From Massalongia carnosa (taxonomy: Eukaryota), in assembly GCA_965645245.1 (NCBI GenBank), contig OZ287074.1, positions 248,001 to 312,000 of the forward strand: 64,000 nucleotides of DNA. The letters run 5' to 3'. Made by a program: the position numbers and the translations under genes. The notes under the pieces are model-generated. The model made no database searches, had not been told where the DNA came from, and saw nothing but the letters and a program-made list of their open reading frames with translations. This document shows positions 1-64,000 of this stretch, one piece after another (within the stretch, counting starts at the first letter, position 1; the number at the start of each line of letters is the position of its first letter).

Positions 1-1200
1 GCCGCTTAATAAGCATCCTAACCCTACCTACCCCTCCCTACCTACATCTCCCTACATACCAACTCACCCTGCTGTCGCCAAGTTTCGAAGTTATTCAACT
101 CGCCGACATAGAACCCTCCCCCGGCGCCCCCCCGGCGCCCACATAAAAATTCCCGCCGCTGCCCACATGAAAAAATTTCCCCGCGGCCCCTAATAAAATC
201 CCCCCTATTTCCCTCTTTATTCGTCATCATCCCGCCGACGATTCCTACTCTCCTCCGCCGCCATCGTCATCGCCAGCGTCGTCGTCTCCTCATCTTCCAA
301 CTCCTGCAAGGCCTCCTCCACCCCCCGTCTTCTGATTGGTTCAGTCAACTTCTCAAACCAGTCTAGCCATCGCTTTATTTGTGGATTTCTTTCCTCGGCA
401 GTCCATTCGGCGGTGTACTCGGCTATTTCGTAGTATTTGTCTTTAATTGCGTCCAAAACCTCTCTCATCTGTAGCATATGTCGATCCGATCTTTCTACCT
501 CCTCGTGATGATCAAAATCCAGCCTAGTCGACGTTTCATACACCTCGAAGCCGCTATCCTCAAACATCTCCGCCCAGACTGTCCAATTGACTTCCTGAAA
601 CGCGTCGAAAACGATGTTATAGTGCCACAAGTGTCTGCATGGGAGTTGATACTGACGCCAAAATAGACAGTCTACAGGACAGATTAGCTCATCAGGCAGC
701 TCACCTGCCGGCTCATCACCGTCTGCTAAACTTCTAGCGGCTAGCTTCCATTGATCAACTATGAGCATTTGCACGGGATAGGGAAATTTTCGAAGATATG
801 GGCATTCCTGACATTCGGGAGTCATAGTAGTACGAAAATTAGCCTCTTCGCTGCGGGCTCGATTTTCCCATTGATCCCCGATTCGAATCACATGGCTTGC
901 AGCCCCGATCAGAGAAAAAGTCATGAAATGCGCTTTACCTACAGTACTAATTAGTATGACGAATGAAGCTCAAGAAATAGTCTCACCGTCAGCATGCTTT
1001 TTAATAGATGCGTGCCAGGATTCTACCGCATTAGTCGTCATACACTGCAGTAAAATGCATGAATGCTGACGTGCGTAATTAGCTCATTTGGATTTAGTCT
1101 GCACCCATTCTCGATCTATATATTGACGTTTTTCTTCAGGGGCAGCTGCCAATGCCTTTTTGAGACTATCATCGCATCCGAGCTCCGTTTTTCTGAAATA

Positions 1201-3508
1201 CAGTGAACCCTGGCTATAACGAATCGATGATTCCATGAAAAAAATTCGTTATAACCAGTTTTCGTTATAACCTTAATTTCTACGAAAACATCTCATTTTC
1301 TACCTAAAATAGCTGGTAATGGTCATCTGCTTTCTAGTATTGATTTCCCCATTTAGCATAACCTGCTCCGAAGCATTCAAACGTTGAATCAGATCGATGT
1401 CGCCATCTTCCTGTTGCTCATGAAATGTACGTAGTATTCTCAAAGCTTGAATAGCTTCAGAGTATTTCACTGTAGGTTTGACGATCTCATCTTCATCCGA
1501 TTCTTCAATTTGACCCTCGGCGTATGCATCCACAATAGTATCAAGAATGTCATCATCATCCTCAATGATTTCTTCCGCGGGATTGAGACATCGTTCAATA
1601 CTTATGACGTCTTGAATGCGATCATTCTTCTTCAACTGCTGCAATGTAGTGTTCATCTCTTTTACTAGTTGATTGTAGTCTTCCGTCTCTTGATCAACTG
1701 CCTTCGACCAACCCTTTTCTTTCGTCCAGCCCATTTTCTTCGCTTGCAATTGCGTAGTAGGTCCGAAATTTGCTGAGAATACCAAAGACTTAATCCAGCA
1801 GTTGACGATAGTAGCGGGTTTGACGTCATACTCCCAAGCAGTCATTGACTAACGAATAGCTTGCAAATATGCATGTTCTTAAAAGGATCTTTGTCCGCAT
1901 CATACTGATCACATAAAAAGGCTAGCTATTTTCGCTTGTAGTGAGCCTTAAACGTCTTGATGATGCCTTGATCCAATGGTTGACAGATGCTTGTAGCATT
2001 GGCAGGAAGAAATATCACTTTAACGTTTGATTCAGGATTTGATTCTGAATACTGACGATAGCCAGCAACATGAGCTGAAAATCCATCGACTAGCAAGACT
2101 ACTTTGCGATTTGTTTGACGACTAAACCATTGCAAATACTCTTGAAATAATACTCCCGTCATCCATGCCTTTCTATTGCTTCGCCATAGCATATTCAGGT
2201 TGCTAACGTTGATCCCCTCACGCGTAAAACAGCGAGGTGTTTTTGCCGTACCAATGAACAAAAGTGGAAGTTTATGAGTGCCCGTTGCATTAACGCAAAA
2301 ATTAACGGTTATTCTAGCTTTCTCAAGCTTCAATCCAGCAGATGAAGCTGTAGCCAACGTTCCATTCGGATTCATCTTCCAATACAAGGCAGCCTCATCC
2401 ATGTTGTATACATCGTCTTGATCGTACGGAGCCAACTTAATTCTCAAGTCCCTCAATTCTTCTTCCACTGTCTCCTTGTCAACTGATGCCGCTTCTCCAT
2501 GTCGAATACGAAAGGAGATGGAATGACGAGCTTTAAAAGCATCTAGCCAACCGTTAGAAAACTTGGGCATTTCTTCATGAGAGTATTGGGGAAGTCTTAT
2601 CCAGATTTTCTTTGCCATCTCCTTCAATAACTCTCCCGTCACAGTCGCCTGCTTTGTCTGCATTCGTTGTTGCCATTCGAAAAGAGCCGCTTCAAGATCC
2701 GGCCAAAAAGAAGCTTTCAATCTTTTGATATCAGGTTGATTCCGAAGGTGTATGACCGAATTCAGCTTCAAACCAGACTTGAAGAGCTTTGCCGAAAGGT
2801 CTTTTAACGAAATTATTCTGAATATACTGACGAAGCGCGTGTTTTTCTGCATCTGTGATAGGTCGACGACGTTTTTTGGAGGAAGAATTCATGATGAGTT
2901 GTTGGTTATTAAAAGTGTTGTAATGTGCAAAGTCACCCGGCTGATGCCTAGTAAAGTGTTCAGAGTCACATAGTACCGCATTGGGATTAGTGCGTTGGTA
3001 AGAACATTAGGCAACACATAACGACCTCGAGAAGCACCGCAAAACTTCTATGAACATTCCCATCGAGTCATAAATTGGATATGAGTCAATCACCAATCTT
3101 AGATTTCTAGGAAGCAGGAAGGTGAGTCATAGGGAGAACGGTTTTAGGCATGTTTTTCTATCTATATAAACACGGTCCTTAGATAGGTAGATAGAAAGAT
3201 CAATCGTTTCAAAAGTGAGCTTTTTACTATGCCAGCAGAGCTTCAATTACAATAAAAAGGATATGTTATCTATCGATAAGATGCGCAGCATGTAGTACTA
3301 CGTATCAAGAATTTTTATCAGCTAATCCTAAAAGGGTAATTGCCGAGGTCTAGTTATAGCGAATCACTAAGAAACTTTCTAAAATTGCTTACGAATTCGC
3401 AATAGGCCGACATTCGTTATTTTACATACAAGAATCGCTCATCCATGAAAAAAATTCGTTTTAAGCCGAATTCGTTGGAAAAAGGTTCGTTTTAACCAGG
3501 GTTCACTG
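1201..3508 (-). mobile_element. pogo/Tigger-like (CENP-B HTH + DDE_1) DNA transposon, 2308 bp
   Basis: 23-bp TIRs (CAGTGAACCCTGGCTATAACGAA at 1201; inverted copy 3486..3508, 2 mismatches); TA duplication at 1199-1200 and 3509-3510. Confidence 0.93.
1300..2892 (-). pseudogene. Degenerate pogo-family transposase
   Basis: MNSSSKKRRRPITDAEK N-terminus from 2892, then PDLEAALFEW (CENP-B HTH), YNMDEAALYW, VLLVDGFSAH and QPLDQGII. Frameshifts and TAG stops near 1926 and 1850. Confidence 0.85.
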
Positions 3509-5628
3509 TATAGAGCATCATACAAATGCTTTTTTGCATTTTTGCAATTGGGACCGACCAATTTTCGATTCAGGGTACGCTCGGAGTGAGTCCGACAAAG
3601 TAGATGAGTAACCTCCATCTCCCCGTCGATCAACCCTCGAAATGCAAGACTGACCCCTCGCTGTTCAGCTGCAGAATCGTCGGTGATAATGTATCGAAGT
3701 CTCCAAGCTCTAGGCCATCGCTTAATCTGACGAAGAAACTCTCCTATAATGTCACCGTCCTCGTTACTACTCAGCATGTGGGCTCCGGGAATCCAGCTTC
3801 CACATTCGTCACGAATCATCAATGTAAATAACTTCCATTTTAGCTGATTGGTGTTATGAGTACTGTCCATCAATGTCAGATGTCCACGTTTCATCAATAC
3901 TGATAACCGAGATCTTTTTGCAAATGCTATTGCATGTGATCTTTCTCTATCAATGAGACGAGTTATTTCAAGCTTTGCAGCTAGAACATCTTCACCCAAT
4001 GCCTGCAATGCATCAAAACAGCTATTCAATTGATTAATCCATGACTCCCTAGCTCCCTGAATTCGTGCATCAGGATTCTGCTTTTTAAAGCTTCTTCCAG
4101 CATTGTATACGGTTTGAAAGTTGAAATTCGACCCCCCGGCCTGGTTCAAAGCTTCAAGATTCCCTTCCCATCTAACGCCCTGCATGTTTCGATTGACGTC
4201 TCCCGGGGTATATCCTTTTGCCACCTCTTTACCAGCCGTCAGTCTGATGGCGGAGTTGATTTTGATATTGTCCACAACCTCCAAAATGTGATTATGTTGC
4301 AGCTGATTAACTGAGTCGTCAAGCTTCTTGTTGACGTGACGACTCAAAGTCACCGTCAACAATTCATTGATCTCATCAAATTGTTTGATCATAGCCAGCT
4401 TTATAGAGCAAGCATCAGTTAACCGCATTCGTTTAGCACGTCGTCCTGAACCTTGACTTTTAATGTCAGCATCTTGCTTCCAAAGTCTGCAAAACCAATA
4501 TGATTTTTGAGTTCTCTTCTTGGTAATAGGCTCCGTGTGATTATGCACCCAGATGTTGTCCATAAACGGCCAGTATGAAGCATAATTATCCGCAGTCCAA
4601 GTTATTGGTGCATCTAATGCAAAGACAAGCTGACGCATCGAGACCAGATGAGAAGGTAGAGCCAAGACAGTGGAAATAGGGGTCGAAGCGGAGCGAGAAG
4701 ATCCTCTGGCGACGGTGAGCTGACTATCCAGCTGACTATCTAGCTGACTGTCGACGTCGCTTTCGGGCTTGGTGGTATCTAAGTACGAAGACATCTTGAA
4801 TAGCCTCAATAAATGAGAGCAGCGAGGTATGAGAAAAGTGATAATAAGGGGTAACCAGGGGATGAGAATTACGGTTGGAAGACGCGACATTAATATTTAC
4901 GAGATTTGGTCATGTGCCAGCTTACTAATTGCTGCGGCAGCTAAATGGTATGGAAAATAGAAAACCTCTGAGTTTTACAGCCTCCCCCAGGGCTAAGCGA
5001 GTATGTATTCCAACAGCATCCTCGACAACCATCACTGCAACCATGATCCTTCGCTGCCAGATCAGGTACAAATCATCCTCAGCCCCCTCCTTCCTACGAC
5101 CTCCTACGCCTTCCTGTATAAATCGGACTTCTTGAGTTTGAATAGATCTTCTCGTCACACTCTCCAAAGATTTGATGCTACTCTATCAATACGCATACAA
5201 TAGACGCGACCTTGATGCGAGAAGATGGCGAACACGAAAATCTCTCTGTAGTTGGTTTGCTGCGTTGTCGAACTTAATCTTAGTAAGCTGACAAGGTGAA
5301 TGTAAGTCCTGAAGACTGAGAGAAGAGAAAAGGAGGGGGGGACAAAAAGATAACAACCAAAAAGGGTTGCAGGTCCTCGCCGTGCCGCACATATGTAAAT
5401 GAAATGATGACAGCATTTGCCACACAACAACACAATGAAGTTTGACGATTCTCCGCCCAAGTTTTGCAGCAGGTGGACGGTATTCTACAGGCGCCTGAAA
5501 GGCATTCAAAACCAACACTCCCTTTCTCTAGATCCAATGGAATGAACACAGCTCTTGATGATTAGAATCTTTATTACCTCCATCAAGCTACATTGACGCT
5601 GTTGTGACGAATCCTGTCGTTGATTCAA

Positions 5629-7086
5629 ATGTCCTTCGATGAAAATGCCAGTAGGATCCACAGAATCACTTTGGTGGTGTGTATTCTGTCGGTCTTGTTT
5701 TTGAGTCGAAGACGTAAAGTTTGCTGATTTTAGATGATGAAAAATAGGTCACGTCTATAATCCTTTTTACCATCGCGCTGCTCTCCGTCTTTGCTCGCGT
5801 CGTGATCCAATTCCGATATCAAAAGCAGCTTTCCGTTGACGATATCTTCTTATATTTTGGAGTTATATGTTTATGCGTCGCCATGGGTTTGCTGGTGGAC
5901 TTCTCCAAAGTCGTGTATTTTATGGAAGCGGTGATCACAAACTCTCTTGAGACAGAGTTACCGCCAGACTTCCTGTCGATTTTGTTTCGATACCATAAAA
6001 CCAGTGTGACATATTTTGTTCTAGCACACACCACAATCTTCGCTGTCAAGTTCAGTTATCTCTTCTTCTTCCACATCCTCGTACGGCGAGTGCGGAAAAT
6101 GATGATATACTGGTGGACGGTCCTCGCGATTCTAGTTGTCGCGTGGGCCGTCACTATAAGCGTCTCGATTTTTCTTCCTTGCCCGTATTTCGATATCAGA
6201 TCTTGTACAGCTTGGTCACTTCAATTTTCTTCTTTCGATGTTCAGAGCTAATTCATATCGTAGTAAATTGTTCTCAAAAGTCCGAACTTCCTAAAGAAAT
6301 TGGTCTAGCCGCTCTTGCAACAATATTAGACATTGTATCAGATATACTAAGTTAGTCTGATTCGCACTAATTGATCTTTTCTTTCCATCAAGCTTACACA
6401 CTTTATCTTAGTAATGATAATCCCTATTCATCTTCTCTGGCACATACGGATCAATCTTCGCCAAAAACTTATTTTAGGCGCTACTCTGTGCCTCTCAATT
6501 GTGATGATAATCATCGCTATCATCCGCATGTCCAAATTCCGGATCGCTTCCACGAAAATTGACATCATTTGGGATGTATTCTGGGAGCAGGTTGAAGCCT
6601 GCATGGCAGTCATCATGGTGTCCATCTCCGCATTCCGCTCCTTCTTCGTCGCACACGAGACGCGTCTACGCGAGAACCAAATTCGCAACCGACCGTGGTA
6701 TATGAGCAAGCAGAACACGTCGAGGTCGGCCTATCGGCGAAGGAAGCTCCAGTCTGAGAGTGAGGAGATGGACCAATTACCAGAAATTCCACGGGCCACA
6801 ATGACGGGCATGCGCACCTTCATCAATAGGGGGAAAACCAATACCGAGAGCCAGTTTTCTTCCGTGGGCACGGAAGATGCCACAACGCTGGCCGACGATG
6901 ATAATGCACAGAAAATCAAAGTTAACTATATGATTTCAACCGACTCACACGACGTAAGCCTATCATGCAAGCTTATAATCTTCACACCTCCTTTCCTAAA
7001 ATAACCCGACAAGAGAAAAATCGCTGATCATTATGACACAGACGCCTCAAACCAGTCAAACGCGGGAATTACGGGGCTTTTTATAA
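5629..7086 (+). CDS. PTH11/SAT4-like rhodopsin-domain integral membrane protein (5 exons)
   Basis: Spliced model with introns about 5677-5747, 6205-6263, 6351-6411 and 6954-7041. Multiple TM helices with family motifs LSVDD, AVKFSYLFFF, DIVSDILIMIIPIHLLWHIRI and WEQVEACMAVI. Confidence 0.8.
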
Positions 7087-8009
7087 CATCAAGGTTACCT
7101 TACATCAGACATTGTATTGCTACAATGAAAGAAAGGATAAAATTTCTAACGTGTCAAGGGAAGGTTATTCCTTTCATTACAATTCCATCGAGTACAGGAG
7201 TGAAGAAGGGGAGCTTTGATGGCCGGGAATCCTGCTTCCCTGAGAATAAATTGAATAATGTACACAAAGTTCGTGTAAAAAGTGTCACAATTGCTTTGAT
7301 GTCTGAACCTCAATAAACTCCTTGCATTGCTATATATTCTCAGGCGATGGTCACAACACATCGCGTAAAGCAACAACGGAATGAAAGATTAAATCGACAT
7401 GAATCAGTTCGGTTTCCGTATCAAGCGACAGAATATCAGTTGACATCAAATTTTATCCAATACCTTGCAAGACTGTGTATCGGGCAGTCCTTGTCTATAC
7501 ATGCGGATACACATCTAGAATCTGAGCAGCAATTTTACATCAGTGCTAAACGCGGCTGCTAAATTACAGTGATGATGATAACGAAAGAAAATTTCCATTC
7601 CCAGGAAGTTATGTGATTGAATCTATAATTGTATGACTTAATGATTAAAAAGTTTCAGACAATTACATAAAGATTCGATTTTGTTTTGATCTGTTCAGTT
7701 TTAGAGCTAGTGCAAAAGAGAATAAACACGAGTCTTTTAACGATCGCGTTTGACGCTGATAAACGTTTCCGTTATTATGATAATGATAATGTATTCATAC
7801 TCCGATATGTCACCGGCAGGCCGGCCCATGCGGGCAAAGCTGTCTAAGTTATGTTACATGGAAAACCTTTTTCAGGTGTAAAAATCATATCCCTTGATAC
7901 CTGTCCGATGTGACAACGGATCGACGTCGGACAGGAGACGCAGAGCGAAAATATTGTGAGAACTGTGACGCCTTGTGAAATGGGAAGAAAAAGAAAAGTG
8001 AAACTACTG

Positions 8010-11000
8010 TTGATTATACAATAGTGTAGATGCCATTGAGAATTGGGCCAGTAGACCTGTTTTCATTAGTCAAGCAGTTAATATCTTTAGCATTTTTGAT
8101 GTTTCGGTTAGCTGTTGATAGTTGTTCGTGCCAGCGGCGCGAAACATCTGTTCTCTATTGTCAATAAGTCTACAGAACATGATTACGTGTTCTGGAGTTT
8201 GTCTGTGCCAGCCTCATGAGCAGGCCGGTGAGGTGACGGCGGGACCCGTCGCTGGTAGAGGAAGTCAGCTAGACCGATCTTACCGGTGCAGATCTGTGTT
8301 GTCAGGGCGCTTTCTGCCTTTTTTAGCAGCGTGTGTATTTTGAGTCGTTTTTTGCTCAGTGAGACTGATTGCGGTATGGAGGGTGGGTTCGGTGACACGA
8401 TTTTGATATGCGCTCCACGAGTCGTTCCAGACTTTCAGCTGTCGTGCTTTAATTGTCTGCATTTGTTTTTAACGAGCCAACGCTGCTACGGAGACTTCGC
8501 GGAGATGCGCTGGGGAGGGGTCGGGCCATGGTGGGTGTGCTTTGGGTGGTTGAACGATTTTTGCGTCGATCAGTAGGTTTTTGGCCCAGGTGTTCTTCAG
8601 CTCTCCCGGAGTGGATTTTTGAAGGCGTTTACCCTTCGATTGACCTCCGGCTCGGAGTCGATGTCTGGCCTGCGCCTGTAACGTGTCGAGGTGTACATCT
8701 ATGGGTGCTATGTATGTCTCTGCTTCAAGAACTGGAATGGGAGTGGCTTTAAAGGCACCGGTTATGATGCGAAGGCAGTTGTTCTGCATAACGGAGAGCT
8801 TACTCGTTGACGTTTTTGACTTTTTGACTTCTTTGGGCATGTGCCATACGGTTGACCCGTATGTCATGACCGGACGCACTACGGCGCTGTAAACTTGCCT
8901 TGCTTTGGTGAAGGTGGCACCCCAGGTCGATGTGGAGATTTTTGTCAATGCCATGGATTGTTCGACCATTTTCTTTTGAGTTTTGCGAACGTGCGGCCCC
9001 CATTTCAATTTGGTGTCAATTTGTAAGCCTAAGACTCTAATGTCCGTTTTAGGTTCAATTTCGGTGCTTTTGCAATGTTGATGAATGCAGCCATATTGAA
9101 TCTTTTGGGATTTCTGGACAAGTGAATGAGTTCGTACTTCGTCGGGGCGAATAGGGATCCGTGTCGAGAAGCCCACTTTTCGCATTGTCTGTGTGTTGAC
9201 TCCAGAGACTTGCAATTCTCTTCGGTGCTTTTTCCGTATGCCAAAATGTTGGCATCTTCTACAAATCCTATGACACTTGTGTTTGTGCCTGATCGCTCGC
9301 ATATTCCAATAGGTCTGCATTATAGAATAGATAAAGAATGAATGAGAAAGGGGAGCCCTGTGGTATGCCAGTTCTCACCGCGAATCGTCCGATCGCTTTT
9401 CGATTTATAGCTAGAGTTGTGCTACGATCATTTAAAAAGCTGTTTAATCAATCAGTAATTCATTTCGGGATTTTTCTTTTACGTAGATTGTGCGTTAGTC
9501 TTTGATGTGAAACTGTATCAAACGCGCCGGCGACGTCCATGCTTAAAAGTGTGGCTACTTTATCTTTTCCTTGTCCTCAAATCGTGTGAACCTGTTCGGT
9601 TAGTAACTTCAGAGCTGATTCTGTAGATCTGTCCTTTCTCGCTCCCATGTGTGTCGGGTAGGAGCCGATGTTTTTCCGCTAAATAAGTTATTTTTGATCC
9701 TATGATAGATTCCATTGCTTTGCTGAGCGTGTTGAGTAATGCAATTGATCGGTAAGCCTTCGGCGTGGTGTACTTTGCTTTTTCTATTTTTCTTAATATT
9801 ATCATGTTTGCCATTTTGAAGGCTCGGGGATGGTACGAAAGTGTAACGCACGCCTGAAACAGAGGTGTTAATAATTCAACAAGTTTTTCCGCGCATGTCT
9901 TGAGTACTCTATTAGATATGCCGTCAGGACCCGGTGCTTTATCGGGCTTGAGCCGATGCAGGGCCTTGGACACTTCTGACCTGGTGATAATCATTGGACA
10001 GTGCGGCGATGCTAGATAGAAGGATCCTTCTATATCGCTTAAGTCGGCCGGTGGTGGTGCGGGAAAGAAAATGCTTTTCAGCATTTCGGCTTTCTCATCG
10101 AACGTGTCTGCTGTTTGATTATTGAACTTCAAAGTCGGCATTTTGGGTACTGTGTGACTTTTGTCTTTGGCCCATTTCGCTAGCCGCCACAGAACCCTGA
10201 GGCGTTTCGGTAGCCTTACTGATCTCTTGACGAAAATTTGTCCTCTTTGCTTTTTGGATAATTTTCTGTTTCTTGTTATTAGATTGACCAGTCCGCTAGA
10301 TCTCGTGTGTCAGACCATATACGGCGTAATTTTCGTGTGGCTTTGGTGGCAATATTGCATTCTTCTGTCCAGAAAGGCTTAGCATATTCGCTAGGTTTCG
10401 CCCATGGGACGGCTGCATTGATGACATTTTATAGGAAGTTTTGAATCGATTCTGTGTATGTATCGATCTCGACAGGTGTGCGGGGAGACGCCGGTGAAGG
10501 TGTGTGGCGCTCGGCTTCCCTTAATTTTTCCAAATTCAGAAGTTTCCATGCCCTGCGTTTACTTTTTGGTTGCGACTCGCTACCGAGTAGGATGCGGGTT
10601 GATATCGGTACGTGATCGGACGATTGATTTAATTCTGGTCTGGTCATGCAGTGTTCAAGTCTTTCAACTAGATGTTCTGACATGAAAACTAGATCGATCG
10701 TGCTAAACGTGTTTCTTGCTTCCCATGTTACGGTGCCTTTCGGCAATGTTAGCGAGAGATTGAATTCATCGATGATTTCTAACAATTGATCAGCTGCAGC
10801 ATGTTGTGTAGGTCTTGAAGGACCGTTCCAAAATGGATGATGCAGATTGAAATCACCAAGCAGGATATGATGCACGCCTTCGGTTAGCATGCTCCGAGCG
10901 GTCGATAAAGTAGAAGGGCTATCAGTGGACGAATAGGAGGCAGGAGAGGGATTGTATACGTTGTGTATATGGATCACCTCCACTACGCCTTCGGTGCATG

Positions 11001-11298
11001 TTTCTATTTTTAGCGTGCACATGTCGGCCGAGGGAAATTCTACTTCCCAGCTGTCAGTGCCTATTGAATCGTTGATGTAGAAGCACACTCTGGTGTCGCC
11101 TCCTGGGCGGTATAGAAGGTGAAAGCCACTTTGATGTGAACTGAGCGATGTGGGGGCGGATGGGTTGCACCACGGTTCCTGTATTGCAATGATATCATAG
11201 TCCTGGGTGTTTGTGTCTGCTAAGAGGGGTATCATAGTACTCACTCTATCATTTCTGACATTATACTGCAATATCGAGAGGGATTTTGTGTCTCTCAT
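8010..11298 (-). pseudogene. LINE ORF2 (APE endonuclease + reverse transcriptase), fragmented
   Basis: ILQYNV, IIAIQEPW, LLGDFNLHH, STIDL and SDH (APE); KAPGPDGI, YRSIALLNTL and IRVLGLQID (RT); C-terminal RQTPEHVIMFC knuckle. Many stops and frameshifts; the lower bound is approximate. Confidence 0.88.
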
Positions 11299-11543
11299 AG
11301 GATTTCCATGGTTTCGACCACTGTGACTGGGGTGGCCTGGGTGCCTGTCGTTACTACGGATTCTGCGCGGGGTCTACCTAGCGCTGGTTTTGCTAAGGCT
11401 TTGATCATGTTTTCAGGATTCATAATGCCTATATTAGCCCAGGTTGATACTTGCTCTCCTCGGGGAGAGCCCGGTGATGAGTCGGCTGAGAGCCCCGCGT
11501 TGTGCATTTTTCTTTTCTTGCCGTTCACAATCTTCCACGTTGA

Positions 11544-12865
11544 AGACTTCGATAAGAGTCCTGGGAGTATACATTGACACTAGACTCGATTGGGCAGCGC
11601 ATTACAAGGAAATTCAGAAGAAAATGACGAGACAAACAATGGCACTGACCAAAATCGCAGCCTCAACCTGGGGGGCGACCCTCCTACGAGCCCGCCACGT
11701 GTACACAGCAGTGATACGCCCCGCCATGTCGCACGGCTCGATAGCATGGCACATGCCAGCCGAAGCAAGAAAGAAAGCCAAAGTCGAATCAAGAAGCAAA
11801 CTCGAAGTCATACAAAACAAGTGTTTACGAGTCATAGCCGGAGCGTACAAGGCTACCCCAATTGAAGTATTACAGGCAGAAACCCACATCCCTCCCTTAA
11901 CGCAACATCTAGACCGCTTACAAGCAAAAACGAGATCCAGAATCTCGAACAGCGAACAGGAAAAAATTATAAAGCAGGCGTGCAATAGAATTCAAGTGAA
12001 ACTCAGAGGTAAAAGAGGTCAATCGCGAGTCGCAGAGAAAACACCGGGAACTCGTAAACGAGAATGGGTAACAAAGATGACGAAAGACGCACCGAAAACA
12101 GTTAAACTGGATCAACCCTCTCCCCCTCCCTGGACAACGATCGACGAGGCACAGAAGAGACAACGCACAGCGCAAGTAACGACGCAGAACCAACGAGACG
12201 GGATAATAAAGAAGCACTTTGAGAATCAGTGGATCAACAAGTGGAAAGCATATCAAGCAAAACACACGTTATATCCCACGATCGCACAACAGGCGCCTAT
12301 ACACAGGAAAAGGCTTAACGCACACAAGTTACTAGACAAAGCGCAAAGTTCACTAGCAACACAGATAAGAACGGAAAAAATCGGACTGGCCAACTTTCTA
12401 TATCGGCGCAAGGTCCCAGGTGTGAACTCGGCGGCATGTCCCTGCGGAAGCCTCTTACAAACAGCCAAACATGTAATCATGTTCTGCAGACTGCACGAAC
12501 ACAGAACGCACATGCTACGAACGGCAGGCTCGTCAGACTACCGCAAGCTAATCACCGAACCCAAAGCTCTCAAAGTAGTAACCGCGTGGCTCATGCGCAC
12601 AGGTATTTTAACACAGTATTCCATTGCCACGCAACTGCTTGAACAGCAGCCGGGCAGTCTCTCTTCAGTTTGAAAAACAGGTATCGCAGATTTTCGAGAT
12701 ACAGGAATCAATCCGCGGGAGCGGCGAACCCCCGATGAAGCGGATACGCAGGAGTAGTTTTTCACCTTTGGGTTTTCTACTTATTACATAGCTTATATAG
12801 CATCTCCCGCATGGGCCGGCCTTCGGCCGGTGACACAACGGCGTAAGAATAATCAAATCAAATCA
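11544..12865 (+). mobile_element. 5'-truncated LINE of a second family (B), nested antisense in the host LINE ORF1
   Basis: 15-bp TSD AATCTTCCACGTTGA at 11529..11543 and 12866..12880; (AAATC)n tail. Uninterrupted RT-thumb/C-terminal frame to the stop at 12673 (IRVLGVYIDTRLDW...CPCGSLLQTAKHVIMFC). Confidence 0.93.
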
Positions 12866-13357
12866 AATCTTCCACGTTGACGAAATTTCGTTCGTTTGTG
12901 TAGCTGCGAGTGTCTGCGCTCCTTGAAACTGGGATAAGGGCGATTGTGACTCGATTGTGTATAGTGGAGCGCGATTTTGCATAGCAATTTCAGTTTTTCG
13001 GTTTTCAGTCTTTCTGATTTTGCATGTTGTAGATCACGCCTCGTGTCCCTTCTCTCCGCATATGGCACATCGACGGTATTGCCCCGTTGCCTTCAAGTTG
13101 CATTCTTTACTTTGATGTCCACCGGCACAGTGATCATAAGCGGCGGGATTGCGACATGATTTATCTATGTGACCATATTTCTGACAATTGAAGCATTAGG
13201 TCATGGTGCAACCACGTGTAAAACGCTCACAGTCTTTTATTTCGTAGTCCTTCATCAGGCCCTCGGTAATGAGCCGGTTGGCCATCTCGGCAGTAGCGAC
13301 CTCCATGTGTAGAGTGGAGTATGCTTTTTTCTCCCTGATGGTCTTGACTGACCCAAG

Positions 13358-14685
13358 CACGCGGGGGACAAAAAAAAAACTACACCAAAATTTAACCGGG
13401 TTCAACCCCCCACCAAAACACAAGCAATTTCCATACAATTTTGATGGGATAATCACCATTTCAACAACCAGTCATCCAATTCATTCAATCTATTCAATAA
13501 CCAGTCATTTTACCCTCACCATCCAAAACAGCTCTCAATCTATCTGGCATAGTAGACACCCGTTCATTGATAAATGCCTGGGAAACGTTCGCCCACCCCT
13601 CATAAATTAGCCCCTTGGTCGTATCATCATCCCAATGAGGATATTTTTTTAAATATTGCTTCGGGGCCTGCCAGCAATTTTCTATGGGGGCCAAATCAGG
13701 TGAACATGGACAGTTGAAATAGTGCTTCAGATCGTTGTTCTGCTTCCAAGTGCGTACAATGTTTGATTTGCCTGGTCCATGTCCAGAATCACCGTCTTCT
13801 TCTAAGACGAAATCGTGTTTTGCTTCAATCCAGGGCTTCACAATAGGCTCCAATATAGAGTCGATATAGACTCGTTGACTCATCTTTCCATTGGAGTTTC
13901 CAGGAACTCTGTAAAAGTAGATATCTGACTTGAAGTCATGACCTGCAGCAGCCCAACAGTGATGTCTCTTCTTGGCGGCCTCGTCTGGTTCATCTGCTTC
14001 TTGAATACAATCATGACAATAACGTTCACCTAATCTTCGTATGATGCGTAATTTGCCCTGAGGTCCCCATCCAAAGTGCACTTCGTCACTAAATCGAACT
14101 TGTTTCCAGTCTTCTGCATTTGGATATCTAGAAAGCATAGCATCTGACCACTTCATACGAAGCTTTCTTGTCTTCTCGTTCACCCATCCCTTTCTGCACG
14201 CAATGCATTTGTGATAATCCATGGTGCCCATGATTCGTTGAATGGTTTTGCCACTGCAGTCTAGGCCTACTTCGAAGCCCAATTGCTCCCATGTAAGAGC
14301 GCGCGCCTCCATACCTTCTTCTTCCAATAGCCGTTCCATTTCTCTAATCAATTTAGGCGTAACAATTTTGTGACGCGCACGAGCTTCAGAAACATCGGAA
14401 TTATTATGATGACGGCGTGATGAGGCTCCTTCACGCAGGTATGCATAGCCCCTCGTACGTTCCACATCAAATGTGCGAAAAACATCCTCTTTGTGATAAG
14501 AAATGCCTTGCTTTTCGCAAAATTCAACGGCTCCCTGAATTTTAGCTTTGGTAGGAGTCTCGATATGTTTAGAATTCATAATAATGATAATTATCCCATC
14601 AAAATCGTATGTAAATTGCTTGTGTTTTGGTGGGGAGTTGAGCCCGGTTAAATTTTGGTGTAGTTTTTTTTTTGTCCCCCGCGTG
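13358..14685 (-). mobile_element. Tc1/IS630-like DNA transposon, 1328 bp, ~100-bp TIRs
   Basis: TIRs 13358..13460 and 14583..14685 begin CACGCGGGGGACAAAA; flanked by the direct repeat CCAAG (13353..13357, 14686..14690). Confidence 0.93.
13494..14579 (-). CDS. Intact Tc1-like transposase (DD37E), 361 aa
   Basis: WKQVRFSDEVHF, LEEDGDSGHG and SPDLAPIENCW; 37 residues between the second D and the E; no stops. Confidence 0.92.
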   Translation of the reverse strand: MNSKHIETPTKAKIQGAVEFCEKQGISYHKEDVFRTFDVERTRGYAYLREGASSRRHHNNSDVSEARARHKIVTPKLIREMERLLEEEGMEARALTWEQLGFEVGLDCSGKTIQRIMGTMDYHKCIACRKGWVNEKTRKLRMKWSDAMLSRYPNAEDWKQVRFSDEVHFGWGPQGKLRIIRRLGERYCHDCIQEADEPDEAAKKRHHCWAAAGHDFKSDIYFYRVPGNSNGKMSQRVYIDSILEPIVKPWIEAKHDFVLEEDGDSGHGPGKSNIVRTWKQNNDLKHYFNCPCSPDLAPIENCWQAPKQYLKKYPHWDDDTTKGLIYEGWANVSQAFINERVSTMPDRLRAVLDGEGKMTGY

Positions 14686-15409
14686 CCAAGCTACTTTGAT
14701 GATCTTGAGGTCAGGATGCAGGCGTGCGTTGGCGGCCTGCAGGTACGCGATAGCAGTTGATTGATTGGCCACTTTGATGTTTTCCACCTTGATTCCATTT
14801 GCCCTTACGGTGAAGGTACGAGTATGCACCGCTGCGGAGGCGGCCATCATGCAAGTTCAGTCGGTCTTTTCCTGCAGGGTTTTCTTTGCCTTCAATGACT
14901 TCGTGTGAATCCTTATGTCGTCATTTAACAAGCGCGACACTCGTATTCCTTTCGCTTCATTTTGCAACGTTTCTACCAGCTCTTTGGTTGGCATCAGCTT
15001 TACTTTTTCTTTATCTGCATTCTTCGTTATGTGAACAGTGATTTCTCGCGCTTCCTTCGGTGTAGGTATTTTGTCCTTTGAAGTCGGTTGAGACTTGACA
15101 TTTTTGTTCATCACGACCTCGCCCCGTGGCGGCAGCGGCGTAGCTTTGAGAAGTTGTATCCTTCCGTTATATGCGTGTCAGTGTTTGTTGAATAGATTGT
15201 AGAGTGTCATTGAGGATGTTGGGCGCCTTTGCAACTTCGTCGTCGATCCACTCCTCGAATATTCAATGTTTCCGTTATTATATTATTATATTTAATTCTT
15301 TTTTCAATAATCTCGTTTCGTACAATATAAGTTTTTGATACTACGTCTCTAGTCATTAGTATGTAGTCACTGAGTATGACTGAAAAACAAGGTACCGCCA
15401 ATGAGGTTC

Positions 15410-16990
15410 GATTTCTTAATCACCTTTTGCTTTCCAGGCGATAACAAGCTGCATCTTTATGATGAGAAAACGGCAATGCTGATTCTAGATAGGAGTCGAT
15501 AGTCGTATTCAAAGATTATGGTTGCGAATGTCGCTAAAGAAAGCGCTGTAAGCATTTAAATACTTACTGCTTGCTCTATTGTCATCAATGTAACTTCAAT
15601 GGAATCAACGCGTGCGAAGATGCTCCGCCGCAGCAGTTCTTTGAAGAATTACAGGTTTTACTTTCATCTCCTGGATGCTTCGACTGCTTTCTTCTCATTT
15701 TTCGATTCCAAAGATTTTAGATTCTTGGCTCTTTTAGTGATTATCTTGTTTTAATTAGGCGATATGTCGACAATTCACGTCGCAAGAGTCATTACAAGAA
15801 CGTTTCTCGTGGGCACTTAAAACTCCGAGTCTCTGCTCGTTTCTCTAGCTTACAACTTACCTAGGGCCTCTTATGGGCTGGGACAGGAGTATCGCTATGC
15901 TTTCTGCTGTTTCGTTTATTCGTCCGATTCAAGTCTTTTCGAAGATTCTACTAGGATGATTTTCTAGTCATTGCGGCACGGGCAATGCTACTCGGGATCT
16001 CTATCCTTTGGCAAGTAGAGGCGCCCATCCTCTACGAGCGATACGTTGTTGAAGTCGGGGAAGAATCGTTTGACATAAGGTTCATTGATAGAGATACTGC
16101 TGCGAGTACCCGGGGTTTGAACTATGTAGAGACGGGTTTCCAGGGTGTGTTATCTAAGCTCCTAGTATAAGAGTCAAGCTGCCCCGCACCAGGGGGCTAT
16201 CAGAAAAGGTTTACTAGGAAGAGCTCGTAATGCGTAGGACCTTCGCTGCTAGATGAATATCTAGAGTGCGTGTAGGTGAGCGGGGCTTAATGTTGAGTCG
16301 CCCATTACTAGGCCTTCATCTGGAGCTATTCGCAAAGAAACCCCGCTTAACTCGACGTTTTTTGGATCGTGGGTAGGAATACTGAAGGTATTACTACCAA
16401 AGACCACTCTGTATTTACTAACGGACAAGAGCTTGCCAGTTATAGCTGTTTCAGTCCCAGGCTACACAGTGATACTACCAAACACAACAGCTCCTCCTCT
16501 CTCGTTGGGAACATACTCAGACCCTACGCGATACGGGCTTGAAGAGGTGCCTCGGACTCTAATTGAAGAGACCCGAGAAGCAGGTGGTGTTCGCAACTTG
16601 CGTCAGAGAAAGATTTTAGTCGAGAACTGTGGGCCGTATAATTTCTTTACGGAGCATTGCTAACCCTGTTGGATGATAGGCGAATTCTTATTGATTGTCC
16701 ACTGCCATCGGCTAGCGAAAGATTATCGGGGGGAGAGAACAGAGCACTTTCAGCGAGAATATACGCTGAACGATCCGAGCCTTTTGGTGTTCCCAAGGAA
16801 CAACCAGATCGCGTTAAGACATAGTAGTCCGCAGTGTCACTTTCCTCATCGGGATACAAAACATGCAGGTGTAATTTCAGCCCTTAAGCAGAGGCGCTGC
16901 GGAACCTTTGGTTCTCAGATTGGATTCCCAAGCGCCATTAACTCCATTGATGAGAGAGTATTCTGTCTTCCGATTCCATAGGACAACTCC
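15410..16990 (-). pseudogene. Possible decayed gene of unknown family
   Basis: Long coding-like minus-strand frame (including ORF 16647..16859) repeatedly broken by TAG/TAA. No family recognised; boundaries approximate. Confidence 0.3.
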
Positions 16991-17611
16991 ATGTTGCGAT
17001 TTGAATCTTTGTTGAATAGATAAAACAGAAACGAACTCATGCGTGAAAATCAGAGAAGGAGTAGAAAATGCAAAACCGTGCAAGCTTAGCGCTAAGAATA
17101 GAACTCGATGTTGACTTTTCTCAGAAGTGATGATGAAGTAAGCGCACAGAGGATTTACGTGAGATGATACATATCAGATATTGAAAACATACCTAATTGC
17201 AATTCGTTGCGCCGTAATGACAAAGAGAGGAATTTTCTTTGTCACATGCTTGATATTCACAAGACACAGGAATTGGAGTGCAAACTCGTTCCTACATGTT
17301 TCTTCACGCATGTGACGCACTTTCTTTAGCCCTTAAGGTCTCTAGGTGATAACACTTCAACTTGGCTATCTAAATCTTAACTGAACGAGCCAGTTCTCTT
17401 TACTACATCTGACAAGGCCTACTAAACAACCGCGAATCTCCCCACAACAGTCAAGTTTTCTTTGAAGTTGACGATTTCCCTACCGATAGATCCTTTGCCT
17501 TTCTCTCTCTTCAATATTCTCTCCTTCAAACGTATCAAACCTTCTCCCAACTCATTCTAATCTCGTGCTATTCTACCTGCAGAACTTAGACAAAAGGTCT
17601 TCAAGACGAGG

Positions 17612-19353
17612 ATGGCTTTCAGGCACCGCAGGGAGAAGAATACCTCCGATGAGACTGAAGATTCAGGGTACCACTCCGCGACTCAAGGTAGGCTATGCAT
17701 ACGCTCATGATTTCCTCGATTACTCTAGCTAATCTTCGTCAAGGGCGCGAGGAATTACTAGAGGAATATGTAACTAATAAAGACCGATTTCGCGTTTCTT
17801 CGAGTCCCGTTGTACCAATGCCGCCATTTGAGAACATCATGAGGGGCGAAGATTGGTTGGCAGCCAAAGCACACTATCAAGCAATGAGCTTGGAAAGCCA
17901 GGTGCTAGATATATTAGGCAGACATGGTATCCCATGGATCTCCTGCGGTCTCCGGCGCCAGGTCAGAATCCTAACCAAAGATCGCATCCAGATGGACATT
18001 TTGCGTATTGGCACCAACAATGAAGCCGTATCCCTTTGGAAAGCAGCAACCGTCGAAATATGCAGCTTTTTAGAGGCGCGAAGCCGTCTACAGAACGTGG
18101 TAGTGGAGATATCCAACGACAAGCATTCGAAATCCAGAACCTCGTACACAATTGGTCATGATCCTCTGATCCTTAGTACACTACACCAGCTCAAACCGAA
18201 AATTCTTGAAGAACTAGACTCGAGTGTTGGGCTAGCGTGGACCTCTCTAGCATTTCATAGACGAAGCGCGAAGGGAAACCAATCGGAAGAGGCAAGGGTG
18301 CCAACTATGATGCTTTACTGTCAACCAGAGTCCTCATATGGCTTTACAGCCTTGGAAGCGCGACTATACCGGATACTGGATGCTTCCAAGCTTTCGCTAT
18401 ATCTCGAGATACTTCCAGGTATCATCATCTCAGGCGCCGACACCCATCCTTCGTCTTCCAGTCCCGCAGCAGCGCCCCTGCAAGGTGATATTCGAAATGG
18501 CGCCAGCATAGGAATCAAGGGAGATGGGGAGCGAGCAGGCTCTTTAGGGTTCTGGGCGTGGGCCCATCTCCCCGGACGCCATGAACCCCAGAAAGTGGCC
18601 TGCACGGCTTTTCATGTTGTGATTGACAGCAATGTCGACCTGAAAGAGCTGACCATGGCAGAGGGCGTGACCTTGGAGAACAAAGATGCGTTTGAGCGAG
18701 TTACCGTAGAAAGTCCCGCGTATACCGACAAGGTTAGGAATATCCTTGAGCTAGAGAAGGCTGTGCAGGCCAGGTATGATCCGCACTTGGTGAATAAGCT
18801 AGCGACTGCAAGACAGCAGATGGTTTCAGAGGACTCAACAATCGGCAAGGTCGTTATGGCGTCTGGAGTCCGACTGAACAAGTCCCGCCGCCGTATGGAT
18901 TGGGCCTTATTCACCACTCCGACCGCCTTCCAACAGAATCATGTGCCGTCCCCTACTTTATTCATCATGAGACAAGAGCGCCCATTGAACTATGACTTCG
19001 AGGAACAATTTGTAATGTCGAAATTCGGGGAAATCCAGAACGGAGATTGGGTCACGAAGAACGGGCGCACGACGGGAACTACAGCCGGGTATGTCAACCA
19101 GATGGAACGAATCGTGTTCTGGCCAGAGTACAACATGACATCAAGCGAAATCGAAGTGGTCGGTCTAGCGGCTGCTTTTGCAGAACGGGGAGACTCGGGA
19201 TCGGCGGTGATCAACATGCACGGAGAACTCATTGGCATTGTGATCGCCATGGAGATGAACTCAACGAGCGAACATTCGGGAATCGTCACGTCGATTGGAG
19301 ATCTATTGAGAGATCTCGGGGAGCGAGAGGGAGTGACGCTAAGGTTGCCATAG
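17612..19353 (+). CDS. Trypsin-like serine protease domain protein (peptidase S64/Nal1-like), no signal peptide
   Basis: Exon 1 17612..17687, in-frame intron 17688..17743. Motifs GASIG...AGSLG, TAFHVV (His), MDWALF (Asp), KNGRTTGTTAG and GDSGS (Ser). Confidence 0.8.
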
Positions 19354-20470
19354 ATTGGTTATGAAAAGATGGATATTCGAACGGGGTTTAGAATTCTTGT
19401 TGTCTTGCATGAAAAGACTTCTTGAATGCTTTGCCTCTATGACCAAGAAGCATACACAACAGGTACTTGATTTGCCTCGGTACGAGAAAGCCTTAACCTC
19501 TCCCACCACGAGTTTATCCCTTTCAGCCGTGCCCTCCGACCTTTCCCCAAACCAGGAGAAACTCATCGCAAACTCCCCAACGTGCCGCCCAAGAAGGCCA
19601 CTTTTGCAGCTCTCGAATATCTGACCCGAAGCCCGAAACTCGAAACAGGTTGCTTAACAATCGGTCTGTCGGTCAATGTAGTAAAGTAGGGAACGAACGG
19701 GCTTGGGATGCACGTGACGAAGCGGATTTTGGGGAGCAGGGATGGGGTTAAGGATTGTGTTAGCCCTAGTCGATCGTGGACTTCAGTCAGGGTGATCGGG
19801 ACGTGGGAATCGTGGCGCTGAGAGTAAGGAATAGGGGGCGGATTGCGGACATGCTTGGTTGATGTTACTCTTGTTTGCGAAATGGTGGGCTGAGTTTTGG
19901 ACGTTAAATAATTAAGTAATAAGAGACTGAATTAGGTCACATATCAGAATATGAAGCAATGTTATTGCAATGGTTTATCGGTTATGTAATAAGAGAAATA
20001 GCAAATGAAGTACCGATTGGTCTTTGTATGCGTCACCATATGACCTCCAAGAACACCTCCATGTAGCCATTGTAAACAGCGGTGGTAGATGCGCAGCAAG
20101 TGGAGCATTATATGGGCTTATATCTCCAGATCAACTATGGCTCTTGCTTCTTTAAAGTCGGACAACCATATCAAACGGAATTGATTTGAAAAGCAGAGAG
20201 AACGACTTGTCGAAAAATGAGATGACGTTATAAAGTCAAGAAATTAAAAATAACCGAAGAACGCTCAGGGCTCAATATCTTGTGTTTTTTGCATTGATAT
20301 CATCTAGAGAAGTTGGACAAGCGAATGCAGAACCGGGAACAGCAGAGCGGCCTATCGAGTAAGAATAGATATCAGTTAGGATGGCTCTCGAGAATGTTTC
20401 TGGATTCAGGGAATCAAGGCCACTACTTACTGCTACCGCTTATCCTCTTGCTCGATAACTTCTCTACGTT

Positions 20471-20887
20471 TTAAGGACACTCGTTAAAGTTGCCTACATC
20501 GTGTTAACGATGGCAAAGTGATCATCAGAAGCAAAGTCAGCTCACGGTCGATGCAATTATCATCGAGGCGCTCTCCAGAGATATAACAATTTTGGGAGCC
20601 GACCGTGCGATACCATGTCCTATTCCATCAAGCCAGGCACTTGGTTAGCTTTTCATAGTACGAGCGAAGCAAAACGTAGAGACGGACTTGATTCCCTGCG
20701 TGGTTTGACCTCGAATGCGACACTCGAAGCTCAAGGTAGTGCCGATATTGTAGGTACGACGGACAGAGCACCCGTTGGTCCAGGGACAAATGAGGCAGTC
20801 GGCGTTCCCAAGAAGCTCACAGGTTTTGGCTTGGGTTTCAATTGCGGCGGAAAGAAGCCCCAGAAACAGGGTTAAGGGTAGCTTCAT
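20471..20887 (-). CDS. Small secreted 8-Cys protein with SH3b-like pattern (3 exons, ~98 aa)
   Basis: Signal peptide MKLPLTLFLGLLSAA. Two GT-AG introns give ...CRIRGQTTQGIKTWYRTVGSQNCYISGERLDDNCIDRNFNECP*. Confidence 0.75.
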
Positions 20888-21981
20888 GTTGATTTGATTG
20901 CTTTCGAAGCCAAGTTAATGGTTAAAGACAAGGTCTGAACAATCTGTGATTCTAGTACATGAAGCTGAATATGATATAAAATGCTGTCGTTTGAGGGTTC
21001 AGGAAGTCTTTATACCCGTCCAAGATGAGGTTCTTGGATCAGGCCACTCATGAAAACCATTTCTAAGATTGTCAGATGTTCATTTATCGTGAACGCTACG
21101 TAGAAGCATGTAGACATCGTACGACAGCTTCAGCCTAAATAAGAAAACCATCAAGTGACGATCGACGACTGTTTCTAAGATTCCAAATGTTCGTGATCCT
21201 GTGTCAGCCGTAGATCGACGATTATCATAGCTTAGACCATCTTAGCAACCAAAAGTCCTACTGAGAGTTTCACTTCGTAGGAGTCGAGGTCTGGGGTTGG
21301 GAAACATGGCTCCTTGGCTTTAATGTAGGTTGCTTGGCACGAAAGTAGGACCGAAAGTATCATGCCATTCAAATTTGCTGTTCATGAAAGCCAAACAAAT
21401 CAACAGACTATTACAGCCTTTCCAACCTCGAAGCTGAAAAAATATCTTGCAAGAGAAGAATGTCCGATGAAAGTATTGGATTATATTGCTTCTTGGCAGA
21501 GAAACACGTGGTCGCATCCATCATATTAGGATAAACGTTATAAACTAAACGAATCAAAGGTGAAATCAACATACAGAGGAAATTCTCTGTACGACTCTGA
21601 CTTGATGATGTCTCACGAATTATAGGGTGCGCAGAGGATAGCCTAGCGTGCAGATTGGAGCGAGAAAATCTTGACATAAGGCGGAAACGAAAACCAGGGG
21701 CTTGTTGATACGTCATATCATATCATATCACATAACTATGACGCTCTTACTTAACATGCGAGTGTAACCAATGCGACGACAAAAATTCTTCGCATCTTCA
21801 GTTTACAGAGCAATCACAAATATGTCTGTCGATGGTAAATCACACAATAACAACATGTGATCGATATCTCGTTGCCAAGCAAACATTCTTACTCCACTCG
21901 CAAGCACCGTTGGACATCATTGATATACTATTTCTGTATTTTCTGCCTTGAGATTAATCGAGTCAGCAAAGTGCAAGCGGC

Positions 21982-22893
21982 ATGCCTGCGCCGGAACATG
22001 ATCCACCACCCCATCCACCTCCGTTACTTACCGAGCAGCAGATTCTTTTCCTAGCCTATCAAGGCCATCTACATTTGCAGCTGGATCCCTCGCTCGCGGA
22101 CCTGTACCGTCGCTTGTCACTCGCATGTATCGTGTTCTTTGGCGAGCCGACCACAACGAAATCCGAGGAGTATCCAGCCACACAGGGCACGGAAAAAGGC
22201 TATACTCTAGTAGCAGAGGAAAAGGAATACTTGACGTTCCGCCATGCTACTAGGTCCAACTGGCAGGAAGTGGAAGCCTTGGCACGGGAAGTATGGCAGA
22301 AAACGGCGGCGTTGCTGTATCGAGTGCTTTCCGACCTAGGAGTAGCAATGGACCTCCCCCATGACGCGTGGAATCCTGTGCTTGACGGCTGTCTTTCCAT
22401 GCCATCGAGCCTGGATGACCCAACGCCAACACTGCTGAGGATCTTCCGATATTTCCCCGAGTCCGGCACCGCCGAGAGTCATACCGACACGGGGCTATTG
22501 ACCCTTTGCGTGGGATCGGGCAAGGGACTCCAGGTTGCTGTCCAAGACGACGACGGCGATGCTCATGATGGTCCGAAATGGAGGGATGTGGAGGGACCAA
22601 CGATCTTGGTGGGACAGGTTTTGCGGATCCTCTCCGGAAATCGGCTGCGCGCTGGGCTCCATCGAGTGGTGGGCAATCCGGAAGGCAGGAGCAGTGTTGT
22701 GTTTGCACTCAGACCTTCGTTACGTCATGATACCGTTGCTCTGGCAGCATTCGGGGGTGAAAGAATCATGAACATAAGATCCATCTGGGGCGGAATCAGA
22801 GGCAGTAGATTCAATGTGAATGCCCAGAAAGAGGTGCGGGAGAGTCAGAAGCAGGCTTTAGCAGCGAAGACGGTGTTCAGCAGTAACTCATGA
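21982..22893 (+). CDS. 2-oxoglutarate/Fe(II)-dependent dioxygenase family protein
   Basis: LLRIFRYF, HTDTGLLTL (HxD), AGLHRVV (distal His), RSS (RxS). Confidence 0.85.
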   Translation: MPAPEHDPPPHPPPLLTEQQILFLAYQGHLHLQLDPSLADLYRRLSLACIVFFGEPTTTKSEEYPATQGTEKGYTLVAEEKEYLTFRHATRSNWQEVEALAREVWQKTAALLYRVLSDLGVAMDLPHDAWNPVLDGCLSMPSSLDDPTPTLLRIFRYFPESGTAESHTDTGLLTLCVGSGKGLQVAVQDDDGDAHDGPKWRDVEGPTILVGQVLRILSGNRLRAGLHRVVGNPEGRSSVVFALRPSLRHDTVALAAFGGERIMNIRSIWGGIRGSRFNVNAQKEVRESQKQALAAKTVFSSNS

Positions 22894-23790
22894 CCGTTCA
22901 ACATATGCGAAAATCCTGCGAGACCTCGAGATTTGGAGCATAGAGACTTGTACAAGCACTCCTTTCCCAGCACTGGCAGCAATGCGAAATATTTTATGCA
23001 TCACATTACCCAATCGTCAATCTTGCACAGTCTACTCTTGCTTTATTATAGGATATTCGTCGATCGTCAACTCTATTTAAAGGATATGGCGATAGGTACG
23101 ATCAGAATATCTTAAGCCCTCGTTCACATTCGCCAAGACGTATTCACTAACTCTCGTCCTCGGACTTTTCACGCAGTTCATACACAGATCAACAGCAACT
23201 TTTCCGATTGCGATGAATATCAACGAATAACGTCAGGCCCTAAAGTCAAAACGCCTCTCATACACGCAGTTCACCACTCCACTCTATGGGATATGACCAG
23301 TCCTAGCTTGGGTTGTGTATTCCCGCATGCTTTTTATTTTGACGCACATGAGTTTCAGAAGCCCGAGTGACATCGAAGTGGAAGGATGTCATGTTTATAA
23401 GTTCATGCAAAAGATCTAAAAATGCCAAACCCAATCCCGGGCTTGCACGTGGTAGTCTCAGCTTTGGAGTCGATAACTTAAATCAACTAAGAAGTTTGCA
23501 GCCTAAACTTATTTCCCTATAATCCGGCCGCTCTCCGCGTTTGCATAAGAAGACGTCGGGCTCACGGTTCACCAGAATTATCTCAAAGTTTCAAGTGAGA
23601 CCGAGCCGTGGACATGACACCGCTCGAAGCTTCAAGGCTCGGAGTTGGTTGGTTGGAAAGCATGAAGTAACCACATACAAAGAACCTGCTCTCCTGGAGC
23701 TTATGTTGGCCGTGAAAATGAGATTGTTAATTATTTGTCGTTATTGTTCCTTTTACCCGGTTTCTTCGTCGATCTTATCAGGACTCCATA

Positions 23791-24962
23791 ATGAAAATCT
23801 TATGCTCACTCTTCGTTGTGCTTTTATTTCACACCGTCGATAACGTCTTTTCCCAGTATCTGGACAATACTGGTACAGCGTTACCTGTCGATCAACCTGG
23901 TCTAGGTCCAGACAACAGTTTTGGGACTTTGGCATTCTTGGGTTCATTCTCGCCAGATAGGAGCGCTTTAGCGACAGACAGCACTGTAGAAAAACACCCT
24001 GGGCAACGCAGCGATGGGCAAAATGACGTTGAAGCCCCCAATATGGACTTTCCCCTCTGGCAAAGCACGTACCTGACAGCGAACAATGAAGGAATTGGTA
24101 TGCAGAATAGCGAACTCAGGCCACAGAATACCGAGGGCATCAATGGCGGTGTTACCTCCGATCTCACAGAGGAAGCCCTCATTCAAGATGGACGTCCGGG
24201 CGTTTTCGAAGCGCCAGGGGAAGGTGTATCAGGCACCAACACCCAACACGATACTTCATCTAAAGTCGACGTGCAAACACCAAGCGATACCGAATCTTCC
24301 TTTACGCTCAGTGCTCGTCCGGCAGATTGTCACTCAGACATTGAGGCTAGCAACTCAGTGGCTGCCAGATCCGACTTATCCAGCTCCGGCTCAATCCACC
24401 AGAAGCGCCAAGAAGTAGCTGAGAATTCAAAGCTTGTCAACCCGCCCACCGGTGATATATGCATACCCCCTGTGGACGATGAAGAGCCTACCACCAAAAA
24501 GGAAACGCGCTGGGTGTATACTTGTCCTCCGCTGCCAGATAACCCCAAGAAAAGTATGGAGCTTGTTTGTTGCAAGTATTTTACACCAGACAAAAAGAAC
24601 GCACAGGGCTGTGTGAGCTGTAAGATTCCCCTTGTCTTATGCATTTATGCAGAAGCGTGCTATTATTCTATCTTTGGGTTCAGACGACTTGGGTCGAAAG
24701 TAAGGGCTGAGACTAACGCGCGAGCAGACATTCCTCGCCGGTGGGGTCCTAATGATCCGTGTTATCAGAGTCCGCAGGTGATATGCTGCAAAACTATGAA
24801 GGTACTCGTCCACTTGAATTAAATCGTCCAGAAAATATAATTCCAATCTGATTGCTAACATAACTTACTTGGCTTACTCAGGATGGGGTTGGGACCAGTT
24901 GCCAGTCACCTCAAAAGAAACCGTTTGGTCAGCCATCACCTGCAAAGAAAAACGCTCAGTAG
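23791..24962 (+). CDS. Secreted protein with acidic linker and C-terminal 8-Cys (C-CC-C-C-CC-C) domain
   Basis: Signal peptide MKILCSLFVVLLF; introns 24620..24727 and 24802..24881; stop TAG at 24960..24962. Confidence 0.72.
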
Positions 24963-27900
24963 TACTTCATGAGCAGCGTTGCGTCGAGATCGGGTGAGGA
25001 GAATGCAAGAGGAATTTGGATTTTGCAGCGGTATCGTTACCACGCTTACTCCGAGAGCTTACGAATCTGATGGTATTTCGCGGAAGCTTTCATTAAGTAT
25101 TTATCCAGGGTTTTTCCCTGCAGTATTGTTAACCGCTCCTATACCTCGTTTCGGGTTTTAGCGGGGTTCTGGTGTTGTATTCTTCGGCGTTATGGCAACA
25201 TTACGTACTTTTTCTGACTTTTTAGCCTTGGGTTTCTTCGGGATACTAAAATGCTAGAGGAGAGACGTCAAGATTTTGGGGCAGGCATCTGGAGAATTTC
25301 TTGGCCAACGAAGCGCAGCACCACACTCGGTCTTACTTTTTTTTGTCCTAAAGATTTCAGATGAACACCAGGCAGTTGTCTCTTGCAGTCTCTCTTACCG
25401 GTTTTGAATTACCCGTGTGATCCTTCGTTTAAGCGAGACACCAAATTCGTATCAAACACAGGACTTCTTTATTCACTTTTTCGGTTGCACACATTATATC
25501 TAACTCATGGAAGGCCCATTAACAGATATCTATGACTCTATGCGTGTCAACCAACCAGTGGCGTGTATATATGGAATGAAAAAGGCGCATGGCTCTGATA
25601 CGATATCCATACATCTCTCTAAATACCTCGCAGCGTTGTCACCATGCCAATCGTTCAGACAGAGTTTCCACGCCTGTATCTTGTCCACAGTAACACCACT
25701 TAATCATCGTCGCCCCTGCCTCAGTTGAGATCGGCACATTTTGGTCCCGAAAGGCGGGATAGTCCTCGGTAGCAACATTAGAGGCAAATCACAAGGCTGC
25801 ATTTGTTCTCGCCTGATGGTTTATTACTTAGTGTCGGATGTTAGGTACGCGGGGAGTCCACGGAATATTGGACGAAAACCTGCAGAGCGGTGGGGACCTT
25901 TGTTGCCTAGACCTGGTCCGTGTCGCAATGAGTCCTTTTGCCCAAGCAAAGTGCAGGGAGAAAGCGCTGATTCTTCGAAGCTTTTGCGGACGCGCGGACA
26001 TAGATAATGTGTGTTTCACCATCGAGCACCAAGTAGGTAGGAACTCTATACTCTACATTTATGGAGGAACGACGAAAGCCTCGAAACACGTGGCAGATGT
26101 TTCATGTTTCGTTGCGTTGGGAAGAGCCAAGAATAAAGCAGCCCTAAAACAAAATCCAGCAACTAGACCTAACAAATAACCTTTGGTGCCTCGGTATAAC
26201 CCAAGTCTGGGCTGTAACAAACTCTGTATGCCTTCGAGCCATGAACCGACGACGGCAACATCCCTGTTCCCGGCTTCGTGATCCTTCAGCTGAACCGAGC
26301 TCTTTTTAAAGCTGATTTTGAAGATTGACAGCGAACAATACGCAAGTGATCCTCGTTTAAACATCCCGGTTTGCTGTACCCAGAGACCTTGATAAGGAAA
26401 ACTCAGCTAGCCCCTCTTTGGCTGAACCTTATTCGGAACCTAAACTTGCAAGCGTGTTATGATGTACCTTGGCTACCGGAGTGCGTTCGGCAGTCAAACC
26501 CAAGGGCGGATTTTCCATGTGATTACCCATTGGAGACTCCGGCAACTCCAGTAAAAAACAAACACAAAAGTCTTTAGGAGCTATTTTAGCCCAGAAGGAT
26601 GAGCGGCATGGTGAGTATTGGTCGTGAAGACGTTAAGGCTTCAAGATGCCGGAGGAAGTTTCAGCCTTATTTTATGGTTTCACCCGGAGTACTCCGTACA
26701 TCAATATCATCAATAAGTCGAAATCCGTATCCGAATGCAGGAGTACAGCATAGTCAGTCAAATACCAAAAAAAAAACCAAGATGACGGGGGCTTTTGCTA
26801 AGAGTATGGCTGGATTTTGGGCCAATTTAAAAAACAAAAAATCAAGAATTGATATCATGAGGAAACCGTAGGTGGACCAGAAGATTAGATAATACCAGCC
26901 TCAGTCTAACCGTATTGGTTACTTAAGACATTTAGCGGTGTCTTAAGCAATCTAGGCTAAACTATTATCACCTTAGCAGAAGGTGATCAGTTAAAGGGAA
27001 AGACTGCTATGTAGCAACCTCTGCAGCCTACGCATCATCGTCATACATGTCATTTATTATATAGCCATAGTCATAGTCATATACCTATTTCAACAGTTGT
27101 TATCATCCTCATGGGTGTAAATAGCAGCTCTGAACGATAACGACGGTTGGGGTTCTGTTCAGATACCCAAATTCGTGAATTCGTAGCAAGTAATCTGCCT
27201 CTTAAAGCAATACAGAAGACTAGCAAGCATATCCTCGAATGGAAAATGGTACTTGATTGATCCCCATGGTACGAGCATGTCCGGTTTGCAGATATCAGAC
27301 AGATGGACTTAGCAACAGTGGTTGGTAAATGGCAGGCTATATGTAGTAGCAACGAACAGTTTCTCGGAGCATCCGCATCACAACTCCTGAAATCCATACC
27401 CACTATCCAGCAACAGCGGTTCCCACAACGACAAGTCATACGCTCAAGAAAAAGAGGAACCGTCAGACCCTACTCTAGCACTGAAATCTATCTGGCGAAC
27501 CGATTTGGCTCTGAACTCGGCATGAGACAGCTTTGACAGCTAAGAAAAGGCCGCCCATCTTCTTCAGGGCATCTGTGGATTCATTTAACGCGCCTTAATC
27601 GTGCAGAGATTCCGGATGGGGGTTTCTGGAGATCGGGAGATTCGGTGAACGAAATAGTCTACGTGGTGTTAATGAGCTTTGGGAAAGAACGGATATCCGG
27701 TCTTTTTGATTTTGGGGTCAGGGAGGTTTTTTCTTTCGGCTTCGTCGCGAAACACTGAAAGGTGTTTCAGACATGGTTTATTCTTCCCATGGATTTGTAT
27801 TATTTCGGCCATAGAAGACGAGAGGCCTGACGCAGCATTGAAAGCACTAGCAAGGTGGTGGGTGGCAATGGTCGTCAGTATCGTCGTGGATCTTTCATGC

Positions 27901-28223
27901 TGCGTTAGCCAAAGAAGGATTTTTGGAAGTCGGATCGTTTCAGTTTGCATCGTGTTAAGCAGCTTCTTGGTTTATCTTGGTAGTTATTAAAATATATACC
28001 CATGATGCCTGTTCCCTCATATACCTATTATACACCAAGATTTCCCTTCTCGGACCAGCATTTCCGCTGTCCGCTTCTCCATGCCGGCTTTTCCCTTCTT
28101 CCTCTCAAAGTAATGTGGCTCCGCCACTCGATTGATAAGTAGAGACAAATACTCATCAGCGCCGCGATTTGGAAGAAGTGATCCATTGTTGGTTAATATT
28201 CTGGTTTTTGCATGCAGCTGCAG

Positions 28224-29231
28224 CTATGCGGCTGAGCCAACGGGTAGTTCATGACTTCTACCAGGACCTAGCTCGTGATTTTGCTCTGCTGCATTCATTT
28301 CCAGGGAAGTTGAACGCTGGCCTAACGATTTCTCTATCCGATGTCCCCCTGCAGTGATTTGGTCTTGCAGTTCCCTTAATTTTCTATTGGTGCGCCGACG
28401 GTATCTGATAAACCCCAGTAACAAAAGTATGAAGGCTAGCGAGACAACTGAAACGGGTGCACCAACCGCGGCACCAAGGTTTGTGTTTTTTGACTTTGAG
28501 GCGGAAATGACCGTCGGTGTCGCAGCAGTAGAAGCGGCTGAAGCTGAACTCGACTTTGGCAGCTGAAGACTCGACGGTGGAGGGGTTGATGAAGAAGCAG
28601 TAGATCGAGAAGCTAGGGTATTTGATGAATGATCAACATCAGACGGATATTGGCCACAGAATTAAATGCTTACATGGTGCCGATGTACTTTGACTAGTCG
28701 TTGACGCCAATCTGCCAGGGAAGGGAATCGTGGATACCAACGCACGCGGGCTCGGGAAGGTAACGTTTCCCTTAGAGCAGTCGCAAGCTACGTTGCTATC
28801 TTGACAGCACCACGAATCGGCATGAGGATCTTTGCAGTCATCCATCACCCCTGCGCCATCCTTTTTATCTAGATTCGGGCAAGGAATCAGACCTAACCAA
28901 AACGCGAACGCTTGCGCAAACCAAGAGGTGGGAGCATACTCAGGCAAAAGTTAGGGCATGCGGACGACTTCCATGTTACGTCGGTGCAGCTTCCCCGAAC
29001 ATATCCAGAGCCACCATCCCAACACAGCTTGTCGGACAGACAAGTGGCTTGTGGACCACAACAGAAACTGTCTTCAGTGCCGTTTCCTAGGCAAGGCTGA
29101 TCCGCGAAGAGTCTGGTTCCATCGGGGAAATAGCAAAGGGCAGCGACCTTCAGGCCAAGAAAGATGAGAAGACAGGCTTGGGTCGATATCCTCCACCGGA
29201 CAAGCTGCGTCGAGAGGGACATGCCGGACAT
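28224..29231 (-). CDS. Mid2-like single-pass cell-surface protein (Cys-rich ectodomain, S/T-rich stalk, TM helix, basic tail)
   Basis: CYFPDG...CCG..ATCLSDKLC...RGSCTDVTWKSSACPNFCL; SWCC; Ser/Thr stretch; LGAAVGAPVSVVSLAFILLLLGFIRYRRR. Two introns. Confidence 0.8.
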
Positions 29232-30079
29232 GGCCTCTCGCGGGAATTATGACGGTCAATCGGCTTAATGGCGCAAAAAATCCAGAAAAGCTGCTGCTTG
29301 TGTGGTGAAGTTGCCATGATGAGAGTCAAGCCGGAAAGGAGGCACAGCCTCTAAGCTCATCACCAACAGTCTTTAGAAGATATTAAAGGATCCGATACCC
29401 TATCCACGCGACGTATGCCACCTATGCAACCGGCGGCGAATGGGAGCTGACCCTTATGGGGACTAGATAGGGGCTAAGCCAAAGGGGGATTAACTTATGC
29501 TGGCTGAAACGTAGATCTTATCTAGTCATATCTCTAGTGAACGCTTCTTTACTCTGTTGGCTGATAGATTATCCAACATCGCAAGGCGAACCGAGCCAAG
29601 CGATATACAACTAGATGCATGGACTCAAATATATAAACTCCTAGAGCGCTAAATATTTTCACTCCCGTCTTGACGACTTCTTTATCGTCTTGAATCATTA
29701 ATTTAGATTCTTATTGCTTTTCAAATACTTTCTCTGACATTTATATTAGTTCAAATTATGTACATGATTATACACAAACAGAATTATTGAAAGCGCTGTT
29801 GGGGAAAAATTAAAGAATTTCGTAAGACTTCAAAAGAAACGCGACTCAGTCGATCGATAGGAAAATATCACGACGAGATGTTCATCTTTCTTCATCAATC
29901 TAGATATGTTTACTCCATTCTCCCGGAAAACCCGTTTCATTGGATGACTATATCTTGCAGTCGTCAGCTGCAACGGTGTCTTTCCATCCAAGTTTCGTGC
30001 CTGACTGTTTGCTCCATATTTGAGTAGTAATTGCACCACGGCTCGATAATTATTTCGGGCGGCAGTATGCAATGCCGTG

Positions 30080-30296
30080 ATCGGTCCTCCTCCTTCTACA
30101 CCATCGGTCCTCCTCCTTCTACACCATCGGTCCTCCTCCTTCTACACCATCGGTCCTCCTCCTTCTACACCATCGGTCCTCCTCCTTCTACACCATCGGT
30201 CCTCCTCCTTCTACACCATCGGTCCTCCTCCTTCTACACCATCGGTCCTCCTCCTTCTACACCATCGGTCCTCCCCCTTCTACACCATCGGTCCTC
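30080..30296. repeat. 23-bp tandem repeat ATCGGTCCTCCTCCTTCTACACC, 9 full copies plus a partial copy
   Basis: Unit starts at 30080, 30103, 30126 ... 30287. Confidence 0.97.
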
Positions 30297-30734
30297 ACCA
30301 CGGAGACGCCAAAGGCCTCACCGTGGGGCGACCGTCAAACATAGATTTGCTCCCATCTCTTCGCATCAAAACAATGCTAATTTAACGCGTTCACACGCGT
30401 CGCAGACGTACGTACGGAAGAGGATTCGAAGGCCAACCGCCGGAGGGTCGCATGCGCGCGTCCCTGCACCATGCTTCTAAGGGTTCAAGTCCCTTTATGC
30501 AGTCATCAGCTGGAAGAAGATGTGGACAAAAGGAGCCGCATCACCCCCCACCCGGGCACAGTCGACACGTGTTCTAGCTCCTGAGAGTTCAAGTCTCCCC
30601 ATGCAGTCATCAGCTGGAATCAACAGAACGCGGACAGGCACCGGGGCGAAGCCACCTCAAGAAAACTCCATCACGGAGCGGAATAACAATATCTCATTTA
30701 ACAGGCCCGGCCTGTTAAATAAAATCGAGGAAAA

Positions 30735-30850
30735 CACAGAGTCACAGAACACATAGTCATAAATCACACAGTCACAAAGCACACAGTTACAAAGCACAGT
30801 CACAAAGCACGCAATCACAAAGCACACAGTCATAAAGCACACAGTCACAG
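30735..30850. repeat. Degenerate ~15-bp tandem repeat (CACAGTCACAAAGCA), about 8 copies
   Basis: Directly visible in the sequence. Confidence 0.85.
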
Positions 30851-31990
30851 ATCAATAACATGTCCCTGTGAAGGGGGTTCTGCGGGGGCTCGTTAAGGCA
30901 GATCTGCACCCCGTTAATATCGGAGTACATATTTTTAGAGGTTCAAGTCCTTTCTAGCAGTCATCAGCTGAAAATAATGCATTTTGACAAGGGCATGGTG
31001 TGGATTTGACACGGGTAGACCTCGATGGATCACAAAACGAATGAAAAGAGTTCAGCGGAACTTAGTTAATATTGTTCTCGAAGATCTCGTTAATAAGATT
31101 TTCATAGACCTCGTTAACAACGTTCGATCATACTCTTAAAGGTTCAAGTCCTTTCATGCAGTCATCGGCTCAGAGCTAGAGACGTATGACACGGGTCAGC
31201 TATGTCTATCACACGGGTCTCCTTCGTCTACAACACGGAGCCCTCCGGCTGAAAGAAATAAAACATATATACACATAGTGTGGGGTCACACCCTGCACGA
31301 TACAAGGGATTTGGGTTATGAAAACCATCCGACTGATGGCTACCGTGAGCAACACGGCCCGAACCGGGGTCGCACCGGGGATGGTGGAGGCAACCTAGTC
31401 ATCAAATAGGACACCTTTGGGACAAGAAGAGGGCAATATACGAGGAACCCGTTAATTGATAACAGTCTAGGCCCTGAGCTAATAGACGAATTTCAAACGA
31501 GCACCCCTCCGAGTTGTCCTCGACTCGTTTTGGTTAGTAGGGACGGAAAATCGGTACTATACTGCTTGGTCAGGAGCATAGTGGCCGAAATCCCCGCGAG
31601 ACATGGTCGGTTCATAAACGGGAGACCTTTATGAATAACGCGAAGTGGGCGTAACAAACCCATGAGGCGTGGTATGCAATGGCGGCCACCGTACGGAAAC
31701 CCTCTGCATAGCCCGAGAGGACAGTATGCGCATGTCGGTGTATATAGAGCAGGGAATGTCTATCTCGCTCGTAACGAGACCCGTCGGTTCGCCGGCGCTG
31801 GGGCTACGGCTAGACTCGCCCTTGATATATGCTTGAGGAGTAAACTGGGTTTGGCCTAGGCGAAAGGGACGTCGTTCACCCCAATCGTAGAATTCATCAA
31901 TAGTCTTGGGCCGTAAAACGCACCAGTGAGATGAACAAAAACTCGGATAGAGACTTCACGAAGGAGATGTCAGCTCTATTTTATCATTCT

Positions 31991-34211
31991 TAGCCACACT
32001 TTTAAGCATGGACGTCGCCGGCGCCTTTGATACAGTTTTGTCACGGTTCAACCACATCCACCCAAGGCCAATCAAAGGAAAGTACGGCATCTGCCGGCGC
32101 ACTAACCGCTTCCGTTACTCAACCCTTTTAGCAATCATAGGGGCAATGAACGGAGGTCTGAAAGGACTGAAATGGACGCATCGGAACGACCTTCTAAAGC
32201 AAACACAAATGGGGACAAAGAGCAGAAAGACTGTTTGACCAAACTGTTCACTTATTGATGAAGACACAAGCAGCTGGATCGGGCCAAGCGATTATCTATA
32301 TAGATTCCTAGAGAGGGCACCCTTTGCTTGTTTCCTTTCTGCATCTTTGATATTTTCTAGTGCATAGCTTCCCAGTAGGTAGTCAATTCCACATCCTGGT
32401 TGAACCGTCACACGTTTCACATCAAAGACTAACGCACAATCTACGTAAAGAAAAATCCCGAAATGGATTACTGATTGGTTAAACAGCTTTTTAAATGATC
32501 GTAGCACAACTCTAGCTATAAATCGAAAAGCGACCGGATGATTCGCGGTGAGAACTGGCATACCACAGGGCTCCACTCTCTCATCCATCCTTTATCTATT
32601 CTATAATGCAGACCTATTGGAAATATGTGAGCGACCAGGCACAAACACAAGTGCCATAGGATTTGTAGACGATGCCAACATTTTGGCATACGGAAAAAGC
32701 ACCGAAGAGAATTACAAGACTCTGGAGTCAATACACAGACAATGCGAAAAGTGGGCTTCCCGACACGGATCTCTATTCGCTCCGACGAAGTACGAACTCA
32801 TTCACTTGTCTAGAAATCCCAAAAGATTCAATATGGCTGCATCTATCAACATTGCAAGCACCGAAATTGAACCAAAAACGGACATTAGAGTCTTAGGCTT
32901 GCAAATTGACACCAAATTGAAATGGGAACCGCACGTTCGCAAAACGCAAAAGAAAATGGTTAAACAATCCATGGCATTGACAAAAATCTCCACATCGACT
33001 TGGGGTGCCACCTTCACCAAAGCAAGGCAAGTTTACAGCGCCGTAGTGCGTCCGGTCATGACATACGGGTCAACCGTATGGCACATGCCCAAAGAAGTCA
33101 AAAAGTCAAAAACGTCAACGAGCAAGCTCTCCGTTATGCAAAACAACTGCCTTCGCATCATAGCCGGTGCCTTTAAAGCCACTCCCATTCCAGTTCTTGA
33201 AGCAGAGACATACATAGCACCCATAGATGTACACCTCGACACCCTACAGGCGCAGGCCAGACATCGACTCCGAGCCGGAGGTCAATCAAAGGTCATTTCT
33301 TCCGCATGCAGCAAAATAGTTAACAAACTCCGAGGCAAGGCAGGTCGCAAACGCCTTCAAAAACCACTCCGGGAGAGCTGAAGCACACCTGGGCCAAAAA
33401 CCTACTGATCGACGCAAAAATCGTTCAACCACCCAAAGCACACCCACCATAGTCCGACCCCTCCCCAGCGCATCTCCGCGAAGTCTCCGTAGCACCGTTG
33501 GCTCGTCAAAAACAAATGCAGACAATTAAAGCACGACAGCTGAAAGTCTGGAACGACTCGTGGAGCGCATATCAAAATCGCGTCACCGAACCTTCCATAG
33601 CCCAATCAGTCCCACTGAGCAAAAAACGACTGAAAATACACACGCTGCTAAAAAAGGCAGAAAGCGCCCTGACAACACAGATCTGCACCGGTAAGATCGG
33701 TCTAGCTGACTTCCTCTACCAGCGACGGGTCCCCGCCGTCACCTCACCGGCCTGCTCATGTGGCTGGCACAGACAAACTCCAGAACACGTAATTATGTTC
33801 TGTAGACTTATTGACAATAAATAACAGATATTTCGCGCCGCTGGCACGAACAACTATCAACAGCTGACCGAAACATCAAAAACTCTAAAGATATTAACTA
33901 CTTGGCTAATGAAAACAGGTCTACTGACCCAATTCTCACTGGCATCTACACTATTGTACAATTAACAGTAGCTTCACTTCTCTTTTCCTTCTTATCTCAC
34001 AAGGCGTCACAGTTCTCACATGATTTTCGCTCTGCGTCTCCTGTCCGACGTCGACCCGGTGTCACATCGGACAGGTATCAAGGGATATGGTTTTTACACC
34101 TGAAAAAGGTTTTCCATGTAACATAACTTAGATAGCTTTGCCCGCATGGGCCGGCCTACGGCCGGTGACATATCGGAGTATGAATACATCGTCATCATTA
34201 TCATCATCATC
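31991..34211 (+). mobile_element. LINE family A 3' portion (RT to 3' tail), degenerate
   Basis: LLSMDVAGAFD, GIPQGSTLS, GFVDDA, CSCGWHRQTPEHVIMFC; highly similar to the reverse complement of 7779..9557. Confidence 0.92.
32039..32412. mobile_element. Probable solo LTR (374 bp) inserted in the LINE RT
   Basis: TG...CA ends with terminal inverted repeat TGTCACGGTTCAACCA / TGGTTGAACCGTCACA; 5-bp TSD AGTTT/CGTTT. The other LINE copy reads GATACAGTTTCACATC uninterrupted. Confidence 0.8.
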
Positions 34212-34239
34212 ATGCAATGCCGTCTCTCGATCTCGATCT

Positions 34240-36080
34240 TTCGCGTGCACATCAACCCCTTTTTCTAATAACAGCTATACTATTTGTCCCGATCCTCTCT
34301 TGGCTGAAAGGAAAAGCGCGTCATTTCCAAGGTCATCTTTTGCTTTGCTGTCTGCCCCATTTTCTAGTAACAGCTTCGTTATGGTTTCGTATCCGTATCT
34401 GGCTGCACATAGAAGTGGTGTTTTTCCTCCACGACCTCGAGTTTCTATATCTGCCCCTTTTTCTAATAACAGCTGTACTATTTGTCGCGAGCTACCCCTG
34501 GCTGAAAGGAAAAGCGCGTCATTTCCATCGTCATCTTTTGCTTTGATGTCTGCCCCCTTTTCTAGTAACAGCTTCACCGTGGGTTCGTCTATGAGTTTGA
34601 CTGCAAGAAGAAGTGGTGTTATTCCTCTGTAACCTCGAGTTTCTATGTCTGCCCCTTTTTCTAGTAACAGCTGTACTTTTTCTGCCACTTTTTCTGCCAC
34701 TTTTTGTCTCGATCGTGTCTTGATTGAAAAAGAAAGCGCTTCTTCTCCACAGTTATCTTTTGCTTTGATGTCTGCCCCCTTTTCTAGTAACAGCTTCACC
34801 GTGGGTTCGTCTCCGAGATAGGCTGCAATAAGAAGTGGTGTTCTTCCTTCGGGACCTCGAGTTTCTATGTCTGCCCCTTTTTCTAATAATAGCTGTACTA
34901 TTTGTCCCGATCTTCTCCCGGCTGAAAGAAAAAGCGCGTCATTTCCATCGTCATCTTTTGCTTTGATGTCTGCCCCCTTTCCTAGTAACAGCTTCACCAT
35001 GGGTTCGTCTCCGTAACAGGCTGCATATAGAAGTGGTGTTTTTCCTTTGTGACCTCGAGTTTCTATGTCTACCCCTTTTTCTAATAACAGCTGTACTATT
35101 TGTCCCGATCCTCTCATGACTGAAAGAAAAAGCGCGTCTTTTCCATCGTCATCTTTTGCTTTGATGTCTGCCCCCTTTTCTAGTAACAGCTTAATCATGG
35201 TTTCGTCTCCGTGATTGGCTACATATAGAAGTGGTGTTTTTCCTCCGCGACCTCGAGTTTCTATGTCTGCCCCTTTTTCTAATAACAGCTGTATTATTTG
35301 TCGCGATCTACTCCAGGTTGAAAGGCAAAGCGCGTCATTTCCAGCGTCATCTTTTGCTTTGATGTCTGCCCCCTTTTCTAGTAACAGCTTCACCGTGGGT
35401 TCGTCTCCGAGATAGGCTGCAATAAGAAGTGGTGTTCTTCCTTCGGGACCTCGAGTTTCTATGTCTGCCCCTTTTTCTAATAATAGCTGTACTATTTGTC
35501 CCGATCTTCTCCCGGCTGAAAGAAAAAGCGCGTCATTTCCATCGTCATCTTTTGCTTTGATGTCTGCCCCCTTTTCTAGTAACAGCTTCATCATAGTTTC
35601 GTCTCCGTAATTGGCTGCATATAGAAGTGGTGTTTTTCCTCCGTGACCTCGAGTTTCTATGTCTGCCCCTTTTTCTAATAACAGCTGTACTATTTGTCCC
35701 GATCCTCTCCTGACTGAAAAGAAAAGCGCGTCATTTCCATCGTGATCTTTTGCTTTGATGTCTGCCCCCTTTTCTAGTAACAGCTTCATCATGATTTCGT
35801 CTCCGTATCTGGCTGCAAGTAGAAGTGGTGTTTTTCCTCCGTGACCTCGAGTTTCTATGTCTGCCCCTTTTTCTAATAACAGCTGTATTATTTGTCGCGA
35901 TCTACTCCAGGTTGAAAGGCAAAGCGCGTCATTTCCAGCGTCATCTTTTGCTTTGATGTCTGCCCCCTTTTCTAGTAACAGCTTCATCATGGTTCGGTCT
36001 CCGTAATTGGCTGCATATAGAAGTGGTGTTTTTCCTCCGCGACCTCGAGTTTCTATGTCTGCCCCTTTTTCTAATAACAG
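34240..36080 (-). repeat. 198-bp (two-ankyrin) coding tandem repeat, 9 units
   Basis: Near-identical DNA units; a block at about 34801..34980 recurs at +594 bp. Confidence 0.93.
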
Positions 36081-36986
36081 CTGCACGATGGGCGTGTGGC
36101 CATGTTTTACAGCATAATGCAACGCCAAGTTTCCATCGCTATCAACGGACATCGCGTTGACCCCCGAATCAAGACATAACCGTACCAGGTCTTCATATCC
36201 CTTCATTGAGGCCAGATGCAGTATTGTTTTTGCATCTTCAGATTTTGTTGCAACGTCAGCCCCCTGTTCTAACAACAGCCTCACCATTAAGGTGTTTCCT
36301 TTTTCTGCCGCTATTAGCAACTGGTTTTGTCCCATAGAGTTTTCATGCTGTTTTAATGACTCCCGGAACAACAACGTTTGAGTTTCATCTTGCTTTAGTT
36401 GTTTTTCATCTGCATTTCGCATATCGTGCGAAGCGCACATATGTTTTTGCAAATTATCCTTTCGCCAGGTCCGGAATTTACAGCTGGGCCATTTGCAATA
36501 GAATCTTGACTTGATGACTGTGTGACTAACTTTGTGACGATTAAGATCGCTGCGGAGTGCAAAGCCTCGACTGCACTCATCGCACTTGTGTGGCTTCGTG
36601 TGTGTTTTGCGATGGCGCCTGCGACAAGACAGGTCAATGTAATGATTATATGATAGCAGGTGGAGATATACGTATAATCCCCGCGCCTTGTATATTTCTT
36701 AGAACAGAATTCACATGTAATTAGTCCTCTCACTTGGGAGGACTGGCTATTCATATCCGCATTTACGCCTCTGAAACAAGAGAGTGGTATTTCCGTAGGA
36801 CTGAGTGTGGAATAACTTTCAAATCATAAAATGGAAGATGATAAAAAAGCGAAGATAACTAGCTATCTTCTTTGTCTCAAGTAACTATTTTATATTTCGA
36901 GGTCACCTTGTACAAAAATTCGTCCAGCTAGAGTGTTGGGCAGTCTTAATGCCCTTTCATCCCAGCCTTGACGGGCAAGTGGGTGC

Positions 36987-37042
36987 AAGGCGCACGGCGT
37001 AAGGCGCACGGCGCAAAGCGCACGGCGTAAGGCGTACGGCGT
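36987..37042. repeat. 14-bp tandem repeat AAGGCGCACGGCGT x4 in a divergent intergenic region
   Basis: Units at 36987, 37001, 37015 and 37029. Confidence 0.9.
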
Positions 37043-37191
37043 AGGGGGGGTAGAGTTAGGTACTCTACACTTAGGAGACGACTTCCCCCATCCAAACCCT
37101 CCGTCTTTCAAGGAAGATATTCCCAAGTCAAGGCCAATTCTATCCTTTCCAATTCTCGCCGATTCATCGCCCTCTCTGAATCACGTCAATT

Positions 37192-37911
37192 ATGTCGAAG
37201 CGCAACGATGACAACGTTCCTGACCAATGCGAAAAGCACCATACGCCATCCGAAACACTCTCTGATGCTTTCAGAGACAATACCCAATGGACGCAGGACA
37301 TGGATTCCTTGCTGTGAGTGGGTTTTTTTTTAACGCTAATGCGAGTATGCCTTTTCAGTGGACATACTCTCATGAATAATTACTTCGATAACGCATACTA
37401 CGGCTCTTTTCCGGTAGGGCCTGCACCCTCTTACAGCGATGATGACATCCCCAATTATGGTGTGCAATCCGATGCCACTCTTCAGGATTATCCCATCGGC
37501 GATAATGGTTTGGATGGTTTGGATGGTTTCATATCGCCGTACAATCTATCAATTCCTATCAGCAGCACAGTCTACACTGCGGCTCCGAACGATTTCGCCA
37601 CAACTTCCACGAACATCACCACGGCTTCTGTAGTCAACACTATAGCCCCAGCAATCATTGCTGCTAACACTAATGCCAACACCAATGCCAACATCAATGC
37701 TAATAACAACACTAACCGCCATCGGTGTCGTCATCATGGATGTATCACAACCTTCAGCCGGCGTGCCGACGTTACACGCCACATGAAAACGCATTCTCAG
37801 CCACAACTTAACTGCCCCGTCAGCGGTTGTGACCGCCAGGGAGACAAGGGTTTCAGTCGCCTGGACAATCTTCGCAATCACCAGCGGAAGAAGCACGGAA
37901 TGGCAGTCTAG
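37192..37911 (+). CDS. Small C2H2 zinc finger protein (2 C-terminal fingers)
   Basis: Exon 1 37192..37313, intron 37314..37358; CRHHGC..FSRRADVTRHMKTH and CPVSGC..FSRLDNLRNHQRKKH. Confidence 0.8.
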
Positions 37912-39089
37912 CTGGAAGGGCATGATACATGACGAGGTGAGGAGCGGAAGAGGGAAGATTGTGACCTGCAGAAACGAAACAGCGATGGATGGGGAGAAGG
38001 GAGAATTTAGTCAACGGCCTAGATATTTGGTTTAAGAAACTTGGATTTTTGTTACGACCCTCACAATGATAACATCGTATTGACATGATCCTGAAAATCT
38101 CCTACATTGGTTAACAGGCCCTCTTCAATCCTCTTCCCCCTTCCTTCCCTTCCCTCACATAGCTACCCAATATCGACCTAATTATTCCCCGACCAAGGGC
38201 TGAGTATGCATGACGGCGTTGATGACTAGCTGCCTCATCAACAAAAATATCCACATGGTGATAGAGAGACCGAAGACGAGGAAAGAAAAACCAAATCGTC
38301 TATCTCCATAGTCCCCCGCCTGACCCCCGCCTGACCCTCTCAGAACCACGGACGGAAGGAGGCCCCTTAAGTAGTTACCTCTTAACGAGTAGGAATCCTT
38401 TGCACATAGGCCCTTAGGTGGCTCGATTGATCTATTGATTGGCTACGTTCATCCCCTCAACACAGGGTCCGAATGTCCAGGAAGGAAAAGGTTATTTTAA
38501 AATGATGAACTCCTGTCAAACAAACCTTTCAATTTGTAGTTAGATCGTTCACTTTGTTCATCATCCACGCCCACGTCTCGCAAAAACAGCAGCAAACAAT
38601 AAACGGCAAAAAATAAAAACGAAGTGTCCAAACTGCCATGTTATATTACATCTCTAGCTAAAGCCTGTTAGGAGTGAGTAGCCGCAGCATTTCAATAAAA
38701 GATCTAGGCTTCAAAACAAATAATATCCTAAACTGAGGGTTCTGATACTGTACAGCCAATAAATGGAAAAGATACAGTCTGTTCGGCCAAATCTTGCGTA
38801 TTCGTTTCCATACGTTAACGAGACTGCTGTGCGCACCCGCCAAAGTTTCGCAACCTGATCTCGATGTTTTGCTGCGCCTCTCGGACTTGAATGCTATATA
38901 TATTTTCATTTCCCTTCGTCCCCGCTAACTTCTCTTCTGTTTCCCGCCAGGTACATATTTAGTGTTTTCGTTTCGTTTCGTTTTCTTTGAACTTCAACAA
39001 AGGAGAGCCTTGATGGCCATGTTCATTTTCATTCTGTTAGTTCTTTTCCATCGCAGCCATCGATCATGGGAGCAGGGACTTCGGCGAAC

Positions 39090-39626
39090 TTAAGGCAAAG
39101 CGGGTACAGATTCAGGGGCCAGACGCCCATGGCCAGGGATCAAGAATATGTTTTGCCAATCCCATGGGGAGGAATATCCGTCCTCGCATTCCTCCCCGAT
39201 TTCGTGGCTGAGGCCGAAGCAGCATAAGAGGTCCCTCCAGAGAAGACACCAATCATGCTTTCCGTCGTACCAAACGCAATAATTGGGGTTGCCGTCAACG
39301 CAGCACGCAAGCCGTTTGGGCGCGCCGTTTTTGCTAGGCAGCTTTTCACAATCAGGAAGGTTGTCGGCGTCGATGTCCGGATATCGGGGCGGATCTTTTT
39401 TCATGGCGATTTTTGATGCGTCGATGGTAGGTATTACTTCTTGGATCTCGGCAAAAGGTACCCTGGGTTCATCTGGCGAAAACTCGACACCGATGAAAAA
39501 ACGAAAAGCATCCGCTGGGGGTTGCTGAGCGATCGGATCGACAGCAGCTGAGTATGGCGTTTTATTCAAGTCTTGCGCATTTGATTTGCCGAGGACGATC
39601 ATGTACATAAAAAAAATGCAGCGCAT
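39090..39626 (-). CDS. Small secreted protein with 8-Cys (C-CC-C-C-CC-C) domain
   Basis: Signal-like N-terminus MRCIFFMYMIVLGKSNA; single-exon 178 aa ORF. Confidence 0.72.
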   Translation of the reverse strand: MRCIFFMYMIVLGKSNAQDLNKTPYSAAVDPIAQQPPADAFRFFIGVEFSPDEPRVPFAEIQEVIPTIDASKIAMKKDPPRYPDIDADNLPDCEKLPSKNGAPKRLACCVDGNPNYCVWYDGKHDWCLLWRDLLCCFGLSHEIGEECEDGYSSPWDWQNIFLIPGHGRLAPESVPALP

Positions 39627-41901
39627 ATTGAAGATTCAAGGCAAATGATCCGACCTCTTAATCTTTAAATTTTAACCACGATGGAGAGAGAGCACCTGGG
39701 ATGTTTTCTTGAGAATTAACACGAAAGATTAAGCACAAGATGCTTTTGCCGTTCCGCTGCCACTTACTATCGCCAAGCTCGAGTCAAGCGTACCGCCCTC
39801 AATCGCTAGCTCTCAATTATCTTTGATCAGCAAGTTCTAGATACTCACAAGCACTTTGAGTGTAGCAAATCAAACCTTGCGACACCGCTGGCCTAATCTC
39901 CAAGATCTAATCATGAGCGCTGTGAGACCTAACTCAAGGGAGTACTACCTGTACCCCTTATCTAGTCGCAGAACAGATCAAACGACACTCTCGGGACGAG
40001 CCAAGTAATTAGGGGGCATTTCATTCCCTAACTCAACCTTTCTCTGAGCCGGGCTCAACTACTGTGCACGATAAGGATTAATACAGAAACTCCCCTTGCT
40101 GAAAACAGCACATGGAGCAAAATGGCGTATCCTATACCTCTAGCCGATAGACACATGCATCCATTTCTGTTCAACCGAGACAATAACTACAAGATTATTA
40201 ATCGTTGTGGGTTCTGTAACGGTAAAACTCGTCTAAATCAAGATGCCACGCCGTGCCATGCAGCTTGAGAACAGGGAATAGTTAGCTCGCGCGCAAGGCG
40301 CATCCGTGCACCTGAAAATCGGGGCTTGTAGATCATTCCAAGCTTCATGACGCTGGAAGGGCTCTTACGAGTTACGTGCTAAATATTGGGGTTTTAGTTG
40401 AAGCCAAATATAATTCCAGCCAAAGACTATGCAGTAGCTTAGGCTCCAGGCTCACTTATATATGATTTGTTCGTGGCATCTATCATTTACTTCGCCTATC
40501 GATGCTTCTACCTTTCCTCGAACGTCCTTTCGCATTGCTGGGCAGAACAGAATATACTCAAGAGGATACAGTTTGTTTTGTTGGATTGCATGCCTTTACC
40601 TATAATTTTTGCTCAAAAGCTCGCCCTTCTCTTGTGACCAAGGACAGGGTACTTCCAATCCACGGTCTTTCCTAGATTCGAGACTCTGCAGACTTCCGGC
40701 GTGCTTCCTAGGCAGTTGGATGTGCTTCTGCGAATTAATTAATGTGCTTATCCAATGAGGAAATGTGCACATTGTGCTGATTAAGTTAGTTGCATTATGG
40801 AAGCCCTGATGAGAAGATGGAAGTAAATTAAATGCCACGAAGTTACATCAAGTGCCCTGAGTTCTGCTGTTGGTCTACAACTGACTTTATATACAATAAG
40901 TACGAACTGGTCATAGTCGGCTTGTTTTTTCACCTCAAGGAAGCCAGTGTACTGGGAAGTTACTCGTCCTTCGAACACGCTGTCCTTTGGATGCCAGGGG
41001 AAATGGCGTTTTGCAACGTCTGCGGCTGCGGAAGAAGAAAGGATGCGAGTTGGACATGGTACCGGTTGGATTCATTCAGAGGCCGAGGGGGGTAAAGCAT
41101 CTTGGAAGACTTATCTCGGAAACATGAATCCGGCATTTCGTCGATAGCTCTTGAGAACACGCGGTATCTAACTAATCCATTAATGCCCTCCCAAACCAAT
41201 GAACAGAATCTCATAACTCAAAGATTATCATAATCCATGTGGATTTTTGCAGAAAGGATTGTTGCGTATACACGACTATCGGCTGCTTCAAGTCGATCAA
41301 CCCCTAAGGGAAGTGGTTTTGGTTTGTGCTGTTGTCGTTCGCTCTCAACCACGTTGTTTGGTTGAGCTATCTGCAGCGTGGTTGACATGGAAGCTAGGTA
41401 GACTTAAAAGGAGAGCTGTATTGGTTTCTGTTCACGTAGCAGCGAAGGTGATGCTTTTATCCTGTCGTTGTTTGGCTATGAGGTCCTATTGACCCAGTGG
41501 ATTTTCCCTTCCTCCTCCTTGATGGGATATTTGATCTAGCTGCTTCATGTTACTGCATAACATAGTTCGTAGATGGATGGGGAAGCGGTTTGGAGGAATA
41601 CTAAAAGCCGGAAGCGCCAAGGAGGGAAGAGGTGATGGCCTAAGAGTCGATATTCTCGAATTCTAAACTGGTCCTCTCATCATCGCACCCTCTTCTCCTC
41701 TCAATAGATCAAAATACGACACATAAAGAAGACGGATTTGACTTTTAGGTGTTCAGCATTCCGAGGTCGCCATAAGAAATACCTTCTAGAATTCCTTTCC
41801 AGTCAACCCTGTATAAGGAAGAACTGGAAAAGAAACATCTCGTTTCCGTTTCATCAAGACATCACCGTAGGTATCCAATTCTAACCCGAAGGATCACGTC
41901 A

Positions 41902-44808
41902 TCACATCATACACCCGCCCGCCTTCGAACTGCCTACCTCCCCGCCCCCAAGTCTAACTCTACGTTTTCCACCGCCGATTAGGTCCGTCAACCCCCAGGT
42001 CTCGACTGCCCATTCGTACCAGACCTTGCGATTGTCGGTGCAGCGCACCATGGTAGCTGTGAGTTCGGCGTGATCAGGGATATAAAGCGGGGTCTGGTTT
42101 TCCTCGGCGGGGATTGTTAGCGGGTTATATTTGGACAAATAAACTCGGATGTTGATTGGAGTAAGGAGATAAGGAACGAGCACTTGAAGAACACGAAGTG
42201 TGAGGGAGAGTTTATATCATCTCTGTAAATGAAAAATAGGATTAGGGAGAAGGGTAGAGCTGTCAAAACTAAATCATGAAATATAACATGCCGGACAAAG
42301 ATGTAGCGGGCAGTTTATTAGAAAGGATCCTCACCTTGAGCGGAAAGAAGATTGGAAACCAGCTCATCATCCCAGGGCTCTTGGCCTCCATGGTAAGCGG
42401 ATTCGTGCTCAACTCGACGCCGGGATACAACACAGCCTCAAAGTATCCAGCTAGACCATGACACACACCTCGATCGCGGGTACGAAACTGGAGGCGAGCA
42501 TGCCTTGTGTTATGCACGTTCAAGCTAGACGCGGGAATGGTGGCCGAAGGTCCATGGCTAAAAGTCCAGGCAGGGAAGATGAACGGGATGGGGGGTGGGT
42601 CGAGGTCTTTCGGAGCCCAGCAGCTAGTGGAGAGAAAGTCAATGGCATGAAGCATGACAACGTAAGGCGTGTTAGGAGCAGTTGGGTCGTTGATAGCACG
42701 AAGGGCGATATCGGCATGAAGCTTAGGGGCGGCAATGGGTGTCAAAAAGGCGGTGTATGAAGTAGGAATGGAAATTCCATGGGTAGTATTCAAAAGTGGG
42801 AGGATGCCGTCGAGACACTCTGGGGAAAGCTCGTTGTCACCAAAGGAGCCAAGTAGCTCCGAGATGAGAATATCGATGGGGGTGTAGACCGGAGACAAAG
42901 GATTCATTGGCGTCGAGGAGGAAGACATTCCCATTGGGTCATGGTACGTTTCTTCGGCGCCATATTGGTCCTCCGAACCTTGTTGAGGATCGCTGATGGC
43001 TGCGGAAGGTTGAGCGACGGAGTCACGCCGAGGACCTTTCCAAGACCGCATATCTGACTGAACGAGATTCACCCGGTTACTCCATTGTTCTTCGTTGTGC
43101 CGCTGCAAAAGGACAAAAGCATTCGGATTCTTCTCCACCGCCCACAGCTCAATCTCAACACCAACGGCCTCGCTAGCTTTAAGAGCCCTTGTCACCAACG
43201 GCCCACGACCGGCTCCTACCACAGCGACTACAACTCGGCCACTAGATCCTGAAGCGGGCTTGTCTTGCTCGACCCAGTCCTTGAGTGCTTTGGCAATGGC
43301 CTTTTCGTATAGTTCATACTTGATCGGATCCTTCTCAAAGACTTCATAGGTAATACTTTCGAGGTTATCCGTCAAGGGCTGCAAAGGAGCTTGGAGATAA
43401 TCCTGATAGCCAGCGCCAAATCGTTCTAAGATTGTTCTTGGTGGCTGTTTTTTCTGAAGATATCGGATATTGCTTAGGTGGGGTGTGGGGTCGGACTTCC
43501 ACCTCTTGCTGTTTTTATGTTCGGTTGGAGCGGTGGCGGTGTTGACGGGAAACTGCTCAGTTTCATATGCCGCGCTCGGACTCATGAATCCATCAGCTCT
43601 TGGGATTATTGCATTAGGGTCGTCGAGCCCTGGAATAGGACCAACATCACAAAGCAAAATCCAAGGAGGATTTCGGATCCGCATGTACTTGCTGATAAGA
43701 TCACGGTGAGGTTTAGAAAGAATTGGCATGGAGTGGGTGTTCCTGTTAAAGGTACGAGAATCGAAACAGAGAATTCGCAGAGGTTCTGAGTGCCATCTTG
43801 CCTGAATGCTGAGGGTCGGAAGTTGTCTGGGAAGTGATAGAGCTAGTCCAGACGTTAGCAGAACTCTAAGCCAAACCTGAAGATAGAAATCAAAGAAATT
43901 GTTAGGGATATACCTCAAGACGATCCAAAAGCTATATCATTGAAAACTAAACCTCACTGGCTCTCAAGACGGAACGAAAAGGGGGCACGGAAGATTGCCA
44001 GCAGAAGTTCAACAAGAAAGTATTGATGCTTTTCCTTACCTACGAATAGCCTAGAGTTATATTTACATACAGTCCTGATGATGTTCCAAGCATCCCAGGT
44101 TCCAAATTCATCCATTTTGTTCTTTTTGACGCCCTCTGACGTGCCGATGTACTCCTCTCGCGCACGGTACGCCAGACTATCCTCTACATCATCCTTTTCG
44201 AACTCCCCGTTATCTATTATCGACAGCTTGATCTCGATTTGAAGATAGTTCGATGCTCCTAGCGCTTCCTGAATTGCCAAGGCATATTGCATTATGCCTT
44301 CGCCATGTAATTGATTGTAGTGTAATTTCGGGCCAGGTATAATGACATTTCCGAACCCGCAGAAAGCGGCATAAGCTATCTCCAAGTCCAACACTTGACG
44401 AGAGAGGCTGTATATAAGAGGGTCTGGGGAGCAAAGATCAATCCAAGGACTGACAATGCCTAGGAGTTGAGATATAGCGTCGCCTGGACTCAAAGGAGTG
44501 TCCGTAGACGATAAGGAAGAGATGATAGGTGTAGGAAGTTGTAACTGAGCTTGTGTGTTCAGCTTGTCGAGATGATTCGCGTGGAGAAGGAGGACTCGAC
44601 TGTGGAAACTTGATGTAGTGATGGGAGTGGTCAGCATATCATACTATAAGCAATGTTAGCTAGGTGAGATGACTGATTCTTCTTGACCAACGTTGCAGTC
44701 CTGTGCCTGACGAAGGACCTGACTCGTCACAGGCAAGGGGCGTTTGCTTTCATGTTGGCCCACATAGAAAGTGGACGGAAGGTCCTCGACAGTAGATGGA
44801 GATTCCAT
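41902..44808 (-). CDS. skb1: Protein arginine N-methyltransferase 5 (Skb1/Hsl7)
   Basis: Exons 44692..44808, 44040..44643, 42335..43842 and 41902..42093. Motifs YQDYLQAPLQPL, VVGAGRGPLV, DILISELLGSFGDNELSPECLD and SWFPIFFP. Confidence 0.95.
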
Positions 44809-45155
44809 GACGATCGACTGGTTTGTGATATGAATCGGTTTCCTTTAGTAACATCTACTAGTCATGATTGAGCTCCTCATAAAGTGTAGAAGATTTGTAG
44901 TCAAGCTCTTCCAAGCGCAGAGCGAGGTACCAAGTACACAGAACCTAGTGCCTTGCATCACGAGTGTGAGGCGGCCAAGCTTTCAGCCCTGCATGGCTTA
45001 GTGTCATCTATTCGGACTATCATAACGCCGTTCACTTCCAGATTTGTTTTCATCCTAATCCATTATTAGCATTTCACCGTTCATCAAACGTCGAGTAGGA
45101 CTACTCACCTACTATTTACATAACCTAACTCAAGTTGAGAGTAATCGCCATCGAC

Positions 45156-47591
<2,436 letters not shown>

Positions 47592-48017
47592 GGACATAAG
47601 CTTCTCGAGCATGCGGGTATATAAAACATGATGGGAGATTTGCAGGGGCGCTGTGGTTTGAAAACGGAGAACCGTCAACCCAGATGTGTCGGTTGACAAC
47701 TTGTCATCATCGTTGAGCATTGCACCTAGATACGAAAATGCCTGGTCCTGTGATCCAGTCTTGTCAGATCATCTCCTCCCGGCGCTTGATGCAATTTGAT
47801 GTGGAAGAACGTGTTTAGCATAACACCGATGCAGGATGTTTCCTTTCTTCCCCATTTGCATATCATGACATTTTACAAAAAACGATATTCACACCGATTG
47901 CATGTTGCGTAGAATCCTACCCACATCTCTATATGCGCCGGCTCCATGTGACTCTTAATTCTCAATCGCTCAGACTTTCCCGCCTCCCCATTAGTTTCAA
48001 CCCACCGTGTACATCCT

Positions 48018-48203
48018 CTACAAGCGAATACTGCCTTTGCCCTGCCCCTGCACCGTCGCTTTCCCTCCAGCTTTGCCTCCTGACGATGGTATCAGATCGT
48101 CTTCCTTAGCATTGACTTCGAGAAAATGATACAGGACGATGAGGAGCATGGATAGCGAACCGAGGAAGATGGCCAGCGAGTAGAGGTCGTTGTCGGAGAT
48201 CAT
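48018..48203 (-). CDS. OST4: Oligosaccharyltransferase subunit 4
   Basis: MISDNDLYSLAIFLGSLSMLLIVLYHFLEVN. Confidence 0.9.
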   Translation of the reverse strand: MISDNDLYSLAIFLGSLSMLLIVLYHFLEVNAKEDDLIPSSGGKAGGKATVQGQGKGSIRL

Positions 48204-48722
48204 AGCGTGATCGATCGGCGAGGTTTTCAAGGTTTTTGCAGCCAAGAACCGGGAGAGGACGAAATGCCACAAGACGGAATCTGTATAGATTAGTTAGGCT
48301 ACCTAGTAGAGATGATTATACCGAGACATACAGTTATGATGCTCAAGTATTCTTCGTCATGTGTAGCGAGGTAGAGACAGATTCGTGGACGTGAAGAACA
48401 GCAGGGCAGGAAGAGTACCGAGTGAACAGATTACATAGTATTAGCTTCTTCAGACGACGAGAAGCTTAGATTAACGTTATCTGCAGAATGAGCGCTAGTC
48501 CCAAATATATAGCACTATGCACGCCCACTACGACGTCCGCCTTGCGAGTGAAAAGTGCTAACCTTTACATTCTCTAGGACCTACTTCATCTCATTCTATT
48601 GTTCATATCGTTAGCCTCTGTGCTCTTTACGGCTTCGTTTCTTTCCGCTGATCGTGTGACTTCTTTACTATCGTTTAAGGCGCTTTGATATCATATTCGA
48701 TCCCCTCGACAGTGTCATCAGG

Positions 48723-50190
48723 ATGCCTCCCAAAAAGGACGTACAGAAGCCAAAGGCTTCTTCGACGAAGATTGTCGATGACAAGGTGAGCATCTTCGCC
48801 TATCCATCTTTATCGGCTTAGTACTAATTTATTCTGTATCATAGACCTTTGGTATGAAAAACGTAAGTCGCAGCTCCAGCGTTCCCCTCTTCCTTAGCAT
48901 GATTTGAATTCCCCTCCAACCGTGAAGATACACTAAATCTTCCTTGCGCACACTATAGAAAAAAGGCGGACAAGCCAAAAAGCAAATTGAGCAGCTCAAA
49001 ACACAGGCCGCATCCGCCAAAACGCCCGAGCAGAAGAAAAAAGACGCGGAAAAAGCGGCGCGCGAGCGAGAGAAGCAGGCATCGGAAGCGCTGAAGCGGG
49101 AAACGGCGGAGCTTTTCAAGCCGGTGCAGGTGCAAAAGGTGGCCTTCGGTGTGGACCCGAAGACGGTGCTGTGTCTGTTCTACAAGCAGGGCAACTGCGA
49201 GAAGGGGCGGAAATGCAAGTTCAGTCATGATTTGGCGGTGGAGCGAAAGGGGGAAAAGAAAGATTTATATCAGGATACAAGGGAAGGAGAGGAGGAGGCG
49301 AAACAGAAAGACGACATGGTGGATTGGGATGAAGGTTCGTTCTTTTCGGAGGTCCGGCGGATTATCGTGGTAGTAGGGAGCGATATACTGACTTGGGGGA
49401 AAACCCACTCGCAGAAAAACTACGCCAAGTGGTTATGAGCAAGCATGGCAACCCCAAAACAACCACGGACAAGGTGTGCAAATACTTCATCGACGCTGTC
49501 GAAAACGGCAAATACGGCTGGTTCTGGACTTGTCCCAACGACGGCGACAAGTGCATGTACAAGCATAGTTTACCCCCAGGGTGCGTTCGGCTAATCCTCC
49601 CTCTACTTTTTCCTTATCTCTCCCAGCATCTTTTCATCTTACCAGCCCATTCCCTTCCCCTTTATCTGTCTATCCACTCCTTTTTTCGTGAATGGACGCA
49701 AAGCCAAAATTAAACCACTATTGATCACCCTTCCGATCGCAGATTCATCCTCAAAACCCGAGAGCAGCGCCTCGCCGAAAAGGCTTCTCTCGAAAAATCG
49801 CCCCTCCAAACCCTAACGCTAGAAGATTTCCTCGAGTCCGAACGGCACAAGCTCACGGGCACTCTAACGCCCGTAACCCCGGAAACATTCGCCGCGTGGA
49901 AGCGCGTGCGGCTGGACAAGAAGGCTGCAGAGGAGGAGGCACGGCGGGCGAAAGAGGAAACGGGCCGCGCGCTGTTCGAAAAGGGAGGGTGGGAGGGGGA
50001 TGAGAACGAAGGGGAAAGCGAAGGGGACGAGGATGAGGACGATGACGGGGATGGGGAGGCCGGTGGGTGGGATACGGAGGAGATACGGAGAGAAACGGAC
50101 AGGATCCGAGAGGAGAGGGAAAGGGAGCGTATAAAAGGTGTCCAAGGGGAGGTGGAGCCAGGGGAAGCGAGCGGGGCGAATGGATCATGA
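48723..50190 (+). CDS. TMA46: Translation machinery-associated protein 46 (ZC3H15/DFRP1-like, two CCCH fingers)
   Basis: Exons 48723..48785, 48845..48862, 48959..49334, 49415..49580 and 49743..50190. Motifs [23 protein letters not shown] and [19 protein letters not shown]. Confidence 0.93.
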
Positions 50191-50557
50191 AAATTTCGGC
50201 GTTGATCTGGTTTTGAAAGTCATTTTAGCGGCATCTGCAGCGTGTGGTTTTTAATTTTCCTCCAACACGCACCGATAATGAAGTACGCCGACGCGGCAAG
50301 CATTCCAGGAGGAAATGAGAGCGTTGGTCAGATGATGAAATTCAGGCAGGAACCCATTAGGGTTACTAGCATTTTCCATTTAAATACTATTATGAGACAG
50401 TTGAGTTTGCTAGATCACCATCCTCGGCGGATTAAACGGCCTCCAGCTCTTCAGCCGTAGTTGAGGCAGCTAGCGCAATCGCACTTTGGCGCACCCTACC
50501 GCTCTACTGGCCTCTCATCGCCATCTCAATGCCTATTCCCTTTCCAACCTATCCATG

Positions 50558-53500
50558 CTACAGTTCATCCTCGGTCACCAGGCTATAACCTGGCTTCCCT
50601 GGCCTCACACGGGTCCTCATCTCTTCGGTCACAAACGTGGCTCCTTGTCTCGTGATGCCTAAGCCTGTCGCTCTCTTCTTCGCCTCCACCGACGCAAGAA
50701 TTGCCTTAGCCTTTTCCAGTTCCGTTTTATTTCCATGCGCCTTATGATACGCTCGCGCTGTTATTCGGCCAGAAGAAGGCGGGAGAGGATCTGGTGGCGC
50801 TTTACTACTGACATTTACGACAGGTGTAACGCGTCGGCCGTGAGAGTCGCTCAGGTAGTCGGAGGCTTCAGCATCTGTGTACAAGGTTAGTGGTGGCATC
50901 TCGACGGAACAGGCAGTTGGTTACCCGATGGATTTGTAGAAGGGCCGTCCCCAAACTCCCATGCATATTGACCAACATGCTTCCTCTCCATGTGCCTCTC
51001 CCATGCCTCCTCAGAAGCAAACTCAAGCGGCTCAAGTTCCTCGTCGTCATCTCTTTCATCCGTCGAGCCCTTAATCATACCGCAGTCTACCCACAGGCAA
51101 GGAAAGGGACCATCAGTGAACTCCTGGCGATGCTTACGGACGTGCTTCCGGAGCGTTTCAAGGTTGTGAAGCTCGTATGGACAGTTTTTCCACAGACATT
51201 TATATATCTTATGGCTTGGTGTGGATGGCTGCATGCTAGACTTTTCTCTCCTTTTTGACTCTTTAGAAACGCTCTTTTGCTTCTTCTCAACAACAGGAAT
51301 GCTTGAAGAACGCGGATTGATCACTATGGCAAATCCATCTGACGGCGTCATGGCGTTTCTAAGTCCGCTAGGCCTCAAAGGGACTGTATCCGAAGAGCGA
51401 GGGTGTGGAGGAATTGCTCTTTGGCTGCCCCTTGATCTCTCTGTATTAGGGCTGTTTTTGAAATTAAGAGGACGGCCTCTTCGCTTTTGCTGTGAGGCGC
51501 CTGGATTTGTTTCTTGAGGCGTAGCGCTGCTCTGAGCTGTCTCTTGAGGCAGAGAGGTGGTTTTTGCTACTTGTTGAAGCAGAGGGCCTGAATGAAAGCC
51601 TTTCCCATGTTGTTTTTCCCCCGAACCACGTGGACGGCCACGAGGAGAGTTGGACACTGAACCCAACGTAGCGATAGGTAGACTAGCCGTAGCAGTTCCA
51701 GGTTCAGGACTTCGGACAAAACTCATAGAGTTACCTTCAGCCACATCTTGCTGGACTGATTCTTCGTCGTTTTGATTAAAAAGTACAACTGTGCCTTGGT
51801 GGGGGTCCATGAGTGTAGAATTATCCAGAGGTTTCTGGCTACCATTGCGCTGGGCACCCTCTAACACCCTGCGGGATGGAAATCCCTTCATAGGCTGAGA
51901 AACATTGCTACCTAGTGGCAATATTAGCATGTTTATCCCAATCGCATCCCAGAATGTATTATCACCTAAGGTTACGACTCCTTCTGCCCCTTCAGCTGTG
52001 ACTGCCATTTGCATTCGTTGGCGATCATCAGCCCCAATATTAATATCTTCATCATCTGCATCATTCATATCAACGTCTAGAGCTGCTATATCACTCACAT
52101 CTGGGCCACCTGGATCTACAAGGTCCCATCGGAAGGTGCCAAGGTCAGAATGGTGATCGACATAAGCAAATCTTCGGCGAAGAATATCGAGATGATGGTT
52201 TAAAGGTGCCATTGTAGGATGTTTGCTTGAGGAGACGAGAATATCCCGAGCTATTGTCCTGGGATTATAGGTGGAACGGCGGAGAGCATCATTCCTCTTA
52301 TCCATTGGGCGGACAATGATACTTGATTGTAATAAATCCTGCTGCGATTGTCTGTACTTGAACTTCGACAAATCAAGGCCTTCATCCTCTGTAGTTGCCG
52401 ATGAGCTCAAGCCTAATCGGTCTTTAATTCCCAGTACGTTCTTAGGATATTTTTTCTTCTCGCGTAGGGCTGGATCGATGGTTTTGGCGGTTGGCCTATC
52501 AGAAACTGCACCTGGAGCGGACAACGAAGAGGTAGAACTTGCTACTGCATCATCTACACCGTGTATTACATTAAGCCGTGCTTTCAGCTGCTGAATCTTG
52601 TCGTCTTCGTCTGACAAGTCTTGAGTAAGATCGACAAGCTCAGCAAAGCTCTTCTTCTTTGCCATTTCCTTCTTGGACGGTTGGGTAGGAATTGCAGGTC
52701 CTGATTCATTCAAACGATACTGATTGAAATTTGCGTTTCCGCCTTCAGCCATCGCGACACCCTGCGGAGTCCAATTGACATATCTTAATCCAGGACCCTC
52801 GGTTGTGGTAACCGCGGATTTTGAAATCTCTGGAAATCCGCCTTAAGTTAGCTGTAGTTTAAACACACCAAATATTCATCATACCCGCAGGAACTAGCAT
52901 TCCAAACCGAACAATCGAACCGTTCCCATCTTTGATTGAGTCTCTTGACTTTCTTACTGGCCGTTTCTTCACATGACTCTTGTCAATAGCGGTTTGTGGC
53001 TTCCCTATATATTGAGATCAGAAAAAAAAGTTAAATAACAAAGTATTGCGGAAAGTATTGACAATGTACCTTCTCCATAAACACCCGTAGTTCTGCCCTG
53101 GCTATTGACAACGGGAGCTAAGCTGTTCTGACTGTTGACCGGAAAGGGTTTGGGATTGTATGGACTAGGTGGGGGATTAGGAACATTCACTGTGCTAGAT
53201 TGTTGCTCTTCCGAATTAGTTGTGTTTAAGCTTGGAACAGCAGAGAGCAATAGGCGAGCGAAATGTCCTCGATCAATGATGAAGCCTCTGCGCTCAAGTA
53301 TCTCGCAGAGTTCAGCGTAGCTGGGACTCTGATCGAGGAGCCTTACTATCTCTCCTACGGAAATATTCTTGCCTGCGTTCATCGAGGTAGATATCAGAGC
53401 GTCTTGTGCCGCGAACGCCAAGGACCATTTCTTATCCTGAGGCCAGATCGTTCCACTTGACGGTTTCTCGGCCAGGGGAGCGGCCTTTGTTGGTTGGGAA

Positions 53501-55737
53501 GCGAGGAGTTCTGGACCTCTTACATACATTTCTTGCGAAGAGGGTCCAGCCTTGGGGTCGGCGTGCTTGCCGGGGCTCATGCTTCGATTGAAGGACTTTA
53601 TAGCTGTTTCCATGGACTGAGCCCCAGGAGCCGGAACCAAGGATTCATTTGTAGAGGTAATAACAGCTGGGCCTGCTGACGATGGATAAACCATAGGAGT
53701 CGCAACAGGCGTCACATTGTTATGGTCCAGTGTTTCACGGCGCGCTAAAGCTCTATTAGCAGGCTCTTTGTTGCTTTTCCGTCTACGCCGCAATGCAGGA
53801 TATTTCCCACGATCAAACTCGTTTCCAGGTAGTAGCTGTATAGAAAAGTCCGGCTCCAAAGGTAGTTGACTGTTTGTTGGATTAGGACTCGGTAGCTGAC
53901 CATTACCATTGGCCAGAGAGGTGATATTTCCTTTATTTTCCTCAACGTTCAAGGCATCTTTGACTGGGACTCGATTTGGGGGTTGTTCCTATTGAGCCAT
54001 CAGCTAAAATCCAAGATGGAAAGAGAAAACATAAAGATAAATCTAAAGAATTCAAATCAATGCAGCAAAAATTTACAGAAGAGGAATAGGGCATTCGACA
54101 AAGAACCCCATCACGAAATCTGATTATTTTTTAGGTTAATGCATCCTCAACTTAAATGCATGAAATCTCCAAGGTGATCAATAATTAATATTCATTTTAA
54201 TTCTCACCTTTTTCACTTGCTCCCAAATCTGCGAGAACAAAGTGGGGTCTTTGGCCTTATAGTCCCGCATTTTCTCGATCATTTGCTTCATCTCCGATTC
54301 CATCTGGTTTTTGGTGGCTGAATCCGAATCTGCGGGAGTCCCATTGACAGAGGTTTTGATTGCCATGTTCTTCGCTGTAGCCTCTTCTGTCGCCTTTTGA
54401 GCCTTTTCAGCTTTTGCGGCGGCAGCAGCAGCAGCCCTTTCAGCGGCCCGTTGTTTTTCAAAATTGGCATTGTCGAATATTTGATAGGGGTCAACGGTGG
54501 CGGGATAGTGCCTTTCGGGTTGTGGGGATTTCTCGTGGATGTTTCCACTTGCCCTATTGTCTAAAGCAGACGATCGAATATCAAAACGCGATCGGTCTTC
54601 CCGATGTGTATCTCCTGGCGTATTTTTTTGAATGTTTTGAGTGTTTTGAGCAGAGCCTAGGGCTGTGTTCGCTGTGGTTTGCTTCGTCTGCCTGAACTTG
54701 TTACTTGAAACCTTCTCCATGTTTCTAGAGTTCAAGGTTACAGGGGTTGGGATAACTTCGTATTGTTGAGCAGCTGGCGTTTGGTGCCAACTTTGTGAAT
54801 TAGAGGACGGTTGCGGTCGCGGTTGCTGCTGGGAGTATTCCCAAGCCTGAGCGCCATTGTTCATAGCTTCATTTGATACAGGCAGTGAATAGTTCGAGGA
54901 TGGAAGTATGCCTGGTGAATTGGTTCCCCGGGAGCTAAATCTCGCACGGGAAGCATAAACACCTTGACCGCTAGCTGGTCTGGGTGGATTGCTATACTGT
55001 AGAGCTGACGAGTTTGAAGCTCCTTGGTTAGGACCAGACGTTGGCTGAGGAAACCTGGAACTTTCATGACTTGAAACGTATTGCTGTGGCTGACGGCTAC
55101 CATGTGCATCTTGAGCGTATGTTGAATATGATGACCCATAAGAACTCTGGATTTCTGTAGGCCTAGCCTCGTCCCTTGTATTGACTGCTCCACGGCTGTC
55201 CGATCGGCGTAGATCATATCCATTTATCGAAACAGCAGTCATTCCATACACCGGGGACCCACTATAGTTACTGTTATTCCCAGAACGGTTATAGTCGACA
55301 ATATGCTGCATCATCGATCCATCCCTTGCAGCTGCAGCATGTGACCGAGAGTTTTGCCCAAGGCTTGACGCATATGCAAGATTACCCAATGCTGTAGTAT
55401 CAATTGAAGATCGTGAGTTGCTAGGATAATGACTCATCATAGTTGCGGTGCCATGGCCATGTGGCCTACCTCTTGCAATGTGATAACCTCTGCTACTTGT
55501 ATCTGACACCTCTACAGGTCTTGACATTGAATAGACAGTTGAGGATCGCTCAGCGGAGGTCTGAGCAGAGATGGACTGCTCCGATGCCGCGTTCGTATTC
55601 ATGGAAGAATATTTTTGCCGCTGATAACCGCCACTACTCGTACCAGCTGTGTCTTGGTAAGGTGGATGACTTCGTCCATCTTGCTCGGCACCAGATTGGA
55701 AGTGCGGTGAAAGATTGTTATAATCGTTGTATGACAT
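50558..55737 (-). CDS. Large conserved hypothetical protein, low-complexity N-terminus and C-terminal C2H2-like fingers (multi-exon)
   Basis: Consecutive long minus-strand ORFs with GT-AG junctions; DPTLFSQIWEQVKK, YNPRTIARDIL, YKCLWKNCPYELHNLETLRKHV. Confidence 0.8.
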
Positions 55738-56180
55738 ATCTAGCTCATACCGCAACACGACGACGCTGTGTTGCTCTAGCACTTGGTCTAAATTATTGTT
55801 GTCAAATTATGCTGAAAATGTAAAAATGGGTCAAGTTACCTGAAAACCTAAGCCGCGCCAATTTAATGAAGGTAAAGGTAAGGTGAGATTAGCGCGGAGA
55901 GCATATGTATCACACTTAGTACACCATCTGAGCTTTCCAGGAAGCAATCACGAAAGGCGCGTCCGGAAGATTCGACGAGTTACTTCAAATAACTGGAGCA
56001 CAGGTGGATCAAGCTAAGTTAACCCAGGTTGTATCAAGAGCCAATCAATCACTATATCGCCTACGTAACCACATATAGTCTAGCGTCGATATCTTCCGCA
56101 CACAACTTTAAAGATCTACCTTTGGGAAAGATATTGGTCGACAAAAACAATACACTGACCTTGCTGCGCTCATCGTCAAA

Positions 56181-56719
56181 ATGACGAAAATCAATACTTG
56201 TAAGACTTTTTGGTCGAATAGCAGAGGCATAGTTACTAATAAGTGCCTGAATTCAGCCCTCCACTCCTCCCGAAGGAAGGCGCGAAAAGCGCACTTCAGC
56301 GCACCGTCCAGTGTCCGCCGAGTGATCATGAGCGCACCCTTGAACAAAGAACTGAGAGACAAGCACAATGTGAGTACCTACGTCTATGCTTCGTTATCGT
56401 TCATGTTTTAATTCTGCTAACCTACCCAATCTCCCCACAGGTCCGCTCCATCCCTATCCGCAAAGACGACGAAGTCCTCGTCACACGAGGCAAGAACAAA
56501 GGTCGGGAAGGCAAGATTATTTCTGTTTACCGTCTCAAATATATCGTCCACATCGAGCGTCTCGTGCGTGAAAAGACAGACGGGCATCCGGTACAACTGG
56601 CTGTTCATCCGTCGAAAGTAGTCATCACGAAACTGAAGCTGGACAAGGACAGGGAGAGTATTTTGGAGCGGATAGCTAAAGGGCGGGAAGAGAAGGCGAA
56701 AGGGAAGAAGACGGGTTGA
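56181..56719 (+). CDS. RPL26: 60S ribosomal protein L26 (uL24), 3 exons
   Basis: [54 protein letters not shown]. Confidence 0.96.
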
Positions 56720-57886
56720 GGATAAAGGCATTGTTCTAGGGGGGGCAAGGCTAGGGGCTTTTGCGGCTTGTTTAGGCAGCTAGAAATCCTCAAAACTCTT
56801 CAGCGGAAAGAAAACTCCCGCAACTTCCTATACCTTACGTTTGAGCAGAGTCTAGTGTCTAGCATTTCTACCTTTTTTTTCCGTCCTCATCCCAGCGGGT
56901 GTGGAAGCGCCAGTATTATCTCCTTGCCAACCTCCCCCAAATCTTTCGAGAAGCGGACGGAACTCCTCTCAATGGTTGTCGAGGTATACGGCTCGCGCAG
57001 ATGAAACAATCAGCCCTAGCTTTTTCATCGAAAATGCTTGGGATGACCTCGCCTGCAGATTTTCTCTGAGGCCTTCCAGTCGATGAAGGAGAGGATTTGA
57101 TGGTGAGGGACATCGCCTCCAGATATATTTTAATTAGGTCTCGTTACCAGTTTTGGCTTCATTGCCTCGCCGTGCGAACTTTTGTCCTGCTATTAAAAGT
57201 TCGTGATTACATACCCTAAGAGTGCGATCCTCCTGCTGCTTGGTATCCAATTCCAACTACGGTAACAGAAGATATAAGATCATCTCAAACCCAATCAAAA
57301 ACTCGTGTCTCTCTTCTCTAAGATGTCCCGAGTAGAACCACGAAAATGTCTCTCAGTTAGCTAAAATTTCAAGTTGATAAAGATAAATGAGTGGCTACCA
57401 ATCTATGAACCTATCATTGCTACCCCACAAGGACGAAATCACAATTTACCTCCAAGTGCTAATAAGGTTACCTCCGTAAGAGTACTTGTAGTCCTTTGAA
57501 TATAATAAGTTTACTTTCCATTCCGTCATGCTGAAACCTCCCCCCCCCCTAAAAAAAGATCCAGCTGCGTGTACTTCGACTTCGAAGCGTATCAATTAAT
57601 ATTTCGTATTGATGGCTACTTCTGAGTAGCGCCTAAGAGGCTTGGCGTTGAGTTGGTGCTATTTACAGGGTTGGCCTTGTTTTCAACCTGTTCCTTGCTA
57701 TTGAAGCAGTCAGATCGTTGAAGCATGAAAGGGGCGAGAGTTAGGGGTTGCGAAACGAACCAAGTGACTCTACCATAAAGGAGCTACATGAAGCTGGAGC
57801 GGCTTTGGCGATGCTAGTATCGCTGATAGAATGTCGGTTTTTGGTTTTAGACTATATGATAATGAGCGATCCCAAGGTTGATATTC

Positions 57887-58216
57887 TTATTGACTCAATA
57901 TTGGCTTTGGAGCCAGGATTCTGTTTTGTTTCAAACGTACGAAGAAACGAACCCTATCATGCTGGGCCCTGCTGCCAGCTGTAGACTGCTTGCGGGGGAA
58001 CCGTCCTTTAGCCTTAAAAACTTGTTAGCTGAGCGGTAAAACATAAATGTTGATTAGTTTGACGGTAGGATGAAGAAAAGGAAAAGTTACAATGCAATCG
58101 TTACAATAACTTCCTTGAACCTTGACAAAATTTTCGCATTTGTGAGTCCCCAAGTAATTGGCACAATGAAATTGGGGGTATTCAGGTGGCTTGTTGTCTG
58201 AGGTTTCAACTTCCAT
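57887..58216 (-). CDS. Small hypothetical protein with 4-Cys motif
   Basis: MEVETS...FHCANYLGTHKCENFVKVQGSYCNDCI, followed by a plausible intron (GTAACT...CTAAC...AAG) ending at 58013. Confidence 0.4.
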
Positions 58217-61194
58217 GGTTATTATTAAAACCCCTCCAACAGAGATGACTTTCGTGGGAAAGAGTAGTGTAAAAAAAGAGAAGACTGAGCTTTGCGAGTT
58301 GGTAGCGGCAAAGGTTGAATGAGCAAGGAAGGGGGTTAGCAAACACAAGACAATGAGGGAGAAAACATGCATTAAATACTGGAGCAGCCAACCTTCCCCT
58401 TTACTGATAGCAGTTCCTCCTCGCCATTTCAAAACATGGGCATCATCTATCAGAATCTTTGGCCAGCCCGCGGTGTAGAGTGACGTTCCAATCATCATGT
58501 CTCATCCTCCTCAACTTTCTCAAATCGCATCGTCCTGGGATAGATTTCGCATTCCACGCAATCCACAGCCTGGCTGTGCCCCTTTGTATGATATGGATGT
58601 GATGGGCCTGACAGCCGGAGCCTTTAGATCCTTGCTACATGGCTCCAACCTAGATCAGCTTGTCGCCAAAATCGAACTCTTTAGGGCATAGAGATTAATA
58701 GGCGCGCAGTGCCGCATGTATGAAGGCATTAGATCGAAGATCTAACCGTAACTCGCTGCCTTGCAAGTTTTCCTCTACTTATTTGATCGCGGAAGTGACG
58801 GGATTCAGGTAAGTATGAGCATCTTATAGGTCGAGGCCTGCGTGTGATGCGATTGCGATTGACACTTGAGCGCCAGAGACGCATCCGCCAAGCGGAGAAC
58901 TTTCAGCCAGTGTCCGAGCGCACTCAGCGATAATTGAAGGATGAAATCCTTGTGCGATGGAACAGTCCCACCCAATAAACAACATGGTAAGGAAAACAAG
59001 GAAAACAACACGAAGGATGGGCGATGCCATGCCAAGAACGAGCTTTGTGGAAATCACTTTACAGAACTGTCAATCATGTGTAATAACACTGCTTCAACGC
59101 AGGTGGGAGAAAAACAGCAGAATGATACACCATCCACGAGATATTCTTAGGCTTCAAAGCGAGCAGCATCCAAGACCGTTCTCTTCCCTTAGTAGGCCTA
59201 AGAACAAGTAAGACTGCTCATTATTGATCCTGGACCGGTGAACAGCGCAAAGGAAGCTTCTGTGAGGAGGAACAGAGATATACAGGTCAGGAGTAAGCAA
59301 GTGGCCAGGGAGGAAGTGCAGCCGGAGCCAATGTCAGAAGCGCCAACGTGGATGAGAAAATGCTTGATAGGGAAGGTATAAGAGAGGAACCAGAATACAG
59401 CCAATCAGAGCAAGGCTCGGCTAACCCTTTCAAGGGAGACGTGATAACCGCGGTTATTTGCATGGTTGTGGGTGCTGATCCGATTTGTGCAAGGATTCGG
59501 AGGATCATACACCGTTACTCCGTCCACACACCACATGACTAAATTACCTAACATTAACTGTGGCTTTGACTCGTGATTCAAGTCTGTGGTTGCGCATACC
59601 GGTTGAAAGAGGGTTTCTCCTTTCCTCGTCGAACTAGTTCCCTAGAGGATGGTGTTTTCCCGCATAAACTTCCGTTTACGATTTGACTGAGATAACCAAC
59701 AATGCGGACATAAAAGAATCATGGTCGAGGAGACAGCGTTAGTAAATTAGGTTGGAAAGCCTTCCCATGATCGAGCAAGCTATCATCATTTGACCAACTA
59801 CGTATCCGACTCTCCGCCCTGCTGGATGGTGTGAAGATAAGAATGCCATTGAGTTGAAGCCTCTCACGATAGGTTCATCTTCATGTGTCAGAATATCGCC
59901 GCGCTTTAGGCGACTCCCTTCGAAACTGATAACAGAATATGGCGGATGTCTGTATCAGCTGGATCTTTCCTGGAACCAGCATGACGGGCACAGACTCAAG
60001 GAGGAAGCCCTGCAGCGAGTTAGCTCCATAGGGTCCGACGCCTCCTGCTTCATCTGATAGAGGCTTGGATGCTTATTTTGACAGAAAGATGGGCAGAACG
60101 ATTCAACAGCCATCTCGAGTGGCGACCATCGGCTCTATGCTGGACGAAGGTATGGGAAGACGAGGCCAGAAAGCGCAACATAAGCCGTTGAAGTACTTGG
60201 TATCAATACCTCCCCTCCAGCAGCATGAGTCTTGATATCATCGATTAAACACTATACCGCAGTTGATGAAGCAAAAAGACCGAGGCGAAAAGTATCAAAT
60301 ATTCGATTATTAGGATCAAATGGATCGCATGTACAGGGTAGGCTGCAAGGTACGGTGATGTGCTGTCATTCAATGGCAGGAATCATAATCAATGTGGCAA
60401 GCCTGACGAGCGGGGGTTGACCGCAAGGCGGCGAGACTTGAACCAAATATCTATGGATGTTTCGCTCTTCGGAGGAGTGTGGGAGAGGCACCGATGATAT
60501 ATCTAAAAGACCTTGAGGTAACCTCGGTCCAAAGAACAATTCAGCATCCCATTGATTGTACCCCTATCGCCATGGTTCGTTGCTGTCGGTTAACCTTTAA
60601 GAGACTCTTCGAGACGGAGACAAACGATTGAAGATCGGAGCAACTGCCAGATGCGATCAAGTCCTCCAACGACACTGAAAGAAACCCATACGGGGATTGA
60701 TTCTGAGAGATATGAATATTTTTTCTGTGTGTATGGAATAGAGCTACGATACCGATGCTTTCGCTTTCCCTCCGATCGCCGTTTTCTTACCGCTTATAAT
60801 TTCCCCGCAGAGGCCATCAACTAACGGCCTTGCTCGGTGTCCTCGGGTTTTCTTCCGCACCTCTTCTCCTATCTTTATCTGTTTGATCATGCCCTATACC
60901 GGGACTGGATACGGAGGTAAAAACCAGGGCAAGGGCTTTCGGTACCTCCTTTCGACAGGTGACTGAGGTGGCTGGGGTATCACGGTACATACCTTACGTG
61001 CTTACCTGCTTGGCCTCGTTTTCTTCCCTAAAACTACGGTACAAGGTACAAGGTATTCTGTACGCGAACATGAATTAGGCTAGAAGGCAAACTAAATCCC
61101 TTCAAGAACCAACAAAACCGTCAGCAGGTGTAACTCCCACATGATACAGAGTACATGACTGAGAGTTGCTTCGAATGCATCTGACCAACCAACC

Positions 61195-61273
61195 AAGCCC
61201 AAACCTAAGCCAAACCCCAAGCCAAACCCCAAGCCAAACCCCAAGCCAAACCCTAAGCCAAACCCAAGCCAAC
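61195..61273. repeat. ~12-bp tandem repeat (AAGCCAAACCCC), about 6 copies
   Basis: Directly visible upstream of the Zn2Cys6 gene. Confidence 0.85.
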
Positions 61274-61906
61274 TATCTGAACCCCCATCGTTCTATGCAC
61301 CTTCTAACGCATTTCCTCTTTGCGTAACCTTTATAGCCGTTGGCCATGGCGATCATCCATCTCCCTTGGTGATCCTCATCGGCTCTCCCCGTCACCCCCC
61401 CCGTATCCCGCATTTCAGGGAATCATTTTCGCGAAACTGGAGAATGAGCAAAGTGAGGGGGTCCACCCAGCTTACACTCGCTACGGCCACCTCTCACCCG
61501 CATCGAACCCCATTTAGCATTCATGCACCTTACCATCTTATCTGCAACCCTTCATCATGGATTCGTCGTCCAATGACCTCCGTCTGCCATTCTGCCCGTC
61601 ATTGCGCAGCGATTGGGTCGACTCGTTATCGCACTTCTCGGTCTCTGGACCATTGACTGCGAATACACGGTGTGGGTCGATGATGCCCTGGCGAAAGAAA
61701 TGTCATATGGACCCCCCTTCTTCTGTTTCTTCTAGAAGGCCATTCGTGGAATGTACGGCAACCGCCACCCCCGTCACTCACTTCGCCATAATTGCTTCAT
61801 CCAACCGCTTGCAATCCGTCGTTCTCCAGCACGCGCTTAGCTTTTGGCCTTGCTTTCCCCTACGAGCGAAGTAAACATACAAAGCATCACATCTTCGCCT
61901 TTAAAG

Positions 61907-64000
61907 ATGACCAAAACCGAGGCCCAAGCAAAAAAGCTTGAAGGAGCTCATGAACAGCCACCAAGCTCAACTCGCAAGCGTCGCAGACGAGCACCTGCAA
62001 CGGGTGCGGCCGATGATTGTTTTACATGCCAGGAGCTTCGGAGGAAATGCGACAGGAAGCGTCCGTATTGTACGCAATGCCTAGATCATGGCAAAGACTG
62101 TTCGGGATACAAGACGGCTCTGACCTGGAATGTTGGAGTAGCCAGCAGAGGAAAACTGCGAGGATTATCTTTACCCATAGCTAAGTCGAAGAAAGTGGAG
62201 CAAGACCCCGAGCAAAAATCTACCAAGAAGAAAAGCGCTTCCAGTGAAACGACCCAACCTAGCTCCTCGCGCCGCAGCTCACAACTCGCCCCCACTAGCC
62301 AGCCTTTCAACGCCATGGACGAGGTTGGCACTACCAGGTACAGTTTTATCACCGTAGATCCTCACTCGTCGACGACCTCACCAATGTTACCTCCCCCAAA
62401 CCTTGTGTGGCCCTCACCTTTCCCTCACTCCCCTCACAGAAGTGAAGCACGCCTCCAAAAGCGTGTCAGACGCCACTCACTCCGACCACTTCGAGTGCCC
62501 GCATATCATGCTGTGCGAAGTTTCGAGGGGTTACCAATGTCGGCGCATGCCTTGGGCGGTTATACCAACCATGAATTTGAGGGTTCTGTTGAATGCTCGC
62601 CCACAGTCTCATCATTTGCGGGATTTGAGCCAACCTACAAGGACTGCGCTGCGACCGCCATCCTTTCCAATCCTTTCGAAAGTTACTTCTTCGATGGACA
62701 TGAGACGGTTGGATGGCCAAGAGATAACATGAGTTCAAGCTTTAGTTCGGGCCGGAGCAGTGGTGACTACCCTGACGACGAGACATTTTATGCAGATCCT
62801 ATTGTTGCAAGTACCTTGGATGATATTTTATCTACACAGCATGCCCTAAACCATCACGATCTGGTTATTGATGGGTTTGGAGGAAGCACCGATGACACAG
62901 ACAACGTCAAGTTTCGCATCCAGGGACCATCGTCAAGCTTGGTCACTGATGACTGTGGAGCTCACCCAAGGTTGAACTTTCCCAGGTCCCTTCCGTCTGT
63001 CGTTGCTGGAAAAACGTCTAGCCTACAAGGACTGATCGATTACTACGACAAGGTCATCTCTCCCGTTATTGTTGCATTCGATAGCCCCTCAACCCATTAT
63101 CGATCTCACATTTTACGGTTAGCTGTAGAAAGCGAGACCCTCCAGCATGCCATTGCTGCTTTATCCGCCAACAATATAAGGCAGAGGAGAGCTTGCCACA
63201 CGCCATCCAGCAACAGAAGCAGAACGGGTATGGCGACGTCTCCACACGGTCGCTCTATCAGAAGATCTTCCATGGCTTATACAGTGATCAATACCGGTCT
63301 GGGTCACTTTTCGCAAGTAAACCCCGAAGAACCTTCGGTAGAGGAACTTTACCATAAAGGAGCTTCTATAAAAAGTTTGAACGAAGAACTTGCGGACCCT
63401 TCAAGGCGAATGGATGATTCCATCCTTGCGACCCTTCTAATCCTCTGTCTTTACCATGTCTCTGATACCGGCGTGGCAAAATTCAAGACCCGATTTTTAG
63501 GGGTGAAGAAGATCCTTTCCTTTCGGGGCTGCATGTCAGGAACTATTTCCAAGGCGACAACATGGCTCACCATTTTGTTTACCTGGTTTGATGAGCTGAC
63601 AGCGACGATGAATAGCCGAGATGGACCCCTTCGAAGTAACGATATCAACATGAGTATCGGCGACGGCGACGTATGGGCTTTGAAGAACCTTGTAGGTTGC
63701 GATGCTCAGCTCTTTCAAATTCTTTCTAAGCTAGGGCGCCTCAACCTTCTCAACCAAAACAGACCTGTGCAAGACGCATTCTCCGGGGCGCCAAACGCCA
63801 AGATTGGCCCTCTGTCAATTCCTACTCCAAAGACCCAAGACTACTACAGCATGAACTACCAACGCTTCGATGGAAACGGATGGTCTAACCTTCACGATCT
63901 TGAAGTGGCTTTGGATGAAACCGAGACACCCGCGCAGTTTTGGACGGAATGGAGTGACATTCGCAAAAAGCTTCGGGACTGGCAGCTTCCAACGCCCATG
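61907..64000 (+). CDS. Zn(II)2Cys6 transcription factor with Fungal_trans_2-type domain (Acr-2-like), 3' end outside the window
   Basis: CFTCQELRRKCDRKRPYCTQCLDHGKDCSGY followed by LTWNVGVASRGKLRG. Absent from the ORF track, consistent with no stop before the window end. Confidence 0.88.
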   Translation, partial: MTKTEAQAKKLEGAHEQPPSSTRKRRRRAPATGAADDCFTCQELRRKCDRKRPYCTQCLDHGKDCSGYKTALTWNVGVASRGKLRGLSLPIAKSKKVEQDPEQKSTKKKSASSETTQPSSSRRSSQLAPTSQPFNAMDEVGTTRYSFITVDPHSSTTSPMLPPPNLVWPSPFPHSPHRSEARLQKRVRRHSLRPLRVPAYHAVRSFEGLPMSAHALGGYTNHEFEGSVECSPTVSSFAGFEPTYKDCAATAILSNPFESYFFDGHETVGWPRDNMSSSFSSGRSSGDYPDDETFYADPIVASTLDDILSTQHALNHHDLVIDGFGGSTDDTDNVKFRIQGPSSSLVTDDCGAHPRLNFPRSLPSVVAGKTSSLQGLIDYYDKVISPVIVAFDSPSTHYRSHILRLAVESETLQHAIAALSANNIRQRRACHTPSSNRSRTGMATSPHGRSIRRSSMAYTVINTGLGHFSQVNPEEPSVEELYHKGASIKSLNEELADPSRRMDDSILATLLILCLYHVSDTGVAKFKTRFLGVKKILSFRGCMSGTISKATTWLTILFTWFDELTATMNSRDGPLRSNDINMSIGDGDVWALKNLVGCDAQLFQILSKLGRLNLLNQNRPVQDAFSGAPNAKIGPLSIPTPKTQDYYSMNYQRFDGNGWSNLHDLEVALDETETPAQFWTEWSDIRKKLRDWQLPTPM

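Follow-up and report, generated by a model that had tools for sequence, protein, structure and literature searches.

Duplication of a TA dinucleotide serves as the defining mark of Tc1/mariner transposons, and base flipping by Mos1 provides its structural account. An element in the genome of Massalongia carnosa (assembly GCA_965645245.1) raises the question of whether a transposase of Tc1 descent can abandon TA and insert with a different stagger. The window analysed here is a stretch of 64,000 nucleotides (contig OZ287074.1, positions 248,001 to 312,000), to which all coordinates refer. It carries a complete Tc1-like DNA transposon of 1,328 bp on the minus strand (13358..14685), with CCAAG at its left (13353..13357) and right (14686..14690) flanks. 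The termini are CACGCGGGGGAC...GTCCCCCGCGTG, and TA is absent from both flanks. The inverted arms extend over 104 nt with 94% complementarity; one base of these is a flanking G/C pair, leaving terminal inverted repeats (TIRs) of 103 bp. The TIR downstream of the transposase gene (13358..13460, plus strand) begins CACGCGGGGGACAAAA and has the register CA-N7-G-N-CAAAA found in TA-type Tc1 ends of the same genome, and comparison of the inverted arms places the upstream TIR at 14583..14685 (minus strand). A 20-nt end motif is confined to the two element ends (chance expectation 0.02). The TIR-ORF-TIR layout, the single open reading frame and the length all lie within what is expected of IS630-Tc1-mariner elements (~1.3–2.4 kb). 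A preliminary description had proposed a Tc1-like DD37E element with CAC-type ends, a 5-bp CCAAG duplication and no TA at either flank, and the letters of the window bear this out. Its span, 13353..14690, does contain the element, but also takes in both duplications.

Thirty full-length copies in the genome, at 98–100% identity, share exactly the same ends. Every one is flanked by an exact 5-bp target-site duplication (TSD) of varied sequence, with TA in 0/30 (one copy has a mutated end). Because the five bases vary among the 28 distinct target sites, they are not part of the element; CCAAG is merely one among many targets and nothing special. Empty sites were found as exact 21-nt matches for eight other insertions, and each holds the 5-mer once. 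Target sites show a mild bias towards an 11-bp palindrome, TA-N-[S-C-W-G-S]-N-TA, the centre of which is the GC-rich 5 bp: the TSDs have a GC content of 66%, and TA occurs at positions -5/-4 in 40 of 100 half-sites against a background of 5.7% (p ~1e-23).

The host site tells the same length. The element interrupts the gag-like ORF1 of a LINE on the minus strand, whose 3' part (12863..13352) is 94–96% identical to the uninterrupted copies L072–L077 and whose 5' part (14691..15248) is 88–91% identical, with several private gaps. Aligned to this ORF1, CCAAG is read once in 17 of 24 empty copies and as a one-base variant in the other seven, which confirms the duplication of 5 bp. The surplus base that the preliminary description met on rejoining ORF1 is real: a C at 13352 (plus strand), which turns CC into CCC beside the left TSD, is missing from 24/24 empty copies. 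It is a private indel, a repair slip or an assembly error in this LINE copy, which has further private gaps besides. A second locus, L014, was followed in four sequencing runs of other samples: X6 holds the filled site, X2 the flanks only piecewise, and X3 and X4 the element only. No joint across the element-free L014 site was found among the four runs, with flank coverage only piecewise in X2.

The transposase gene (13494..14579, minus strand) is uninterrupted and encodes a protein of 361 aa (P0001), with a helical N-terminal DNA-binding part and an RNase H-like DDE_3 domain. Its catalytic motifs, all on the minus strand, are FSDE with D165 (14085..14087), placed by alignment to SB100X and conservation; EEDGD with D262, which opens a lineage-specific loop, D-G-D-S-G-H-G-P-G (13770..13796), a candidate determinant of target choice; and SPDLAPIENCW with E300 (13680..13682), placed by motif reading and conservation, which gives the spacing DD37E. 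The Pfam DDE_3 match scores 33.7 bits (cut-off 28.6), and SB100X matches by profile with an E of 2e-17. A match to HTH_Tnp_Tc3_2 has an E of 1e-5 but, at 26.1 bits, lies below the cut-off of 31.5; the predicted model has two three-helix groups in the N-terminal part. The best structural match is Sleeping Beauty (5cr4; Z 20.8, rmsd 3.9, 205 aligned), Metnase and Mos1 follow at a Z of about 18.5, and Mos1 (PDB 5hoo, 4u7b) matches over its full-length architecture (Foldseek E 1.6e-11). By its RNase H-like DDE domain, the transposase belongs by descent to IS630-Tc1-mariner. Of 157 relatives, 26 of them unscored, 96 have a spacing of 37 or 38 between second D and E; of 105 TA-type homologues, 91 have 34. 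Across the whole clade the spacing ranges from 34 to 51.

The element had been called intact and possibly still active. The reading frame is indeed uninterrupted, but of 29 copies aligned at residue 68, only that of the window has Ala instead of Gly68, within an R-G-R motif of the linker whose conservation among relatives is 90% or more. Similarly, an open full ORF with an intact triad in 21 of 30 copies, at a median of 2 substitutions, speaks for recent activity only. On these sequences, the element is very probably a cut-and-paste DNA transposon that is autonomous and has recently amplified in a filamentous ascomycete, with a transposase Tc1-like by descent, a 5-bp target stagger and no requirement for TA. 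No match to P0001 was found in a search of plasmids, nor any relatives in a search of viral contigs.

How far the element has departed from Tc1 is seen by comparison with Tc1 elements proper. With Sleeping Beauty (5cr4) and the fungal DD34E families L206 and L214, it shares a length of ~1.3 kb, one ORF of ~360 aa, TIRs, the DDE_3 domain, the series FSDE / D / SPDLxPIE, the fold and the TIR register. Tc1 ends are CAG(T), and the CACG end stands in the same register as the CAGT ends of L206–L210. In place of the TA duplication, DD34E spacing and CAG(T) termini of Tc1 in the strict sense, however, the element and its closest families have a variable, GC-rich 5-bp TSD, CAC, CAA or CTC ends, DD37–38E and a D-x-D-S-G-H-G loop. 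In the same genome, canonical Tc1 families with DD34E have TA abutting CAGT at 10/10 ends, the end pattern having matched 5 of 14 control loci. The self-inverted-repeat script missed short imperfect TIRs at 39 of 50 control loci, and ends were taken from multi-copy boundaries. P0001 is ~25% identical to a fungal Tc1 protein (P0288), and in trees with fungal Tc1-like and IS630 proteins it groups with the former, apart from IS630. The nearest TA-type relative found is the DD34E family L211 (29% identity, E 2e-29), which has the loop Q-D-N-A-S-I-H and duplicates TA at G-TA-C targets; at GTAC sites, a 4-bp GTAC duplication is indistinguishable from TA, and one non-GTAC end favours TA. Mos1 shares the full-length architecture, but is DD34D and strict for TA, which it reads by base flipping and a 147-degree bend (PMC5481204).

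The 5-bp duplication extends to relatives of the element. Sister families at 53–72% identity duplicate 5 bp exactly at 20 of 33 anchored copies, none of them TA, with 13/33 lacking an exact match. Among metagenome relatives, down to 35% identity, a 5-bp TSD is found at 13 of 21 strictly anchored loci (8/21 lack an exact match) and, when all loci that have a TIR are counted, at 22 of 46, none with TA at the terminal register. Under the strict rule, 58 of the 80 metagenome loci remained unanchored, as did 24 of the 40 loci in sister families. Loci without an exact match are likely, though mostly without proof, to be old copies, rearrangements or collapsed contigs. One metagenome locus (L132) shows a 7-bp match. 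These 5-bp families differ in the first bases of their TIRs (CAC, CAA, CTC). A more distant relative in the same genome, the L260 family, has a 3-bp TSD at 14 of 16 distinct sites; one site of this family shows a 4-bp match. The TSD readings lie outside the Zymoseptoria group and the clade members named at NCBI.

In the phylogeny, a single non-TA clade (100/99) unites the 3-bp with the 5-bp families, the latter being a subclade within it (100/98). The stem to the non-TA clade is long (0.68 substitutions per site), and L211 is weakly placed as its sister (SH-aLRT 80–89; 90/69 in the careful tree). The first tree left out 14 of 80 rows that lacked the motif used for cutting, and the careful tree (LG+G4) left out 12 of 46 rows with long branches or near-duplicates; the trees contained no animal Tc1, mariner, impala, TRT, pogo or Zator reference. 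The proposal of an IS630-Tc1-mariner lineage in which both target choice and stagger have changed is supported by variable 5-bp TSDs at all 30 copies, by the empty sites and by the related families alike.

Related enzymes are known to have left TA. Zator/TP36, Tc4 and the ciliate TBE1 are related to IS630-Tc1-mariner and have 3-bp TSDs, so that such enzymes can depart from TA with a 3-bp stagger; their hosts and ends differ from those of the present element. We know of no related non-TA element with a 5-bp TSD. Impala group 9, mosquito ITmD37E, L18 and L31 duplicate TA. With these and with TRT, all compared by description, the element shares DD37E spacing (group 9 of Dupeyron 2020; PMC5630946, PMC7325037). 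TRT, unlike the element, duplicates TA, and the available text of its description reports it as not found in Dikarya (PMC5630946). The tree file of PMC7325037 has eight Pyrenophora entries far down among fungal pogo-type names, which suggests that the clade of the element was not sampled in that tree.

It is quite possible that the family is rediscovered here, its 5-bp duplication being already on record in a repeat catalogue (Repbase, Dfam or TREP) or in a paper behind a subscription. The clade is common (422 matches at E<=0.001; 488 clusters at E<=1e-30) and present in the well-studied genomes of Pyrenophora, Colletotrichum and Botrytis, and curators have elsewhere named TSD-length variants within one superfamily, hAT5, hAT6 and hAT7 (PMC12730594). 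That precedent resembles the present change in TSD length, although hAT is another superfamily and, unlike Tc1, had no fixed target dinucleotide to lose. Against rediscovery, no description of a Tc1-like family with 5-bp TSDs was found in the full-text literature, with the Repbase and Dfam catalogues outside this comparison; papers on fungal Tc1/mariner elements, in their accessible text, mention no duplication other than TA, apart from undefined TSDs in pogo-type elements; and database names of clade members are uninformative (‘hypothetical’, ‘HMG box protein’, ‘Tc1-like transposase DDE domain’). Candidates for an earlier description were rejected. In the accessible parts of their sources, DAHLIAE is pogo-type with TA, Dici is DD34E with TA, discoglosse comes with no stated TSD, and the Sclerotinia and Paracoccidioides elements likewise failed. 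The 5-bp TSDs of the S. osmophilus paper belong to LTR elements, and neither the Starship paper, which has no TSD text, nor the Tn630 paper offered such a description.

In cut-and-paste transposition by DDE enzymes, a dimer bound to the TIRs excises the element, both 3'-OH ends attack the target, and repair of the gaps by the host creates the duplication; the length of the duplication therefore equals the stagger. P0001 would accordingly attach the ends of the element to the two target strands at points 5 bp apart. In the common ancestor of the 3-bp and 5-bp families, the ‘bend, flip and trap’ recognition of TA known from Mos1 may have been lost when the loop that follows the second catalytic aspartate changed from D-N-[AD]-P-[IK]-H into D-x-D-x-x-H-G and gained three to four residues. 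With the target bent less sharply, the stagger could have widened, to 3 bp at first and to 5 bp later or independently. The loop reads D-N-D-P-K-H in Sleeping Beauty and D-N-A-P-I-H in fungal TA-type Tc1, is three residues longer in P0001, and is rewritten and longer throughout the 3-bp and 5-bp clade. It maps on P247/K248 of Sleeping Beauty, which alter target choice; engineered mutants there shifted preference but kept TA (PMC8934666). That the loop change, the likeliest switch, caused both the loss of TA reading and the wider stagger seems to us slightly short of an even chance; as it coincides with many other changes on the long stem, causation can only be inferred. Also tentative is the broader picture of an unrecognised Tc1-derived lineage, widespread in filamentous ascomycetes, that would have abandoned the TA rule and diversified its stagger (3, 5, perhaps 4 and 7 bp) on a compact scaffold, with this loop as the switch.

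The wider stagger could instead be due to a zinc clasp of two CxxC motifs that re-spaces the active sites, which appears unlikely. One motif lies in the inter-domain linker (C125, C128; 14196..14207, minus strand) and occurs in 121 of 157 relatives; the other lies in the loop after the first catalytic aspartate (C188, C191; 14007..14018, minus strand) and occurs in 117 of 157. All four cysteines are possible zinc ligands, and about three quarters of the relatives have both motifs against 0/105 impala-type Tc1 proteins. In addition, the matching regions of Mos1 form its dimer contact. However, the TA-duplicating L211 has both motifs in common with the 5-bp family, and the 3-bp L260 family has neither; CxxC is therefore not sufficient for a wide stagger and not necessary for leaving TA. 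It may have a role in the difference between 3 and 5 bp.

Similarity to Transib suggests another source for the duplication. Transib elements start with CAC and have GC-rich 5-bp TSDs with a CCWG-like preference, as does the present element, and their ends consist of a CACAATG heptamer, a 23-bp spacer and a AAAAAAATC nonamer (PMC1131882). Membership in Transib is rejected on the spacing between second D and E, 37 residues against 206–214, and on end sequence: the element has CACGCGG with an A-run from base 13, and only CAC is common to both. Among the structural matches listed, a RAG1/Transib chain is absent, and Tc1/mariner chains lead by ~9 Z units. The likeness is convergent. It gives superficial backing to the idea that an unrelated transposase of Transib, hAT5 or CMC type recognises the CAC ends in trans, with the Tc1-like ORF as a passenger. 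This is very improbable: TSD length tracks the clade of the encoded transposase across families with different TIRs and genomes, the TIRs retain the Tc1 register, and most copies retain the ORF and triad. In addition, one survey, in its accessible text, reports Transib as absent from fungi (PMC5751038), although it is present in soybean rust (PMC1131882). Hardly credible at all is a stagger still of 2 bp, with the repeat produced by misplaced boundaries or bases added in repair, for although the extra C in the window speaks in its favour, the five bases differ among distinct sites while matching exactly at every copy, the same scripts yield TA at canonical Tc1 elements, and empty sites with a single 5-mer refute it.

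The authors of the Mos1 structure see in it a guide to the redesign of target specificity (PMC5481204). In the present clade, evolution has changed target choice, and twice the length of the duplication, in small, intact enzymes with near TA-using relatives, which makes the question of target and stagger testable. If the loop is the switch, exchanging it between enzymes could reveal directly what determines target sequence and stagger in a DDE transposase, and might yield a vector of Sleeping Beauty size that prefers GC-rich targets. In annotation, classifiers that depend on TA flanks would probably overlook or misassign these elements, common in fungi, along with their non-autonomous derivatives. 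Nor are CAC ends and 5-bp TSDs in a fungal element a safe sign of Transib. As young families with TA, 3-bp and 5-bp duplications coexist in it, this one genome is a natural system for the study of what sets target choice.

The window element (13358-14685, starting CACGCGGGGGAC) lies between direct repeats of CCAAG at 13353-13357 and 14686-14690, and TA is missing from both flanks as read in the sequence. Its terminal inverted repeat (TIR) arms are 103 bp long and ~94% complementary, and the window contains the end motif twice, versus 0.02 times expected. A single open reading frame on its minus strand encodes a 361-aa transposase (P0001), for which Pfam DDE_3 scores above the cut-off and HTH_Tnp_Tc3_2 below it. 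When aligned to the Sleeping Beauty (SB) reference transposase SB100X, the triad falls at D165, D262 and E300, giving DD37E. The structure model (pLDDT 86) matches SB with a Z score of 20.8, Metnase and Mos1 with ~18.5, and retroviral integrases with less than 10. The preliminary description, which had reported CCAAG on both sides without TA and an uninterrupted Tc1-type DD37E transposase, is borne out on both counts. The window copy carries a private Gly68Ala within a conserved linker motif and, judging by this change, its transposase may be impaired.

The own genome (52 Mb in 25 contigs) holds at least 30 full-length copies of this family at 98-100% identity, a lower bound because 40 of 279 candidates were scored. 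A first pass found an exact 5-bp flank repeat at 29 of the 30, the thirtieth having a mutated end; anchoring on the end pattern gives 30/30, one of them in a C-run that extends the repeat to 6. This target-site duplication (TSD) varies in sequence over 28 distinct sites, with TA at none. The empty-site comparison proposed in the preliminary description, along with that of flanks, agrees: the window target is held once in all 24 uninterrupted LINE-ORF1 copies, as CCAAG in 17 and as a one-base variant in 7. For 8 further insertions, the fetched loci and the window supply exact 21-nt empty-site matches. The extra base noted earlier, a C at 13352, is real and absent from 24/24 of these uninterrupted copies, but lies outside the TSD. 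Since the interrupted LINE copy carries further private gaps, it is an assembly error, a slip in repair or an indel confined to this site, and no part of the duplication rule. For the unique-flank copy L014, no empty allele was found in four sequencing runs; in runs X3 and X4 the element was covered at depth 2 and the L014 flanks were wholly uncovered. Positions 7818-12870 consist of nested LINE pieces. There, a plus-strand 3' fragment (ORF 11438-12673) ending in an (AAATC)n tail is embedded in the transposon's host LINE, and the 17-bp inverted match between 7818 and 12822 resembles a pair of LINE 3' ends.

The target, taken over 50 distinct sites, forms an 11-bp palindrome, with T at 64% in position -5 and A at 63% in position -4, and the TSD has 66% GC and the consensus S-C-W-G-S. 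TA occupies -5/-4 in 40 of 100 half-sites versus a background of 5.7%, and stands on both sides of the TSD at only 4/50 sites. Different 5-bp families have independently used the same or adjacent targets inside other repeats (L021 and L038; L026/L027 and L039; L008/L010 and L017), pointing to shared hotspots, although some pairs may instead be duplicated segments. At window 1200-3509 lies a TA-flanked 2.3-kb element bearing CAGTGAACCCTGG at its ends and a broken ORF, pogo/Fot1-like by its motifs; insertion L020 has its empty site at this element's end.

Spread has been recent. A full stop-free ORF is present in 21/30 copies, and copies lie a median of 2 substitutions in 1.3 kb from the majority sequence, which marks a very recent burst. 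The earlier suggestion that the element is possibly still active is upheld as recent activity only. C-to-T and G-to-A changes lead among the substitutions (41/95, with 21 of the 41 at CpA), a weak RIP-like bias, though most copies are almost untouched.

Searching the own genome with P0001 recovered further families at 51-80% identity. From 40 fetched sister loci, 33 were anchored (one, L034, internally), yielding 20 exact 5-bp TSDs, 3 with one mismatch, 10 unmatched and 0 TA; under a stricter rule, 13 of 16 anchored loci have a 5-bp TSD. Metagenomes supplied 80 loci at 35-70% identity. TIRs were present in 46, of which 22 have an end of the CAC, CAA or CTC type flanked by a 5-bp repeat, while the strict rule anchored 21, with 13 exact (10 distinct) and 8 without, including one 7-bp match. 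Taken across these flanks, the 5-bp duplication appears to be a property of the clade.

Several individual loci deserve mention. The 7-bp match (CCCAGGT) flanks L132, a relative with CAAGGCCTGGCC ends on a 2,203-bp metagenome contig; it may represent another stagger, or an assembly effect, because the close loci L133 and L135 show no match. Five metagenome copies of ~575 bp (L156, L164, L170, L171 and L172) are internally deleted with both TIRs kept, and four have a 5-bp TSD. At G000:C12:909084-921219 in the own genome (L032, L033, L320, L321), two inverted sister-family copies separated by 10.8 kb have swapped their TSDs (GCTAT...CCTGT and ATAGC...ACAGG), a hallmark of inversion by recombination between them. 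In L048 (G000:C9:1002600-1005800), a sister-family transposase sits within an inverted repeat of 213 bp and 99% that starts AACGCG; its flanks do not match, and the locus is possibly nested or rearranged.

A profile search returned 488 clusters at E<=1e-30, and the plasmids and viral contigs searched gave no match. Named homologues among the protein matches come from Pyrenophora, Bimuria, Clathrospora, Ophiobolus, Macroventuria, Botrytis, Rutstroemia, Colletotrichum and Xylaria, all filamentous ascomycetes. Two clade members, P0043 and P0060 (Rutstroemia, Pyrenophora tritici-repentis), bear the NCBI name 'HMG box protein', apparently a misannotation. Runs X1-X6, from four studies with four organism labels, contain 66-94% of the element's words, which may reflect contamination, horizontal transfer or a host in common.

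In the same genome, canonical DD34E Tc1 families matched TA|CAGT at 10/10 ends, with further cases alike. Their ends and those of the window element have in common the register CA-N7-G-N-CAAAA, so the element ends have not moved; it is the target cut that has shifted. The nearest TA relative found is a DD34E family (L211, L230-L259) that has both CxxC motifs and targets G-TA-C almost strictly; four of its listed ends border on a 5-bp-clade element's end, that element having inserted at the terminus of the L211-type copy. Larger DDE_3 elements (L176-L205; 2.5 kb or more) encode proteins that group with bacterial IS630 in trees, and one such family has TA|CAGTCGACTGCAAAA ends.

An own-genome search with P0262, the most basal homologue, whose relatives include Zymoseptoria tritici proteins, uncovered a family of ~1,410 bp (L260-L280, L290-L316; for example, G000:C10:555024-556435) that is DD38E, lacks CxxC and has CACAG[CT]GGGTGTCAAAA / CACGTGGGTGTCAAAA ends. 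A variable 3-bp TSD was seen at 12/14 anchored loci of the first set and, after a DNA search in which 11/30 loci were without both ends, at 14/16 distinct sites (one other 4 bp, one none), with an R-W-Y target preference. In a careful tree (LG+G4; 34 rows, 12 of 46 left out), a single clade (100/99) unites this family with the Zymoseptoria group and the 5-bp families; within it the 5-bp families make up a subclade (100/98), and TA families fall outside. Quick trees agree. Placement inside the superfamily of IS630-Tc1-mariner (ITm) elements is rough, as references for animal Tc1, mariner, impala, pogo and Zator are absent from the trees.

How the TA rule was lost may be indicated by the loop after the second D. 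This stretch reads Q-D-N-A-P-I-H in ~97% of 105 fungal TA-type proteins, E-D-x-D-S-G-H-G plus 3-4 residues in the non-TA clade, and E-D-N-D-P-S-H-G in the 3-bp family. It is rewritten exactly where P247 and K248 of SB lie, 3 and 4 residues past the second D; these and H187 contact target DNA and alter site choice, with the mutants still on TA (PMC8934666). The hairpin before W209, the site of SB H187, is likewise extended in the 5-bp subclade. In Mos1, target DNA takes a 147-degree bend at TA, and its adenines become flipped and trapped (PMC5481204). Loss of such trapping would relax the bend and leave the stagger free to widen, a scenario drawn from correlation on a long branch and given nearly, though not quite, an even chance. 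A zinc clasp from two CxxC motifs, present in 121 and 117 of 157 relatives versus 0/105, is a weakened candidate for the switch, as both motifs occur in the TA-type L211 family and neither in the 3-bp family.

Exceptions with 3-base duplications related to ITm are Zator, Tc4 and TBE1. A description of the present lineage was not found in the open-access literature, with Repbase, Dfam, TREP and subscription journals outside the scope of that search; that it has been catalogued earlier is somewhat less probable than the contrary. The joint proposition, that the loop is the switch in a lineage so far undescribed, is likewise tentative, a shade below the mechanism by itself. The CAC ends and GC-rich 5-bp TSD resemble Transib, but the Transib heptamer and 206-214 residue spacing (PMC1131882) are both missing. 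The window element operates in the manner of a Tc1/mariner transposon and derives from Tc1-like enzymes, yet departs from Tc1 in the strict sense on two defining features, TA and DD34E, and is therefore filed as a separate Tc1-like lineage. The variable 5-bp TSD, set against TA in the same-genome Tc1 controls, upholds the proposal of an ITm lineage with altered target choice and stagger, and the original observation is real, well supported and wider in scope than had been supposed.

Follow-up and report, generated by a model that had tools for sequence, protein, structure and literature searches.

A probable MINE-type chimera of a structured non-coding module and a truncated LINE in an ankyrin gene of Massalongia carnosa

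A 4.1-kb insert in a 64-kb window of Massalongia carnosa (the window being the whole stretch analysed, 64,000 nucleotides of contig OZ287074.1) is probably the product of a single MINE-type retrotransposition event, in which a LINE reverse transcriptase (RT) switched from its own RNA to a non-coding template. MINE has so far been a single-species curiosity, and the same kind of chimera now appears in a lichen-type fungus. Its 5' partner belongs to a widespread putative RNA family, with a predicted structure that appears to be under selection and a 3' end that is exact to the nucleotide. This makes testable the question of why one particular RNA is repeatedly fused to LINEs. It also exposes an annotation problem, as a high-copy repeat is left unexplained by standard protein- or Rfam-based annotation.

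A single insertion and its LINE half

The insert occupies positions 30079-34211 and is bracketed by an exact 12-bp target site duplication (TSD), ATGCAATGCCGT, at 30067-30078 on the left and 34212-34223 on the right. The 64-kb window contains no other exact copy of the sequence; four near matches carry two mismatches each, and none of them lies within the ankyrin gene. The interrupted host gene, which encodes C2H2 zinc fingers and ankyrin repeats (Pfam Ank families), lies on the minus strand at 34224-36698, and its 3' part resumes at 29830-30066 in a frame that joins across the insert. Minus-strand reading gives ...VDVHAKDRDRETALH as the end of the right flank and TALHTAARNNYRAVVQLLL as the start of the left one, so that removal of the insert and one repeat restores a single ankyrin unit. 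The left flank and the sequence that follows the module have no 6-mer or longer stretch in common, nor do the module end and the right flank; neither the module nor the LINE half therefore has a TSD of its own. The single TSD and the joined host frames confirm that 30079-34211 came from one event. The first-pass annotation had drawn its outer boundaries from the same duplication and had named a separate module TSD as the sign of a later insertion; none is present. The host gene also carries an in-frame TAG at 34275-34277.

The 3' part of the insert (31991-34211, plus strand) is a 5'-truncated LINE that enters at about nt 2004 of a longer copy, in the RT domain, and continues through the 3' UTR to the native 3' end and tail of the LINE. 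The longer copy, on the minus strand at 7774-11560, encodes endonuclease and RT (Exo_endo_phos in ORF 10429-11373) and serves as the junction reference: 32414-34207 matches its positions 9513-7774 (minus strand) with 92.0% identity over 1802 nt, and 31991-32038 matches 9557-9510 with 97.9% identity. A remnant of the RT domain at 32548-32907 (plus strand) corresponds to residues 3-122 of ORF 32542-33381, which matches Pfam RVT_1 with an E value of 6.7e-08. The tail, on the plus strand at 34187-34211, is a (CAT)n microsatellite recovered by tandem-repeat search, with the (CAT)9 repeat spanning 34187-34213; the tail of the longer copy is ATT/ATC-rich. On the identity to the longer copy and the RVT_1 match, the original assignment of 31991-34211 to a LINE stands for all but 32039-32412, a nested insert that it missed. 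This 374-bp MITE-like element has 16-nt terminal inverted repeats and is missing from the other LINE copy; a run contig bridges 32036 to 32417, skipping it, and its sequence is high-copy in run X4. The window as a whole is rich in transposons, including two LINE families and Tc1-type, Tc5-type and MULE transposases.

The module and its structured core

The 5' partner, at 30079-31995 on the plus strand, is a non-coding module. It carries a 23-bp tandem array of 9.4 copies at 30080-30296 (plus strand; unit ATCGGTCCTCCTCCTTCTACACC; TRF score 427, 99% matches). Four hairpin units follow on the plus strand, at 30470-30515, 30574-30619, 30928-30973 and 31129-31174, the first a T-arm-like stem-loop GGG-TTCAAGT-CCC plus GCAGTCATCAGCTG. 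The units emerged from motif and inverted-repeat searches: the 46-nt motif has four copies in the module against 0.05 expected, and the stems covary over 58 distinct units. Inverted-repeat and tandem-repeat searches also recovered a palindrome with 17-nt, 88% complementary arms (30691-30725), a 15-bp array of 8.1 copies (30731-30849, plus strand; unit AAAGCACACAGTCAC) and a 22-bp unit repeated 2.5 times (31185-31238, given without strand). A conserved block at 31270-31430 (plus strand), which separates the last hairpin from the core, is 71-75% identical to nine loci (L004, L010, L013, L017, L021, L024, L026, L032 and L037) and 67% identical to L050, there within a longer match. None of the five ORFs tested in the module has a Pfam family, and the core has stops in every frame and lacks codon periodicity. 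Pol III transcription of the module would be disfavoured by a T5 run at 30933-30937. The first description of 30079-31990 as highly organised and free of credible ORFs thus holds, with the four motif copies now 46 rather than 43 nt long.

The last part of the module, at 31503-31994 on the plus strand, is a predicted structured RNA core of ~480 nt with 17 helices, matched by nhmmer with an E value of 1e-111 over HMM positions 3-477. The core model has 101 predicted pairs, 48 of which show compensatory changes on both sides, and 95.2% of alignment cells are paired, as opposed to 35-48% in slid controls. On four of five measures none of 500 shuffles reaches the observed value; on the remaining one, further pair types, 13 of 500 do. 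The window copy retains 91 of the 101 consensus pairs. As modelled, this covariation shows a secondary structure that is conserved and probably under selection. Rfam gives one chance-level match for the window region (24.8 bits, where the gathering score is 50) and none in six relatives or the L036 module. Like a SINE (e.g. Mg-SINE), the chimera is non-coding, would depend on LINE enzymes and has a LINE-derived 3' end. However, no tRNA, 5S or 7SL head was found in the module or its relatives with Rfam, ARAGORN returned 0 genes, the length is ~2 kb (1.9 kb for the module here), and the LINE-derived part varies in length and would be acquired afresh at each event. The module was rejected as a SINE on the first three of these grounds.

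Within the 64-kb window no second sequence resembles 30079-31990, and the module was initially described as an orphan. This label has to be given up: in contigs of public runs the module is a high-copy dispersed repeat, and it belongs to a widely distributed putative RNA family with a conserved structure. In X1, a run of the source organism, 7987 contigs were aligned, the flank has a depth of 804 and the module bins sum to 126,000-495,000, summed depth not being equal to copy number. Runs X5 and X6 come from two other organisms. An 8164-nt contig of X6 covers 30284-31995 and is unlike the window thereafter, and contigs of X5 lose the match at 31995 with a continuation that differs from that of X6; neither continuation matches the window's LINE. 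Contigs with the LINE only have normal LINE sequence upstream of 31991, and CC follows TTAG in all three copies of the window's lineage (window, X5 and X6). Judged from these contigs, the module is a discrete unit that ends at 31995. Variable junctions are seen directly in relatives; for the source lineage, the two contigs from other organisms offer no more than a hint of them.

Fixed module ends and variable LINE entry in relatives

A motif scan of metagenome contigs yielded 50 loci, 33 of them with a match to the 3' core. The core HMM finds matches in 34 of 51 sources and reaches its last positions in 26, 25 of which have downstream sequence. In 21 of these 25, same-strand LINE-like coding sequence begins 1-270 nt past the module end; the four others are L001 and L041 (one sequence), L010 and L021 (184 nt only). 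The module terminus, ..TTRGC[C], consists of the same nucleotides in all families, and the LINE pieces fused to it have their starting points variously in ORF1, the endonuclease, the RT, the C-terminal region or the 3' end. The metagenome relatives show at least 14 different entry points, including the ORF1 zinc knuckles in L037 and, elsewhere, nt 256-274, 1668, 2119, 2292, 2373, 2388, 2609, 2735 and ~3180. In the JAABU family, whose copies are 91-97% alike, similarity stops at one position; the LINE parts are joined at nt 1, 2721, 3740 and 3766 of one LINE or derive from another subfamily, and the composites share no sequence beyond the LINE tail. Likewise, the modules of L028 and L030 are 98.1% identical and have different LINE partners.

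Composites have TSDs of their own, TAGTAGACTTTA in L002/L044, AGCCTATAC in L036 and a weaker TAGGAAGC in L028, and in L002 and L036, as in the window, one TSD surrounds both parts. L036 and L002 have one junction in common, yet they lie at different loci and differ in their 5' ends, as would be expected of re-mobilised composites. Fixed module ends, variable LINE entry and separate TSDs in related families from metagenome contigs are what the first-pass annotation had proposed to look for, and they support its suggestion of a MINE-like chimera made by template switching. The free-standing source locus that it had also proposed did not turn up: none of the 33 loci with a core match looks like a solo gene. 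From the sequences compared, the modules form a family of putative non-coding RNAs of roughly 2 kb, widespread in ascomycete fungi and characterised by variable 5' arrays, T-arm-like hairpin units, the conserved ~480-nt multi-helix core and an exact 3' terminus. Architecture differs between lineages, which have two to four hairpin units and varied 5' arrays; a partial duplication of the core is confined to family J, whose module tree is nearly star-like.

Origin of the chimera and nature of the module

MINE-like architecture makes template switching by a LINE RT the best explanation of the insert. A Tad-like LINE with endonuclease and RT would have nicked the ankyrin gene, primed on its own RNA tail and copied ~1.85 kb of the LINE RNA, stopping at ...GUAGCC|ACAC within the RT-coding region. 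The nascent cDNA would then have moved to the 3' end of a module RNA (...UCUUAGCC), with the shared TAGCC as overlap, and the RT would have copied the module toward its 5' end before integration closed with the 12-bp target duplication, the MITE-like element and point mutations being added later. The order of copying, a free module RNA and its promoter are inferred, and the RNA structure may have a role. The exact module 3' end is hard to account for if source transcripts continue into the LINE.

In Gogvadze et al. 2007 (PMC2104539, which lists Fudal et al. 2005 on MINE as reference 17), MINE of Magnaporthe grisea/oryzae combines WEIRD, a non-coding RNA, with a 5'-truncated MGL LINE. The two systems agree in a 5' part that is a same-orientation copy of a non-coding RNA, a LINE part with many truncation points (in MINE, 230-5461 nt), one TSD 10-20 bp long, insertion in a gene and the lack of a solo copy of the 5' partner. 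The LINE-side motif, GTAGCC|A in the window, agrees with the MINE junction consensus GCC*A/U given there. Unlike the 1.1-kb WEIRD, for which the same paper gives no homologs, known function or source gene in 2007, the module is ~1.9 kb long, carries tandem arrays and hairpin repeats, and has relatives in many fungal metagenome contigs. Its copy number appears far above the 31-33 MINEs described, and its junctions overlap by 1-5 nt, whereas the MINE authors state that theirs show no microhomology. In the literature searched, WEIRD is mentioned beyond its 2007 description in one 2014 paper only. Two published 20-nt WEIRD primers have no match in the module, short queries such as these carrying little information.

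In mammals, L1 bipartite chimeras (PMC13174262) join U6, U3, 5S or 7SL RNA to 5'-truncated L1, Alu or mRNA copies. There too the RT leaves the LINE or other template and lands on the 3' end of another RNA; a single TSD encloses the two parts, and the 5' partner stops at its own 3' end. The partners in mammals are nuclear RNAs that are short, known and encoded by cellular genes; the partner here belongs instead to a family of long RNAs that Rfam lacks and that has been seen in fused copies only.

The junctions themselves provide an argument against template switching. The TAGCC overlap at 31991-31995 (plus strand) is common to the module 3' end and the LINE, where the reference copy reads ...aaagTAGCCACAC and the LINE side of the window is ...GTAGCC|ACAC, and at each of the seven junctions for which there is a LINE reference the overlap with the module end is 1-5 nt. 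However, the LINE side reads AG in all seven (the module has GG there in five), and CTAAC lies 30-49 nt upstream in three, giving the look of a splice acceptor that overlap alone is insufficient to explain. Could the composites be retrotransposed spliced RNAs? Spliced L1 copies (SpIREs) are known in human. In that case the module would serve as first exon (5' UTR) of the LINE's own transcript, spliced from a donor at ..TTRG| to cryptic acceptors in the LINE, and its AG or GG ends are common for exons. This is improbable nonetheless. In the junction strings C follows TTRG in about 14 of about 17 distinct junctions, and CC does so throughout the window's lineage, so the unit ends at ..TTRGC(C) and the LINE-side dinucleotide is then not AG. 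No copy among the junctions compared has GT after the module, no two distinct junctions have an unspliced continuation in common, the pyrimidine fraction before the AG is 0.15-0.65, and CTRAY in three of seven is near the chance expectation of about 1.6.

Quite improbable, too, is a module that is native to the LINE family as its 5' UTR or promoter region, which would make the window element an internally deleted or '5'-switched' LINE. It is true that the module precedes a whole endonuclease and RT ORF2 at two loci, L008/L025 and L018. Tandem repeats are frequent in LINE 5' UTRs. Exchangeable 5' modules upon conserved LINE bodies are also described for RTE LINEs in Nicotiana (bioRxiv 10.1101/2022.11.04.512097), although that work concerns full-length autonomous LINEs whose UTRs are replaced, and the present case a single conserved RNA attached to truncated LINE bodies at arbitrary positions inside them. 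Random deletions would not leave every family with the same left breakpoint, exact to the nucleotide, and a variable right one, and the same module occurs on two LINE subfamilies. The three longest metagenome composites join at three different LINE points (L037 in the ORF1 zinc knuckles, L018 in ORF1-like coding further upstream, L008 after ORF1), and they share no single colinear continuation from module into ORF1. A density of transposons such as that of the window makes nesting common and could suggest two unrelated adjacent insertions, or a site-specific LINE beside a repeated target, the module. This is very improbable given the exact TSD around the pair, with none around either half, and the same abutment in 21 of the 25 end-reaching sources with downstream sequence. 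The site-specific version was rejected: composites have nothing in common past their tails, so no target sequence resumes, and the host TSD follows the tail in the window.

Template switching would operate alike on a selfish RNA and on a cellular one. The MINE authors propose WEIRD as a cellular housekeeping RNA (PMC2104539), and the module could be another, with fused copies as dead-end pseudogenes. The strong conservation of the core structure across divergent families and the nearly star-like family-J tree, as from one master source, fit such an origin. It is nevertheless somewhat unlikely, considering the large shifts in architecture between lineages, the family-J core duplication among them, the apparent high copy number, the lack of a solo gene-like locus and the re-mobilisation suggested by L036 and L002. 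A selfish RNA that travels as the 5' passenger of LINE chimeras is the more likely of the two, and every new chimera would then be a new source of module RNA. In a more specific and tentative version, the module represents a new class of mobile RNA in ascomycetes, structured by T-loop-like hairpin units and the 17-helix core, ~2 kb long and without an RT or LINE-like 3' end of its own, that spreads solely through its ..UURGC[C] terminus as a landing site for template-leaving LINE RT. Its fold might recruit the LINE machinery, cut its own 3' end from read-through transcripts, or both, and WEIRD would be a member of the class.

A single insertion in a degenerate ankyrin gene

The composite insert at 30079-34211, in which a non-coding module (30079-31995) lies 5' of a truncated LINE (31991-34211), interrupts a minus-strand host gene (34224-36698 and 29830-30066) that encodes C2H2 zinc fingers and then ankyrin repeats. 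Exact copies of the 12-mer ATGCAATGCCGT flank the composite at 30067-30078 and 34212-34223, and it is absent from the rest of the window, even from the gene's many other ankyrin units. On the minus strand the translated right flank closes with ...RETALH and the left one opens with TALHTAARNNYRAVVQLLL; the 12-bp repeat is therefore the duplicated T-A-L-H codons of one ankyrin unit. The first-pass annotation had placed one 12-bp target site duplication (TSD) around the whole composite, and this stands, since the 12-mer is found at the two borders only. A separate TSD, which would have marked the module as an independent insertion next to the LINE, was looked for around each half, and neither has flanking repeats of at least 6 nt. 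The gene is now a pseudogene because of an in-frame TAG at 34275-34277. Its ankyrin repeats number more than 20 and are arranged in 99/198-bp tandem units.

The surrounding window is fungal/eukaryotic DNA with genes for PRMT5 (42269-43936) and a DEAH helicase (45531-47453). Among named relatives, the PRMT5 ORF finds its best in lichen-forming Lecanoromycetes, with Pseudocyphellaria aurata (73%) ahead of Alectoria, Xylographa and Gyalolechia. Transposons abound here: there are two LINE families as well as Tc1-type, Tc5-type and MULE transposase ORFs. These three DNA-transposase ORFs, all on the minus strand (Tc5/pogo-type with DDE_1 and HTH_Tnp_Tc5, 1926-2888; MULE, 3439-4896; Tc1/mariner-type with DDE_3 and HTH_Tnp_Tc3_2, 13494-14690), and the two housekeeping genes are neighbours in the transposon-dense stretch.

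The assignment of 31991-34211 to a LINE is borne out by a longer copy of the same element, a frameshifted endonuclease and RT element on the minus strand within 7774-12860. Its 9557-7774 region is 98% identical to 31991-32038 and 92% identical to 32414-34207; the composite's LINE part also has an RVT_1 domain in ORF 32542-33381 and ends in (CAT)9. Domain order suggests a Tad1-like clade. A 374-bp sequence at 32039-32412, with 16-nt terminal inverted repeats TGTCACGGTTCAACCA and GTTT on each side, is missing from the longer copy, and contigs from public sequencing runs span its empty site; it is a nested MITE-like insert. In a lichen-metagenome run its bins are several times the module's summed depth, and one contig of that run carries the insert inside another module copy (joint 30376/32039). 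The second LINE family is represented by a 5'-truncated plus-strand copy (ORF 11438-12673), head to head with the longer LINE copy, and the last ~80 nt of the 3' ends of the two families are 81% alike.

A diverged repeat with an exact 3' end

The organisation first described for the 5' 1.9 kb (arrays, four motif copies, palindrome) was recovered throughout. Pfam gave no protein-family match in five module ORFs, Rfam returned one sub-threshold chance match to a Streptococcus sRNA in the module and nothing in its relatives, and a tRNA scan found 0 genes; nor did Pfam, Rfam or the literature searched match the module to a known TE UTR. The label “orphan” has to be dropped, as the module is a high-copy diverged repeat in run contigs and its ~480-nt 3' core (31503-31994 in the window) recurs in metagenome loci. 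Parts of it are present in seven public runs from five studies, one run being labelled lichen metagenome, and the contigs of four runs were compared with window 29700-34300. None of the runs listed with the module is recorded as RNA, a result that speaks neither for nor against expression. In one of the four (X1) the left flank is matched exactly by a contig of depth 804, and summed depth over the module bins is 126,000-495,000, a figure that does not equal copy number; 7987 contigs matched at 80-100% likeness. Clearly, many diverged module copies exist. At dozens of positions, mostly transitions, the window copy differs from nearly all others in the run contigs.

Two runs from other organisms bear on where the module stops. 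An 8164-nt contig of X6 covers 30284-31995 and then diverges from the window, and a contig of X5 also departs at 31995, into sequence that differs from that in X6; neither continuation matches the metagenome loci or any part of the window, the 5' half of the longer LINE copy among them, and each may be another LINE or flanking sequence. Contigs of LINE copies have ordinary LINE sequence upstream of 31991. The module 3' end therefore lies at 31995 and the LINE start at 31991, the five bases TAGCC (31991-31995) being common to both. In a contig of X6, a module copy lies ~550 nt downstream of where a second-family LINE ends (matching window 12756-12785).

Scanning metagenome contigs with the motif of the 46-nt hairpin unit, present in four copies upstream of the core, yielded 50 loci (L001-L050). 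BLAST and a core HMM place the core in 33 of them, in several families 65-85% alike and several contig series; the HMM is matched through to its last positions in 25 loci and in the window. The 17 loci with no core match include some that are hairpin units only or chance matches. Same-strand LINE-like coding begins 1-270 nt after the module end in 21 of the 25 sources with downstream sequence, the others being L001/L041, L010 and the short L021. L001/L041 was considered as a source locus and rejected: its module is 5'-truncated, with only ~477 nt upstream of the core. The point at which the LINE is entered varies by locus, from ORF1 zinc knuckles (L037), or ORF1-like coding followed by the whole endonuclease and RT (L018), to a point shortly before the endonuclease (L008), positions within the RT (L019, L048, L032, L050, L013, L020, L003) and the C-terminal region (L028, L030, L002, L038).

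The same holds within family J, a group of JAABU contigs 91-97% similar. Pairwise similarity stops at one position, past which the copies enter one LINE from nt 1, 2721, 3740 or 3766, or pieces of another subfamily, and the copies compared have no common sequence after the LINE tail. Their module 5' ends either have a common start (GCCTCGCGG...) or are truncated. These composites have TSDs of their own: that of L002/L044 measures 12 bp, that of L036 at least 9 bp and that of L028, which is weaker, 8 bp. L036 and L002 have a common junction at different loci, with different 5' ends, and L028 and L030 have modules 98% identical with different LINE partners. The module tree of the family is mostly unresolved, 1 of 8 inner branches being well supported. 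The first-pass annotation had asked whether other copies show variable junctions and TSDs of their own; metagenome relatives show both, and two run contigs hint at variable junctions in the window's lineage.

Some relatives depart from this layout. In L021 (~1209-1280) and L037 (~380-449), both soil-type, ~70 extra nt extend past the usual module end and finish in a second ..ATCCTTGGC, followed by LINE ORF1 zinc-knuckle sequence. L011 (8063-8398) and L014 (8044-8301) have internally shortened modules joined to a LINE, one keeping just core positions 8-321 and the other just 260-477. The canonical module end is not used at every junction.

The joining of module and LINE

In every family the module ends in ..TT(A/G)GC, often plus another C. 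Seven distinct junctions have a longer LINE copy to show the template, which reads (joint at ^) TAGC^C in the window and GAGC^C, TAGC^C, CAGC^G, AAG^A, AAGC^T and TAG^T elsewhere; LINE and module end overlap by 1-5 nt at all seven. The window junction GTAGCC^ACAC fits the consensus GCC^A/U that section 9 of PMC2104539 gives for MINE, the Magnaporthe chimera of WEIRD non-coding RNA and the MGL LINE. Could the module instead be spliced to the LINE at an acceptor-like AG? This reading has some life in it: the LINE has A before G at 7/7 junctions, although in five the module itself has G in place of that A, and CTAAC lies 30-49 nt upstream in three. However, the unit runs 1-2 C past the would-be donor in ~14 of ~17 distinct junctions (by reading), and in 3/3 of the window's lineage. 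No GT follows the module in any copy, and no common unspliced continuation was seen.

The element in the window is probably better read as a template-switch chimera made by the LINE RT, the MINE-type origin first proposed for it. A single TSD, a LINE that is 5'-truncated and 3'-complete, an exact module 3' end, a short overlap at the joint, varied entry points and several LINE subfamilies all point this way. Three other histories are less probable. A LINE that had the module as its 5' UTR and then lost internal sequence would explain neither the invariant left breakpoint nor junctions inside ORF1. Site-specific insertion of the LINE into a repeated target, the module, accounts neither for the TSD of host sequence nor for the lack of anything common after the tail. 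Two separate insertions side by side leave the single TSD unexplained. Template switching by the LINE RT has precedents: the pattern of single TSD, truncated LINE and second RNA-like unit is that of MINE (PMC2104539, which cites accessions EF585235-EF585237 for MINE transcripts), and mammalian U6-L1 chimeras (PMC13174262) follow the same pattern. In the literature searched, which takes in few subscription journals, neither the module's RNA family nor a MINE-like element of a lichen fungus is described. Two published 20-nt WEIRD primers did not match the module, a result of little weight.

A predicted structured RNA

By comparative sequence analysis the module is a structured RNA. Twelve cores were aligned: window 31500-31995 together with those of 11 loci from five families. 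For this alignment RNAalifold gives 17 predicted helices, several being long-range, with 101 pairs in all, of which 48 are changed on both sides. An independent count found 95.2% of cells paired, against 35-48% with partners slid by 1-3 columns, and 48 double-changed pairs against 7-17 in the slid controls. Shuffles reached the observed value in 0/500 on four of five measures and in 13/500 for further pair types. The window core keeps 91 of the 101 pairs, and the long single-stranded joiners are almost invariant. The hairpin unit, in 58 distinct instances, would fold into an inner and an outer helix of 5 bp each, with alternating pair types in both. In rigid register the outer helix did no better than shuffled partners (0.511 vs 0.505); after MAFFT alignment pairing at its 5 positions reaches 86-98%, and the pair types alternate. 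The unit has an invariant heptaloop, TTCAAGT, which we take to be of tRNA T-loop or B-box form, and a nearly invariant 3' bulge, GCAGTCATCAGCTG.

A coding core was rejected: column entropy is flat by codon position (0.665, 0.605, 0.675), and in each of the 12 sequences none of the six frames has fewer than two stops. In favour of coding, the window frame 31140-31859 has two stops only, and peptides of block 31270-31430 are similar in L050. A hammerhead formed from the minus-strand CUGAUGA of the hairpin units was dismissed by eye, as the helix arrangement is unfit and Rfam is silent. A telomerase-RNA template of CCCTAA type was not seen in the module, again by eye.

The exact module 3' end could arise by termination, by processing or by core-directed self-cleavage; alternatively, it could be an internal landing site held by the fold. 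We lean towards a selfish RNA rather than a host RNA, because of the module's architectural plasticity and copy number, the lack of a solo locus among the loci with a core match and the occurrence of one junction at two loci.

Repeated parts also occur within modules. In the JAABU family, core positions 30-191 recur as a partial second copy, not present in the window's module, ~1 kb ahead of the main core in L002, L003, L018, L019, L028, L036 (7378-7567, for example), L039, L040 and L044. These modules also contain 183-bp repeats in 2-3 copies, each with one hairpin unit.

Follow-up and report, generated by a model that had tools for sequence, protein, structure and literature searches.

What are the four similar motifs that recur between positions 30474 and 31175 of the window, the whole 64,000-nt stretch of DNA analysed here, which is fungal nuclear DNA? 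A sequence-only reading had described them as four gap-free copies of a 43-nt motif with covarying stems, and had considered a structured RNA, a processing or Pol III-related signal, and a cassette boundary. The repeat search returned one family of four direct copies of 46 nt (30470-30515, 30574-30619, 30928-30973, and 31129-31174) at spacings of 104, 354, and 201, with identities to copy 1 of 80, 78, and 78% for copies 2, 3, and 4, respectively. The pattern GTTCAAGTC-N7-GCAGTCATC matched four times in the window, always on the plus strand and with 0 mismatches, compared with a mean of 0.06 matches in shuffled windows; four matches were reached in 0 of 100 shuffles, and the four gap-free copies were confirmed. 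Within them, pairing is kept in 19 of the 20 cells of the inner 5-bp stem, with compensatory G-C/A-T swaps at two positions. Each of the four motifs is very probably the apical domain of one hairpin module, and the modules would belong to the 5' leader RNA, sense strand, of a fungal LINE.

All four copies lie inside a LINE insertion on the plus strand (30079-34211), a single copy of an APE-type non-LTR retrotransposon that is bracketed by a perfect 12-bp target-site duplication (TSD). The ORF of the reverse transcriptase (RT) C-terminus at 32548-33381 matches RVT_1 (Pfam), and the 3' part of the element is 94-97% identical to an inverted LINE copy at 7818-9479 of the same window. An Ank fragment is found on the minus strand just upstream of the insertion. 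The parts of the element are as follows:

30067..30078, no strand: left copy of the TSD, 12 bp, ATGCAATGCCGT; the identical 12-mer stands at 34212-34223
30079..34211, plus strand: LINE insertion, internally deleted, within an ankyrin-repeat gene; recognised by the TSD, RVT_1, and a second LINE copy
30079..31990, plus strand: non-coding 5' leader of the LINE, ~1.9 kb; recognised by its lack of Pfam domains, its relatives, and its high copy number
31991..32038, plus strand: RT coding resumes after the internal deletion (..MDVAGAFDTV..); recognised by its match to LINE copy A
32039..32413, no strand: MITE-like insertion inside the RT region with 16-nt terminal inverted repeats; recognised as an inverted repeat pair
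32414..34211, plus strand: C-terminal half of the RT, 3' UTR with a GGCCGGCC..GGCCGG hairpin, and a (TCA)n-like tail
34212..34223, no strand: right copy of the TSD, matching 30067-30078

The short RT segment at 31991-32038 is 97.9% identical to LINE copy A at 9557-9510. The LINE sequence picks up again at 32414 after the MITE, and other copies in the sequencing-run contigs read straight through at 32038. This LINE is a dead element, being deleted and carrying a MITE. Two other borders were considered and rejected: position 31995 as the right border of a second, non-autonomous element, since it is a junction to the RT of the same LINE, and position 30341, where contigs stop, as the left end of the LINE, since the TSD and the relatives place the upstream 23-nt repeat inside the element.

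The motifs are located between the 5' end of the element, as marked by the TSD, and its ORFs, on the sense strand, as expected of a LINE 5' leader. Among 81 stop-to-stop frames across 24818-32498 (at least 45 aa; 81 of 84 were scanned, the three omitted frames lying inside the 23-nt repeat), the flanking Ank fragment accounted for the only Pfam match. The leader is multicopy along with the rest of the element: its entire stretch is high-copy in the sequencing runs, and 3344, 313, and 109 contigs from three runs map to 30330-32400 at 85-100% identity. We infer that the leader is transcribed as RNA because, and solely because, it is part of a retrotransposon. Apart from the motifs, it contains four recognisable features:

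30080..30342, plus strand: tandem repeat of 23 nt in ~10 copies, located at the 5' extremity of the LINE
30731..30849, plus strand: 15-nt tandem repeat between units 2 and 3
31267..31421, plus strand: conserved leader block including the hairpin GGGGTCACACCCC; 69-75% identity in at least 12 loci
31529..31853, plus strand: second conserved leader block, probably non-coding; 70-75% identity in more than 20 loci

Over 31267-31853, leaders in metagenome loci show 67-75% identity. The hairpin GGGGTCACACCCC also occurs 3' of the last unit in five of these (L005, L014, L018, L025, and L031), and a short repeat similar to the 23-nt one, followed by a common GGCCTCACCG... block, is found in two relatives (L009 and L015). 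The second block is graded as probably non-coding because the protein-level match is only 39% (31635-31856 against locus L056); the opposite-strand frame gave nothing.

Each motif copy forms the apex of a larger hairpin, which consists of the stems P1 and P2 followed by GCAGUCAUCAGCUG. P1 is variable in sequence and covaries. P2, which is directly continuous with the 5' strand of P1, is a 5-bp hairpin that reproduces a tRNA T-arm with a G-C closing pair and the loop UUCAAGU, and GUUCAAGUC fits the T-loop consensus GUUCNANNC. GCAGUCAUCAGCUG is a near-invariant 14-nt stretch on the 3' side of the apex that can form a 4-bp mini-hairpin, P3, which would create a three-way junction; P3 is nearly invariant, with a both-sided change in just two related units of L056. 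In longer units, P1 extends outward as a rod interrupted by a conserved module, CUCGUUAAUAC/ACACGGGCA, which is present 1-3 times and in which the helix CUCGU/ACGGG with its conserved U.G is accompanied by the asymmetric loop UAAUAC/AC. The conserved unit exceeds the 43 nt first described, and the supposedly unrelated spacers are partly the outer arms of the same hairpins: copies 3 and 4 have repeats of CGTTAA on their 5' side and of ACACGG on their 3' side. The units of the window, with scores from the covariance model R1, are:

30469..30521, plus strand: apical domain of unit 1 (P1, T-arm mimic P2, GCAGTCATCAGCTG), 65 bits
30573..30625, plus strand: apical domain of unit 2, 60.7 bits; P2 paired at 4 of 5 positions
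30880..31030, plus strand: unit 3, a complete rod-shaped hairpin in which two CGTTAA/ACRRGG modules are nested; the apex (63.6 bits) spans 30927-30979
31060..31245, plus strand: unit 4, CGTTAA modules on its 5' side and three ACACGG repeats on its 3' side; the apex (63.5 bits) spans 31128-31180

The minimum free energy (MFE) fold of unit 3 is a single long nested hairpin, with CGTTAA at 30891 and 30912 and ACACGG at 31009. The fold of unit 4, which contains a 22-nt repeat at 31185-31228, is just partly rod-like.

Related units are carried by about 45 of 63 metagenome loci, in leaders with one to four or more units that are either dispersed or arranged in 183-nt tandem arrays. Locus L009 holds four units at spacings of 148, 233, and 349, followed by a conserved leader block and by an ORF2, starting at 3420, whose opening EN domain (Exo_endo_phos_2, 4e-18) shares 41% identity with the EN of the window. 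The RT lies downstream of the units on the same strand in L015 and L062, and the units are upstream and in sense in 4 of 4 sources with a recognisable LINE ORF. Multi-unit leaders are found with 400 nt upstream of unit 1 kept between distant relatives. In one metagenome family of 16 loci with 183-nt tandem units, three units occur in 3 loci, two in 11, and one in 2. The 149-aa frame of L009 and the 170-aa frame of L001, compared as a common ORF1, gave no alignment. The 14-mer, as DNA, RNA, or reverse complement, had 0 occurrences in the literature searched, and a search at the level of listings for fungal LINE leader structure and for tRNA-like elements with non-LTR retrotransposons returned nothing relevant.

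Covariation was assessed in an alignment of 45 non-redundant apical domains, 4 from the window and 41 from metagenome contigs. The description of a tRNA T-arm without the remainder of a tRNA holds, as GUUCNANNC, the consensus given in the T-loop passages of PMC5340967 and PMC10424219, fits 42 of 45 units and ARAGORN found 0 tRNAs in the 64 kb; the closing pair is G-C in 43 of 45. P2 is 96% paired over the 45 apices and all 5 of its pairs have changed on both sides in a compensatory manner, and T-A and C-G switch in step in the proximal outer stem. Overall, 77.8% of the apical positions are paired against 66.0 +/- 1.1 after shuffling, and cells with double changes number 155 against 67.9 +/- 9.6 after shuffling and at most 61 in slid registers, with 0 of 500 shuffles reaching the observed value in either case; the aligned sequences are related paralogues and orthologues, which inflates the significance of the shuffles, and the slid-register controls retain this relatedness. 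From 15 full units and with no structure supplied, RNAalifold predicted the rod, an unknotted consensus fold in which 14 of 28 pairs have compensatory change. Strong covariation in this larger alignment and conservation in the metagenome relatives uphold the earlier claim of a structured RNA with covarying stems.

The strand can be read from the cells that depart from Watson-Crick pairing. On the sense strand, P2 has 28 G.U against 5 A.C and P1 (-6..-9) has 19 against 8, and folding of the sense strand is favoured because G.U exceeds A.C by 28:5 in P2. The conserved U.G of the module helix would read C.A on the opposite strand. Folding energies contribute less: single-sequence folding of 66-nt segments was no better than shuffles on both strands (z-scores of -0.22 to +0.97), and the four full units of the window gave unimpressive z-scores of -2.6, -0.6, -1.0, and -0.9. 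The sense strand is the more stable in 30 of 45 units by MFE, a weak trend (Wilcoxon p = 0.07), and P2 is present in the MFE fold of 13 of 45 units.

It is fairly likely that the units are cis-acting structured RNA modules of the LINE leader, and we infer that they would act at the RNA level as multivalent protein-binding platforms. A LINE requires an internal promoter in its leader, however, and the units might be DNA-level promoter monomers, blocks of repeated transcription factor sites that drive or insulate transcription from the first base of the LINE, with the hairpins incidental. Candidate sites are the B-box/TFIIIC-like GGTTCAAGTCC, the E-box CAGCTG, ACGCGT, CGTTAA, and ACACGGG, and such a function is compatible with an RNA role as well; proteins might just as well bind the invariant loops and the CAGCTG and ACGCGT boxes as DNA. 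Near its 5' end the leader has two ACGCGT sites (30385 and 30395), and the units of many relatives contain ACGCGT too. The unit number varies among copies of one family, as in the 16 loci above, and the loop and junction sequences are much more conserved than a simple hairpin requires, both of which would suit such monomers. The mouse L1 5' UTR has tandem monomers, described as DNA promoter units, that are likewise repeated LINE-leader units of variable copy number, with no covarying RNA structure reported to our knowledge, whereas the present units have covarying stems and can be scattered, separated by spacers that differ. Sites in double-stranded DNA would not be expected to show compensatory changes at 14-15 stem pairs or the 28:5 ratio of G.U to A.C, and the stem sequence varies freely with pairing retained. 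A role as promoter monomers is rated as unlikely. Much the same standing is given to an RNA element with another job, either nuclear export of the unspliced LINE RNA, as in a constitutive transport element (CTE), or a platform for internal ribosome entry. Scanning from the cap to the ORF looks implausible because the leader is ~1.9 kb long and ATG is not depleted in it (the window copy has 28 for an expectation of 26.7, and L009 has 25 for 28.8). The CTE of type D retroviruses is a rod-like hairpin with duplicated internal loops near the 3' end and no T-loop cap; the units, with 1-3 repeats of one internal-loop module in the rod, resemble it in this and in belonging to an unspliced retroelement RNA, a likeness of shape alone. 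The units match no Rfam family, and nothing separates these functions from the recruitment of an RNP, of which export and internal translation initiation would be sub-variants inseparable here.

Cleavage of the leader at each unit, by a minus-strand hammerhead, a new class of self-cleaving ribozyme, or an RNase P/Z signal, is very unlikely. LINE 5' ribozymes are known, HDV-like in R2 and in L1Tc (Pr77), and hammerheads occur in Penelope-like elements and retrozymes. The units, too, are structured RNAs located within or at a retroelement's 5' end. Highly conserved junction nucleotides lie between their covarying stems, and the minus strand carries the heptamer CUGAUGA in 32 of 45 units; a T-arm mimic could also draw tRNA-processing enzymes. 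Unlike these ribozymes, the units are internal and multiple. No ribozyme model matched, whether in the window (gathering score), in 30000-31700 (E<=10), or in ten relatives (E<=1), and the HDV-type models of Rfam gave no match in the window and in 30000-31700 at these thresholds. The minimal hammerhead proposed for the minus strand fails on its parts, with GAAA in 6 of 45 units, ~7 unpaired nt between CUGAUGA and the sole available hairpin, and no stem II adjoining CUGAUGA, and the pairing favours the plus strand. P2 connects to P1 by way of the 5' strand, an arrangement that is the mirror image of the stacked acceptor and T-arm read by RNase P. As the units are internal and multiple, efficient cleavage would destroy the heritability of the leader: sequence upstream of an internal cut would be stripped from the copied RNA and lost to retrotransposition, yet distant relatives conserve multi-unit leaders with 400 nt ahead of unit 1, which also speaks against the processing signal suggested earlier. 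Pol III small RNA genes or tRNA-derived SINE heads, clustered by chance, are less probable still. GGTTCAAGTCC equals the B-box/T-arm consensus, and the sole Rfam alignment of the relatives is a 17-nt part of the tmRNA T-arm at 11.5 bits (gathering score 47). Like the weak matches to SpR10 sRNA (31510-31553) and snoR32_R81 (31044-31139, minus strand), it is at chance level. Neither the hammerhead nor the tRNA models of Rfam matched in the window or in 30000-31700, no A-box-like site (at most 1 mismatch) is found in 30400-31175, the nearest being at 31574, and T4-T5 runs at 30932, 30982, and 31099 would terminate Pol III. All units moreover lie within a TSD-flanked LINE and, in the relatives, upstream of LINE ORFs, and the Pol III-related signal of the first description was abandoned on these grounds. 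Site-specific recombination or integron-like cassette boundaries, finally, deserve almost no credence, even though the direct repeats set apart dissimilar segments: the entire array is the leader of one retrotransposon with a TSD, related LINEs have leaders of the same multi-unit kind, a recombinase gene is absent from the vicinity, and contigs of four sequencing runs held no motif-to-motif joint, the joints listed falling in the 15-nt tandem repeat or elsewhere.

For the RNA platform, the role that we prefer, tentatively, is that the units mark the LINE's own full-length RNA for RNP assembly. The model for such recruitment would be box B of the brome mosaic virus RNAs, described in the relevant sections of PMC4083346 and PMC5869524 as a mimic of the T-psi-C loop that caps an extended, bulged stem-loop within the 5' UTR or intergenic region, which acts in cis to select viral RNA for the replication complex and whose deletion abolishes 1a-mediated recruitment. 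The LINE units likewise place a T-arm mimic at the tip of an extended stem in a leader, a purely structural likeness. Box B belongs to an RNA virus with the replicase protein 1a, whereas the present host is a nuclear retrotransposon in which binding is putative; the LINE units further differ in their number of one to four or more per RNA, their extra invariant 14-nt arm, and their repeated internal-loop modules. In yeast, box B undergoes the modifications of a T-arm, and T-arm-type modification of the LINE units is predicted. They have in common with tRNA T-arms and Pus4/TRUB1 targets the 5-bp stem, the G-C closing pair, and the 7-nt loop U-U-C-A-A-N-N (UUCRANN); unlike a tRNA, they have no acceptor, D, or anticodon arms, and the adjoining stem continues from the 5' and not from the 3' strand. 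PMC5340967 gives GUUCNANNC in a hairpin as the Pus4/TRUB1 target code. The bound protein might be element-encoded, a host protein that handles T-arms (Pus4, Trm2, or similar), or both.

No described RNA family of Rfam 15 matches the units by covariance model in the window and ten relatives, and very few conserved RNA structures are known to us in LINE 5' leaders. A bolder version, which is possible but doubtful, would see here an undescribed modular RNA class, a T-loop-capped three-way junction on a rod of modules, by which a fungal LINE lineage borrows the tRNA-handling machinery of its host and marks its transcript for RNP assembly; T-arm modification enzymes and tRNA/mRNA export factors would be the machinery borrowed. 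If true, the viral box B signal would gain its first counterpart in a retrotransposon. Two open questions are touched, namely how LINE proteins single out the RNA of their own element (cis preference) and how export and translation proceed for long LINE leaders that are unspliced and AUG-rich. The element lends itself to studying them: its covariation is clear, its T-arm mimic exact, its modules can be counted, and its natural variants are many. In fungal DNA rich in TEs, repeats that resemble a B-box/T-arm or contain CUGAUGA are not necessarily SINEs or hammerheads.

The covariance model can be used to annotate this LINE lineage in fungal and lichen genomes. Across the 64 kb, R1 returned the four units only, at 60.7-65 bits, a scan that shows merely the absence of further copies, as the window copies were in its training set. 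The next match (29929-29979, 13.7 bits, E = 0.16), which contains GCAGTCGTCAGCTG, was rejected as chance, being outside the TSD and in the ankyrin coding frame. Within copy 4, the C at 31171 is private to this copy, and the multicopy family has G at this position.

The repeat search returned four direct copies of 46 nt belonging to one family, with starts at 30470, 30574, 30928 and 31129 and spacings between successive copies of 104, 354 and 201. The core pattern GTTCAAGTC-N7-GCAGTCATC matched four times in the window, always on the + strand, while the shuffle mean was 0.06 and 0 of 100 shuffles reached four. Alignment, repeat search and shuffle test thus confirmed the four gap-free copies described in the sequence-only reading, with their invariant loop and GCAGTCATC(A/G)GCT, and the inner stem was varied yet paired as described, with two compensatory positions among the copies. 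Of the motif size given there, the conserved core stood but the 43-nt extent did not, as relatives show a larger unit.

All four motifs lie on the sense strand within the leader of a LINE, each as the apex of a hairpin unit (units 1-4). The leader comprises the first ~1.9 kb, is non-coding and is fused to mid-RT by an internal deletion. At 31991-32038 and 32414-32460, the sequence shares 97.9% identity with the RT region in an inverted LINE copy (9466-9557) and translates as ..LLSMDVAGAFDTVSHQRLTHNLRK... The MITE-like insertion between them is missing from other genomic LINE copies, and the LINE sequence overlaps across it by about 4 nt, which suggests a short target duplication. The LINE 3' end has the hairpin GGCCGGCC..GGCCGG together with a (TCA)n-like tail, after which the 12-mer ATGCAATGCCGT (34212-34223) repeats an identical 12-mer at 30067-30078, directly preceding a 23-nt tandem repeat. 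The DNA on either side is part of a minus-strand ankyrin-repeat gene. Because of the RT identity, the MITE boundaries, the 12-mer duplication and the shared ankyrin flanks, 30079-34211 is a single LINE insertion with a target-site duplication (TSD).

Features of the LINE leader and RT region
Units 1 and 2, plus strand: short hairpins
Units 3 and 4, plus strand: two or three modules, i.e., conserved internal helix/loop blocks, with CGTTAA at 30891, 30912, 31088 and 31112 and ACACGG at 31009, 31189, 31211 and 31233
32039-32413: MITE-like insertion of 375 bp inside the LINE RT region, bounded by terminal inverted repeats of 16 nt, TGTCACGGTTCAACCA / TGGTTGAACCGTCACA

The stretch 30330-32400 is high-copy, with 3344, 313 and 109 contigs from three sequencing runs matching it throughout at 85-100% identity, and a single 8.2-kb contig of a fourth run spans 30330-31995; sequencing runs covering 30330-32400 include ones labelled lichen metagenome. 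About 10 copies of the 23-nt repeat (30080-30342) open the LINE, while relatives (e.g., the metagenome-contig locus L009 at about 1560-1640) have another short repeat, in fewer copies, before the shared GGCCTCACCG block; the extreme 5' end of the element is therefore a variable repeat. A near-perfect 17-nt palindrome, ATCTCATTTAACAGGCC / GGCCTGTTAAATAAAAT, occupies 30691-30725 between unit 2 and a 15-nt tandem repeat.

Relatives were found by scanning unlabelled metagenome contigs with an 18-base pattern. About 18 of the 63 loci were chance matches in unrelated, bacterial-looking DNA, and the rest were alike well beyond the pattern. A covariance model gave 68 full matches in the 26 relatives searched and only one partial, 26-bit match on 16 chance loci. 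The typical unit reads ..GGGACTCGTTAATACTGGCTTT - P1 - GGAGGTTCAAGTCCTCT - NNN - GCAGTCATCAGCTG - P1' - ..AACACGGGCAAACCC.., P1 being a variable outer stem. The L009 leader holds four units at spacings 148, 233 and 349; next comes a block with homology to window 31529-31750, beyond which ORF2 opens with an Exo_endo_phos_2 endonuclease of 41% identity to the window EN. In L015 and L062, an RT lies downstream of the units on the same strand, that of L062 with 54% identity to the window RT C-terminus. One family with tandem 183-nt units carried one, two and three units in 2, 11 and 3 of 16 loci, respectively. Judged by these comparisons, a multi-unit leader of one kind recurs among relatives. Past the units, the leader is conserved at 67-75% (31267-31421 and 31529-31853) and does not look coding. 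ACGCGT palindromes, resembling the MluI cell-cycle box, occur near the leader 5' end (window 30385-30400) and in or beside many units of L002-L060, L009, L011, L044 and L056, where they are often part of stems.

For the covariation analysis, all 79 full-flank units of relatives and window were reduced to 63 by merging identical 66-nt cores, and to 45 rows (4 from the window) by keeping one per group within 6 differences, which dropped 18 near-duplicates. The rows aligned gap-free across 53 columns. Over P1 (10 pairs) and P2, a T-arm-like hairpin of 5 pairs, 77.8% of cells were paired compared with 66.0 +/- 1.1 after shuffling (0/500 reach this). Changes on both sides of a pair occurred in 155 cells compared with 67.9 +/- 9.6 (0/500). 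The shuffle statistics overstate independence because the rows are related, which the slid-register control (21-61 both-sided cells) does not. The structured RNA with covarying stems proposed from the four copies is borne out by these counts. P2 was 96% paired with both-sided change at every pair, and the four proximal pairs of P1 switched jointly between T-A and C-G, being Watson-Crick in 142 of 180 cells. A further mini-hairpin, P3 (CAGU[CAUCA]GCUG), is possible within a 14-nt stretch and 96% paired; its covariation support is weakly tested because this stretch is almost invariant, the changes being a C-G pair swapped to G-C in two L056 units, along with three on one side only that preserve pairing.

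From 15 full units of ~120 nt and no supplied structure, RNAalifold predicted a rod of outer helix, helix CUCGU/ACGGG with a U.G pair, loop UAAUAC/AC, P1, P2 and P3, with compensatory change in 14 of 28 pairs. Folded as single sequences, L018, a unit of 183 nt and unit 3 of the window were each predicted to form a long nested hairpin, which held only in part for window unit 4. The segment 31440-31500 looks like a fifth unit whose apex was lost. Non-Watson-Crick cells were more often G.U than A.C in both P2 (28 vs 5) and proximal P1 (19 vs 8), and the U.G pair conserved in the module helix would read as a mismatched C.A on the opposite strand; these patterns favour folding of the + strand, i.e., the LINE sense RNA. 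Folding energies are unremarkable in themselves, and their comparison between the two strands agrees weakly (30/45 units, p = 0.07). Comparative alignment shows, at the level of predicted structure, a conserved modular sense-strand fold that bears an exact T-arm mimic and occurs repeatedly within the LINE leader.

Several identities suggested earlier were given up. For a hammerhead on the minus strand, no Rfam model matched, GAAA was present in just 6 of 45 units, the helix directly after CUGAUGA is absent and pairing favours the other strand. A Pol III gene or SINE, or a related signal, disagrees with the absent A-box, the internal T runs and the embedding of the units in a LINE. A recombination cassette or its boundary was dismissed, the array being one TSD-flanked element with no contig linking motif copy to motif copy. 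Cleavage or processing at every unit is, by argument, hard to reconcile with heredity: the LINE is copied from its RNA, any efficient cut within that RNA would strip off what lies upstream, yet multi-unit leaders with ~400 nt before unit 1 are retained in distant relatives. The T-arm without the remaining tRNA was seen correctly, as no other tRNA part was found. The whole 64 kb yielded no tRNA gene and no Rfam family at threshold; matches to snoR32_R81 (31044-31139 minus, 23.5 bits, E = 2.8) and SpR10 sRNA (31510-31553 plus, 24.8 bits, E = 0.007) lay far below the gathering score and are probably chance.

The leader units probably serve in cis as a protein-binding platform. Their loop GUUCAAGUC conforms to GUUCNANNC, which inside a hairpin is the Pus4/TRUB1 target code (PMC5340967), and has the G53-C61, U54...A58 layout in common with T-loops (PMC10424219). 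The nearest functioning precedent is brome mosaic virus box B, a T-psi-C-loop mimic in the RNA1 and RNA2 5' UTRs and the ~190-nt RNA3 recruitment element, without which protein 1a fails to recruit RNA (PMC4083346, PMC5869524). By analogy with box B, the units would serve to select the RNA of the LINE itself for assembly into its RNP, a role that is tentatively favoured. Export or internal translation initiation is rather unlikely, with in its favour that ATG is not depleted in the leaders (30079-31990, 28 observed vs 26.7 expected; L009 1603-3419, 25 vs 28.8), which is odd for a 5' UTR of 1.8-1.9 kb to be crossed before the ORFs. A DNA-level promoter, with which an RNA role could coexist, is held to be similarly improbable. 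The units can be likened to mouse L1 monomers, the CTE and LINE 5' ribozymes.

The leader unit matched no Rfam family, and in the literature searched the 14-mer was absent and no LINE leader structure of such kind was described. Structured cis-elements in retroelement RNAs are of a known kind, as are T-arm mimics; the two together in a LINE leader seem to form a variant not described before.

The window ORFs are of filamentous ascomycete type (Zn2Cys6/Fungal_trans_2 factor, PRMT5, DEAH helicase, ankyrin repeats) and include many transposons, i.e., pogo/Tc5, Tc1-like, MULE and APE-type LINEs. The ankyrin-repeat gene hosting the LINE (29833-30078 and 34224-36452, minus strand) has a large ORF of 725 aa made of 198-nt tandem repeats (9 copies, 65-100% identity). 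The LINE copies at 7818-9479 (minus) and 32447-34157 (plus) are inverted, 23-25 kb apart and 94-97% identical, so the family was recently active. The LINE at 11444-12851 (plus), the third one and from a different subfamily, has only the 3'-terminal hairpin block in common (77 nt, 81%). Inverted repeats of 104 nt (94%) at 13357-13460 and 14583-14686 flank a Tc1/mariner-type transposase ORF (13494-14579), and the DNA transposon at 13357-14686 is apparently complete.

Follow-up and report, generated by a model that had tools for sequence, protein, structure and literature searches.

Within the stretch of Massalongia carnosa DNA analysed here (64,000 nucleotides of contig OZ287074.1, assembly GCA_965645245.1, hereafter the window, whose numbering is used throughout), the minus strand carries a gene in which C2H2 zinc fingers precede a long array of ankyrin repeats. 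The gene begins at the ATG at 36754, the first ATG past an in-frame stop, is split by a predicted 53-bp intron with GT..AG borders (36619..36671) and continues as a single open frame to a TAG at 34277-34275, giving a spliced frame of 808 codons. Exon 1 (36672..36754) encodes the start and the C-x2-C part of finger 1, which the intron would thus divide; the second half of this finger is followed by finger 2 (C-x2-C-x12-H-x3-H) and finger 3 (C-x4-C-x12-H-x4-H) at 36426..36618. Only a linker of about 32 residues (36330..36425), with a QDE..ESLK motif that is conserved across the family in alignment A1, separates finger 3 from the first ankyrin repeat. It leads into about three diverged N-terminal ankyrin repeats (83 residues, 36081..36329), which are colinear with those of the metagenomic protein P0222, and then into nine tandem 198-bp units, equivalent to 18 ankyrin repeats with hypervariable face codons (34275..36080). 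We predict the intron because the splice restores the exact C-x2-C-x12-H-x3-H spacing of finger 1, and because the frames of three homologues (P0222, P0245 and P0270) begin to align precisely at the resulting exon junction. The stop-to-stop frame 36698-34275 holds fingers and repeats without interruption, and a Pfam scan of the 780-residue exon-2 product recovered ankyrin families and weak finger models only, with both NACHT and NB-ARC absent. The original prediction of a C2H2-ankyrin fusion devoid of NACHT and NB-ARC is thus borne out within one frame (34275-36698).

The three fingers conform to the pattern C-x2-4-C-x12-H-x3-5-H with its conserved aromatic and hydrophobic positions, finger 1 doing so by way of the predicted splice. 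Against PDB sequences the finger region recovers ZNF568 (E=1.7e-29) and WT1 (E=5e-9 over two fingers, in one stretch, 1-60), and an exhaustive search with it yields 14,602 library matches. The Pfam finger models remain under their curated cut-offs (zf-H2C2_2 with 23.6 bits vs 40; C2CH-3rd_BIRD-IDD with 23.8 vs 27); short Pfam finger models commonly miss the cut-off on two or three fingers. The occurrence of the fingers in tandem, together with a TGEKP-like linker (T-K-P-H-K-C), suggests that they may bind DNA in a sequence-specific manner. Paralogy with a neighbouring small C2H2 gene was considered and not established, the two being related only at E=0.003 over 56 residues.

Tandem Repeats Finder detects a 198-bp period at 34256-34681 and 34725-36083 with 85-90% matches. 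Read on the minus strand, the array resolves into nine in-register units of 66 codons, each pairing two ankyrin repeats that differ in type: units 1-3 lie at 36080-35883, 35882-35685 and 35684-35487, units 4-6 at 35486-35289, 35288-35091 and 35090-34893, and units 7-9 at 34892-34671 (222 bp), 34670-34473 and 34472-34275. DNA identity among units is 81-95.5% (mean 88.7%) and protein identity 65-91% (mean 76.5%). Repeats of high internal conservation (HIC) are recognized by an identity of at least 85% over at least 100 aa, or by a T-REKS Psim of at least 0.7 (Dyrka 2014; Ament-Velasquez 2026); here the 66-aa unit is 0.69-0.98 identical to its consensus across 594 aa, with a mean of 0.84 that is higher than 0.7 and borderline with respect to 0.85, and at the 33-aa period the two types within a unit are 36% identical to one another. 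Every peptide variant that had been listed for the nine units was found, with the units in register: YAANY, LAARY, IAAYL, YVANH, YAACY, LAVKL and CAARY occupy unit positions 22-26, and STWSR, SVRRG, SAGRR, SVMRG, SIKTR, SARGS and SAKRG positions 56-60. The greater length of unit 7 reflects a 12-bp unit present in 2.6 copies (34675..34705, minus strand), an in-frame 24-bp (8-residue) insertion into helix 2 of its second repeat. Further, the array contains two exact blocks at a three-unit (594-bp) offset, one of 226 bp (34755-34980 = 35349-35574) and one of 144 bp (35249-35392 = 35843-35986), and the half-units adjoining them diverge strongly. These blocks point to cassette shuffling by unequal crossing-over or conversion, and the accessible text of PMC4986451 and PMC13449251 describes the same mosaic for HIC receptor repeats.

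The 3' end of the gene is damaged at two points. At the end of unit 9 a TAG (34277-34275) stands in place of the CAG (Q) found in all other units. Beyond it, 51 bp of the following, diverged ankyrin repeat survive in frame (34224..34274, minus strand) and extend to the gene-proximal copy of a perfect 12-bp target-site duplication (34212..34223), which together with the distal copy (30067..30078) brackets a plus-strand insertion of 4,133 bp (30079..34211). The 3' ~1.8 kb of this insertion is part of a non-LTR retrotransposon, with RVT_1 at 32542-33381 (E=6.7e-8) and an ATC-rich simple tail; a second copy of it, 94-95% identical, lies at 7774-9516 adjoining an endonuclease frame, and the 3' end of the insertion is very high-copy in sequencing runs X1 and X3. 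The 5' ~2.3 kb is unclassified and opens with a 23-bp tandem of 9.4 copies; all three frames of the insertion are broken, and an endonuclease part, looked for in 30079-34211, is absent. The reverse transcriptase domain, target-site duplication, simple tail and second copy identify it as a non-LTR retrotransposon insertion. The reading frame of the gene picks up again at 30066, 4 kb from the array, with a displaced C-terminus of 78 codons (29830..30066, minus strand) comprising the rest of the split ankyrin repeat, one further repeat and a short tail ending in TGA (29832-29830). Pfam Ank matches this piece with E=4.9e-8, from profile position 4, exactly where the upstream remnant ends. Hence, the ancestral protein had two more diverged ankyrin repeats at its C-terminus, and the TAG and the insertion together remove about 100 codons that include them.

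As the 51-bp remnant and the 78-codon displaced piece are undecayed, the damage looks recent, and with about 100 terminal codons lost through the TAG and the retroelement this copy is either a pseudogene of recent origin or a truncated allele; inactivation is plausible, though the 808-codon frame stays open. Contigs of X3 reproduce both the junction and the TAG without difference (34162-34329 and 34300-34456); X1 and X3 share organism and study and are not independent samples. An earlier proposal had the gene inactivated by a stop and an insertion within 34240..36754. The TAG and the 24-bp insertion of unit 7 are real, but the latter is in frame and probably harmless, and it is the 4.1-kb retroelement insertion, just outside that interval, that cuts off the C-terminus. 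The CAG-to-TAG change sits in a RIP-like context, a single event that proves nothing. In runs X4 and X5 the pieces at 34255/34256 derive from internal units, and these runs give no cover over 34184-34255.

In a whole-protein search the best 120 matches are ankyrin proteins with 26-49% identity, of which 43 carry NPHP3_N, GPIID_WHD or NACHT and none a C2H2 family. A profile search with alignment A1 is likewise dominated by ankyrin proteins, with a C2H2 family in none of the 120 among the matches listed, and a word-based search with the finger region gave 13 matches, namely 12 animal poly-finger proteins and one unrelated ankyrin protein. Poly-finger proteins also dominate an exhaustive search with a 100-residue finger-linker piece, which recovered at least three relatives that are colinear over a single stretch among the 150 matches listed. 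P0222 (310 aa), P0245 (156 aa) and P0270 (119 aa) are metagenomic sequences with 52-54% identity over the matched stretch, and in A1 they are 45-51% identical to the sequence from this locus (P0001). Like this gene, they display fingers 1b-3, the linker and the first ankyrin repeats in colinear order, and upstream their frames diverge exactly at its intron position; unlike it, they are fragments, and the approximately five repeats of P0222 are ordinary and diverged, without the amplified unit. Since the three relatives share the order of domains and combine it with ordinary repeats, the finger-ankyrin fusion is ancestral to the family and the amplification of the array lineage-specific. The uncharacterised family is eukaryotic, probably fungal, and may be small.

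An alignment-based AlphaFold model of three units (pLDDT 96, pTM 0.90) replaced a poor single-sequence model (pLDDT 52), whose best-predicted part was the diverged N-terminal ankyrin repeats. The three-unit model locates the variable sites in helix 1 and the loop that precedes it, and also where helix 2 begins, which supports an NLR-like pattern of hypervariability along the hairpin loop and helix 1 of a conserved scaffold; the 24-bp microduplication of unit 7 is modelled, with low confidence, as a longer helix 2. On DARPins the three-unit model superposes with a TM-score of up to 0.94. The array resembles these designed ankyrin proteins (such as ANK-N5C, PDB 4O60/4QFV, PMC4308713) in sequence (47-48% identity) and in that an invariant framework carries variable residues at positions 2, 3, 5, 10, 13 (and 14), and the accessible text of PMC4308713 gives positions 2, 3, 5, 10, 13 (+33) as those randomised in a designed ankyrin library. 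Unlike DARPins, the array is natural, alternates two repeat types and varies also at positions 18-20, where helix 2 starts. For the ankyrin repeats of Podospora NLRs, positively selected sites are placed on the same surface in the available part of PMC4986451.

With each distinct codon state counted once, the changes among units number at least 64 non-synonymous and 9 synonymous; by expectation, 23.4% of them would be silent. The resulting whole-unit omega of about 2.2 (binomial p=0.0135) is a parsimony count, as are the other omega values given here, rather than the product of a likelihood site model; the baseline rate is anchored by only 9 synonymous events, and the counts assume an independence that recombination among units breaks. 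Pairwise Nei-Gojobori estimates across units are pN 0.131 and pS 0.060. As binding face we defined a priori 12 codons, the canonical positions 2, 3, 5, 13, 14 and 33 in both repeats of the unit, a set that we take to be that of DARPin design. These codons hold 30 of the 64 non-synonymous events (binomial p=2e-7), with omega 6.4 on the face and 1.4 off it; the silent rate predicts 5.8 face events, and 11 at its upper 97.5% bound. Outside this set, the first repeat type also varies at positions 10 and 18-20, and the second at 9, 12 and 15. No amino-acid change is seen in 34 of the 65 codons (permutation p=0.00015), and zero of the 73 events are stops or frameshifts (p=0.016). The claim that variation is concentrated in a few residues therefore holds, and the dN/dS check across units revealed an excess of non-synonymous change. 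The unchanged codons do not exceed chance (34/65 vs about 41/65 by a Poisson estimate from the silent rate), and hence the selection signal lies in the surplus of amino-acid changes on the face and not in conservation of the scaffold. The scaffold gives no demonstration of purifying selection, its invariance being no more than expected at low silent divergence, and neutral change could account for the off-face omega of about 1.4. RIP was examined as a source of the variation and rejected by the usual index thresholds, with 70 transitions vs 55 transversions and a (CpA+TpG)/(ApC+GpT) index of 1.12.

According to the accessible text of PMC4308713, whose position numbering we assume to be in the register of our face set, the positions that vary here are the highest-entropy positions of ankyrin repeats generally; the location of the variable sites alone is therefore no proof of adaptive diversification. 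One might accordingly see here an ordinary scaffold, namely a finger-ankyrin adaptor with fixed partners that expanded recently and whose surface changed through relaxed constraint and drift in a dying or dead gene. Its truncation, the off-face omega, the mere 9 silent events counted, the generally high variability of these positions (within the available part of the same source) and the ordinary, non-repetitive repeats of P0222 would all be in keeping with such a history. However, pure decay should spread changes evenly, in contrast to their clustering (p=0.00015), and the whole-unit omega of 2.2 (p=0.0135), the face omega of 6.4, the 30 face events where even the upper bound allows 11, and the freedom of 73 events from stops and frameshifts (p=0.016) argue against it. 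We regard this history as unlikely.

We instead consider it probable, with some reserve, that the locus holds a finger-linker-ankyrin gene whose array was amplified, shuffled and diversified on its face, and which has been freshly truncated. A two-ankyrin cassette would have been amplified in tandem to nine copies in this lineage, with unequal recombination or conversion keeping the units similar and diversification acting on those residues of the hairpin loop and helix 1 that line the ankyrin binding groove; the CAG-to-TAG change and the retrotransposition, with its 12-bp target-site duplication, would then recently have taken the last ~100 codons. The evolutionary regime would be that of the HIC sensor arrays of fungal NLRs, with the array joined here to a module of nucleic-acid-binding type rather than to a NOD with an effector. 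In such a protein the array may present a surface whose binding can be re-tuned rapidly to follow a variable partner, and may be tethered to DNA or RNA by the fingers. The domain types and the evolutionary regime, taken together, would fit a variable binder that is linked to a module for binding nucleic acid. Of the first interpretation of the locus, the fusion, the excess of non-synonymous change and the damage to the gene are supported; the array as a ligand sensor, and the protein as a one-component sensor and transcription factor, are putative.

The comparison with fungal NLRs is close for the array and fails for the rest of the protein. Like their HIC ankyrin arrays, the one described here has near-identical tandem units, hypervariable sites on the concave face (in the hairpin loop and the inner helix), an excess of amino-acid change that points to diversifying selection at face codons (omega 6.4; 30/64 events, p=2e-7), and signs of repeat shuffling or concerted evolution in the form of the 226-bp and 144-bp blocks; HIC receptor genes also show frequent pseudogenisation and association with transposons, as at this locus. 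Unlike those receptors, the gene encodes three N-terminal C2H2 fingers and neither NACHT/NB-ARC nor a death or effector domain, and the conserved period of its array is two repeats (66 residues) of types only 36% identical. NACHT and NB-ARC are absent from the exon-2 product and from 28 window frames scanned (27 of the 35 window frames of 150+ aa and the 82-aa displaced C-terminal piece, the other frames being mainly antisense or overlapping), with 32542-33381 and 37318-37911 covered by a separate Pfam scan. The N-terminal effector domains of fungal NLRs (HET, HeLo, PNP_UDP, sesB) are also absent, the N-terminus consisting of the three fingers. With neither a NOD nor an effector domain, the protein is not a member of the NLRs.

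The similarity to NLR arrays nevertheless raises the possibility of a chimera: a rearrangement in a transposon-rich region would have brought in the array from a NACHT-ankyrin receptor gene, to be fused secondarily to a zinc-finger gene. This would be in line with the 43 of the best 120 matches that carry NPHP3_N, GPIID_WHD or NACHT and have the LLLEKGADIEAKD-type consensus in common, and with the transposons that fill the left half of the window. Yet three independent homologues have the same finger-linker-ankyrin order with first repeats that align, and this shared, ancestral fusion argues against a recent capture from an NLR; moreover, the array is just 40-51% identical to NLR arrays, which does not exceed its identity to P0222, and P0001 and the 28 window frames scanned contain no NACHT remnant. 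Such a capture is hence quite improbable. That the nine-unit array was mis-assembled from fewer or dispersed units is very improbable, even though 1.8 kb of 198-bp repeats cannot be spanned by short-read contigs (here of at most ~314 bp), as the reading frame is consistent and no two units carry the same combination of variants, the higher-order three-unit structure is coherent, and contigs of the two runs X1 and X3 reproduce 34162-34479 exactly.

Returning to an amplified and diversified array in a truncated finger-ankyrin gene as the preferred reading, the pairing of domain types has parallels elsewhere. NF-kB p105/p100 and Swi6/Mbp1 combine a DNA-binding module with an ankyrin domain in one polypeptide, and p105 uses its ankyrin part as a gate on the DNA-binding part; ANKZF1/Vms1, like the protein described here, joins a zinc-finger module to an ankyrin domain. 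Their DNA-binding folds are unrelated to those of the present protein, and none of them is known to have an amplified hypervariable array. Atlas matches consist of ankyrin clusters and an ANKZF1 lead only (0.77-0.80, below 0.9), and identity with ANKZF1/Vms1 was rejected, the VLRF1 domain being absent in the Pfam scan. A filamentous ascomycete annotation with C2H2 and ankyrin domains has the same pair of domain types and is not among the 13 matches of the word-based finger search. C2H2 fingers occur in 34 Sordariales NLRs, always alongside a NOD (PMC12258605). In our literature search for the domain pair, supplementary tables aside, we found no C2H2-ankyrin protein with a hypervariable, positively selected HIC array. 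HIC arrays outside NLRs are documented and not new as a class: in the accessible portions of the two surveys, 60-70% of HIC repeats in Dikarya are in NLR-like proteins (PMC4986451), and HIC is found in 5.59% of repeat proteins without an ATPase domain vs 22% of those with one (PMC13449251). This weakens, to the extent that these portions go, any implied uniqueness of the present array.

Hypervariable HIC arrays have been treated as a sensor hallmark of fungal NLRs, and the minority without an ATPase domain has been surveyed and is uncharacterised. The locus offers a concrete case of the same diversification regime on an ankyrin array attached to zinc fingers, and the relatives with ordinary repeats show the amplification to be recent. 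If intact alleles exist, one can ask whether diversification of the HIC type needs a NOD, and whether a variable binder can feed directly into a nucleic-acid-binding output. It is also conceivable, if improbable, that the finger-ankyrin family as a whole consists of NOD-less one-component recognition proteins, in which the array would capture a variable non-self molecule or partner and the fingers would directly alter transcription. Were this so, fungi would have a counterpart to the plant NLRs that integrate WRKY domains, or to the gating of NF-kB p105, and the HIC diversification engine would serve receptors beyond the STAND architecture. The broken state of the copy fits the high turnover and the transposon association described for HIC receptor genes.

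The non-LTR retrotransposon that interrupts the 3' end of the zinc-finger-ankyrin gene occurs a second time in the window, as a longer copy on the minus strand (7774-12700). The 3' part of this second copy is 94-95% identical to the insertion, and the copy includes an Exo_endo_phos/endonuclease-RT frame (10432-11373). The 3' end of this element was found at extremely high abundance in X1 and X3, two sequencing runs that share study and organism and are not independent of each other. The 5' 2.3 kb of the insertion matched neither this second copy nor any Pfam family. This part begins with a nearly perfect tandem array of 9.4 units of 23 bp (30080-30296), which immediately adjoins the target-site duplication, and contains deeper inside a further tandem array of eight 15-bp units (30731-30849).

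Remnants of DNA transposons are clustered at 1929-4896 and 13497-14690, and include a Tc5/pogo-type frame combining DDE_1 and HTH_Tnp_Tc5, another for a MULE transposase and a third, with DDE_3, of Tc1/mariner type. Transposons are plentiful in the left half of the window; the right half carries housekeeping genes (PRMT5, a DEAH helicase, ribosomal L26 and a Zn2Cys6 factor). Three long minus-strand open frames at 50890-55806 (651, 327 and 542 residues) gave no Pfam match at E<=0.001, and a plus-strand frame of 553 residues (17692-19350) has no recognised domain beyond a C-terminal trypsin-like/Peptidase_S64 match (E=9e-9).

Divergent from the studied gene and 438 bp upstream of it lies a plus-strand gene (37193-37911) for a small protein with an N/T-rich low-complexity tract and two C-terminal C2H2 fingers. 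The similarity of this protein to the studied gene is weak (E=0.003), covers fingers 2-3 of the latter and includes a DNL-x2-H motif common to both. The 438-bp spacer separating the two genes contains 4.1 copies of a G+C-rich 14-bp unit (36985-37043), which may represent a promoter element or a microsatellite.
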